Source of the DNA: Octopus vulgaris
Lineage: Eukaryota
NCBI GenBank assembly: GCA_951406725.2
Contig: OX597823.1
Location: 113,584,001 to 113,648,000 of the forward strand
Length of the DNA: 64,000 nt
Direction: 5' to 3'
Positions within the stretch are counted from its first letter, which is position 1; each line of letters begins with the position of its first letter. The notes under the pieces are model-generated. The model was given only the letters and a program-made list of their open reading frames with translations, did no database searches and was not told where the DNA came from. Positions 1 through 64,000 of this stretch are shown piece after piece. The position numbers were made by a program, and so were the translations under genes.

Positions 1-790
1 CAGGATTTTATAATTCTGATATCATATAAAGATACAGTATTACTTGTAATAACATAGTTGATAACTGCTTACTATAAATATCTTTGTCGTATTTAGTTTG
101 TACTTGGTTGCAGCAAAAGAGAACATTCATGTACACTTATTGTCAATTTATAATTGGCAGCTTCAAAGCGACGAGCATACGCATTCTCTCACTTTACGCA
201 CACTCATTAGTGACTGCCGCATCACTAGAAACAGATGCATGGAAATACGAATTATGGCAGAATTTTACAAAATATTCTCGCACTTTATCGGATATAATTA
301 TGGAGTAATATTATGAGTCGAACTTAGTTATATTTATATTTTGCCAGGTATATATGACACTCGGTGTGAACGTTGTACGGATGATTTACGTTGAATTAAA
401 ACTATAGCAAATAGATGTGGATATGTTTATGTTGAAGTGCCGTACTCGGTCCCGAATCCTTTTGCTGCTATCATTAAAGCAGCCTCAGGACCGAAGAGAC
501 GAAGTATGTTATGGCATTCATTTTGTATTATATTGTAAACAAGACTCGCCTTCCGTAAATAATGTTGGGATAATAATCTTATAAACTTCTACCGTACTCA
601 ACATTCAAAAGGTATAATGCTGCATATTCATAGATTATGTTTATTGGGAAAAGGTACCTCCAAACATTAGCATTATTCACATATACGATCCATGGATTGT
701 TATATGGATTCTTAGCATGTTTTATATAGTGAAATAAGATTATACACAGTAAATCAGGTATTTTAAAAAAATTTAATAAAAAATAACAAC

Positions 791-1159
791 TTATTCGTCA
801 ATAATGTATTCACCTTTGTTGTGTAAAACTTCTTCCCAACGTTCAACAAGATTTTGAAGACCTCGTTGATAGAAATCACCCGATTTCGACTCGAAAAATT
901 GATCCAACCAAGCTCTCAATTCTGCATCAGTATTGAACGAAATACCGCGCATAGCATTTGAAAGAGATCGAAAGAGGTGGAAATCCGTTGGTGCCAAATC
1001 AGGAGTGTACGGCGAGTGTGGCAGTACTTTCCGGACATGCGTTTGAATGGCTTCCTTAGTCATATTGGCGATATGAGGACTGGCGTTGTCGTGCAGCAGA
1101 AGAACTCCATGCTGCCGATTAGGTCTTTTCTCTTGAATAGCCGTATTGAGTCGTTCCAT
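791..1159 (-). pseudogene. Mariner (DD34D) transposase, C-terminal fragment
   Basis: Translation has LLLHDNASPH and LPHSPYTPDLAPTDFHLFRSL (the mariner YSPDLAPxD motif) and ends ...LVERWEEVLHNKGEYIIDE; the N-terminal part is missing. Confidence 0.92.
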
Positions 1160-1816
1160 TTGTTTAACATAGAATTAGCAAGAGCAACACCCTGAAAGTA
1201 ACCGTGGTAACAGTATCCTTATAAGAATTGCTTCAAGTTACGTACGTTGAGCTTGTCATTTAGTAACTGATATGCTATCAATGGTAGATCTTGAATCCTG
1301 CAGTCAATGTAGTAATTATACTTGTGTTGTTATATTACATAGGCGTACAGACATAGGCTTTTGCCACAAATGTTATCAATGTGACCAGAAATGGAATAAG
1401 TTATTGTGGATCTCTTTAGTAGATGGGCATTTGTGAAACGGTAGTCTCGAGTGGGATAATCGTAAAATGAATCCTTCCTTGTTGATAGCTTTGAGGTAGC
1501 AGCGTCTTTTTTCTGCAATGGAGCATCTTAAGAAACCATATATATGGTTGTATTTTCCCCGTCTCTTTCCTTTGTCTTGCTGTTGCCCTAGAATTATCTG
1601 CAGAGACCTATTATTCTGAGGAACTTCCTGGTTTGGGATTATATTCTTGTAAGTGGATTTATTCGAAAATCTGTGGAACAACAAAGTTTGCGTATGATGC
1701 AAAATGGAAATATTATAATCTTTTATTTAATCTGCTGAAGCGATAGTATAGGATTTGGAGCAATGTAGAAAAAAATGATGGCCAGCTAGAGCTCACAATG
1801 TATTCAGGATGTGATA

Positions 1817-2214
1817 TCTTTATATATAAAAGTCAAGTTGTGTGTCTGTCTCCAACGATTTAGATTCCTAACTACTCCCACATTTTGCGGTGCAGTTTAA
1901 CCAAAACCGGGTATCTTATAGTCGTGATTCATATCGAGCCCTTCTGGGTATTAGCGCGCGTCTACGATGAGTCTACGATTTAAAAAAAATTTACCATCAT
2001 TTTTTTTCCATTTTAATGCATTTTTTCGCTATTATATAAGGGAAGTAACTCTCTAAAAATGTCTACGATGAGTCAACGATTTAAAAAAAAAATTACCATC
2101 ATTTTTCTTCCATTTTTAATGCATTTTTGTGCTATTTTTTGGCTATAACTGTCTAAAAATGCTTATATAGTTATTTCCCTTACAAACCCGAGCAACGTCG
2201 GGCGATACTGCTAG
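1817..2214 (+). mobile_element. Non-autonomous Helitron (~400 bp)
   Basis: Starts with TC after A1816 and ends with CTAG (2211-2214) before T2215. Subterminal hairpin CCCGA-gcaacg-TCGGG (2187-2202) lies 8 nt before CTAG. Internal ~100-bp tandem duplication (1960-2060 / 2061-2160). Confidence 0.8.
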
Positions 2215-5200
2215 TATAAAATGTTTTTACGATGTAAAATGAGCACTGTTAAACGTGTTCAATCACTGTATGTTTGAAACTGTATTTGAATATAATTTTT
2301 GTGTAAGTTGTTTTATAGGTTGTACAATCACGTGGCAAAAATTAATATTTGTCCTGAGTTAATTCTGCCTGCGAATCAAACATAATGTGTGTGTAGTAGT
2401 TTATTTTAGTTTTTACAATTTGCAAATATTTCCATTTGCTGATGAACAGTGCTGTGTCCAAATTTGAATATTATAACATGTAACTAAATAGTACTCTGCT
2501 GTAAACAGTTATATATGTTCCGCATTGGATTCTTCAAATAAGTATGGTAGTACAGTTTTGAAAATATAATAGTGATCCAGTTAAGATAAGCTGGTGTCTA
2601 TAATAAAGTGAGTATTGTCTTGGACTATCAATTATTTTTACACGTAACTATATTGGCCAGAAACGTGAAACGATGTCGAAAACTATTTCGATGTATATCA
2701 CAATAGAAAGGGTTACTGTTATCTAGTATTTTTTAAAAGTTCAGAATTAATATTGGAATCTATAAGAACAGTTTTGATAGACATTTGTACAATAAATTTG
2801 CATAAGAATGTGTGATATGCTCGCATCGATTTTAATATTACGAAATGTTAATCTTAGATCTGTAAGCTCATCCAGCATGCTGATGAATGCATCTAATGGA
2901 ATCCAGTATGGTTATGTCACAGTTTCTCTTTGTTGAGTTGATCGATTTTAGCGTTTTATCGTCACTCCATTCCATATTGCTCGCTCAGATAATGTAATAA
3001 GAGCGACATAGAGACTGGATCACATAATAATAAAACCTTTGATATTAACAGCATACTCTCTTGAAGCGGAGACTTTTTCTCCAAAACAATCTGGTTTAAA
3101 TATGAAATTCACCGATAATAACACCGCTGAAACACACTGCAGAACACAGACATATACATACAAGTGCATATATGGGTGTGACCATTATTGTATAATTCAA
3201 TGATAGAGACTTGTATATGTGTTCCTATACAAATCTAAAGAAGACCCTAAATGCAGTAACGATAATAGCACAAGAGAAGTTATATGAGCATATAAAAGGT
3301 ATTACTATTCATGCTACTTTGAAGATTCCTAAACTGAGAACGAAATATAAGAAAGTTGCATGAATAAAACTGTTCCATTTTGATCTGACATCTTAGAAAC
3401 TGTATTACTAGAGTTATGAAGTTTTCTCATTCTTAATCGCCATTATTCCATTTCGTTTCAGTAAAATTTCGAGGAGAATATTTTATTTTTCTCTTTTCGT
3501 TGAAATTCATAAACTATAAAACAGACAGACGCCAAATCTTATCTAAGAAGCATTATGTTCTTACATAAATGGAAAAAGAAAGAGCTGGCATAAGCATTAT
3601 ACATAAGCAGGGTATTAAGCTAATTTGAATTCATTATAATTATCTAAAAAATGTGATCATAAATTTTATGTAGAATCTGATTGAAATCTTTAGAATCTTT
3701 GTATACCATCTGAATATCACTAATTAGGAAATGAGATATGCTGGAAAATAAATCGTACAAAATATATTGTGGTGTTTGGATGTTTGCTTTTGCTCTGCGT
3801 TCGAACCGAGCTAATTGCAATTTTGTATTTTATCACACCATGATCGATTCACTTGTTTGAACGCGTCGACTGTATAACGTGTGGCTTGCAGTATCTTTCT
3901 CAACCACCAGCATGCGTTTAGAGGTAACACTTTAAAGCTACTGGAATATCGCTGTTTCATATTTGAATACATCAATATCAGCAAGAAAAAATATTTGAAT
4001 TGGTTGTTGACTTTTAAACAAGGAATATTCTAATAGAATATATGCTTTGTAGCCGAAGTAATAATAGTAAGAATCTTTCCTTTATTAGCCACATAGCCCC
4101 AAGGATACGATTTAAAAAACATGTCAAACAAAAGGTTACAGTTATGTATATATCGGTAATAAACGTATGTGCGGCAAAAACTGAAAACAAGTTAATAATT
4201 CGGTACCCCAAAAATATGTTGATAAAAGAAATTTCCGTCAAAGTATTAAGAATCTATAACCTGGATAGACTTAGGAAACCGTTGATTTTGACCGCTTTCT
4301 ATCTTGGGCGCAAAATGGGTCTCTTAAATTCCGAGGAGGTCATCTCCAGTTGACATGCGAAATCTTCCTAACCTTCTAGAGAGTCATCTACAATCTTTAT
4401 ACAAATGAGGCCGTTCGTATTTGATTTCCTGTTAACTTACTAATTAGCACATCACTGGTCTATAGATATAATTATTTGTTTGTTTTTAGCCTTTCTCACA
4501 GGTTAGTGCTTTTCAGGCGGCTCGCCGTTGCGAAGAAGTCATGCAGACTGGGGTCACCCACTTTTTGCGTAATTGTTTAAATTTTTGCTCGGGTCCGTAA
4601 TTACATTAGCACTGTCCACTTCAATTATACAGGGTGATACTGTGGCTTGTAGACTCTAATCTGTCCTGTCATAAAACTGCAGACATAAGTGCCCCCCCAT
4701 CATCACCAGATCTTATGATTAGAGGCACTGGGTATAAAATGATCCTGCTGCCGTCCCGTCTATTCCCGCTAGTGGAAGCAGCCGGTGTCTGGGAATATAA
4801 GTTGTAATATGAATTTCAAATTTGTCTTTTGGTGTTCTGAGGACGCGTTCTCTGCTGCTATTTGTGAACTTTTACTCCATTATTTGGCTCAAAGCCCAAA
4901 TGTAGCCATCACATCACCTATTTATTTTCCATTTCACCATCAGTGAAACTAACCTCCACACTAGTTCTCTAACGGGCTACAAATTTTGGGGGTTTATTAA
5001 GCTCTTAGTATCTATGTAGAAACGACTTGAATACAAACTTTTATTTAGTTCCACCTCGGAGTTCCTTACATATTGTTGCGCAGATGCGATCACACGCCAA
5101 ATGTTGCCTCTCAGCGAAATATCTCTCTCCCCTTCCAAGGCGACCTTCTTGCAACGATTGGAAATATTGCAACTGACTGTTTATCAAAAATCTGCAAAAG

Positions 5201-5899
5201 AACTTTAGCATGTCGAAAGACGTAGCCTCTTTCAATAATAGGTAAGGAATCAGAATCCATAATTTGCGAAGCCTTTTGGTGGCAAATAGAACAATAGAAT
5301 TTTGCTTTTCTATTTCCTAAACCTGGAAGAAATTATCCTCTACAACGTGTTCTGGGAAACGTTGGTTCCTTGGTCGTCATCAACTTCTGCTACGGGCGCT
5401 CTCAGAACCATGTGACTCTATTTGCTTTCGCACATGAAACTCAAGGAGCTATGGCCAGTAGAGTTTTGGAGACAATAACAACTGTTAGTTACGCTTTCTT
5501 CCCCATCGAATTAACTATTTCCAATATTGTTTTCAAGAATAGGAATTTTTCTGTCTATGTATGTATTTAATATCATTGTGTACTCCTTTGTAAAACTGCA
5601 AATGCCATTGTGGAGACAACATTCCCCAGTCGATTCTGAGGCGGTATTCTGACAAAAACATATGCAATACGAATCTGTATTTATCACAAACGTGTAAACA
5701 GTTTCAAATATCAAAAAGCAAACAAGTGTTACTCTGCTTCGTGTAATAGTCTAAGTGTTTAAATCACCTGAAACACATTACTGGTAGCAAGAAATAGGGC
5801 TTACTTCCATTTCCATGAAATAACAGTGGAATAAAGTATCCTCCGCATCCTTCATAGTGAACAGCCGTCGCAGTTCATATAGAGAAACAACAGCCGTGA

Positions 5900-6032
5900 T
5901 GATGTCGATGACGACGACGACGGCGGCGGCGGCATAAAGAACCATGATGATGATAATGCTGCTGCTGCTGATGATGATGTTAACAACAATAATAATAACA
6001 ATAACAGCAATAATAATAATGATAGTAATAAT

Positions 6033-6067
<35 letters not shown>

Positions 6068-6320
6068 GCACCTCATGTCAAAATTAACATTATTATTATT
6101 GTCATTATTATTATTATTATTATTGTTATTATTATTATTATTATTATTGTTATTATTATCATTATTATTATTATTATTGTTATTATTATTATTATTATTA
6201 TTGTTATTATTATTATTATTATTGTTATTATTATCATTATTATTATTATTATTGTTGTTGTTATTATTATTATTATTATTGTTGTTGTTGTTATTATTGT
6301 TATTGTTGTTATTATTATTA

Positions 6321-6355
<35 letters not shown>

Positions 6356-6383
6356 GTTATTATTATTATTATTGTTATTATTG

Positions 6384-6445
<62 letters not shown>
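5900..6445. repeat. Compound trinucleotide microsatellite (GAT/GAC/GGC/GCT/AAT, then long TTA/TTG)
   Basis: Directly visible; produces the poly-N/L/I ORFs in the track. Confidence 0.97.
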
Positions 6446-6956
6446 ATGCACCTCATGTCAAAATTTTAAATGAAGTGAGCATAACAGTAAAGGAAAAGCA
6501 GATTGATGGAGTAGAATCGAAGTGTAGAATGTGGGAAATATTGAATGAAATTTGTATATCTATTCATTTATGAATACAAAAGGTGGAGAAAGTGACATAT
6601 CGAGGGATAGAGAGAGAGAGAGATAGAGAGAGAGAGAGAATAGAGGGAGAAAGAGAGTAGAGAAAGGTGTGAGTAAGAGTGAAATGTACTCTTATATCTT
6701 CTACTTTTGCACCATTTTTCTGTTCCTTTTGCAGCATCCCTTTGTCAACAGGGTTCTTATTTAGGCGTCTCATTGTCTCTGTAGCCTCAGCGACGCCGTG
6801 TTCGGCAAAACATAATGAAACGAATTTCCAATTATTTGTTTTTCCTTACATATTGTTTGCCATGTATTTCTTTTATTCGTGTTATGTATTTATGTAAGTC
6901 TGTTTCTTCGTTTGTTTTGGGAGGGATTTTTTTCTAGTTTTCCTCCCATTCCTTTA

Positions 6957-6996
<40 letters not shown>

Positions 6997-7306
6997 CGTT
7001 ATTTATCTCTTCATTTCATTTCATTCTTCTTTCTGAAATTGCCTTCAGAGAAATGAGTAGAATATACTGAATTGAAATTCCATTAATGTATTTGGTTCGT
7101 ATAAACTTTCCTGTCAATCAGAGAGATCTTTGAATGTCTTCTTATTTCCCCAGAAAGCCAGCTATAGAAAACATACAAATAAGAAAAAAAAACACGAATC
7201 ACATAGGAGAAACGCATGTAAAGCAAGGAAGAATACATACATTCATATATTCATTCATACATATGTATGTGTACGTGTGCTGTATGTGAGCGTGTGTGTG
7301 TGTGAA

Positions 7307-7365
<59 letters not shown>

Positions 7366-7742
7366 TCACGAACGAATTTCTTTTATAAATAGACACATAC
7401 AAAACAAAGAGAATCGGTATGGTTAAAATATAAAAAGAAAAAACAGACAACAACAGCAAAAAAACAGCAAGAAATCAAAATAAATGAATAAACATATATA
7501 ATTCAGTACTTCTATAGTTCCATGTGTTTGGCAATAAGATTTAGCTATTGCTCAGGAATTCCTGATATTCGTCTCTACCTTACTGCCACACAGTTTATAT
7601 ATTCTTACATTCTTATAAAGCGATGAAAATTTCTGCCTTTCCGTACAGACATACGCAAAAAAGCGCACGCACTTGCACACACACACACACACACACACCT
7701 ATCCATATATAAACTCAAATACACGCACACCTACGCACACAA

Positions 7743-7930
<188 letters not shown>

Positions 7931-9590
7931 TTATTGATTTATAGAAGGCTTAGTGCACGGAGAGAAAGAGAATTAGGGAGTGAATGGTAGTGACAGAGAT
8001 TGAGAGAGAGACATGTATTTTAAGACAATATAGAATTCAAACCTCTGAAGAGATGTAGGAAAAGACAGATTGAATGCGATATAGATGTCAAGAAGACTCT
8101 GCCATCTGCAGTTGCAATCACGAAGATATATAAGACTTGAATAAAAGACATTACTGAATCTGGAGAAAGCCTAAATAGAAATTCTATAAAAAAAATATGC
8201 TGCTCCTCAAAAAAATGCGCTTGTATAATTTTTTCTTTCCTTTTCCAACACTACGTTTTAGTTCATATCAGTTTGACAAAGATTTCTCCTGACCTTTAAT
8301 CCACGTATTATTTTGCATTTACAGAAAAAAATGACAAAAATTGTTGCATTATGTCCATTGTACGTTATGTATAAAGTGATTTATATGATCTACTGTAGCA
8401 TCGTTGGTGGGATTCAGTCCTTTAGAAATTATGAAAAGAATTCTCTTTTTTTTCTCTTTTCATATTGACTCAAGCAGATAAATGGGAGAGAAAAACATGA
8501 GACGCGTTAGAAGGAAAATGACGATGAAGAAATATGTATGAATTAAGAAATTATCTCACATTTCATTAACTGTTGAGAATGTAATGTTGTTTAAATTCTA
8601 TCAGATGGCGTTAGAATTAAATGCCTGTGTTTTAATCAATACGATGTTCTGTTTAGCAAAACAGATTGAGTTTCTAAAACCGTTTCGATTCTTGCTTCAA
8701 ACTTATGTTTATATAAAAATACTTAGGCCTTTTGCAAATAGCAAACAGTATCGTTTCTTTTAGTGTGATGTTATCCACGCGTTATTATGGGTTCTCAGTT
8801 GCGGTCCGGGGTATCTTCCATTCGTTAAATGTTGCGATCCATTTCAAGTTCAAACAAAGTTTAAGAAACCACAATATCTGGAAACATTTTGCTCCCCATG
8901 TTACTGCAGAATCAACTAGAATCGCTTCCATCATTTTCACCGCTTTTTCTATTGTTTTTTTGCAGTCAATAAATTCGACTCAGTGCGATCCATCGGGACA
9001 CACCAAGAAGTAGGATTCCCTGCTGAATATGACATAGGAATATCCAATTATAAAGTGCGATTTCATTTTTAAATATAGTGCTACATTAATTTGGAAAATT
9101 GCCCTTTATGAGCAAATCCTTATTTAAGAACTTACGTACCTCTCAGCTGATTAAACGTTGTGATACATAGGTAAGAAGCATCTCATAAATACCGTTTGTG
9201 GCTGGAGTAAAATATCTCTGGAGTCAATACCTATCGTCTGGAGAGTCACGTCTGGAATGAATTTGATCGTACATCCGCTCAACGAAGATTGGTTTAGGCT
9301 TCAGAACAAGAAGTACAACCAAAGTAGACCACTGAGATTAGGAAATATTTATATTTATATTTATTCATTATTTTATTTTAAAGTATTTGAGTCACATCTG
9401 CCTTCTGTGAATTATGTATTTTCTCTATTTTTCAAAAACGACCACACAAACAAACAAAATAAAGGAAAAATAAAAGCCAAATTTAAAATAAAATCCAACA
9501 ACGAAATTCTGACAAATTATCCCTTTCACACGAAACCGTGCAGTGAAGCTCGTATAGATTGCGTAGACATGTTTATACTTTACTTTGTGT

Positions 9591-9650
<60 letters not shown>

Positions 9651-12600
9651 ACACACAGAAACACACATACATACGCATATATAACGAAGCGGCTCTTATT
9701 CATTCACGTTCTACTGGTGATCGACATATAAATAATGGAATCACTGTTCAAGAAGTTGATGAGAAAAAAATCAACTAAAATAGTTTCTCGGAGTAAAAGA
9801 ATAGATTCCTGGTTTCAAACATATTATATTGACATATGTCACACTTCTCTATACAAAGCCTGCCAACTTAGCTTCGCTCTTATTTCCTCGCGTGGATGCC
9901 ATTTTAATTTTTATCTTGTAAGGAGTTGTAACCAGGTTTATTGCATATGTAAGTTATAAATGTATGTTATATGTAGTTTTATATATATATATATATATAT
10001 ATATGTATGAGTGCATGTATGTATATATACTGACATAAGTGTATTCTGAACCCGACACCAGGAATGTGCAAATATGCATATATATGTACACCACAAACAG
10101 TTTTTCACCATATATCCGCGTGTGTGTGTGTGTGTGTGTGTCTTTGTGTATGTGTGTGTATTAGCAGACAACTAATGATAGATATGCCATATTTTCTTCA
10201 AGTTGCATATTTAAATCCAACACAGGCAAAAATTTATAGTTTTGAGGCACTCAAAGTGATATCACGCGCAGCTGAATTATTTACTAGCTTCGCATCCATC
10301 TGTCTCTGTATATATATATATATATTTGCGTACGCGTGTGCTTGTGTGTGTGTATGTATGTAGATATGTGTACTTCCATGCATATACAAATATAAAACCA
10401 CGTAGGCTAAGAGAAACACAGCAGAAGAGATATTGGTGCAAAATCGTTACTACAAAACTTATATCAAAGACACGTTGAACAATTTTTATTTAAAAAAGGC
10501 AATATTTCAAAACTTGTCTTTTACATTAGAACAATGCGTTTCTAATTCAGATGAACTTTTAACATACGCCCTACATTAATTACTTAATGAAGCGATGTTA
10601 ATTCAGTTTTACCTTCACAAACGTAGCTTACTCATGTTCTCGACAAGACAATCTATGAGCGTAAATGAGGAAATGATCATTGCTTTCCAAATGGGCTTGC
10701 ATTTTCTGCGGTCTACATGGTTATTCTTAAATATGAACATGTAATATAATAAATGCGAAAGCTAATTTCTGTGTGTCAGTGAGTCACATCACAGTTTGAC
10801 TCGCTCTCTCACTATTCAATTATACTTCGTTGTGGTGGGGTGAGAGTAATAGTAGGCATAGAGATGGCAAGGGCGGTGGCGAAGAAAGAGATAGAGATAG
10901 AGAGAGAAAGAAAGAAAGACAGACAGAAAGAAAGAGAAAGAAGGGGAGAAAGAGAGATAAAGAAATTTAGAGGGAGTTTTCTCTCTGTTGCAAGAAGTAC
11001 TCACAGAAGCTACTACATCATAAGAACACGTATCCACAGACATTCACAGAGACACCAGAACGTACAGAAGCCCATCGACGTACATGTGACACACATACTT
11101 CGAAACATACACATACAGACACACAGAAGCAACCACAACATAAAAACACGCATGCACAAACATTTAGAGAACCATAACCTACATAAACACATGAACGTGC
11201 ATTCTGACATACATACTTAGAGACATACGCGTACATACAATCTGCTTTTCTCTCTCCTTGTCTCTGCAATACGCTTATAGAACCAACTACACAATACAAA
11301 CGTAACCTTAAGCTTACACAAACATTCACAAGACTGCATACACGCATGAGTACACACTCATACATACACACATATGCGCTCTCTTCTTCCCCTTCACCTT
11401 ACCCTTCTCATGTAAATTCCCACTTACATCCATGCAACAACAAACTCTTGGACCTAAAATTGAACAAGACCCAAGATGGAAACTGGCCATGTGTAAATAG
11501 AACATGTCGTTGTAGAGGTGACGATTAGCTGTGAAAGGGTTTAACAAACACAACTGATTGATTGAGTAACCGAAGATTCATCAAAACCTATTAGATAGTA
11601 GGTTAAATAGCTAAATTGTTGAAAAAACCATAAAGAAGTGAAGCTGCAGCAGTGTGTGTGCTTATTATTGGCATAATGACCTTCCTGTGATACGAAACCT
11701 GCTAGACTCTGACTTCCGTGAAAGAACTGACAGGCACGAGATTAAGTGGGATTTCGCTTCACCATTGACACTCCTCTTCAGTGCACACTGACTCTTCGAA
11801 TTTTCAGCATACCTTAGCAGAAGCATATATATTTGCAAAGATTTGCCAAGAAAAGTAAATTAATTATAGCCATACTAAGTATCGGCAATCATAATAATGT
11901 TGCGTAACATGTATTTAACGTTCCATATTCGAAAATGAAAAGATTTGTTGGATTTGTATTAGCAACAATATTCCAGTTATAACTTATGTATATATGTATA
12001 ACAAATATTAGCGATATTTCTCATCGATCACATTCTTTTACATGAACGTATTAATACTAAACACAACACACTCTTTTCTACCTTCGAGTATAGAGGACTG
12101 TTCGAAATTAAAAATTTAAACAACTGATTAAATAGTTCCAGTTTGATAAAACCATAGCACACATGTTTTTTCCATTTTTACAAAGGTCGATAGGCCTTCT
12201 TACCAAGCTATGTTAGTCGACTGAATGTGGGTCTATCTCTGATGAAAGAGAATCAGAATCAAATTATCTCATTCCCTAGAGTCTGTCTCACTGTGTTTTT
12301 CAGACATAGTCTATAAGGAGAAAGTTTCTGCAAGAAACTAAGCGCAGCGAATATATTTCCTGGCTGGAGGGTGCAAGAGCCTTCTAACTATACAATATAA
12401 ATGTCGGCAGTATAATTTTTGCTCCCCTACCGAATGAGCTTATAATAGACACACAGAAACATGTATACATATATGTTCTGTGTATGCTTTTATGTATCAT
12501 TTGTAATCAGGTGTCAGAAAGTCATTCCATCCGTGCCTATGATAGGAATTACAACCGTGTTTCGTGGTCTGCTACCACAGCAGCTCCTTTATAGGATCCA

Positions 12601-13928
12601 GTTATCTCAAGGCATCATCAGGAGGAATCACGTCCGGTTTCGGCCCTACTCCTCTACCGCTTTAACGCCCCCCCCCCCCTTTCGGAGGTGTCTTCAGCTC
12701 TGGTGTTGGGTGCATGTCTTCCTTCTTCTTCTTTCTTATGTTCCCTGGCAGCGCTACATCAATGTGTGTTCAACAGATCTATGACCCAAGAACTTACAAA
12801 TTTTACTATATTCTCATTCTCTATCTCTCTCTCTTTCACACACACACACAAACAAACTAACAAACACAATCACGAACAAACACACCCATACACACATGTG
12901 AGAATATAATATTTCTTCTGCCCTTTTTCCTTGTCAGGACAATGGGAACTAATAGAGATACGGATGTTAATACTTACACGCTGAAAGACTATTTAACGGT
13001 TTCGACATTGGCGGCTCTAAATGAGATTCTGCAGTTTGTTGAGGGGTTAACATCTCTAGTTTATCAGTAAATATTCTTGCTTGAGATAATATTTGGATCT
13101 TTGAAGACAGGGAAATATATTCATCTATTCTGTATAAACAATATAAGTGCAAATTGCTTATCTAACCGAAGCAAAAGTGGGATTTATGTAATTGCATTTC
13201 AGATCAAGCGATATTCAAGACTGTGTGAAGCTTGTAGTATTCAATGCATTTTAGATTCCGATCTATTATATGTATATGTGATTCCTATTTACAATTTCTA
13301 TTAAGAGATTAACTTATTGAAATTACATGCGAAAGTAAAGTGAACTATAAATGTCAAGAGATACACACGGAATCTAGACGAGCTGATTATGGAATTTAAT
13401 TCAGTAAATATATACAATGACATAACCTGCATGAATATATGCATAGCTTAGTTAGATAGCAGTATGTTAGTATTACGTACAGTGTTTACATACTAAGAGG
13501 TACGCCCACACATACACACATACGTACACATATACAGGTAAGAATCACACGAAAAATATGAGTAAAATTATGACACAAAATGGAGGGAAACATATAATTC
13601 GCCATGTCAGACAAAAATGTGTGATGACAGACAAACAAATGCACGTGCCAGGGAAAGCGATGAAATATACAGTGAAAATAAACGGAAAGTTCAAGAAGTG
13701 TATAATGTAGATAAATATGCCGAAGGAAGAAAAAGCAGCAGAACATCAGAGCTACCATGTAAGGAAACAACTTAATTTCGGTATGGTACATTTTATCTCA
13801 TTCTCATGGTCCTCAGCCTTAATTCTTCGCTTTGATAAACGTTTATCCCCTGAAATGGTCGATTGTATGTAGATGTGAAGGCACATCTCTCCTTGATAGT
13901 TGTAACACTTTCAAAAGCGTATAATGGA

Positions 13929-14346
13929 TACTCTTTACTCTTTTACTCTTTTACTTGTTTCAGTCATTTGACTGCGGCCATGCTGGAGCACCGCCTTTAG
14001 TCAAGCAAATCGACCCCGGGACTTATTCTTTGTAAGCCCAGTACTTATTCTATCGATCGCTTTTGCCGAACCGCTAAGTTACGGGGACGTAAACACACCA
14101 GCATCGGTTGTCAAGCAATGCTAGGGGGACAAACACAGACACACAAACATATACACACACACTTATATATATATACATATATACGACAGGCTTCTTTCAG
14201 TTTCCGTCTACCAAATCCACTCACAAGGCATTGGTCGGCCCGGGGCTATAGCAGAAGACACTTGCCCAAGATGCCACGCAGTGGAACTGAACCCGGAACC
14301 ATGTGGTTGGTTAGCAAGCTACTTACCACACAGCCACTCCTGCGCC
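13929..14346 (-). mobile_element. tRNA-derived SINE, family A (CORE-like, internal TA/TG microsatellite)
   Basis: Minus strand head GGCGCAGGAGTGGCTGTGTGGTAAG...GGGTTCAGTTCC (A/B-box-like), CTTGGGCAAGT CORE-like motif, tail GGCGGTGCTCCAGCATGGCCGCAGTCAAATGACTGAAACAAG(TAAAAGAG)n. Several similar copies occur in the window. Confidence 0.9.
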
Positions 14347-14682
14347 TTATATTGAATATTAGTTTGATAATGCAGTTATATGTGTCAAGCTTATATGATT
14401 AATATTGAACTAAGGCACCATCCAATGTATTTATTTATAAGTGTAGCGTATTAGTGCCATGATGTTATATAAAATAACTATTCTTTAAACCAGTAGCATG
14501 GTTCTGTAGTAATTTGTAACAGCAGAGAACACAATGCTCAATACGGTAGCTGACACCTTGGGGAAGATAAGGTTTCAGAGAATGACATCAGAATAACAAT
14601 ATCAGGAAATATGATAAACACATATATGTGTGTGTGTGCGTTTGTGTACATTCTTTGTTAATGCTACAGTGTGTATCTATGT

Positions 14683-14767
<85 letters not shown>

Positions 14768-15775
14768 CGTTTGTAAGCATATGGTATAAATTAAGGTTCC
14801 TGGATAGGAAAGTAAGATAGAAAGATTGTTCAGATTGAGTAATTTCAGTCTGTGTATTGTATTCGGTGTAAGTAACCAAGAGTCGATGCTTTGAAATGAT
14901 ATCCCGAAGCAGATAACTCAACACCGACGGTTTCTCTGAACATCACATGACGAAATGTACTGAAAAATTCCCGCCATTTTTCCTATTGTTTTTCAATACA
15001 AAGTAGGCTTTGGCAGCCACATCACCGGTGCTGACATATATTCCATGCAATATATTTTATCTCACGAAACTTGTGCACTCTAACAGAGTGTGCAAAGATC
15101 GTTCGGCTGCATGCATCTTATTTGAAGAGACCCACAACATGGGAACTGAAAGTATATCAAAGCTAAATGCGATTCAATGGACGGTCTAGTGAAATATATC
15201 TCAGATGCAGCTGCTGAACAAGACAGGAGATATAGTATAAGATCTATAAACACTTTTGAAATGAAGGTAGGAATAAAATTGTCAAGATGATGACGCCCTA
15301 AGATAGAATACTATTCTATGTTTAATCCTATTCTTCTTTGGACTGAAATTGAACTCTGTGAAGTCAACTTTGATGTGTCCTTTTGGGTCGATAATACAAT
15401 GAGTTCATTTTTATGGATATGATCTGCGTTATCGATTTTGGCTGTTCACCTTCTTGCAGCAACCCCTGCACATCATGGCTATTAATCAATACTGTCTTAA
15501 GCCCTTTGCATTTGGATGCCATCGGTATTGTAAACACGTGAGAATACTAAAAAGGCAACCGCTACTATTCCTCCGTAAAATGTCTTGGTTAGCCTTGTCC
15601 TGCATCGTCAAAAGGATGCAAAATATATGTCTGCCGACAAAATGTCCATTCCGACCGACAAAAACCTCATACAAATATGATTATAACTATAAAAGTAAAA
15701 GTGTGTGTGGCTATGTATATATAAATGTTGTATATATATTTAATAACTCTCTCTCTCTGTCTCACTTTCTCTGTA

Positions 15776-15841
<66 letters not shown>

Positions 15842-16060
15842 CTGAGCTCAATTATTCTCCCCTCTGTTAAATTGTTTTTCTCTGAAAGCTATTCACTGTG
15901 ATCAGATGCCGAGACTGAATGGACCCGTCAGGTATAAAGTCTCCCACAGATATCGTATATTATGAAAATGTCCCTACGACTCAATCAGGACTATACGGTA
16001 TTACCAGAGAGATTTACTAAATGCATTGACGCTAAATAGATGAGGAAACCAATATACGTT

Positions 16061-16542
16061 TATTCGTTTACTTGTTTCAGTCATTTTCATCGCGGCCATG
16101 CTGGAACATCGCCTTCAAGAGCTCTGAGTCGGACACATCGACCTCAGGGCTTCCATTTTCATAGTAGAGCTAGTACTTATTCTTTCGTTCGCTTTTGCTG
16201 AACCGCTCTGTTACGCGGACAGAAAAACACCAACACCGGTTGCCAAGTAATGATAGGGAAGCAAAAACACATGCAAAGACACACACATACATAGATACAA
16301 GTACACAACACCCACATACTCACACGCGCTCGTACATATGGACACACACACGCACACACACACTCATACGCGCACACATATATACGACGGGTTTCTTCCA
16401 GTTTCCGTTTACCGAATTCACTCACAAGGCTTTAGTTTACCCGAGGCTATAGAAGACGGTAGCCGAAGGTGTCACACTTATGTCTGAGCCCGGAACATAT
16501 GTTTGGGAAGCAAGCTTCTTACCACACAGCCACGCCAGCACC
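16061..16542 (-). mobile_element. SINE family A, older diverged copy
   Basis: Same head, body and tail order as 13929-14346 with more substitutions. Confidence 0.85.
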
Positions 16543-18512
16543 TATATATTTATTTAGTCTGACACTCCGTACACTTTGAACATAATTGAAATCTTTATTT
16601 TCATCAGAAGTTGCATTTGACATTATTAATAGTTTAGTTAGAGCGAAACCCACATCTAAGGCGCAGTCGTCCAATTCAATGAAGTAATCAAATACCATCA
16701 GTGACTACTACTAAATGCAAATTATAATGATAATGCCAACACACAACTCATTCAAAATGAAGTTTCTTTCTTCCTTATTATTAATACAAACATTTCCGTT
16801 AGTTAGATAGCAGAGACGAGAGGTTGGTTATATAAAACAAGCAAACTCGTTATGTTCAATTCGGTTTTCATGCATATGAGACTGTTCTGTATTGAACGAA
16901 AGCGTATGATTCCGAGTACAAGTGGTTGAAATAGAGGTCTTCATAAGGATTTCTGGAACAATGTTACTCGAAATGGTGCCTGTTTGGAAGATCAGGTGTC
17001 ACTCCGGGTCGAGGAACTATTTCTCTGCATTGAATGTTCTCTTAAGACAGACATGCCATTAGAATATCGCAGGAAAGAATCGCAAGACTGATTATTGAAA
17101 CCGTGACTAGCAGTATAGCAAGAATGAAATTCTTGGATAATCTTAGTTTGACATACTTGGGAATTCAGCCGGAAAATGTATTGTGAGTTGATAGGAACCT
17201 ATTGAGAAAGTGCTTGAGTTCTCTACTCCAACGCCCTCCTAGGAATATTGGGCGAAGTTGCATGGAAGAACGGATGGGTGGAGGAAGGGAGCGAGGAGGG
17301 TTGGGGCGGACACCATAGATGCTTTTGTTTATTTCTCTATTGAAGACAGTACTACTTTGCTACGACATACACGTAAAACGTTTTCAGCAGAGACTATGTA
17401 ACGAAAAAGTAGTAATATTTTAATAATACTATTATTACTATATTATTCGTAAAATAAGGGCAGTGAATTAGTCCTGAGACATTCTGATTAAAATGCCTGT
17501 TTAGTACATGAATCTCCATAAAACTTAGTCATTTCAAGATAACTTTAAGTAAATTATTTCTTCAATTACTGCTTGTTGAATTCAGCTAAAATTAAGCATG
17601 TTACGTAAATACAAGGATTCTTACGTCACCTACAATCCACTTCCATTTTACATATCTGATAACCGCCTCGTGGAAGATAATATGTATATACTTGGTGAAT
17701 TTAAGTTCAAGTCATGTTATTCAAATGGTGTGCATTTGTGTGTTTCCGTGTGCATATGTATGTGCTAGACATACATTATTTAGGTAAATTAAAATGAGAA
17801 GAGGTTATTGTTTAGTCTTGCCTGTGATTAGTCTTCGGTGATGTATGGAGATGGTCGATGTGATAACTTTTCACATTGTACATAAATTCTGGCTAAACGA
17901 AAGTGGATTATAATAAACATCACCAATGGGAAAGACAATGCTGACGCAACAGGTTCTCGATTCATTGTATTATTATTTTAGTTTCCCAGGAACAATCGGG
18001 CATTATTTGCTTTGTGTATGAATGCAGAACACTAGAACAAATAACCTGTAGACGTAGATAATGCATTATTAGTAATTCTTTAATTATTCTAATATATAAT
18101 AATTATTGAAGAATTAACTTTCCGTCACTAATAGTTAAGTTTAAACTTAATTAATGGTTAGGTTTCTTATAAATGGTACAGGATGTTGAATTCCTATCTA
18201 GCTGCTTATAGACATACACATTTCTTATTGTGTTAAATACAAGCGCAAAATAGTGCAAAGCATTACCCAAGATATTGAGTTATAGATAAACACCAAGATT
18301 GATTACTAAATGGCCTTATCTCCCAGTAATGTAAATGTAATTGTATAGCTAGTAGTAAATAATAGTTCCTATCAATGGAGCAACACTCATAGTTTATGTT
18401 GTTGGTGGTGCTCGTGTTGTTGTTTATTCAGAGGTCAGAACTGATAGACTGGACCTATAATCAATTTTCTGTCCCAGGAACTATCGCTAAATGCATTCAA
18501 AAATTGTTGCTA

Positions 18513-18573
<61 letters not shown>

Positions 18574-18594
18574 TATACATATATATATACATAT

Positions 18595-18657
<63 letters not shown>
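18513..18657. repeat. (TA)n(CA)n(TA)n microsatellite
   Basis: Directly visible. Confidence 0.97.
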
Positions 18658-18961
18658 ATTTTCTTTCGAAATTTATAGACACAGTAGAAGTGCTCAAGTC
18701 GAACCTGAGGCATTAGATAACTATAATAATGGATACAATTTAAATCAGACAAACTACGGTTAACACGCACGCACACACACAGAAACACCCACACACACAT
18801 ACGGGTTTAATTAAGATAAAAATGAGAATTCGCCAAGCTGAAACATATATAGATATATTAGAGATATAAAAATATAAAAATACTAAAAATATAAATGGAC
18901 ATATAAAAATATGGATATATAAATATAATAATAACGGAAAATAGAAAAACGATCTGTTTTA

Positions 18962-20187
18962 TCAGGTCATCCCATAAGTTCTGTCCGAATTTTGAATAAA
19001 CAAAACACGTGATCAAGTGTTATATTTAAGTGAAATTTAATCATCAATGTACTTTGCCAGATTATCTATGACTTTCTTCCATCTATTTACAAGCTTTTTG
19101 ATCCCATCAAAGTAAAACTCTTTTGGTTTCAAAACAAGGAACTCTGAAATGTCTGTTTCGACTTCTTCCAGGGTTGCGAAAGTTATGTCCCCCAAATGAT
19201 TCTGTAAACTACGAACCAAATGGTAATCTGAAGGAGCAAGGTCGGGAGAATAAAGTGGATGAGAAATTTTTCCCAACCAAGCTCTTCTATCTTCTGTGGT
19301 GTGATCTTTACAGTGTGGGGTCACGCATTGTCCTGATGAAACATCACTCATTTTCGATTCACTAAAGCGGGTCTTTTTTAATTCAAAGCTTGGTTCAAAC
19401 GCTCTAATTGCTGTCAGTAGACTTCAGCATTTATTGTTGCATTAGGTGGTAGCAATTCAAAGTGAATGACATCTTTGCAATCCCACCAGATAGAGTGAAT
19501 AAACTTTTTACCATAAAGTTCCCTTTCGGTTGTGGTTGAGCTTTTTTCCCTTTTATCAAGCCACTGTTTACGACGTTTAACATTTCGATAGAAGATCCAA
19601 TTTTCGTCACCTGCCACATGTCTATCCAAAAGGTGTGAAATGAGTCCGCGAGAATAGAGAGTAGAGCAGATGTCAACTGGGGATTTGCGGTTGCTTACGG
19701 ACAGTTCATGAGGCACCCATTTTCGGAGTTTAGGAAACTTTCAAAGTTGTCGAAAATGACGATGAACAGTTGTATGGTTTGAACTAAGCTTTATTGCCAA
19801 ATCTTCAACTCATAATTCAGGATTTTCTTTAAATAGTGCCTCAAGGAGCTTATCATCAAACTCAACTGGACGTTCTGTTCGATTTTCATCTTCAATGCTG
19901 AAATGTCCCATAAACTGAGTGTATGTTTCGAGTCGCTTCGGCTTCAGAGTTTTCCTTTTTTGTACTCATAAATCATTATGTGCTTTAAATGCTCTTTGGA
20001 TACTTCCAAGTTAGAAAGGGTTTTAATCAAGGAAAGTTTAATTCTATTATTCTGTAAAATAATATTGAATTAGCTTAAATGTACACAAATGCATAGAAAT
20101 AATTCTTAATTCCATTAGCCATTCTAAAATACTATTAAATTTCATTCAATTAAGCTAACATCACACATAACTTATGAGATGACCTGA
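18962..20187 (-). mobile_element. Near full-length degenerate mariner transposon with TIRs and TA duplication
   Basis: TIRs TCAGGTCATCCCATAAGTT (18962) and AACTTATGAGATGACCTGA (ending 20187), each flanked by TA; length about 1.23 kb. Confidence 0.93.
19037..20009 (-). pseudogene. Mariner transposase pseudogene
   Basis: KWVPHEL, GDENWIFY, SIWWDCK..IHFELLP and HPLYSPDLAPSDYHL motifs, split by stops, frameshifts and deletions. Confidence 0.93.
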
Positions 20188-20380
20188 TATATTAAAATAT
20201 GGTATAGTGAGAATAATAGGCATTAAACATAGTTTTGGGTTACTTGTTAGACAAAATAAAGTATTCCAACTATCATTTCTGTGGTTCACTCGTCCAAATA
20301 ACAAATTTATCTTAACATTCATTTTCAGAGAATGTCTCCTTCATCAAGGAAAAATGATATTTACGCTAGATATGCGTTCA

Positions 20381-21565
20381 TTATTCTTTATTGCCTACAA
20401 GGGGCTAACACAGAGGGAACGATACAAAACACGGGTGGATAAAAACGAATGAGTTTTACAAAGGGATGTACAATATAAACATTTCTTAAAAATATATCGT
20501 ATGATTTAACAAAAACAGACGATACAATGAAGTGGAGGGCGGGTTCGGCTCCGACCCCACAAGCTTCGTTCCACCACTTGAGACCTTTTGATTTTTCTTC
20601 ATTGTTTACACTTATGTCTGGTCATTCATACCCAGCATCCGTACCACTTTTTTCCATCTTTTATTATTTGTCGCAGCCCATAGGCATCTCCTATTCAGCC
20701 GTATTTTCCCTTGAGATGGAAAATGAAGAAGGTTACTAAACCTTGGCTAGAGATGAAGACGCCTGTCGCTACTCCTTTTATACGAGACATCTTCTTTCGC
20801 ACAATCAATTTCAACATAATCTTCCTTGGCGGAGTAATCTTAATGATTGATTCGGAGGACAGATGTATTCTTCTCATACAGGACAGCAGCTGTTCGACAT
20901 AAACCCACAATTCCGAGATTTTCAGACATTGTACCATAGCGTACAGTACAGTTTGTCTGTACTGCTCAAAACTTTGGCGAAGACTGACTTCCATGCCTTG
21001 CGAGTTTATCATGAACAGGTAAAGCCCCTCTGTAACACTGCCAAGCCATGGACTTTTTAAAATTATCCAAGGTCCCTGTCTGGAATGTACGTCGGTACAG
21101 GCCGGCTAGTTGACCATCGTCGAGACCCAGGACATCTCCCAGCGTTTCATTACACTTTGCCTCTACTAACCCTCTATAAAACAACGATGTGGAACCCTGA
21201 CCACCGGTGCCACACGTGCGAGAGAGAAGACGAAAGTCTTGGCTGCATTCGGCCTGCCAAGGCCCTGCTTTCTGTCTACTCTTAATCCAAGAAATCAGTC
21301 CACTAAAACTAGTGAACTTGAAATAAGTCGCCTCAACAAAAGCAGATCATACCTGTTTACCATCCAGGTAGAGCCAGAGATGCTTTAGTCTCAACGCATG
21401 TCTGCGCATCTTTACCCCGGTATCCCTAACCCACCCTTTTGCCACTTTTGGTAGTGGATTGAGCGCCTTACAAGTGGAGCCTTTCTTCCCCATAAAAAGC
21501 GGAAGAGTATTGGCTCCAACTTGTTTATCCATGAATCGTTGTTGAGGCGGATGATGATGAGCAGT
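20381..21565 (-). mobile_element. Tx1/L1-clade LINE, 3' fragment (ORF2 C-terminus plus 3' UTR)
   Basis: Minus-strand fragments RRHALRLKHLWLYLD, DNFKKSMAWQCYRGALPVHDKLARHG and QTVLYAMVQC..ISELWVYVEQLL resemble the zf-RVT/C-terminal region of L1/Tx1 ORF2; frameshifted. Confidence 0.75.
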
Positions 21566-21569
21566 TGCC

Positions 21570-22260
21570 TGAAACATGATTTTCAAACTCAGAGGTTAGT
21601 ACTGTATGGGGAATCCTCGCAGGCAATGGATTAGGATAGTGTATAGAGAACATTTAGGACCAGACATTGCGCTACGGAGTTAGATAGTTCAGTTTTGATT
21701 AGATGAAGAATTTGTTTTCTCGGTAGCGGAGCTCGAAGTCGCTGTACTGCCAATGCAAACAATTGCGTAGTGGAAGTGTGGTTTATTACACGGCATTTGT
21801 ATACTACATTACTGCGTAGATAGAAACTTCAGATTGAACAGAGTTAGGAGATCCGAAAATTTCCTACTAGTACTGGAATTGGAATTGATTCCTGAAAAGG
21901 TCTGGTATGCCATGGCCAATTACCGCCAATTATCTGTACTAATTTTAGGCTGGGAGAGATTGTCACCGTTGTAGGTAGTAGAATAAGAGGTAACATTATT
22001 GTCGGTATTATTGAATCGGGAAGGGTTTCTAAGGGCTAGATAGGGGTTGTGAGGGATTGATCGGAGGGGTCTACCACCTGAACGTGAATATTGCGTCTAT
22101 TACAGGGGGCATTTTTGGATCTTAAATTAGAAGTGGTGGAATAGGAGACATTAATAGTAGATTTGTTGAAGATTAAATAATATTTATGTCGTAGTAGGGA
22201 ATGGGAAAAAGCTTGGACAAGGATATAACCTGAAGTGAGAAGGTGATGCAAACCATTATA
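21570..22260 (-). mobile_element. Old degenerate Penelope-like element fragment (RT C-terminus plus GIY-YIG)
   Basis: HKYYLIFNKSTINVSYSTTSNL resembles the PLE motif 'KIFNxNTVKVSYSCxPN'. Downstream SNVVYKCRV...IGST...FELRY...TELS resembles a GIY-YIG endonuclease with frameshifts. Confidence 0.6.
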
Positions 22261-22434
22261 TCTCCTGCTTCCTACCCTTGGAAGGGTTTGAGCACGGAGG
22301 TATGATGGGAATGCTCGAGGTCGTTATACCATCGAGGACAACACAGTCTTGTGTGTTATTTTGATTTTTAGACATATCTAAACATAGCAGGTTTGAGTCG
22401 GCCTCTTTGTTGGGAGAAACACATATTGACTTCA

Positions 22435-22616
22435 AATTTTGGTGCAAGGCCTGAAATTTGGGGAGGATGGTGTTAAGTTTATTTCTGCGACTCCAGTACT
22501 CAACTGCTACTTATTTTATCGACCTCAGTGGAATTTGAACGCAGAACGTGAAGGCGGATGAAATGTCGCTTAGTATTTCGCTCGGCGTGCTAAAGCTTCT
22601 ACCAGTTCGCCGCCTC
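22435..22616 (-). mobile_element. tRNA-derived SINE, family B (internally deleted)
   Basis: Head GGCGGCGAACTGGTAGAAGCTTTAGCACGCCGAGCGAAAT...GCGTTCAAATTCC, matching the copies at 28101, 60730 and 61513. Confidence 0.8.
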
Positions 22617-22631
22617 AGAGAAATATATATA

Positions 22632-23029
22632 TACTCTTTTACTTGTTTCAGTCATTTGACTGCGGCCATGCTGGAGCACCGCCTTTAGTCGAGCAAATCG
22701 ATCCCGGGACTTATTCTTTGTAAGCCCAGTACTTATTCTATCGGTCTCTTTTGCCGAACCGCTAAGTTACGGGGACGTAAACACACCAGCATCGGTTGTC
22801 AAGCAATGCTAGGGGGACAACCACAGACACACAAACACACACATGCATATATATATATATTACATATATACGACAGGCTTCTTTTCAGTTTCCGTCTACC
22901 AAATCCACTCACAAGGCATTGGTAGGCCCGGGGCTATAGCAGAAGACACTTGCCCAAGATGTCCAGCAGTGGGACTGAACCCGGAACCATGTGGTTGGTT
23001 AGCAAGCTGCTTACCACACAGCCACTCCT
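22632..23029 (-). mobile_element. SINE family A
   Basis: Near-identical to 13929-14346. Confidence 0.9.
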
Positions 23030-24823
23030 AATATATATATTACTGTGACTCCAGTCATATGTATTGCAACTACTGCAACAGAGTAAAATAAGGTTTTGCA
23101 GGAAGAATTTGGATACCAGATGTTGAACATCAACAAGTAACTTCAAGCATTATCCGGCTCCAAAAATACGGAAGTGGATCCTAATAGGAAAAAGCATTAG
23201 TTAAAAAATAGTACAACTGAACACTAACAAAGTCACTAACTCTGATCATTAAAAGTCCTCGAAATAGTGTGTAAGATAATCCCAATTTTTGAAGGTTGGG
23301 TATGTAGAAAGATAAGACAGGGTCCAGTACCATTCCATTTAATAACGAATATGTATAATTACTTGCTACATTAGAAATGTAATGGAATTTGTAGTCAGAA
23401 CGAGATTTCATTCTTCAGAAAATCAATTGGGTTTCATTCTTCAGAAAAATCAAAAAAATATTGTAACGAAAATCTTCCCAACGTACTTTGGGAATGTTAG
23501 CGTAAATAGGCTAGAGAGTAATCACATACATTTATACTCTTAGATAAAACAAATTAGCGTAAAAATGTTGTATGACTACTAAAAAAATATACTGTAAAAA
23601 AAAATATTCATGTATCACTCACAGTTGATAGTTCTGATATTTCCAGATCGATTCATCAATTTCAGAGAACTAATTATATTACTGATTTCTAATTACATAC
23701 AATCAGCGGCTGGTATTAACCTTGCGGCATCCATCACTGAGTATTGATAAATGATAGTTTATACTAATGATCGAGCATGAATTTTCTGCCAAAGTCCTTT
23801 TGTAGTTGTCGGCCTTTCTATTGGTAGAACGAAAACGGAAAGATATCCATGAAACCAAGAATTGCAATATAAGTAACATGAGCTGGATATGGGAATGCGA
23901 TATTAGTGAGCTGACAGATTGGATTTCTAATCATCAAAAACCAGGGGTCAAAAGACCTCCTCAGTAATTATCAATGTAAATCACAACAGTTTGTTTACTT
24001 CTCAATATGAAACTCTTTAGCACAGGAACGAGTCTTGAGAGTAGACCCGATGAGCACCCACATACGTACACTACCTCTTAGCTGACGAACGTGAACCAAA
24101 TTGGAAGTCCGTCCATCGACCTTAAGAATCCTGTAACGGGTTATATTTTACCGGTGCCAGCTAGAACCGATGTGACAATTTTATTCTTCAATGGGGAGAA
24201 GAATTTACATCAATCATTTCTAGATGCTTGCAACCACAAACATAAAGGTTTCCATAATGAGTAAAGGAGAACCAAGATCTTTAAAGACATCACGAGTATT
24301 CTAGAAGGTCAAATCATATTCCGCCGTACAATGCAGCATAAATTCAAATGTACAAAACGGCAACGATTCTTCGGGTCGCTTTTAATAACATAAGTATTAA
24401 ACCAAGAATTAATATTGAGTTGCGAAATAGTGTTACGTGAAAGGTGTATAAAAACTTTGCGGTAAAATTTTTTTTCAGACTCCGCAACGCAATGTAAAAT
24501 TTTAACAATCCCTATTCTTGGTCGAATTTTGGATTTCATGGATTAAAATCTGTAAAGAATGCATATTTCTGTATTACAGAATGCAAAAGAGTAAATATAA
24601 TATCCTTAAGAGGCTGCATACCAAATTTCAATACAATTGACCAATACCTTGTGGTTGCACACTGGCAATAAAGAGGAGTGCGAACCTCTCTCCAGTGCTG
24701 CTGCAACGGTCGTTGTGTGTGGACATACGTCGTACGTGTGTGAAATTTTCTGCTTTGTACCTTGACTTCGGACTATTGTATTAAAATTAATGATCGTGTT
24801 AAATTTAGTGTTGTTTACATTTA

Positions 24824-25300
24824 GTGATGACTCATAAGCCGATTGCGCTTCATGATATCGAATTCTCAATATTTGGTACTCCATGTGATCCTAGCGAGAG
24901 AGTTTTGCCAACATACAAGGACGTACTAAAATGTGTTTCATTTGATCGAGAAAAGGAATCGAATGTAGTTAAGAAAGATCATTCATTTAAACAAATTTTC
25001 AAGGTTGTAGCAAATAGATCATTCTTTGGCAAAAGACATTCACCCCTTTTTACGATTCAGTCAGTTAAACCGAAAATCTTAAACTTATATCTAAAATACC
25101 AAAGCCTTATTAAAATCCGTTACCAACAAAGGGTAATGTTTGTAAAAACAATGCAACAAAAGATTTTATTTGATACTTCCTGTTGCAAGTGCAACTCCTT
25201 TAAATACTGCAGTTGTCATAGAGACGAAAAAGTACCACTGCGAGAACAAAATTTTTTACAGGATTAAATTGAAAAATGACCATTGGCGGAATAGATCAAG
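24824..25300 (+). pseudogene. Transposase-like N-terminal fragment
   Basis: FG.P...LPTYKDVLK, LFDTSCCKC...CSC..EKVP..E..FLQD and, after a frameshift, KMTIGGID. This Cys-rich motif set recurs in invertebrate DNA-transposon proteins; the superfamily assignment is from memory. Confidence 0.6.
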
Positions 25301-25768
25301 CAGTATCTAAATGTTCAGCTGTTGATTAGAATATTGATTCTGATTGTTGATTCAGAGGTTCATTCAGAATGATCGGAGGTTAATTAGAAACGATTGACCA
25401 CATCACAGTCGCCCTTCTACGCGAGCAAAGGAAAGTTTAAGATTTTCGGTTTAAGCGACTCAGTAATAACACTAAGGATGGATGCCTTCTGCCAAAGAAG
25501 AATTATCTTTTCTGCTACAATCTTGACAATTTGCTTAATTTATTTTTATGTGTGTGTAATCTAGACCTCATGTAACACATATATTCGGTGACCTAGTATA
25601 TAAAAAAAAATTAATAATAAAAACAGTGTTGAAGAGTCTGTTTACTTCACATAATTTTGAAATTTGAAATGTGTTGCGGAATCGGAAGATATAAATTTTA
25701 GAACTTAAGATTTTAACACGCTTGTTTCACAAGTAATTCTCAAACGAAAATTGATTCGTAATAATGAA

Positions 25769-26176
25769 TACTCTTTACTCTTTTACTTGTTTCAGTCATT
25801 TGACTGTGGCCATGCTGGAGCGCCACCTTTAGTCGGGTAAATCGACCCCAGGACTTATTCTTTGTAAGCCCAGTACTTATTCTATCGGTCTCTTTTGCCG
25901 AACCGCTAAGTTACGGGGACTTAAACACACCAGCATCGGTTGTCAAGCGATGTTGGGAGGACAAACACAGGCACACAAATACATACACACACATACATAT
26001 ATATACATATATACGACGCGCTTCTTTCAGTTTCCGTCTACCAAATCCACTCACAAGGCTTTGGTCGGCCCGAGGCGATATTAGAAGACACTTGACCAAG
26101 GTGCCACGTAGTGGGACTGAACCCTGAACCATGTGGTCGGAAAGCAAGCAACTTACCATAAAGCCACTCCTACACC
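25769..26176 (-). mobile_element. SINE family A nested in the DNA transposon remnant
   Basis: Same head, body and tail as the other family A copies. Confidence 0.9.
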
Positions 26177-26619
26177 TAAAAATATGTAAAAATGTAAAAT
26201 TAAACTGAAGAGTGTCAAACGTGTTATGAATTGATTTTTCGTTCATTATTCTAAATTTGAAGTGGGATCCGTAGCCGGAAGATGTAAATTTAAGATCTTC
26301 AGATTTTTACACAGTTGTCTATAAAGGATTTCGCAATAAAGTATACATTCTTAAAAACATATTTCAAAAATCTGAGTAAAAAGCACCTTTTTCGCTCCAC
26401 CCTAATGAGTATTCTACAATACACACGTTATAGATGTCGGAAATATTCTAAATAGTTAGAGAGACGTTGCTGTATCGGAAGTACATAGATGTAAACGTAT
26501 ATATTCTAACAGATTACGAAATTATCCGCATCATGCTCTACGTCTAAATATATATGAGGTATATTATTTAACTGTGTAGGAACACAACTTTGAGCAGAAT
26601 GGGTTGCTTTGTTACGGTG

Positions 26620-26685
26620 AGTACTTAAAGCCCTTCTTAAAGTACTTAAAGTACTTAAAGTACTTAAAGCCTTCTTAAAGCCCTT
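26620..26685. repeat. Short tandem repeat, 9-bp unit AGTACTTAA with variants
   Basis: agtacttaa repeated three times plus variant units (aagcccttctt). Confidence 0.8.
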
Positions 26686-27045
26686 GTGTACAATCTTGGA
26701 AAGGACGCCAGTAGTGTAACTCCTTCCTCCGTTTCGTGGTAATTTTGCTTCAGCTGTGTCAATATAGGGTTTGCTTAGTGGCTTCGTTATAGAATACGTT
26801 CGTAACATACTTCAAAGTTCTGAGGGGCAGAAATTACATCGAAACAATGGTGCTTGACAGACCGCTACACGTGTGCGTGTGTGTATGCGTGCACGTGTGT
26901 GTGTGTATGATCATCCCTCACCACCACTTGACAGCCGTCTTGGTGCTTTTACGTTCATTTCACTTCTGGTGTTTTATATTAAATTAAGTTATAATGCTCA
27001 ATGCTTTTTGTTTATTTGTCTCTTTGACTGACCACTACAGAATTA

Positions 27046-27272
27046 CACTGGCGAAAATAAATTTAAGACCGATGATAAAAGTTCTATTTCTTACAAAATA
27101 TTTTGTTACTAACACCATACAAATCATTTTTATCTTTTTCACCTTATGCAGAATTTATTTCTCTTTCGAATGATGCAGATAATAACTATTTTATACAACA
27201 TTAAGAATTCTAATGTCAAATTAATATAAACGTTTCAAATTTACTGGCAAAATTAGTTTATTTTCGCCAGTG
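27046..27272. mobile_element. MITE (Tc1/mariner-type)
   Basis: Perfect 16-bp TIRs CACTGGCGAAAATAAA (27046-27061) and TTTATTTTCGCCAGTG (27257-27272), each flanked by TA; non-coding interior. Confidence 0.8.
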
Positions 27273-28100
27273 TATATAGTTCTGCTATAACTTTTTGTAA
27301 CTCTAGATAGAATGGAAACTTGAATTTGTTGACAAAATTTATTTTAGATCAACTGATGCAAGGAGAAAAGTTCCATTTTCGTACACATTATCTTAATATG
27401 CTAACGACGTGATTTAGGAATTCTCTCTCAGAACTGTATATAACCCCGATCATTTTAATTGGTTTATATTTGACTTGTAATTAAAGTTTAGTACTAGGCA
27501 TGTTCTACTCGTTACCTAGAGATTTGGGATTTAACATTTGACTTAATGAAATTTTAGACAAGCATGCCTACGGAGAACGGCTTATATTCTGTGTGGCATG
27601 CTACAGCTGAACGTAACTGGAAATGGTGAAAACATATTTCCATGAAAACTTAAGTGATGAAATCAAGGTATGTGACAGTTCACTGAACGCCTGCTGTATG
27701 AAACGCTCATCGTTGCCATTTCTCTGCAAAAGAGAATATATATATATATCTGGTAGGAAAGAAAGCAACATCGGTGTTGCTCGTGTTTAAATGGCATTGC
27801 ACGAAATCGATTGAGAGCTATCATGCTTGTACGAACTCATCATATATATATATATGTACGTATGCATGTTTGTATAAATACTCAGACAAACATACACATA
27901 CATACAAAATTGCGTATACGTATATATATATATATATATATATATACTTACAGACACACGCACATATGTATATATATACGCGTATTTGTGAGTCAGTGAG
28001 TGTGTACACGCGCGCGCGCGCGTGTGTGTGTGTATGTTCCTCTAACATTAGTTGTTACAGTTCAGACAGCTTTTACAAAATGTATATTCTCTTCTACTCT

Positions 28101-28292
28101 ATGCACAAGACCCGAAAGGTATCGGGAGGGGACTAGTCGAATAGATCGACCCAGTATGCAACTGGTACTGCATTTATCGACCCCGAAAGGATGAAAGGCA
28201 TATTCGGCAAATTCGGCCTCAGAACTTGGAGACAGGGGAGCTACCGCTAAGCATTTCGCCCGGCGTGCTAACGCTTCTGCCAGCTCGCCGCC
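28101..28292 (-). mobile_element. SINE family B
   Basis: Head GGCGGCGAGCTGGCAGAAGCGTTAGCACGCCGGGCGAAATGCTTAGCGG and central GCCTTTCATCCTTTCGGGGTCGATAAA. Confidence 0.85.
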
Positions 28293-28889
28293 TTCTTTTG
28301 CAAAATGCATATTAAAATAAATATGTACGCATGTGTGTATGTATGTATGGATGGATAGAATGATGGATGACGGATGCACATACATGATGTATTTATTTAC
28401 TCTTACGTTCAAAAGGGGATGTTTTGTTTTCTTAATAATCATATTCAGAAAGAGTGTACTGATTGGAATCATTTTTGCATCGGCGTAGAGAAGATTTTGG
28501 AATGTTTTTCCTTCCACAATATACAAAAAATATTTCCAGCATTTCTACTTAATGTACGATGGTTTGATCAGCTCAAATTATTTTTTTTGGCGCTCTTGAT
28601 ATGCTTTTTTTTTGTACTATATAGATGTTTTACTATTTATAGACTATACAGCTCGATTTTCGTTAAATATTGCTTCTGGTTAGGTACTTTAAGTCATCTA
28701 TGGTAAATTTGGATGTGTTTGCGTTGAATTTCGATCTGTGGTTCAGCCGGTCGATACTTTCCATCTTGATTATCTTCATTTGCATATCTGAATGCATATA
28801 AATATATGCCTCCATGTCAGTGAATGAGTGTATTATGTTTGCCTGTATTCAAATCTCTCTCTCTTTTTCTCTCTCTCTCTTTCTCTCTC

Positions 28890-28952
<63 letters not shown>

Positions 28953-29049
28953 GTGTGAGCGTGTGTATGCATGTATATATTTATATTTGTATATATCTAT
29001 CTTTCTATTTAGATCTCTTTCTCTCTCTCTTTATCTTTCTCTAGTCGTC

Positions 29050-29157
29050 TCTAGGCTTACAAAGAATAACTCCTGGGTTCGATTTGTTCGGCTAAAGGTG
29101 GTGCTCCAGAATGGCCGCAGTCAAATGACTGAAACGAATAGAAGAATAAAAAGAATA
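29050..29157 (+). mobile_element. SINE family A, 3' tail only (5'-truncated)
   Basis: CTAGGCTTACAAAGAATAA...GTGCTCCAGAATGGCCGCAGTCAAATGACTGAAAC. Confidence 0.85.
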
Positions 29158-29212
<55 letters not shown>

Positions 29213-29913
29213 TAAGTGTGTGTAAATATATAAATATATACAAATATATTTGTACACATGTAGGAGTGTGTAACTTTTGAGTGCTGTACGTTTGTGCTTT
29301 CATACGTGTTTGTGTGAGCATCTGTGTGTGTCTGCGTGCGTGTCTGCGTGTGTGCACATGCGTGTGCGCGCGTGTGTCCGTGCATAAAACATCTGAACAG
29401 AGGATATAGAAGAGATTTACAAATACATAACTAATTCATATTCCACTTTTCAGAACATTGATAACATACATCATGATTTGTTTCCTTTCTGAACCCAATT
29501 GTTCATTTGTGTATAATTTATACAAATTAATCGGAAATATGAATTTTCATGATGCTGCTGCGTTTTCGCTTTCCTTTATCTTTTTTTTTTTTTTTTTTTT
29601 TAGTTATTTTTTTTAACGTATATCCACACAATTATATTTGTGAAAGTTATCATATGAAATATCATATAACGATAAAATTCTCAATAAATATCCATAGAAA
29701 CAATGGCAGTAACATTTCGCCTATTTATGGTGGAAGTGTTACATTGATTCTAAAAAGGTGAAGTTTAGGGTATTTTACATTTAAATTGAAAGAATCTATA
29801 TTTGTACTGGTTTTTGCTTCTAGGAATGCGATAAACAATTTTGAAATAATAACCACATACTTCAAGTGTGGGCCTGTGTATGTGTTTAAATGTGCGTGTT
29901 TGATTGTACGTGC

Positions 29914-29959
<46 letters not shown>

Positions 29960-30988
29960 GTGTGTATTTATGTTACAGTGTGTGTACATATGTTCGTTTG
30001 GCTTTGTTTGTATGTACTTGCTTATACATGTTTTGTGTGTATATGTTTTGAGGGAGGTTTACTTGGTTTCACAATGTTGGTAAGAAAATAATTTCACAGT
30101 ACGCAAATAGGTACGAGCACACACACATACACACTCACACAACTCGCAAATGAAAATATAATGAATGGTTATAAAATAGAAAATTAAAAATATATATATA
30201 AATATATATAAATATATATATATATATATAAATTTTAGTACTACTAGAAAATAGTACGAAACACTAAAACAAAGAAAAACTTTATGAAAATTCTTCGCAC
30301 TCCCAAATCCCACACACACACCAAAAATGTCACGCAACCCCTTTTCAAATCAATGAGAAATAATAGAAATTAACAAAATGAAAACACCAAAAATATCTAC
30401 AAATCTAAAAATAAATGTCGGCAATAAAAATAAAAATACATATAAAGAGAAACGTACAAAACAATATATAATATCCGAATGAAAAGGAAACGTATAATGA
30501 AAATCCATTTGAGCGAAGGTAATGCGAATCTGTTTTGGAAAGCAACCGACCATAAGTCCGATGGAATGAATGATGGGGTTTCGGTTATTTTAAATAATAA
30601 AACACAAAAGCCAATAATAAAGAATAATAATGGGATAACTATCTCCATACCTTTCCAACACTTAAATGTTTGTTGATTGCAAGTTATTTACCACCAGCCT
30701 GGTATTTTTTCACTGCTAAATTCGGAAACAATATGTGATTGCGCAGAAATTGTTTGCCAGATATGTAATTATCTTTCGCAGCAACATACCTCTAATAAAT
30801 AAATGAATAAAAAAATTATTACACAAAAAAAAATCTGACGAACGTTAAATATAGAGAAAAAAATAATGAAAGAAAATAAATAGGGAAGCTAGTGTGAAAT
30901 GTTAATGACACAATGAGATATGAATCTATTCTGTCATTGCTTTTGGCTGCTCTGTCAGATATACGTTAATTTATACATACATACATAC

Positions 30989-31038
<50 letters not shown>

Positions 31039-31089
31039 CTAAGTATATTTATATGCATGTATGTATATATATATATTTATGTGTGTGTG

Positions 31090-31141
<52 letters not shown>

Positions 31142-32589
31142 ATACGAACTCTATGTGCTTATGCCTGAGTATGTGTATTATATTTGTATAAATCTATGTA
31201 TGAGTACCTGTGATTTTGTACGTCCAAATACGCAAATATCGGCAGATATATACGCACAGATATACGCATATTCAATGGACATTATGATTATTAAAACAGA
31301 GGCATCATATTTGTTCATCCTTTTCAACATCAACATTAGCAATATCATAATAATCAAGTGAGAAGTCGTTACCAAGCAAATAATAGTTTTAAACTTAATA
31401 AGAAAATAGGATTCAGAATAAAAAATCTATAAAATGCCTACTTTTATGAGAGTTAAAATGATTATAATAATTATTAGTAATAATAATTCTATTAATATTG
31501 GTAATAATTTTTCATCAGCAAAATTCCACTTCTGGAAACCATCATCATCTCATCAGAAATATCATTGTCATTTCAAATGCTATCATTAATATTTCTTATA
31601 TGATTCTTTGTTTCATTGTGTTTTGCTATCACATTTATACAATCTGCACGTTTTTGTTCTTAAGTTTACAATTCATACCAAATACAGTAATATAATTTTT
31701 ATTTCCTTTGACATTTATAAACTAGGTGCACACTCATAACTGTATATGTGTGTGAGTGTCTGTATGTGTGTGTGCGTTTGCGTATACATACATATATACA
31801 AACACATATTTACAATAGATATAAATATATACTTACAATCACACACACATACATTTATGTGATTATGTGAATCTATGTATGTTCTATTTTTAATTATTCA
31901 ATTCCCTCTATTGGGGTGCTCATTTGTTTCTAAAAAAAATACAGGTTCGCATCGGTGGAAAGTAGATATAGAATGTGACATTTTAAATTTGAGAAAAGCC
32001 GTGCATATTTTTAATGTTCCACTCATAGATATTATTCGTAATGAGCTAGTTTGATGTTTTTTTCTTAAAATCCAAGCTGACAGTCAAATATATGTGTTTT
32101 TTTAGTTTTGCTTAAATACTTCATAAAAGGATTACAGGTAAGTTCACCACAATCAAATCTCTGCATGGGAAGTTCACCGGTATCAATTCACAGTGAAGTT
32201 CCCCGTCAGGAAATTTCATTGCGAGAAAAGTTTAACGAGAAGATATATCCATAGTATCTCAGCATTAATATTTTTCTGAAAATATTTTATTGGAAAAACA
32301 AAACATGGTGAATTGATTAGTGTGAGGTTACCGGACAGGTATGATGTCAGCTTCTACTGCAAACTTTTATTTATGTCGGCCTGTCGCGATTCCGGGTCAC
32401 ATGAAACATGTGAGTGCCTGCACAGTTGTTCTCCAACTCTGAAGATGTTGCTCTGTATAAATATATACATGCACACTCACGTACATATATATATATATAT
32501 ATATACATGCACATATACATATACGAAATAGAACTTGATATTCAATTTTTCGAATTATTATTTCTATTGCATATAACTCTTGATAACAA

Positions 32590-32700
32590 AAGTACTTATG
32601 TATCGACTCCAAAGAATGGGGAGTAAAGTCAACCTCGATAGAATTTGAACTCAGGAAGTAAATACCGCTTAGCATTTTGCCCGGCGTGCTAACGATTCTG
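32590..32700 (-). mobile_element. SINE family B fragment
   Basis: gaatttgaactcag...accgcttagcattttgcccggcgtgctaacgattctg. Confidence 0.75.
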
Positions 32701-34211
32701 ACACTCTCCGTTTTATCTAATACCAATACTGCAAGCATCAATATTGTCAGTTGATTAAGAAATGCAGCTTATTTTATGAGACGCATCGGTATCCTTTCCT
32801 ACTTGAAATCTGTCCTCTTCAACCAACTCTACGTTATCTTCTGGGTACAGTTAATCTGATTCCTGTTGAATCAGTATCTTATAAACTATGCAGTATCTCA
32901 TCAGTTTTAAACACTCTATCTCTACCGATATGTAACAAAATGTATGCAGGAAGTCTTCATTTTTGGTGAGATCTATTGTCGAGAAATTGAAATAGATTAT
33001 TGCAACATCCGCAATAGCTGTATCTGAAAGGAAGCATTTCGATACAGCCCAACTCTGCACTGATAGTATATTTGTATTTTCCTTGGCTTTTTAATTTCAG
33101 TTTGACTGGATGTCAACATACGGCTTCAAAAAGATTTCAACATTTATACAGACATTACCCATAATCAATATCACCAGATACTTCCAGAGAATTGTTCCAA
33201 CACTTGCATTCAAACTTTCACGCGTTTTTCTAGCCCGAGAAAAGCAATCTAAGATTCTCAAATAACTTCTTTTTCTGGATGATCTAAGAAATTACGAACA
33301 ATTTGATTCTGATACAAAGTATCAATTATCAAATTTCAGTAGTTCATTGTTCAGGATTTAAACCCCGAAAGAGAAGTTATACAAATGTTGAGCTTCCTGG
33401 TAAAGTACATAGTACATACTGCCAGGCAAATGCTGACTGCTACACATCTTTAAATATCGTGTTTAAGTAATTCAAATATTACACTAATAACATTGAGAAA
33501 CAACATCGAATATATTTCACCTCCTCGTCATCTCAGATTAATTAGGATGATAGCCCTTTGATGTGTACAATATACCATTGATATCTAAAGGTGAGGTTAT
33601 TGAACTAACTAATTCATCTCACTAGGTTTATGCTTGTCTGCATGAGCGTGCGAGTGTGTGTATGTATGTGTGTGTGTGTATGTGTGTGTGTATGTGTGTG
33701 TGTGTGTGTATGTATGTGTATGTGTGTGTGTGTGTGAGAGAGCATAGAACTAGTCCCCGAAGTAGGTGATCTTGGAGTTCGGTGCAACATACTTTTGTTT
33801 TCTATACCTGATGAATATGCAAAAGCTTGTGAAATATGAGAAAACACGGATAATAGTTTTTCAAGTAAGAAAGAGAGAAGAAAGAGAGATAGAGAGAACG
33901 CGAGAGAGATAGAAAGAAAGAAAGACACAGAACGTTGTTTCATGATCGTATAGTATTTTCATTAAACACCTTCCTGAGAAGTAGTATGAATATTTTAGAA
34001 AATTACCATAGCATTCTCGATTTTCCATTACCTACGTACCCATATAAATGTATATAAATATACAGCTATGCAGACTTTTATAATGTAATAATTCGAATTT
34101 ACAATTGGAATTCATCTACATGTCTTTAACTAACTAATGCAGTGGGAAAAAGTATTATAACACACCTCAGTTGTCATCATCTCAACATATTGTGAGTACA
34201 TTTTTAGGTTT

Positions 34212-34506
34212 TTGTTTGTTTGTTCCTTCTCGAACTATGCCTGGCTCATAAGGGCCGGTTTATCGGTTTCTTGGCGTATAGGTTCCCCACGTGGACGGGA
34301 CGCCGGTCCATCGCAGGTGAGCTGCAAGATGCAGGAGGAAAGAGTGAGAGAAAGTTGTGGCGAAAGCGTCAGCAGAAATTTCGCCATTACCTTCTGCAGA
34401 CCCGCGTGGAGCTTAGGTGTCTCGCTCATAAACACCCACTTCGTCCGGTCTGAGATTCGAACCCGCGAGTACGGTGCTCTAACCACTAGACCATGTGCCT
34501 CCACAA
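34212..34506 (-). mobile_element. tRNA-derived SINE, family C, with 10-bp TSD
   Basis: Head GGAGGCACATGGTCTAGTGGTTAGAGC...GGTTCGAATC, body CCTGCGATGGACCGGCGTCCCGTCC (MetaSINE/V-SINE-like, from memory), tail (AAAC)n. TSD ATTTTTAGGT at 34200-34209 and 34507-34516. Confidence 0.85.
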
Positions 34507-36242
34507 ATTTTTAGGTGTGAATTCATAGCGTATATATATGTTCATTCAACACGTTGATCAAGGTAAACTAGATTTAACTCCAACACTCCTACCAAATATA
34601 CATTTACTTAAGGCCCAAGCATTCTTTAATTTCCCCGCGTATCTATTTTCATCGATCTCTTACTTGCACTTTTAGCCACCGTTCACATAAGCAAACGATT
34701 GATTATCGCTTACAATAACGATCGATATAGAACTTGGTAAAATATGGCATTCTCATTAAAGCATCCCACTTTCCGAAATGCAGGGCTTATACCGGGTCAA
34801 GGACTATCTTTGATGAATGCATAAACTCACTTTGTTACCTAAACTAGTTTAATTATTTTACATTGCTATGTATGATATTCCCCACAAAAACAATATTTTA
34901 GAAACTCAACTAATGTTCTTCTTTGTTGTAACATATCGATTTCCTTTGTTCAATGACTTTTACTTTCACTTTAAGCCGTTCATAAAATTAGGTGATTGAT
35001 TATCACACACAATAAAGATCGATTTAAAATTCACGTGATGAATTAGTTAATTAACATATCGAAGAAGAAATTGTCTCATTTTTCCTATATAGTTCTAACA
35101 TAATTATTTCTTAAAGTGGCGAAAATTATATTCTTGGTGAGATGAGAAGTCGTCAACATTTCGATTCTTGGCCGATGCCTTTTAAAATCTTTTTACGCGA
35201 AAATACTCTTGGTGAAAGAATGGACGTCAGAGCATGAACCAATTTTAAGTTTTAGACGCAGTAACGTGTCATTTAATAATTACAATGGTTTAAGGAAAAG
35301 GCTAAGCAAAATTTAGGTGTCATTTCATTTTCGAACAATTAGTGCTAATTATCCTTCAAATCCCATCTAGAAAATAACCATATTTTTTAATCCCTAATAC
35401 TGAAACACGAACTAGAACTTGCGCCTGCCATTACTGAAGCAACTAGCGAACACAGGAAGGCGTATTGCTTAGATGTAGCTGTTTATTTTCAATTTCTAAT
35501 TCCCGTTACATTTCCCAATTAAAATTTAATACGCGTTGTACAAAGTGGTAAAAATCACGTTATTTCCTGAAGACTGATGAACGATTTTTACCAATTATTC
35601 AGAGAAGATCTATGTTGGAGGCCTTTTCCCCCTTAAGAAAGAAGGGGAATTGAGATAGGCATTCTGAAAATAGATGTAGAATGATTGCTACATAGCCATG
35701 TCTACTAAAGTTACGTAAGTATCGAGTAGTTTTCTATTTAGTACGTCACCGAAAATAAGTTTAGTTCCTCTCTGTCTAGTTTCAAAACCGTCCTTTCCGT
35801 CGTCCAGATTTCATTCACAAGGTTCTGATCAACACAATATTAGAGTCGAATGAACATTTCCCAAGATACCACACATCTCGGAAGAGAAGATCTTAATGAT
35901 ACATAGAACCACGTTCTGTGTAGTTAGGAATGAAATTATTTTAAGGGATTACGTAGCAGCTGTCTGCTTGACTTAACTCTACCGATGATATTCCTTCCCT
36001 GAAAGGCCAATGGTTTCGTATGACTATAAGTCTAAAGTCGTTGAAAATTTCAAATCGATTATCGAACTTCCTAAATAACAGCAAAGCTCCTTATAGTATT
36101 GAAATAGCCAAAAATTCGTATCTTGTTTATCGATGAATATAGAAAACGTGGATGGTCAAGACGAATAAATCTGATGGGAGCTCTGTTGAAAGAAGTTTGG
36201 CCGTACTATAAAGCAGAAAAATACAGCACAGTTTCAATATAT

Positions 36243-36259
36243 TATATTACTACAGCAGT

Positions 36260-36344
<85 letters not shown>

Positions 36345-36502
36345 TTGTAGTAGTAGTAGTATTGTAGTAGTAGTAGTAGTAGTAGCAGCAGCGGTGGTGG
36401 TGGTAGTAGTAGTATTAGTAGTAGCAGCAGCAGTAGAAGCCGAAGCAGCAGCATCAGTAGTAGTAGTAGTAGTAGTAGTAGTCGTAGTAGTGGTGGTGGT
36501 GG
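36243..36502. repeat. (GTA/GCA/GGT)n compound microsatellite
   Basis: Directly visible. Confidence 0.96.
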
Positions 36503-38487
36503 AATAGTGAAATTAAGAAAATATAAATAGTAACAGAGACTTATTTTTCTATGAATTGAGCAATGATGAAAAATGATGGAGATTGTGAGAAAAACAAGGG
36601 AACAAATTGACTTCAAATGTATACACCATGATAATGTAACACTGCAGAGTCCAAAGCATTTGAGTATTAAAAAGCTGACGGGAAATCCTCGGAAGGACGC
36701 TCTTCCTTTCAAACCAAACTCTAACGAGTTAAAAACGGAAAGCGCGTATTGGATAATGTAATTCAAGCTATTACGACGTGTATTAATGCATAGATAACTA
36801 AAAATTCACTTATTGGATGGCCATGGCAGGAAAGTCTTTGATTATAGGGCTTTAACATCAAGGAAAGATTTTAATTATTGGGCTCTGCCATCAGCGTGGT
36901 ATTAGGTCTTGACAGCAACGCTTAATTTATATTTTCGCCAGAATTGCATATGAAATCGTAATTTGTACGAAGTTTGAATATCTACAAACAACATGAAGTC
37001 GTATCATGATTAAACTAAATAAGAATGTAAAGGACACATAACATGTATCAAGTTTTGAAATCAAATACATTAGTTTCTTTATGTTTACTGATGATCAGAG
37101 TAAATAAAACAACGGACCACCATCAATTAAATTATTTAATTAGATTAACAAGACCGAACCTATTCATCCAAGCACACAAATCACGCATATGTGCATGCAC
37201 ACACATATAATTAAATACATATACATTCATACACATATGCATTCATACATATACATTCATACACATGTATGTATGTATACACACACATACACACACACGC
37301 AAATTCCAATCATTTTAGAGCATGTACTTATAATGTATGTATTGTTGTATTCGTGTAGTTGACGGCCTTTGTAATAATCAGCTACACAATATTTACACTC
37401 ACCGTTTTAAACCAATTTGCTGTGCCTCATAAAAAAAGCAATTCCTTTAATCTCACCTTCGAACCATTTCTACTGTTGTAGTTATAACAATTGTCAACAG
37501 AAATGGTGTTTCTCATTGGCAGCATTGTACTGTCTAAATAAACCGAACTAAAACATTATTTCATTCCTTTTGGCAATCTATGATGAAGAATTCTTTGTGT
37601 TTGTGAGTCTGGGTGTATGTGTGTATATTTGAGTGGCTGTGTGTATGCGTTTTATTTTAGTCCATCTTTTATTGGCATCCGGAATTTGGCGTCACTGTTT
37701 GCAAGTACTTGGGATTTTAATAAAAGCCAACTATTTTATCTACAGAAATTTCCATGAATCTGCTGGAATTGTTCGGACAAATCATTTCCTATCATTTACT
37801 AAAATGTCAATATAGTAAAAACGTTATTTAAACTTCCAAATATTACAAAAGAAAAAAAAAAACATCAAGCTATAGAAAGGCTGTAACAACGTAAAAAAAT
37901 CGAAAACCGAAAGAAAAGCTAAATAAAAAATAATTTGAAAGATGGAGGAAAGGCTTGCTCACTGATTGTGAAATTAGCAACAGTCTGGCGGGGAGAATAT
38001 AATGCATTATAATATGAAGCATTATAGTTTGTGGGCAAATGGAATATTTGACTTCTAAACTGTACATCATCCATTCTTTGTGAATTCAAAATAAGTTCTA
38101 TGTGTATGTCTATCGCGTATTGTCGTTGTGCGCATAGAGACACACCCACGCACCCACACACACATATACACACACACATACAAACACACGCACATATATA
38201 TGCCTATATAACTACACACACACACAAGCACACATATATACATATATATAAAGAGAGGCAGAAAGAAGTTGATGTATATAAATATTATTGTAGTACCGGC
38301 CTCCATCGTCAGGATGGAAATATCAGCCACTACCTCACCTGGATTTCGCTAATAGCCTCGTTAAGTCTTCGGGGTATTAATTCAAACCATTTTAGTACTA
38401 CTAGTACATGTTGTCCATTTCCCTGTCTGTCTATCTATCTACATCTATCTGTATCTATATCAATAGCTATATCTATATCAATATCTA

Positions 38488-38489
<2 letters not shown>

Positions 38490-38578
<89 letters not shown>

Positions 38579-38607
38579 ATATATATATATATATATATAT
38601 CTATCTT

Positions 38608-38640
<33 letters not shown>
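38490..38640. repeat. (ATCT)n(AT)n microsatellite
   Basis: Directly visible. Confidence 0.96.
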
Positions 38641-41397
38641 ATTTCTATATATGTGTGTGTCTGTCTGTCTATTTACATCTATGTATATCTATATAACTAA
38701 TGAGAGAAAGAGAAAAAATGGAATTCACCAGATTCTTTATTAATCACTACCACCGTTTCGACCCTTCGTGCATCGTAATCTCAGGGATGCGATTATGTAT
38801 AAAGAGTTGTAATGCAACATTCGGTAAAAATTACCTCGTCAGTTGGATTGCGAAAGATACATACTTCCCTAATCTCCGTTTCGTTTATTTCAATTGGAAT
38901 ACATTCTCAGTTTAAGTTTTCATCTGTATTTATTTTGTGTTTCTCCTCGATACAAACAAAACAAAATGTCTGACAGTTACAAAATTCAAGAGCGCACTTT
39001 GATGCAGAACGGAGGAACTGCCAATCAAATATTTAAGACCACAAATATTACCTCAATTTTCACTTATAAATTTTCCATGAACTACCGCTGAAAACAGAGT
39101 CGGTAGGGAAATAGTTGATCTAGAAGAAAGGCCCCATCTCAATGAAGGAGAGCGGTGCGCAGTAAAGCCGTTGAGGGGAAGGCTCCGAAACAGTGCACAA
39201 TATTTTTTCTTTTGATGATCCCATATACAGGCATGTATCCGGTGACCGGTGGTTTCAGGTGGTAGCACTTGCATATACAAGTTGGTTGAAAAGACGAGTG
39301 AGGGAACAAAAAGCAAGTGAATTAGTTTGACGCTCGGGAAAAAATGGAAAAGCCTTTGACCTTTCCAGTTTATGCTGTTTAAGAGAAGACGAGGAGAAAC
39401 AGAGCGGAGAGAGTTTACATAAAACAGACACAGAAAACCAAAACAGAAACAGCTGTTGGGATTAGTGGTTCCACGTGTTGCCCGGGCATGGCTGTGTGGT
39501 AAGATGCTTTTTTCCCAACCATATTGCTGAAGGGAATATATTAAACGAGAAGCAAAAGCAGAATATTGTGAAAGTAACTATGTGCAAAACACTTTGAAAA
39601 AAGGCTCAAATTGATCATTTCATCTGCTAGAAATACCACACAAATCACCTTTCATTCTCGCCTGGTTCTCCTAAAGGTCGAATGTATCCAGGGCAATGTA
39701 ATCTTAGTCATATAATACTTCATCACAATTACGACGCTAATAAAAATATTTCAAAATTAGCAGTGTTTATGAAGCAGAGATTTTGGATAAGTTCATATAT
39801 AAAATTACAATTCCAGGGGAAATTCTGAATATATGTTGCTTTTTATTAGATGTAAATGTTTCTTATATAATGCCTATATATTAATCCTTAAATTTCCCAA
39901 GCTCATTTACCATTAGATATGCAAAATGTATACGAACATATATGAACAGAGTTATACTCACAAAAATTACAGGATGACATAATCTGCATGCATCTGTCCC
40001 TGTTCGCATATAACTTTCACGCGTATCCATAGATGTGTAAATACTGAGATAGGAATTTATACATATATTCATATTTGTGTATAAATACATATTGATAGAT
40101 AGATGTAGATACAGAGAGAAAGAGAGAGAGATACACAAATATAGATATATAAAGATAGACATTGACAGATATATATATATATATATAGATAGATATTCCT
40201 ACGTATGTATTCATTCATGAATGTATAGCGTATATCTTTATTTATTTATATTAGATGTTTGCTCAAATGACATCCATTGTATGTTTGAATGTGTTGCTTC
40301 GTACCTGTGTGTTTTCCGCTTATATTTTATTACCATTTTTCCTGTCTTTTTACCTTCAATTCTTTGACTTTTATTGCAAGCTCTAAATTAAACATCACAA
40401 TTGACCGTAAATCATTATTTAATACATCGATAAATACTTGCTCATCTGTTATCTCCACTCATTATCTGTCACGCATTTCTAAATTGTATTGTTGTTATTG
40501 ACAATTGTGTTAACATCATCCTGTTCATTGCAAATAACGAAGCGGAATTAAACGAACACGTGACAATCATGCATTTAAATTTTATTTCCGGTTTTGCGAT
40601 TCTGACAAGAGCTTCAATTTGAATGATCATAAAATAATAATTATTAATTCGAAGCACGACTATTTAACTTCTTTGCCTTTTATTATTCTATATTTATGCC
40701 TTTATTAAATTTATTTACGTTTAGGAGTAAATGCATTTCCCAAATAATATAATTTCAAAAACAACAAATAATTTTCATTTCAACAAATCTTTCGGAAAGC
40801 AAAGCATATATTTTCAAATATTAATACCTATTATTCCATAAATGAAATATATAAGTGATTTCTTACAGAGACATGAGTTCAAAAATATTCGTGGTGGTGA
40901 TAGTGAATTAAATCGTCCTCGTATATATCTGGTATTTTTCTTGACTTCTGAAGGGTGAATGAAACTTCAAAACAAGAATATATATCATCTGATATTCTGT
41001 TATTTTCTATAAGGATTCTACCAAAACACAACCCTATTAGAAATTAAATAAATAATAATATTTTATGTAGGACACACGGTCAGAAATTTAGATGTTGAAA
41101 AAGTAAATTATATCGATCTTAATTCTTAACTGGCGCCTCATGTTATCGACTCTACAAGGATAAATGTTATAGCTAAAAGATGAGAACTCTGAAAGTATAG
41201 AACTGAAGCAAATAAATCGAGATACTATATCAGAAGTTCTAATGAATCTGTAAAATTACGATCCTAATAAAAATAATAACTGTGCCAGATTTTGACACAG
41301 ATGCAGCAATTTTGGAGTCGAAAGTTGATTATATCAGACCCAGAACATGACTGTTACTTTATTCTATCAACTTCGGAAGAATGAAAATGGTTTCACA

Positions 41398-41540
41398 TTT
41401 TGGCACAAGGTCAGCAATTTCGAGCAAGGGAGTATGTCGATTGCATCCATCCAGTACTCTGCTAGTACTAATTTGATAAACTCCCGAAAGGATGAAAGGC
41501 AAATGCGACGCCGGTGGAATTTAAACAATAGAACGTAAAG
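41398..41540 (-). mobile_element. SINE family B, diverged
   Basis: cccgaaaggatgaaaggcaaa...ggaatttaaac..agaacgtaaag. Confidence 0.65.
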
Positions 41541-41555
41541 ACGTATTATTATTAT

Positions 41556-41616
<61 letters not shown>

Positions 41617-41661
41617 AATGCTACTACTACTACTACTACTATTATTATTATTATTATTATT

Positions 41662-43498
41662 GCCTTTTCACAGCTTCTGACGCTTGACAACAAAAAGAGA
41701 AGAAACGTACTACGTAAATACAAAATCTCATAACAAGGAATACCAGAGGTAAAGGAATAGCTAAAGCAAGATATCCTCACCAAAGCACAAAGAATCCACC
41801 GGTATGAGAAACGTCAACGTTTCTTTGAACAATACAAACAGTTCAACTGAAACCCCCAATCGATTCTCCCAAGAACTCGGCAAAAATATAATAGAAATCA
41901 ATACAGCACCAACAATAGAAGTGGAAAAAAATATGGTCGGTGAAGGAACAACCTCAGAAAAGATATATCTATACAACGAACACAGCACCTGAACAACTCT
42001 GGAACCTTTTAACAACTGGAGAGATTACCCATACACTGCAAACACAAATAACTGGAAGGCATCCGGGCATGACAAGATTCCCAGCTTCTATTTTAAATAT
42101 CTAACAGTAACACATAAAAACCTGGCTAAGAGTTTTAATGAAATACTAGCAAAGTCAGAGACATTGCTTGTATGGCTCACGGAAGGGAAATTGGTCCTAA
42201 TTCCCAAATACACCGAATCGGTAAACCCACAAAATTAAAGACCGATAGCTTGTTTAACTACAATTTACAAAGCTTTTACTGCAATAATATCGCAGAGAAT
42301 GGGCAAACGACTGGGAAAAAACAGAAGAGGGAAAGGGGTACTTCAAGGGTTCGAACGGTTGTAAAGATCAGCTACTGATCAATTAGCCATAAATGAAGTC
42401 AGCCGCAGAGAGATGAAGGATCTACGTATGGCCTGGATCGATTACCGAAAAGATTTTTATAATATTCTCCAAAGATGGATCCTAGATATACTAGGCATGA
42501 ATAAGGTAGCACCAATAATCATAAAATATATAAAACATTCCATGAATAAATGGCAAACAGCTCCAGATAATTAAAACCAAAGCCATCCCCATTAGAAGAG
42601 GAATCTTCCAGGGAGACACGCCGTTTCCTCTCCTTTTCTGATTGACACTGACACCTTCAGCTGATATGCTAAACAAAACTGGATGTGGATACGACTTTTG
42701 CGACAAAACAATCAGCCATTCCTTGTACATGGATGATCTAAAACTGTACGTTACGAATGATAAACGGCTGGAAGATTTATTACAGGCCGTACATATATAT
42801 GCCAAAGAAATAAACATAAAATTTGGCTTAGAAAAATGCGCCAAAGCAACCGTGAAAAGAGGAAAACTAGTTAAGAGTAGCAACATTGCACTAGAAAAAG
42901 CAAAGGAACTAACAGAATTAGACCAAAGCTAAACGTACAAATATTTTGGAATCAATGAACTAGATACAACGCACGCAAATGAAAGATAAGAAAAATACAC
43001 TATAGACGAGTTAGAGTAATACTGGAAACAGAGCTCAATGCTAGGTATTGACACTCCAGCCGTGCCAGTTATAAGTTACAGCTACAATATTCTTAACTGG
43101 AATATAAATGATCTAATCAAAATAGAAAGGAAAGCAAGGAACATAATGACAGGTTTTATGTTGCAACACACAAAATCTGACATAGAAAGGTGTTATATAT
43201 AAAACGTATGGAAGGAAGGCTAGAGGCCTTATGCAGCTAGAAAACTATTGAAAAAAAACCACCATAGGACTACAGAAAAACCTACTTCAGAATCAAACAA
43301 AGCTAATAGAAATAGCCACAAACAAAACAGAAAAATTGCTTTTGTCTTTAAGGAAGCTGACAATTTCAAAAATAAAGCCATGGTACCTAACAACTATGAA
43401 GAAAAAGAAGAAACAGCAAACGCTGTAAAACAACTGAAATCCAAACCCAAACTGGAACAGCAAGAGATCACGAGGAAATGATGGCAAGAAAAACCTTT
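41662..43498 (+). mobile_element. Dong/R4-clade LINE, degenerate copy
   Basis: Fragments RRGIFQGDT, HSLYMDDLKLY and KFGLEKCAK, collinear with the minus-strand copy at 47102-50022. Begins at a (TAT)n tract and has many stops. Confidence 0.88.
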
Positions 43499-43949
43499 GG
43501 GTTAACGAATGAAAAAGTTTTCGTTAGTTTGAGCTCCAGTTATGTCTTTCAGTTTTCCTTTCTGTTGTAAACAGAACATCAGCCTTCGTCGTTGATTGCA
43601 ATTTAACGTCAATCAATGTGGCTTTGATAAAAACAAAATTGTACTTCAATGTTTTTGTGATAGGTTGATATGATGATAAGGAAACAGCGTTTGTTCAACA
43701 CAAATTTAAATGACCACACTGCACCAACATGATATACACAAATATAATATAGATCTAACACAGACGAATCTCATCAATGCCATTCTAAATACCACTATTT
43801 TCAGGAAAACTTACTCTTATTGTCATTGTTTCATTCATATTTTCGCCCGCGATAATCCTTTCGCAGTCCATAGAACTCTATAAGATATTCTCTTATTTTT
43901 TCATGCTGATACTGCATTGACTGTTACCTATTTTTATATGGTTCTTTAT

Positions 43950-44720
43950 TGAATAGGCTGGGGTGTTGTAATGTTTTTGTAGTGAGAGATTCTTTACAAT
44001 TTAATGTAAGCTTCTTGTCTCAAAACCTATTTGATATTGAGTGCTTGGATATCTTCTATTTCTGTGCTTCTTTTATCTCCCTTTGTTTATCGGTGTGTCT
44101 TTTTCTTGAAGATACGAGAATCATTGTATTTTATTTTAAATATTTATTTGTACTTCGATTCTTCACGTTTTCCTTTGGGTTTAGAGTTTCTAATATGAGA
44201 CCTTTTGTGAGACTATCGATTTCCCTCTGTGATTACTGAGCCGGCTGCATAGAATATCTGATTTATCTTGACGATATTAATCTCCGCATATATTTCCACT
44301 ATATGTATGATGACCTAGTTTGCTTTGCTTTTACTTTTTGCTATTTCATCATTAACTTTGATCTTTCTGAATGTCTTTCGTTGATCCGTCGTAAGATATT
44401 CTATTGATTTAAAATCTTTAACGGTTTCCCTGTTTATATTCTTGTCGTATTTTATTATTTCACTTTAGATATTTCTACTCCTAGATTTTTTGCATTTTCT
44501 CTCTGTTCATATTTGCGTTTCTATACATTACGATCAACTTCTTTTTTTTTATGAATATATTGTATGAATGCTGGGACTGTTTTGTTGTTTCATTGTTTAT
44601 TGAGTTTGCTTGATTGTTACAACTTCATTTCTCTGATTTGTTTTCTTGATGTTTATACTTTTAAAGATATTATTTTCGTTGCTTTAACTTCTGAGGTTGT
44701 TTATCAACGTCAGATGCAAT
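43950..44720 (-). mobile_element. Possible ancient RTE-type LINE reverse transcriptase remnant
   Basis: A-rich minus strand with weak fragments AKNLGVEISKVK and NINRETVKDFKSIEYL, resembling the RT 'GLxINxxKT' and 'VxxFxYLG' regions. Confidence 0.35.
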
Positions 44721-44752
44721 TCTTCCATGTGCACGCTCTCTGTCTCTCTCCC

Positions 44753-44843
<91 letters not shown>

Positions 44844-46374
44844 TGTATGTTGAATTTTCATGTCATGTATGCTGAATATTGTAGTAGTTTAATTTTGATA
44901 CTAAAGTATATTTGTAAAACAGGTTTGTTGAATGGAAATGAATTCCACTCGAGTCTATTTATTCCATTTCCTGTTTATTTATTATATTTACGGTTTAATG
45001 TACAGTTCTCTTCATTTATATTAGTATTATTTCCATCGAATTCTGGTCTCTGTTTCATTTCTTACGATGCACATTATTTTCTTTAATTTCTGTTTTACGT
45101 ATCACTTTGAAATATTCTTTGTGGAAAAAATACGCCCAATATGAAACTGACTTATAAATTATTACCAAGTTTTGAAATTGTGGCTAAGGTTAGCAATATA
45201 TCGGTCACTAGGCGGTGGCGAATGACAATAATATTGATTAGTACGTCGAAGTAAAAAATGAGCTGAAGATTTAAAGAAACGCCTGTAAGAGAGGTAATAT
45301 ATACAAGTGCGATCACTTCGGCTATAAAAGGAGTGGTGTAAGAGGTTGATATATTGATACTAGAGAAAGAAATATGCTTACAGAAGGGCAAATAGCGGGT
45401 GAAACTAATGATGGGCTTGGAAGTAAAAGTGCTGGAAGTGCTGGCAACGAAAGATGGAGATGTAGACAAATTTTTTCAACAAGATGGAGGTTAGAACTGT
45501 GACAGAGGGAATTATGGCCAAGTCAACTGATATGGAAATGCTCAGAAAATGCAGAACATCGCATTCTATTGCTCTCGTTTTTTTGTATATATATAATATC
45601 AGTCGAACGATTGAGTAAACGGAAGCATAGACATTTATATTTATAGAGTAATTAACCCCCACCCCCCAGCACACACACCTCAATCATTACAAGCTTGTGG
45701 TGTAATCTAAAGCGACAAATTTACGAGAATGGACGCCGATTTAGGATCAAGGATGAACTGTGGATGGCAATGGTAGATGTAACCCGTGGTATAACATCAG
45801 AATAGACCCAGAAGGTAGCATGTTCCTTGGAACAGCGTCTTTTCCAACATATCTCTACAAACCATCATATATCCCTTACTAACGTATATTTTTCGAACAC
45901 TGTTTATTTGTTTATTCTTATTTCTTCTTCGGTTATGCCTCTATGTATTCATTTCAGTATATACACCAAGCAATTAAATCGGTATATTTCTTGTGTACAT
46001 GAGTTTTAATTAAACCTCAGTAATAATTTGAGAAAGTGAAAGTTAAAGTAAATTTGGTAAATGGCCATAGTTTTTCAAATGCAACACACAGATAACTGTT
46101 ACCGCCATTCTGTGAAAACTTAGTTGAATTTCAACGAGTGGGTTTTCAATAAAAGACAAATTACAGCGTGTGTGTGTTTGTGTGTTCAGAGATGAATTAG
46201 AAGCAGGAAAAGTGTTATAAACAATATCGAACACACACACAAACTCTATATATGTGCTTTGCTGTTTCACCTACGCTTCTGTTACAATCCATAAAATGTT
46301 GGATTGTCGTAACGCCGACTTCCGTATACAGTATCCTTAGTAAAACCAGTAAATACACGACTATTTCTCACCGC

Positions 46375-46515
46375 CCTTTCTTTTATTGGCCACACAGGGT
46401 CAAACACTGAGGGGATAGCACATGTTGGGGACAGTAAAACATAGATGGAAAGAATAAATTAGATAGAATGATAAATGAAATGAAGCCGTTCGGCCCCACC
46501 TCCGAGCGACTTCAT
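46375..46515 (-). mobile_element. Short Tx1/L1-like 3'-UTR fragment
   Basis: tttcttttattggccacacagggtcaaacactgaggggat...atgaagccgttcggccccacc resembles 20381-20580. Confidence 0.5.
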
Positions 46516-46922
46516 GTTGGGAGTGTCGTTGCTTCAGCTGTTGTTCTTGAAACTGAAGATGCTGCTCTTGTTGTCCCTGTAGTTGCTGCTGCTACAGTTG
46601 TTGTTCTTTCAGTTGCTGTTGTTACTGTTTTTGTGACTCGAGCAAAGTGGACTACAAATTTTCCATGATTGTACGATATTTTCGAAAAATTCACACAACA
46701 AAAAATTTTGGAGGTTTGTTAACTCCTCGTGAGTTCAGTTCTATTTTTAAGAGATGAGGAATTATGTACATTATTTATATTCGACGCATATTTGTCCTCA
46801 TCTTGTTTGTTGTAAACACAACGCTTCTGCTGATACACCCTCCAGCCTTCTTCAGTTGTCTTGGGGAAATTTCGAACCTGGGTTCTCATTCCTAAGGTAT
46901 TTTTTCGATGTTGTTGTTATTG

Positions 46923-47009
<87 letters not shown>

Positions 47010-47010
47010 G

Positions 47011-47101
<91 letters not shown>

Positions 47102-47104
<3 letters not shown>

Positions 47105-50021
47105 TAGTTTTATTTTTATTTTTATAGCGTGCTTTCACTTCACTACCGAGCGCAGCTCTGTGTGCCTTGGGTATGTGCTGTGATTTGTTGTGATGCTCTG
47201 ATGGTTATTGTATGGAAAGTGTTCTGCGTAGGATGTGGGCAGTGCCTAGTAGTGCAATTTTCTGTATGTTATATGTGTTTGTAAGTCCTGGTGTTTTTGT
47301 TATGTATTTGTCTGAATATTTTTTTATCATGCCTAATGCACCTACTATGATAGGAATTGTTTCTGTTTTCAGATTCCACATTCTAGTTACCTCTATTTCC
47401 AGGTCTTTGTATTTTGAGAGTTTCTCCATTTCTTTTAGAGACACGTTGTCATCTGCCGGTATTGATACATCAATTAAAAAGCATTTTTTTCTTCATGATC
47501 TCTGACAACTATATCTGGTCTGTTGGCCTTAATTTCTCTATCTGTGTGTATCGGCATATCCCAGAGTATGGTTGCTTTCTCGTTTTCTGTGACCTTTTCT
47601 GGTGTGTGCCTATACCATCTTTTTTCTGTTGTTATTCCATAATGTTGGCATAGCTTCCAATGTATGTAGGTTCCAACTCTGTCATGTCTGTGAATATATT
47701 CCTTCTTAGCCAGGACTGGGCAGCTAGAGATAATAGGATTTATTGTTTCTTGTCCATCTCCACATATTCTGCAGTTACTTGTAATATTTCTTTTCATTAC
47801 ATGTTTTTGGTAATTTCTGGTGGGGAGGCTTTGGTCTTGTGCTGCAATTAAAAATCCCTCTGTTTCTGCTTTGAGTCCTGAGCTTCTCAACCATTGCTGG
47901 GATTTTTCTTTATCTATTTCTTTTGCGTTTAGTTTAGTGCAGTATTTACCATGAAGGGGCTTTTCTTGCCATCGTTTTATCATGGTTCGTTGCTGTTCTG
48001 TTTTTAGTTTGGATTTCATTTGTTTTATAGCTTTTGTTGTTTCTTCATCTTCTTCTTCTTCTTCTTCTTCATGTTTATTAGGTGGTATGATTTCTTGTTT
48101 GTATTTGTCAGCTTCCTTAAATACTGAGAACAGTTTTTTGTTTTGCTCGTGTTTTGCCGCTATCTGGATCAGTTTTCCTTCCTTCTGAAGTAGATATTTT
48201 TGCAGTCCTATGGTGGTTATTTTATAGTAGTTTTCCAGCTGTATAAGGCCTCTACCACCTTCTATACATTGTATATATAGTCTTTCTATGTCAGATTTTG
48301 GGTGATGCATCCTAGATCCTGTCATTATTTTTCTTGTTTTCCTATCTATTTTGGCCAGTTCATTTCGTGTCCAGTTAAGGATACTGTAGCTGTAACTTAT
48401 AACTGGGACAGCTAAAGTGTTGATACCTATTATCTTGTTTTTAGCATTGAGCTCTGTGTTTAGTATTGATCTAACTCGTCTATAATATTCTTTTTATATT
48501 TTCTCTTTCATTTGTGTGTGTTGTGTCTTATCTAGTTCATGGATTCCTAAGTATTTGTAAGTTTGGCTTTGGTCTAATTCTTTTATTTCATTGGTTTTAT
48601 CTAGTGTGATGTTGTTACTCTTAACTAGTTTTCCTCTTTTCATGGTTACTTTGGCGCATTTTTCTAATCCAAATTTCATATCTATTTCTTTGGTAAATCC
48701 ATGAACTGTCTTTAATAGTGTTTCCAGCTGTTTGTCATTTGCAGCGTATAGTTTTAGGTCATCCATATATAAAAGGTGGCTGATCGTTTTGCCGTAACAT
48801 TTATATCCGCATCCAGTTCTATTTAGCATATCAGATAGAGGTGACAGTGCCAAGCAGAAAAGGAGTGGAGAGAGCGTGTCTCCCTGGAATATTCCTCTTC
48901 TAATGGGGATGTCTTTGGTTTTCATGAGTCCCTCTTTTGTTTGGAGGTGTAGGACTGTTTGCCATTTATTCATAGAGTGCTCTATGAATTTTATGATTGT
49001 TGGTGCTACTTTGTTAATGGCTAGTGTTTCGAGGATCCATGTGTGGGGGATGCTATCAAACGCCTTTTTGTAGTCAATCCAGGTCATACTGAGGCCTTTC
49101 TTCTTTCTGTGGCTGTCTTCAGTTATGGCTTTATTAATCATTAGTTGATCTTTACAGCCATATGAGCCTTTGCGGCATCCTTTCTGCTCTTCTGGGAACA
49201 GTTTGTTTTCGTCCAGGTGCTTGTTCAGCCTTTGTGATATCACTGCAGTAAATGCCTTGAACATAGTAGGGAGGCAGGTTATTGGTCTGTAGTTTTCTGG
49301 TTTTTCTGTTTCATTTGATTTGGGAATTAAGATGATTTTCCCCTTCGTGAGCCATTCAGGCATTGTCTCTGGCTCTGCTAGTACGTTGTTAAAGTTTTCA
49401 GCCAGCTTTTTGTGCATTCCTGTTAGATATTTCAACCAGAATTTGGGAATCTTGTCATGCCCAGGTGCCTTCCAGTTGCTTAGTCTTTGCAGTGCCTGGG
49501 TGACCTCTTCAGTTTTTTATGGGGGTCCAAAGTTGTTCAGATGCCGAGTTTGTAATTTTGATACTCCTTTCTTTTGGTGGTTCGTTCGCCGACCATATCT
49601 CTCTCCAGAATTCTTCCAATTCTTCTGCCGTTGGTGCTGCAGTGACTTCTATTTTATTTTTGCCCAGTTCTTGGTAGAACTTTTTGGGGTTGGAGCTGAA
49701 CTTTTTGTTTTCTTCAAAGAAGCGTTGGCGTTTCTTGTACCGGCGGGTCCTTTGTGCTTTGGCAAGGATATCTTGCTTCAGCTTTTCTTTTATTTCAGGC
49801 AAATATTTCTCTGTCATGTTATATTTGCGGAGTATTTTTGTTCTCTTTTTGTTGCTCAGTAGCGTTGATTCTTTGCTGATTTCATTAAGAATCGACAGGT
49901 CTTTTCTAATTTTTTTTATTTTGCTTTGGATGTTATTTATCCACAGTGTTTGTTTGGGTGGTGGTACTCCTGTTTGGGCGGGTTTGGGTGAGTATCCAGC
50001 TTCTTTTGTGGCTGCAGTGGC

Positions 50022-50022
<1 letters not shown>
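47102..50022 (-). mobile_element. Dong/R4-clade restriction-like-endonuclease LINE, 5'-truncated, inserted in (TAA)n
   Basis: RT motifs YRPITCL, EQKGC, WIDYKKAFDS, RGIFQGDTLSPLLF and LLYMDDLKL; zinc knuckle CRICG..ETINPIISSC; RHD; RPDIVV; KYKDL; QKIALLGTAHIL. A few frameshifts. Both ends lie in TAA repeats. Confidence 0.93.
48494..49435 (-). pseudogene. Reverse transcriptase domain of the Dong/R4 LINE
   Basis: 313-aa frame containing the core RT motifs, bounded by frameshifts. Confidence 0.92.
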
Positions 50023-50064
<42 letters not shown>

Positions 50065-50080
50065 ATTATTATTATTATTA

Positions 50081-50139
<59 letters not shown>

Positions 50140-50266
50140 GTTGTTGTTGTTTTTGTTGTTGTTGTTGATGTTGTTGCTGTTGTTGTTGTTATTGTTCAGG
50201 TCACTGCTTAGTATCGAACTCGGAATCTTGGGGTTAGTAGCCCGTGCTCTTAACCACTACGCCCAC

Positions 50267-50537
50267 GGGCATATGGCGTTGTGGTTACGAGCGCGGGCTA
50301 CTTAACCCAAGATTCCGAGTTCGAGTCCAAGCAGTGACCTGAACAATAACAATAATAATAATAATAATAACATCGAAACAATACCTTAGGAATGAGAACC
50401 CAGGTTCGAAATTTTCCCAAGACACCTGAAGAAGGCTGGAGGGTATATCAGCCGAACGTTGTGTTAAAAACAAACATGATGAAGACAAATATCCTTCAAA
50501 TGTAAATAATGTAAATAATGTAAATAATGTCCTCCAT
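50267..50537 (+). mobile_element. SINE family E, right arm (tRNA head, (AAT)n, hammerhead-like tail)
   Basis: A-box TGGCGTTGTGG, B-box GAGTTCGAGTCC, (AAT)n, then a tail containing CTGAAGA-A-GGCTG...CAGCC-GAA-CGTT. Confidence 0.85.
50421..50465 (+). ncRNA. Degenerate minimal (Penelope-type) hammerhead ribozyme motif
   Basis: GACAC-CTGAAGA-A-GGCTG(gagggtatat)CAGCC-GAA-CGTT-GTGTT. A second copy at 46815-46860 (-) has GAAG. Both copies are mutated at the GAAA box. Confidence 0.6.
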
Positions 50538-52427
50538 CGCGAGTTTATTAATTCCACGTAAATTATTTAAATCCTCGTCGCCATGTTATATCCTTAGAAT
50601 GTTGGATTGTTATAACGCCCACTTCGGTATACAATACACTTAGTAAAGCCAGTAAAGGTACTACTATCTCTGATCGCATACTACGTACTCTGGTACTTCA
50701 CGTACTTCTCTTTACATATAATGACTATGTTATTCCATTGGTCACGTGGGAGTGGTGTACCTTTATTTTTAATTCCCTACAACAATTCTTTTCGATATAT
50801 TGGAGCTGACGCTCACAAAGTTCTGGATGTTAAAACACCTGGAGATTTATCATGATCAGGTGAGACATTTCACCTCATGGTTCAGAATAGATAAAGCACG
50901 ATGTTTCGTCACTTTTGTGATTTATCAACATCACGAACCCGGACCAATTCTAAGGCAAATTGAATAGACCGCCCGTAACTATATATAAATAGATGCAAGG
51001 ACCGGCTCTTTGAGAGAGTCATCTACAATGCGCCGAATCGCAGCCGATCGGTCGAATGATCGGTTCACTTTTCTTTTCTTTTCGATTCACCTAGCGGAAA
51101 CGAAACTATTTACTTTGTTGAGATGCATATCAGAAACAGATGTAAGATTATGTGCACAAATTCATGATTTTTTAAAGACCATTATTTTTTGCTTTTTCTT
51201 GTATATGACTCTGTGTTGCCATACCATATTAACTGGTGAATGCAACCAAGGAATTAGAAAGTCAACTCGTGCTGGATTTTAACTTCCGATTTTGCCTTAG
51301 GATTATCCAGAGTTCTATACCAATCAGAAAACCTTTTAATGTGGTGCGTTGGTATTTGCAGTGAGCTTAAGAAGAATCTTATCAGGATCAATAATCCCTT
51401 ATCAATATCTATATATTCACAGGCACACCAACACTCGTATATATATGTATGTATGAATGTATGTATAGCGTTACAGATACTGGTTTCAAATCTTGAACTC
51501 GTAATTCTTCACACGCTTCTTTAGGAGAGTGAATAAACCCAATTCAAAATTATTGGTATTTAGAATCTAGAAAATAAAATGACAGTGTAGTCACTAGAAT
51601 ACACAATATTCCAGCCTGTTCTAGTATAGGAAACACCAAGCCATACTCATATAACGGCGGCAGTTGATTATATTTCACGGACATCTTTGAGATCTTGACA
51701 TGTAAGAATAATGCTATTGACAAATTTGAAAAATTACGTTTAAGCATTATGTATAATTATATCTTGTCGCTCTAGTAGAATTGTACTTGTCATCAATTAT
51801 CTTAACAACAGATAAGTGGGGAATACGTCTTAGCGTCATATTTGAAAACCTTGTCATTTTGAAGGGTGATTGACTTGCTTTCAATGTAACTGTATCGTTT
51901 ATTGCAAAACATAAACTACCCATAAAAAAGAAACTCACTGGTCGCCGGCTTTAATATCTGCACTCACAAATTCCAATTTCATTCTGTTTGTCCCTACCTC
52001 CATAGACAAATTGCATTTTGCCGAACGATGACTGAATTCTCCAGAAGGAAAGGAATGGCTAAGCAACTATGTGGATTCTCATAATGTCATGTAATATATT
52101 ATGTGATGTACATCGTATTCGTAATAAATAATGAGGGAAATGAATTCCGTGCAATGTAAACAATCAAATCGTTATTGTTTACTAAAAGGTACACCGCGTG
52201 TACAATGCCTGATACTCGGATTAGCAGGATAGCCGTGGCTCCAAAGCTCTGTTTAACTCTGAATGTATCGCAATACTGACTACTCAAACGGAGTAACGTG
52301 TTAGTTAGCTATACTGGCAGATGCTTCCAACTTGATTTCCCAAGATCTAGTTATTCCTCATTGCTTTACTATATGCGTTTGCGTCTGTGAATGTGTGAGT
52401 ACGCATGTTTGCATGTGTATGTATATA

Positions 52428-52729
52428 ACGATCGTGACCGACCAGGCTATCAGATGTTGCTACACATCGCTGGTCACGATGCGTTTAGCCTTGTTTTAGC
52501 CTTCAAGTGACGCCGCTCCGCTGGCTAAGCGAGCAGGCCAACAAAGGAAAGAGTGAGAGAAAGTTGTGGCGAAAGAGTACAGCAGGGATCACCACCACCC
52601 CCTGCCGGATCCTCGTGGAGCTTTAGGTGTGTCCGCTCAATAAGCACTCACAACACCCGGTCTGGGAATCGAAAACGCGATCCTTCAACCGCGAGTCTGT
52701 TGCCCTAACCACTGGGCCATTGCGCCTCC
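52428..52729 (-). mobile_element. tRNA-derived SINE, family D (shares head and mid-body with family C)
   Basis: Head GGAGGCGCAATGGCCCAGTGGTTAGGGC...TTCGATTCCCAGACCGG, shared TTTCGCCACAACTTTCTCTCACTCTTTCCT, and a different 3' tail. Confidence 0.85.
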
Positions 52730-52736
52730 ACTGTCT

Positions 52737-52980
<244 letters not shown>

Positions 52981-53190
52981 ATAATAGATATAATATGTGT
53001 ATGTGTATACATGATTGTGCTTATGCTTGTGGTTTGTTGAAATTATCCAGTACATTTTACGGTTAACACATGTAATACTACCTTAACAACATTAAGAACT
53101 ACAGCTTAATTGGCTTGCTTTCCCAAGAATATTTGATCTTTAAGAACCAGGTGTCGTCACACATACAGAAACTTGTAATTTATCCCTCTA

Positions 53191-53264
<74 letters not shown>

Positions 53265-53347
53265 GTGAAAAGGAACACACGAGTTGATATATATGAAAAA
53301 ACAAGTAAAAAATAGAAAATGCTAAAATAATTTTATAGTGAACATTT

Positions 53348-53385
53348 CAGTACCGGTTTCGGTCATTTTGAGACCTTTTCAACTG
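53348..53385 (-). ncRNA. Minimal hammerhead ribozyme in the inverted pLTR copy
   Basis: Reverse complement of 57266-57303. Confidence 0.72.
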
Positions 53386-54377
53386 TAACGATTAAATAAT
53401 TAAATTTAGAAAAATTAGAAGAAAAGTTTTTTTAAAAGAATATTTCTATAGTAGTGTTCAGATTTAAGTGGCATTCTGCCTTTCTCTGACTCCCTTGTTT
53501 GCACTTGTGTGTTCGAGGTAGTTGTGAGTTCTTGGTAGGGTAGTAGAGGGAAGGCTGGTGAGGAAAGGGGGTGGGAGAATCTGGGAGTGCCCTGATGGTC
53601 GTATTTTGAATGGTCAGTGGCGGCTGGCAGTCTCAGTTCAATTCAGGATTGTTTATAGAATTAGCGTAGGTGTTATACTAAAAAACATTAGTGACAAACT
53701 TAAGGGGTAGGGGGTGGAGAAGAAGAAGAAGAAGAAGAAGAAGAGAGAAGAAGAAGAAGAAGGAGAAGGAGAAGATGATGGTGATGGTGGTGATGATTAT
53801 GACGACGATGATGATGAAGAAGAAGAAGAAGAAGAAGAAGAAGAAGAAGAAGAAGAAGGAGAAGAAGAAGAAGAAGGAGGAGAAGGAGAAGATGGTGGTG
53901 ATGATGGTGGTGATGATGATGACGCCGATGATGATGATAACGATGATGATGAAGAAGAAGAAGAAGAAAAAAACAGAGAAGGGAGAATATGAATGGGTGT
54001 AAATATAGCTATGAAGGGGCTGATTAGTAATGGATTCTATGGAGTGTAGTATTTGTGTGTGTATATATATTTTTTTCTTTTATTCTAAAGTTGAGGTATA
54101 TTAATTGTTTGTCGTAGACCCGTTAAGAAGTGGCTTGTATTTTGTAATAAAGAGATTTTCTTTACTTATTCTTTGTCTCGAGGTTGTATCGTCCCTAAAT
54201 TGGTAGAGGGGGAAAATTCTGAAGTTTGGTGTTTTTTTGTTGGCGCAAGTATCTATGTGTTGGCTAAAAGCTATTTTTCTGTTTTGAACTCACAAGGAAC
54301 TAACAGCAAACCAAATAAACATACTTTCCAAAGGACTCAAGTTTACACCCACCCCACAACACCCCAACTACAATGAA

Positions 54378-56531
54378 ATGAAAGAAGACATCGCAGAATT
54401 CTGCAGAAAATTAAGACTTACTGAGGAGCTATACGATAAATACAACGAGGACGAATCGTTAGCCAGAAATAGGAGTAACTACACCCCCTCGAAAGGTAAG
54501 AATAAAACACTTGATGATTTCTGTGACCACATATCAAATTACCCATATCAACATATGCACAAACAAAAACACAAACCAAACTTCAGCAAAAAAGAATGGG
54601 CTGAGTTGAACAAATTAAAACTAGATAAAACAATAACAATCAAAGAGGCCGATAAAGGGAGTGCTGTTGTCTTAATGGATACGACATTTTACATAACTTT
54701 GGTACTTTCTATGCTGGAAGACACAACATACTATGAAAAGGCACAAAACTACAGTCAACAAAAAATAATGAGGGAACTAAAATCCATATTAAACCCATAC
54801 AAAGCAGGGCTCACCGACAAAGAATATGATTATATGACCAATTTCACAAGTAAAACTAGCCAATTCTACGGTATACCTAAGATCCACAAAAGTGAAAAAA
54901 TAAGCAACGCATGCAAGATAGCTACAGACAAAATAATTAAAGTCCCTAATCCTAATGACCTCAAATTGAGACCCATAATAGCAGGTCCCGCATGCGAAAC
55001 CCACCGCCTCAGTAACTTTTTAGACACCCTGTTAAAACCACTCCTCAAACATGTCAAAAGCTATATAAGGGACGACTTAGATATGCTCAATCACCTACCG
55101 AATACTATAAACAAAAACACCATACTGGTATCCTTCGATGTAGTCAACCTCTACTCCAATATCCCCCACAACCTAGGACTAGAGGCAATCCAATTCTGGC
55201 TAGAGAATCACGCCAACGAACTACCACACCGCATCAAAAAAGAATTTGTGATAGAAGGGGTTAAATTCATCCTGGAAAATAACTTCTTCGCCTTCAATGA
55301 CAACTTCTACCGACAAAAATCGGGGACTGCGATGGGTACACGAATGGCCCCCTCCTTTGCCAACCTAGTCATAGGATACCTAGAGATCAGTCTGTATCGT
55401 AAGGTTCTAGAAAGATATGGCAGCCCTTTCTCCATCTACATAGAAAACAACTGGAAGAGATATCTAGATGACTGTTTCATCCTTTGGCATAAAAATATAG
55501 AAAAACTCATAGAATTCCAGAAAATTTTAAACGGACTGGACGTAAACATCCAATTCACGATGGAATATAGCCAACAACAACTCCCCTTCCTCGATATCCT
55601 CATTAAGAAAGCTAATAATATAATAGAAACAGACATATACTATAAGCCTACAGACTCTAAGCAATATCTTCCATTCAATTCATGCCACCCCAGACACACC
55701 AGGATTAATATCCCCTTCAATCTAGCAAAAAGGATATGCACTATAGTCTCTAACGCAAACACCAGAGACACACGACTACAAGAACTAAAAGATACCCTAA
55801 TCACCAGGAACTATCCACCTTCACTTATTGACAAGTGCATTCAACGTGCCCTTCAACTTAACATCAAGGAACTGAGACATCCCAAATCAAAGAAAAACTT
55901 ACAACCAAAAGCCTTACCATACATCTCCACACACAACCCTCTCAATAACGAAGCCTTCGACACCATCCTCCACAACATACCCCTCCTAAAAAAAGACCAC
56001 AGAATGAACACAATCCTCCAAACACACACGATCATAAAAAGCAAAAGACAGCCTAGATCCATGAAAAGTCTCCTTACACAAGCCCGAATTCACTCTTCAA
56101 CACAGAAGCCGACAGTAAAAAAATGTGGAAGACCCAATTGCGGGATATGCGACTATCTAATCGAGGGTTCTGAGTTCTCCTTCAAACAGGGACAACGGTT
56201 TACAGTGAAAAGCAACTTTACATGTGCTTCAGAGAACCTAATATACTCACTAACCTGCTCCGGGTGTCAAGAGCAGTACATAGGCCAAACAAAAAATGGT
56301 TTGCGTAAACGAATGGCCCTGCACAGATCCCAGATAAAAATTCCCCAAAACAGAAAAATAGCTTTTAGCCAACACATAGATACTTGCGCCAACAAAAAAA
56401 CACCAAACTTCAGAATTTTCCCCCTCTACCAATTTAGGGACGATACAACCTCGAGACAAAGAATAAGTAAAGAAAATCTCTTTATTACAAAATACAAGCC
56501 ACTTCTTAACGGGTCTACGACAAACAATTAA
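54378..56531 (+). CDS. PLE reverse transcriptase plus GIY-YIG endonuclease (N-terminally truncated; frame open from 54288)
   Basis: Upstream in-frame LSKGLKFTPTP; IKEADKGSAVV, YGIPKIHK, LRPII, SFDVVNLYSNIP, GTAMG, RYLDD, LPFLDI, YYKPT; Cys linker KCGRPNCGIC; LIYSLTCSGCQEQYIGQT. Confidence 0.95.
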   Translation: MKEDIAEFCRKLRLTEELYDKYNEDESLARNRSNYTPSKGKNKTLDDFCDHISNYPYQHMHKQKHKPNFSKKEWAELNKLKLDKTITIKEADKGSAVVLMDTTFYITLVLSMLEDTTYYEKAQNYSQQKIMRELKSILNPYKAGLTDKEYDYMTNFTSKTSQFYGIPKIHKSEKISNACKIATDKIIKVPNPNDLKLRPIIAGPACETHRLSNFLDTLLKPLLKHVKSYIRDDLDMLNHLPNTINKNTILVSFDVVNLYSNIPHNLGLEAIQFWLENHANELPHRIKKEFVIEGVKFILENNFFAFNDNFYRQKSGTAMGTRMAPSFANLVIGYLEISLYRKVLERYGSPFSIYIENNWKRYLDDCFILWHKNIEKLIEFQKILNGLDVNIQFTMEYSQQQLPFLDILIKKANNIIETDIYYKPTDSKQYLPFNSCHPRHTRINIPFNLAKRICTIVSNANTRDTRLQELKDTLITRNYPPSLIDKCIQRALQLNIKELRHPKSKKNLQPKALPYISTHNPLNNEAFDTILHNIPLLKKDHRMNTILQTHTIIKSKRQPRSMKSLLTQARIHSSTQKPTVKKCGRPNCGICDYLIEGSEFSFKQGQRFTVKSNFTCASENLIYSLTCSGCQEQYIGQTKNGLRKRMALHRSQIKIPQNRKIAFSQHIDTCANKKTPNFRIFPLYQFRDDTTSRQRISKENLFITKYKPLLNGSTTNN

Positions 56532-57265
56532 TATACCTCAACTTTAGAATAAAAGAAAAAAATATATATACACACACAAATACTACACTCCATAGAATCC
56601 ATTACTAATCAGCCCCTTCATAGCTATATTTACACCCATTCATATTCTCCCTTCTCTGTTTTTTTCTTCTTCTTCTTCTTCATCATCATCGTTATCATCA
56701 TCATCGGCGTCATCATCATCACCACCATCATCACCACCATCTTCTCCTTCTCCTCCTTCTTCTTCTTCTTCTCCTTCTTCTTCTTCTTCTTCTTCTTCTT
56801 CTTCTTCTTCTTCATCATCATCGTTATCATCATCATCGTCGTCATAATCATCACCACCATCACCATCATCTTCTCCTTCTCCTTCTTCTTCTTCTTCTCC
56901 TTCTTCTTCTTCTTCTTCTTCTTCTTCTTCTTCTCCACCCCCTACCCCTTAAGTTTGTCACTAATGTTTTTTAGTATAACACCTACGCTAATTCTATAAA
57001 CAATCCTGAATTGAACTGAGACTGCCAGCCGCCACTGACCATTCAAAATACGACCATCAGGGCACTCCCAGATTCTCCCACCCCCTTTCCTCACCAGCCT
57101 TCCCTCTACTACCCTACCAAGAACTCACAACTACCTCGAACACACAAGTGCAAACAAGGGAGTCAGAGAAAGGCAGAATGCCACTTAAATCTGAACACTA
57201 CTATAGAAATATTCTTTTAAAAAACTTTTCTTCTAATTTTTCTAAATTTAATTATTTAATCGTTA

Positions 57266-57303
57266 CAGTTGAAAAGGTCTCAAAATGACCGAAACCGGTA
57301 CTG
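57266..57303 (+). ncRNA. Minimal hammerhead ribozyme (U3-A8 core variant) in the PLE pLTR
   Basis: CAG-TTGAAAA-GGTC(tcaaaat)GACC-GAAA-CCGGTA-CTG: stem I CAG/CTG, stem II GGTC/GACC, palindromic ACCGGT stem III, GUA cleavage triplet. Confidence 0.75.
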
Positions 57304-57352
57304 AAATGTTCACTATAAAATTATTTTAGCATTTTCTATTTTTTACTTGTTT

Positions 57353-57918
<566 letters not shown>

Positions 57919-58952
57919 TATACATATTCCAAAGAGTGCATGAGCCTTTGTGTATCGTTGGGAATACCATATAATAACTGCCAATACATTTCCACAAACT
58001 TATATTATCGTCATTCTAGTTAATTAAATATATTACTCCCAGCCGTTATGGATACTACAAGTACCAAATGTTGGAACGAATATCGTAATTTATCTTGTGT
58101 TCCTCATCTTTTTTTCTATCTGCAGTGCCAAGGCTGCAGCTACTCTATTCTACTTCGAAACAATAACCATAAATCGTATTTTCACTCGCGAGTTTCTTGA
58201 ATTTTTACTTATCTTCTTTGCAAGATTTCTTATTCGGCATTTTCTTTCTAGTCATAATGTTCTTAACAATTATTCATCACCAGCAACGAATTTGTAATTC
58301 ATTCCGGGTTTTATGTTAATGAAAATAACCATTTTCCAACTTTGATGAATTGGTACTGATGCGAACATTTTCTTGGAAATGTAAAAAAGTAAAAAAATAA
58401 GAGCAATAACGAGACAAGAGCACGTAACGACGGCAAACATTACAAATAGCAACTACTAATATGAAACCAGTGTAAAACACGTGAGACGGATAGCCTCTTA
58501 TTTAGAATAATTACTACCATAGAACAAAAAGAGATTCTGCACGCAGGTTTTTTTAATTCCTCTCTTTTTTTTCATTAGTGCTCCAAATATATCGCCTAAT
58601 ACAATTATTATGGCTGTACTATATATTTAAGACGGACACTTCATTCTATCAATATCAGTTTTGCAGTACTTTCACAAATACGGTAATTATGTGTATTGTA
58701 TATTGGCAGTGTTATGGGTGTAACGTTTGTAATATAATATTCCACTGGCTGTATCTTCCATCTTAACTCCAGTGACTACTGTAGAAGATATTCACCAATA
58801 CAGAATATATCAAAAGCAAGGCAACAAGATATCGAACAAAGCTCTTACATATATCATCTTAGAATTATAATGGGGATGAAACAGTTTTCTATAATATTAC
58901 ATGTGTCATGCACCAACATATTACTTATTTCGAGATTTATTCATGGATATAC

Positions 58953-59463
58953 ATTTTTATTTATTTTTATTTATCTAGTTTCAGCTCACAAGCTGTGGCC
59001 ATGCTGGGGCACCGCCATTTGGTGTTGCTACATGATTTTACTTCACGAGTGCTTTTTAGCAATTGCCATTTGGTGCATGAGAGAGTTCGATGCGGCTGCC
59101 CTCATCTGTACCTCCTGCCGTGAAGTTGGTTCATCTCGGATACCTGACAAGAAGAGATCCAGTTTCATGTTTAAGACATCTGCCCCCCCCATGCATGTCT
59201 CTTAGGTTCTTCGGAAGGATATTGAAGAGCTGTGGGCCTCGGAAGCCCAGGCTATCACAGTATCCTGTCCTACATCCTGATGGCAAATTTGGAGTCCTTG
59301 GCACTATGCAGTGGCGCCCAGTTCTGGCATTTGTGTAACTCTCGATGCCAAAGTTTGGGACAAGTCCTTCTAGGATCTTCCAGATGTATATTATGGCATA
59401 TCTGTCTCGCCTACGCTCTAAGGAATAGAGTCTCAATCTCTTGAGTCTTTCCCAATAGCTTAT
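58953..59463 (-). mobile_element. CR1-like LINE 3' end (ORF2 C-terminus plus 3' UTR)
   Basis: SYWERLKRLRLYSLERRRDRYAIIYIWK...GPQLFNILPKNLRD, then after a frameshift DEPT...RAAASNSL; 3' stem-loop CAGC-ttgtga-GCTG and an A-rich repeat tail. Confidence 0.85.
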
Positions 59464-59787
59464 ATAGTACGGTTTTAATAAAAAAATAGTATTGATAAGA
59501 ACAAACAAGGAGGAACTAAATCGCTTCATTTAGTTCATAGAATAGCCACTAAATCTCCCTATAACCACACTATAATGTCTGCATACATGTCAGATAAAGT
59601 AATCTGAGAATAACCTACCAAGGAATAAAAGACTGAATGTGCATGAGGTTAAGCAAACCTTTCGATCATAATGTTGCATTAACAGAGATAATCATAACCT
59701 TGAATGGCATTGACTAATGGGTACAAAACAGTTTAAAATATGTATGTATGCAGGGATGAATCTCCCTCTCTCTGTCTTACTCTTTGA

Positions 59788-59824
<37 letters not shown>

Positions 59825-59828
59825 TATA

Positions 59829-59893
<65 letters not shown>

Positions 59894-59895
<2 letters not shown>

Positions 59896-59940
59896 TGCGC
59901 AAAGGTGACACGCAAATTCGTGAAGCATTCCATATTTTTT
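59894..59940 (+). pseudogene. U6: U6 snRNA 3' fragment (retrocopy)
   Basis: CCTGCGCAAAGGTGACACGCAAATTCGTGAAGCATTCCATATTTTTT versus canonical U6 CCTGCGCAAGGATGACACGCAAATTCGTGAAGCGTTCCATATTTT (3 mismatches). Confidence 0.93.
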
Positions 59941-59947
59941 AAATATG

Positions 59948-60004
59948 AATGGCGGTGCCCCACCATGGCCACAGCTCGTGAGCTGAAACTAGATGAAATG
60001 AAAT
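59948..60004 (+). mobile_element. CR1-like LINE 3' terminal tail fused to U6
   Basis: AATGGCGGTGCCCCACCATGGCCACAGCTCGTGAGCTGAAACTAGAT is nearly identical to the reverse complement of 58973-59019. Confidence 0.9.
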
Positions 60005-60018
60005 ATATATATACATAT

Positions 60019-60460
60019 GCGTAGGAGTGGCTGTGTGGTAAGTTACTTGCTTACGAACCACATGGTTCCCGGTCCAGTCCCTCTGCGTGGCAACTTGGGC
60101 AAGTGTATTCTATTATAGCCTCGGGCCGAGTAAAGATTTGTGAGTGGATTTGGTAGACAGAATCTGAAAGAAGCCCGTCGGATATATATATCTATATATA
60201 TATATATATATATTTATATGTATATATATATATACATGTGTGTGTGTGTATGTTCGTGCGTCTGTGTTTGTCCCCCCAACATCACTTGATAACCGATGGT
60301 AATGTGTTTATGTCCCCGTTACTTAGCGGTTCGGTAAAAGAGACCGATAGAATAGGTACTAGGCTTACAAAAAATAAAACCTGGGGTCGATTTGGTAGAC
60401 TAAAGGTGGTGCTCCAGCATGGCCGCAGTCAAATGAATTAAACAAGAAATGAGTAAGAGT
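60019..60460 (+). mobile_element. SINE family A
   Basis: Full head, microsatellite and tail structure. Confidence 0.9.
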
Positions 60461-60729
60461 ATATGTATATATATATATATATATAATGTTTAATCATATC
60501 AGAGGGAAATGGAATTTAATTAAATTTAAAATATTTCCAGTGGTCTGACGTGCAAAAAAATTAGTCATGAAGACTATATATTATTTATACGATATAGTGC
60601 ATATTTATACACATAAGGGATCCACTTAGGGTGAGATTCAACACATTATAGAACCACAAAAATAGCGGATAAAATTCGAACAGGAATAAATTTGGAAATG
60701 AAAAACATTTACCTTCTCGTTGCGAACAA

Positions 60730-60894
60730 GTCATTTATATCAACCTCAGTGTTGAACTGCTACTTATTCTATCGACGGAGAACGGATAGAAGACAAAGTA
60801 GACCTCGACGGAATTTGAAATCTGAAATTAAAGACGGACGAAATACCGCTAAGCATTAAAACCGGCGTGGTAACGATTCCGCCAGATTGCCGCC
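60730..60894 (-). mobile_element. SINE family B, diverged
   Basis: gacctcgacggaatttgaa...gacgaaataccgctaagc...ccggcgtggtaacgattccgccag..gccgcc. Confidence 0.8.
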
Positions 60895-61066
60895 TTTACC
60901 TTTAACGAAATATTAAAAAAAACAAAAAAAACCCTAATATTGAGTTATATGCTATTTCTGAATTAATGTACACACACAAACACATTACACACATAAAGAC
61001 AGTAATACGAATGAATGTGGTGCACTACATAGATATGGATGGACGCACAGACAGATAAACAAATAA

Positions 61067-61131
<65 letters not shown>

Positions 61132-61512
61132 CAGACAGGTAGATAGATAGATAGAAAGAAAGATAGATGGACATATACTTACGCTTAAAAATAAATGGGT
61201 AAAAAATTAACATAGGTAATAAAGTGATTGGATGTAATAATGTGACTTGCAAGGAAAAATATCGTAAATATTTTGGAATACTCAAATGCCAACTGTGAAC
61301 AAGTCGTCGCTTATTATGATACATTAGGGAATCATTATTTGCAGATTATTTGTCGATGTTGTCATAAAATAATCGTTAGACTAAAGTACAACATTGTATA
61401 TGATTGCTGAAGGAAAACATTTGTGCCTGGACACTGTCTTCGTTAGTAGTCCAAGAGGGAAAATAACATCCATTTTAAAACATACGTTTGTATATAGCAT
61501 GAAGCAAAATAT

Positions 61513-61846
61513 ATATTTCTTTATTGCCCACAGGGGGCTAAACATAGAGGGAACAAACAAGGACAGACAAACGGATAAAAGACAAAATTGACCTCGGCGG
61601 AATTTGAACTCAGAACGTAACGACAGACGAAATACCTATTTCTTTACTACCCACAAGGGGCTAAACAAGGACAGACAAACGGATTAAGTCGATTATATCG
61701 ACTCCAATGCGTAAGTGGTACTTATTTAATCGACCCCAAAAGGATGAAAGGCAAAGTCGACCTCGGCGGAATTTGAACTCAGAACGTAGCGACAGACGAA
61801 ATACAGCTAAGCATTTCGCCCGGCGTGCTAACGTTTCTGCCAGCTC
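61513..61846 (-). mobile_element. SINE family B, tandem dimer
   Basis: Two head-to-tail units (61513-61635 and 61636-61846) joined at gacgaaatac|ctatttcttt. Confidence 0.85.
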
Positions 61847-62638
61847 AGCAACAAAATTTTTGTTTCAGGAAACTTTTGAAAATTCGTTCCTAAGATTTTA
61901 ATATAAATATCTGTAAATAGTGAACTATTTTTTCTTTTTTTGACAAAAAAATTTAGGAATATATGTTGCATTTAGTGTTAGGAATTATGTTGTTTAACAA
62001 CATTTGTAAAAGAAAGCTAGTTATTCTGACATTATCAAATACAAAAGAAAACAATGAAAAAACTAAAGATGTAAAAATGAAAATGAAAAGATTTAATCGT
62101 GTTCTTATCTATCATGCTCAATTCTTCTTTGCAGGTGTCATAAATTCAAAGATTTTTTTGCCTCTTTCTCCTGTTAACTAGGCTGTTAATATCTTCTTCT
62201 GCTGAAAATATATGCTCTAAACTCACAGGGCAAACCTTTGAACTGAGAATTCTCTAGTTTCATAAATTTTTAGTTCACTAAAAGTATCAGTATCATATTT
62301 TAATTCCTTGGGTTCCTTAAGTGCATATTGCAGGTCGTATTCCCAATTTTCTAAACTCAATCCAACTATTGTTTTTTCAAATGAACCTTGAATACTGTAT
62401 TTGTAGACCCATATTTTTCCAGCTATTTACAATTATCCTATTTCTAATTTGGGTGAAGTCTGTGTGCCATGCGTGTTCACGTTTATGCAGGAGCCATCCT
62501 TATAGGGTAGCTCTCGTTTATAGTTACTCTGATTAATAGGGGGCCCTCTTTAACGTATTTGTGTGCAAAGTATTGCTTATATATGCAGGGAGAGAAGGCT
62601 TCGTCCCTAACGTTTAAGATGTTGTTTGTTATACATAA

Positions 62639-62709
<71 letters not shown>

Positions 62710-62814
62710 CTTAGGCTTTGCAATTACAAACACATTACACTACAGAAAATTATAAGCACCGATTTCAATCAAATTGACAAAAAAGAATTCAAAACATGAT
62801 TAATATAATCCTTT

Positions 62815-64000
62815 CTAAGTTGGGTAAAAGGCCTGATATTTTAGGCCCTCTTCAGTGCAAACTGAGTTGTCCAGGACAACGCAGTCCTCCACATCCAGCA
62901 ACAGCCAGTCAGAATGAACTAGATGAGCCTTCAAACTTGTAAGAGACCACAGTTGATACAGGTCGGCTGGAGAGTAGAAAGGCAGTAGGAGTCGTTTGCA
63001 TACCACCAGAGATATAGCAGCATGGGAGTTCTGTCCTACATGCTAAACGCCACGAGACCCTGATTGCATGCTGGGAACAGAACAAGCTTCCATGCGATCT
63101 CCGCGATGCTGTCATTATTACACTGTGCAAAACAAAGAGGAAATGTCAGACTGCTTAAACGGCCGGGAGATCACCCTGCTTTCCCTTGTAGGAAAAGTAC
63201 GAGCAAGATAACTCCTCAAAAGACGTGTTCTGTCCATCGCCGAAAATCACCTCACAGAAAGCCAATGTGGTTTCAGAGCCAACAGGGGCGCATCAAATAT
63301 CGTTTCCGTTCTCAGACATCTCCAAGAAAGTACCGAGAGGGAAACAAAACACTTTACGCAACATTTGTCGATCTGACAAAATCATTCTATACTCCGAGCA
63401 GGTGAGGTCTGTGGCAGATCCTAAACCAACTCGGCCGGCCCCCAAAATTTCTAACCATGAACATCGTGCTTCACGATGACCAACAAGATCAGCGACATAT
63501 CAGAGCCATTCCTCATCAACATCGGTGTGAAGCAGCACTGTGTCCTGGCACCAACTCTTTTTAGAATTTTCTTCAGCATGAGGCTCAAGCAGGTTACTGC
63601 AGATCTCGAGGCTGAAGATACCGTTTACATCAGATACAGTCTGGAAGGCGGTCTTTTCAACCTCCGGCGCCTACAGGCCCACACCAAGATCCAAGAGTAA
63701 TTGATCCAGGATCCTCTTTGCAGATGATGTCACACTTGTCGCACACACAGAAAGAGCGCAGCAGCGAATCACATCCTGCTTCGTAGAGGCCGATCAGTAT
63801 TTCGGACTGGAAGTAAGCTTGAAAAAGGCTGAAGTCCTACACCAACCAGCTCCCCAAGAAGAGTGCAGCCCTCCCCACATGACCATTGCTGAAAAAGAAC
63901 TCAACTGAAGTCGGAACAGCAATTTATTTATCTTGGGTGCGAGTATCGTCAAGGAAATTGACAACAGCCTTGCAAAGGTAAACAAAGCATTTGGCAGATT
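62815..64000 (+). mobile_element. RTE (BovB-like) LINE reverse transcriptase pseudogene, running off the window end
   Basis: Fragments IPPEI, CWEQ.KLPCDLRDAVIITL, ITLLS..GK, ESQCGFR, LYATFVDLTKSF, GVKQHCVLAPTLF, GGLFNLRRLQA and ADD, with many frameshifts. Confidence 0.9.

Follow-up and report, generated by a model that had tools for sequence, protein, structure and literature searches.

The window analysed here, a 64,000-nt stretch of the Octopus vulgaris genome (GenBank assembly GCA_951406725.2, contig OX597823.1, positions 113,584,001 to 113,648,000), contains a pair of repeats of a family, termed E, in which a tRNA-like head is joined through an (AAT)n middle to a hammerhead-like part. The first-pass annotation had read this pair as a Pol III SINE mobilized by the machinery of Penelope-like elements (PLEs), which raises the question of whether E is a SINE with a borrowed PLE tail or a part of a PLE itself. 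The reading that we favor, with moderate confidence, combines 3 statements: an autonomous Penelope/Poseidon-type element has E as its pLTR, the dimer in the window arose by normal PLE insertion and has the usual two arms, and the head is likely a Pol III promoter yielding short SINE-like copies.

Organization of the insertion in the window

The A/B-box head, the (AAT)n middle, and the hammerhead-like part were all recovered in the window (Table 1), and the two copies abut head-to-head as annotated, the left head being slightly 5'-truncated (positions +1 to +8 are missing). The flanking 9-mers are also present and belong to a longer repeat (13/14 nt, with one mismatch and one indel); our anchored TSD scorer missed this duplication because 6 nt separate the right 9-mer from the right arm. 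The hammerhead motif is there, but its GAAA box is damaged in both copies (GAA on the right, GAAG on the left), and the heads contain A and B boxes but draw no tRNA call; neither Rfam nor ARAGORN made a call on the window heads or on the E hammerheads.

Overlooked in the first-pass annotation was an R4/Dong-like LINE (a clade call made from motifs rather than a tree), which accounts for 2.9 kb of the 3.8-kb dimer span. It is a secondary insertion into the (AAT)n of the left arm and not part of E; Dong elements target (TAA)n (PMC7998251), and this insertion would have been a later event. Many copies of E harbor Dong elements, which are nested inside (AAT)n.

Table 1. Features of the family E dimer (46,723 to 50,545), in window positions.
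Feature	Position	Strand	Remark
TSD, left copy	46723..46735	+	annotated 9-mer TCGTGAGTT at 46727-46735
Left arm, 3' half of pLTR, long form	46736..46916	-	corresponds to partner ORF start
PLE tail of left arm, ~32 nt	46736-46767	-	
Left minimal type I hammerhead	46815..46860	-	GAAA box mutated
Left-arm (AAT)n middle, distal side	46917..47101	-	
R4/Dong-like LINE, 5'-truncated, frameshifted; RT and REL-type C-terminus	47102..50021	-	RVT_1 6.8e-34; nested in (AAT)n
Left-arm (AAC/AAT)n middle, proximal side	50022..50196	-	
Left tRNA-like head, positions +9..+73	50199..50263	-	88% to right head
Junction, remnant of GCCC-AC-GGGC palindrome at pLTR 5' boundary	50264..50266	.	
Right tRNA-like head	50267..50339	+	A box 50274-50284, B box 50317-50328
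Right-arm (AAT)n middle	50343..50372	+	
Right-arm 3' half	50392..50530	+	partner-ORF ATG at 50392; short untailed end at 50530 within TGTAAATAA repeats
Right minimal type I hammerhead	50421..50465	+	GAAA minus one A
TSD, right copy	50532..50545	+	annotated 9-mer TCGCGAGTT at 50537-50545

Family E as the pLTR of an autonomous element

Judged from sequence, E in its entirety, with the tRNA-like head, forms the pLTR of an autonomous Penelope/Poseidon-type element that resides in the same genome. When the genome was searched with outside relative P0032, the head followed an ORF with RT and GIY-YIG in 20 of the 22 loci extending to the end of the ORF; among 30 RT-selected loci, the linkage was seen in 20, most of the others breaking off earlier. 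The unit runs from the ORF end through ~25 nt to the head, (AAT)n, hammerhead, and tail and continues into the ORF, the N-terminus of which is encoded by the hammerhead half of E. Of 30 N-terminal loci, 18 showed continuity from tail to ORF, and L209, L214, and L217 contain partial tandems. As in PLEs of the EN+ type, there is a single ORF with a PLE-type RT and C-terminal GIY-YIG, a pLTR recognizable by partial tandem with the hammerhead and the ORF start within it, and an inverted 5'-truncated copy with a one-sided tail of 30 to 40 nt and a TSD around the unit.

The majority reading is open for 662 aa from the ATG in E through the RT and proceeds, after one frameshift at an ambiguous homopolymer, to GIY-YIG; the majority sequence still carries this one frame artefact, and one natural copy has an RT-to-EN frame open for 569 aa. 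An outside relative, 55% identical, shares the E-encoded N-terminus (E-value 1e-62 over 252 aa). RVT_1 scores of the partner (27.7 and 29.5 bits) lie just below the 29.6-bit cut-off, and a Pfam search of its ORF gave no GIY-YIG match; the motifs YVDD, DKG, and VYSIPC/CCHH-type were identified by eye. Relatives at E-value ≤1e-40 number 2,416, some with PF01541. Members of the Penelope/Poseidon clade are marked by an RT-EN interval devoid of the CX2-5CxxC linker (PMC8557442), and motif reading found no such linker between the RT and EN of the partner, which places it with this clade by motif. A search for a sister Poseidon family with P0032 returned only E's own family (30/30 loci) and, therefore, no tRNA-less comparator; a metagenome scan for relatives with flanks gave 49 candidates, 0 of them confirmed.

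The idea of a SINE mobilized by a PLE accordingly survives in part: the machinery is that of a PLE and not of a LINE, but E does not appear to be a separate SINE with a borrowed PLE tail. E resembles a tRNA SINE in its tRNA-related head, which carries A and B boxes, yet it does not form a non-autonomous family that differs from its partner outside a 3' tail, since all of E lies in the autonomous element. That E is a conventional tRNA SINE mobilized by Dong, RTE, or CR1 LINEs, its dimers being products of chance or recombination, is extremely improbable and already refuted by the ORF linkage. The LINE-like repeat ends of the short arms and the presence of Dong in many E copies would speak for it, but the tail is the start of the PLE ORF, the Dong pieces are nested inside (AAT)n, and the pairs follow PLEs in their orientation, in having a tail on one arm only, and in where the TSD lies, a pattern that control SINEs do not have.

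Two other partners were considered and rejected. The annotated PLE at 53261-57360 is real (RVT_1, a weak GIY-YIG match, inverted arms) and has the CX2-5CxxC linker and a weak Rfam HH9 match (19.7 bits, below the gathering score); the E tail has no similarity to its RT-to-pLTR part. Nor was E similarity found at 30 GIY-YIG loci examined for Neptune-type PLEs (29 PLE-like, 1 host-like gene), the ends of which, where seen, have different hammerheads and (TA)n.

Two-armed insertions and the 5' wall

A head-to-head dimer within one TSD is already described PLE anatomy (PMC3846280, PMC8557442), and this is the common form of E. Among 60 loci chosen regardless of the 5' end, 36 are two-armed and head-to-head, and at 24 a single arm is visible. 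All 16 neighbor pairs closer than 1 kb among the first 100 matches listed are head-to-head, and within 4 kb we counted 44 head-to-head, 4 same-strand, and 1 tail-to-tail (one locus being counted twice), whereas control SINEs had 3 head-to-head neighbor pairs among 90 matches and 0 among 29. Of 42 unique pairs, 36 join a long and a short arm and 25 are enclosed by a TSD, compared with 0.6 when the flanks were swapped. The annotated reading of the window pair as a single insertion holds. The short arms finish in 9-nt repeats, resembling LINE-type tails.

On the 5' side, 30 of 100 arms reach +1, 27 of which stop near the head, whereas 3 extend into the native sequence upstream, 1 of them beyond −40; many junctions retain just 2 to 7 upstream bases. 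A hairpin (−9.7 kcal/mol) lies at the same place as this wall, and 351 exact fold-back palindromes were found, with 22 solo arms carrying the fold-back form in place of the native upstream sequence. Genome-wide counts of exact 18-mers rise from the ORF end to the tail (879, 1,172, 3,685, 5,660, and 12,696), with a step of about 5-fold at the head after calibration, and solo copies are ~5- to 10-fold more numerous than ORF-linked ones.

By analogy with the anole PLE, on which we base both two-strand nicking and two internal RNA start sites (PMC11167929), the RT/GIY-YIG protein would nick both strands and start one cDNA on each. The 2 start sites would lie ~35 nt apart, ~260 and ~295 nt downstream of the first base of the head; a transcript starting at the head would carry both within its first 300 nt, and its copies would therefore be pLTR-only. 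The two cDNAs would be joined head-to-head via fold-back or annealing at the GCCC-AC-GGGC palindrome. Exactly one tail, as seen in 34 of the 36 two-armed loci (one tailed and one untailed arm), fits two cDNAs begun at two RNA sites on opposite strands.

The excess of solo copies would also suit a SINE lineage of its own, with separate masters, mobilized in trans by the PLE, which may have recaptured the head. A solo long arm contains the A/B boxes and both putative RT start sites and therefore could be a source, and non-autonomous PLE derivatives are described (PMC8557442; 10.64898/2026.07.22.740005). We nevertheless consider such a lineage unlikely: the hammerhead half is PLE coding sequence, and a comparison of solo (81/132) and ORF-linked (31/49) head/tail segments at 276 positions found no lineage-diagnostic site, so a separate lineage is unsupported. 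The two sets differ most at the fold-back junction and in the position of the repeat end; one further site (p 4e-5) owes its signal to scattered changes among linked segments, and bimorphic sites have similar frequencies in both sets.

The hammerhead

Minimal type I hammerheads are defined by a CUGANGA and GAAA core, an extra base between 9 and 10.1, G10.1-C11.1, and palindromic 15.2-16.2 (PMC4209133), and family E displays these sequence features. After 43 of 173 arms had been dropped for gaps, the remaining 130 included 93 with an intact core. N7 is the sole common non-CpG variant, its A allele being enriched by window-like selection. Stems I and II form on folding, a search for compensatory pairs within this one family gave none beyond CpG decay, and the predicted cleavage triplet is GUU.

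The tRNA-like head as a candidate promoter

Compared with genomic tRNA-Arg(TCG), the head is identical at 46 of 73 positions (z 7.8), the best score among 25 distinct tRNAs, with Arg(TCT) and Ala nearly tied. Octopus tRNA SINEs OK, OR1, and OR2 were reportedly described by Ohshima and Okada in 1994, and OR1 and OR2 are of Arg origin. The head begins at the pLTR boundary, and its A and B boxes have tRNA spacing and are preserved apart from CpG decay. These features suggest that the head likely acts as an internal Pol III promoter; if so, the surplus of short SINE-like copies would follow. The start of a type-2 Pol III transcript would lie in the few bases just upstream of the head.

T4 runs number 0 in the 2,675-nt majority unit and 4 to 6 in each of 4 other elements, a comparison of a majority sequence with single-copy controls. 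The deficit shrinks with stricter nulls (P of 0.007, 0.05, and 0.17 for mono-, di-, and trinucleotide models), and G4 runs are likewise absent from the majority unit. The natural frame of L177 has 3 T4 runs, and a T4 variant in the pLTR occurs in 4 of 31 arms of RT-selected loci and in the right arm of the window. Three RNA-seq runs mapped to L217 showed no accumulation of read starts or ends at either head or hammerhead; their depth is equal on both strands and mirrors genomic copy number, which is evidence neither way.

Less probably, the element and its PLE insertion are the same but the head is a passenger derived from a captured tRNA or SINE fragment; transcription would then be by Pol II or read-through, and the wall would arise by cDNA fold-back at the palindrome. 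The fold-back palindromes and fold-back solo arms described above fit this, as do the RNA-seq data devoid of a start signal and the weak T4 statistics, and rotifer PLEs have palindromes at pLTR 5' ends, self-priming, and proposed TATA/Inr motifs (PMC3846280). Against a passenger stand the start of the head at the boundary with its boxes at tRNA spacing, a majority unit without T4, and the many junctions that keep 2 to 7 bases where a type-2 start would lie. Returning to the promoter reading, an extended version, in which the whole 2.7-kb coding PLE is Pol III-transcribed from a captured tRNA-derived pLTR promoter and translated, so that one promoter gives both the autonomous element and the SINE-like swarm, strikes us as doubtful. 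Pol III RNA is uncapped and a poor mRNA.

Relationship to known elements

E is closest to anole PAc (PMC11167929) and Adineta vaga Pen2, Pen2a, and Pen3 (PMC3846280), sharing with them a single RT and C-terminal GIY-YIG ORF of ~840 to 850 aa, a hammerhead and first codons inside the pLTR, an inverted pLTR, a 9- to 10-bp TSD, a 30- to 40-nt tail at one end only, and a palindrome at the pLTR 5' end with head-to-head junctions. Unlike theirs, the E pLTR opens with a 73-nt tRNA-like A/B-box segment and (AAT)n, and its solo pairs amount to tens of thousands of arms. Described PLE promoters are TATA/Inr-like or LINE-like and internal, the latter in D. virilis Penelope (PMC2377424), unlike the A/B-box head.

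Schistosoma Sm-alpha and Sj-alpha also combine a Pol III-type promoter and a hammerhead in one short repeat but are described as non-coding and often in direct tandem arrays (reviewed in PMC6765202), whereas E is dispersed, head-to-head, and part of a coding PLE with a minimal hammerhead. Animal non-LTR retrozymes, too, are short repeats with a hammerhead that are related to the pLTRs of PLEs and are presumed to employ PLE enzymes; they are defined as head-to-tail tandems, and the parts covered here describe no tRNA head (10.64898/2026.07.22.740005), whereas E pairs are inverted (44 head-to-head against 4 same-strand). Octopus OK, OR1, and OR2 have tRNA-derived heads too; going by descriptions only, as cited in PMC4758252, OR2 is a CORE SINE, whereas the body of E is PLE coding sequence.

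On the sequence, then, the novel feature is the tRNA-like A/B-box head at the 5' boundary of a pLTR. A literature search, with few subscription papers in reach, found no report of a tRNA-headed pLTR or a Pol III PLE; the family may already be catalogued under some name in Repbase, Dfam, SINEBase, or the PMC13282606 library.

Implications

Repeat libraries would probably class the ~30,000 to 50,000 E arms as SINEs. If the coding RNA is indeed made by Pol III, it would be an unusual Pol III-transcribed mRNA, and E would be a SINE that arose on the spot out of the terminal repeat of its own partner. Family E offers a large natural data set on the PLE cycle and points to a route to SINE-like elements without a SINE-LINE partnership, in which a PLE terminal repeat equipped with a promoter of tRNA type and with RT start sites inside it would give rise to short tRNA-headed copies.

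Coding partner of E

The E family, each copy of which (an arm) comprises a tRNA-like head, an (AAT)n middle, a hammerhead and a tail, proved to be physically joined to a reverse transcriptase (RT) and GIY-YIG endonuclease (EN) ORF. At L164, a locus in a random block, an RT-EN fragment runs on into the E head, and a search with this fragment yielded 30 loci, 20 of which have a sense head 3' of the ORF. The N-terminal part of the ORF also retrieved 30 loci, with the sense E tail continuing directly into the ORF in 18 and partial tandems at three. A search with an outside relative recovered only the E-element family, with the E head coming next in 20 of the 22 loci that reach the ORF end. The first-pass annotation had proposed that a Penelope-like element (PLE) mobilizes a separate SINE; the PLE link holds, but E is itself the pseudo-LTR (pLTR) of the element. 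That pLTR-only copies represent a separate SINE lineage is improbable, as not one lineage-diagnostic site distinguishes them from ORF-linked copies across 276 positions.

Two near-complete units (L336 and L355) each carry an inverted arm. In the majority reading, the ATG lies inside E and is followed by the hammerhead and tail, giving ~850 codons in all, with a single frameshift at an ambiguous homopolymer that we took as an alignment artefact. Because an 847-aa relative (55% identity) also has an E-encoded N-terminus, the hammerhead half of E genuinely encodes part of a PLE protein, the same arrangement as in anole PAc according to the available text of PMC11167929. Absence of the CX2-5CxxC linker points to the partner being a probable member of Penelope/Poseidon. 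The abundant Neptune-type PLEs and the PLE in the window were also considered as partners and rejected, neither matching E.

Two predicted Octopus proteins (P0001 and P0003, one named dystrobrevin beta isoform) open with 30-36 residues of the E ORF start, which suggests either first exons that come from E or errors of annotation. Matches of E-derived peptides to predicted proteins labelled Octopus sinensis and O. bimaculoides make an octopus host likely. Internally deleted units, with the ORF N-terminal part joined directly to the pLTR (upstream of the head at L004; also L210, L218, L220, and L230), are possible non-autonomous derivatives.

Insertion geometry and family size

The two E arms reported in the window, their junction, and the flanking repeat are all present, and most of the dimer span is accounted for by a nested LINE (see table). 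The available text of PMC7998251 gives (TAA)n as the target of Dong.

Features located in the window
Feature	Position	Remarks
E dimer junction	50263/50267	head-to-head arms
R4/Dong-like LINE	47102-50021	nested in (AAT)n of left arm
Older Dong-like fragment	41688-43495	75% identity to nested Dong; adjoins trinucleotide repeat
Neptune-type PLE	53262-57364	747-codon open frame; inverted arms; (TA)n both sides

Elsewhere, inserts with LINE-like 3' ends occupy the (AAT)n of E, sharing the 3' end of the window Dong at L040, L044, and L052 and having other ends at L039, L042, L053, and L056; since the middle repeatedly holds such inserts, E is a landing pad for TAA-targeting elements.

Among the first 100 matches listed, all 16 neighbour pairs less than 1 kb apart were head-to-head, and one tail-to-tail and one same-strand pair were added within 3 kb. 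In a sample of the first 60 loci listed (all in the first 6.4 Mb of genomic sequence C1, the 5' end not being a criterion), 36 were two-armed and 24 showed a single arm; 34 of the 36 combined one tailed (long) and one untailed (short) arm, and 2 had two short arms. Other locus sets, with one locus in common with this sample, provided 43 pairs, 42 of them unique (36 long+short, 4 short+short, and 2 long+long). Target-site duplications (TSDs; score ≥8, 9-16 nt, possibly including a few element bases) enclosed 25 of the 42 unique pairs; when flanks were swapped, the mean was 0.6 and the maximum 3. Two control SINE families showed 3 head-to-head neighbour pairs among 90 matches and 0 among 29. PLE insertions, in the available text of PMC3846280 and PMC8557442, have an inverted pLTR, a 9-10-bp TSD, a palindrome at the pLTR 5' end, and a 30-40-bp tail at one end only; taken alone, the dimer has the usual structure of a PLE insertion.

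An exact 18-mer near the E 3' end occurs 12,696 times genome-wide and is matched by 26 of 63 arms covering the site, which gives roughly 31,000 arms, and the 13-15 arms found in sixteen 50-kb blocks at preset positions give a similarly rough ~45,000-50,000. Copies are ~90% identical to the majority sequence, and no intact full-length E element was seen among those examined.

Hammerhead motifs

From 173 arms spanning the hammerhead, 43 were left out for gaps, and the core is intact in 93 of the 130 scored; no stem covariation was seen within E in the same arms. By sequence, the motif has the features that the available text of PMC4209133 gives for minimal hammerheads of metazoans, and stems I and II of the predicted hammerhead form in a natural copy. 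Both motifs noted in the window dimer are there, but with the GAAA box damaged in each.

The Neptune-type PLE in the window has the hammerhead and inverted arms ascribed to it, a ~30-nt tail that only its left arm carries, and the U3-A8 core variant, as in the available text of PMC4209133. The same core occurs 3' of the EN domain in an abundant Neptune-type family (L067-L090) with 781-codon open frames and a (TA)n end, which may be recently active because many copies have identical EN scores. Another short repeat beside (TA)n runs (L077, L118-L119) bears an antisense hammerhead-like motif and is unrelated to E.

The tRNA-like head and the 5' boundary

Among 25 distinct tRNAs, the head aligns best with genomic tRNA-Arg(TCG) (46/73 identical, z 7.8; near ties exist), and its A and B boxes are kept, CpG decay aside. 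Arms stop at the head: of 100, 54 reach +60 and 30 reach +1, its first base, 3 enter native upstream sequence, and 1 passes -40. Exact genome-wide counts rise from 879 to 1,172 over the 90 nt preceding the head and then to 3,685 at +1 to +18, a step of ~5-fold after calibration on 32-35 copies, with wide error. In its native form the boundary folds into a weak hairpin, and a perfect fold-back palindrome occurs at 351 loci; the main rival reading, that the head is a passenger and truncation arises by fold-back, we consider less likely. T4 runs are lacking from the 2,675-nt majority unit (P = 0.007, 0.05, and 0.17 in mono-, di-, and trinucleotide shuffles), four other elements have 4-6 each, one natural frame of the E element has 3, and ten GIY-YIG-locus frames of other PLE families have 1-6 per kb. 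Reads from three RNA-seq runs followed genomic copy number, were balanced between strands, and did not pile up at the head or the hammerhead, a pattern that favours neither reading.

We lean, by a modest degree, toward transcripts that start at the head, would be driven by Pol III via the A and B boxes, and would yield pairs of cDNAs that contain only the pLTR and are linked at the palindrome. Both strands would be nicked and RT would start at two internal sites, as extrapolated from the available text of PMC11167929. The PLE may have captured a repeat that already had a tRNA head, or may have acquired the head in place.

In the available texts, repeats with Pol III and hammerhead features are already known from schistosomes (PMC6765202), non-autonomous hammerhead repeats derived from PLEs from vertebrates (10.64898/2026.07.22.740005), and the Penelope promoter is described as internal and LINE-like (PMC2377424). 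A tRNA-headed pLTR was not found in the literature searched, which excluded most subscription journals and repeat databases; it may be new, and the E family may already be catalogued. It is the tRNA-headed pLTR, not the dimer, that is worth attention with respect to Pol III.
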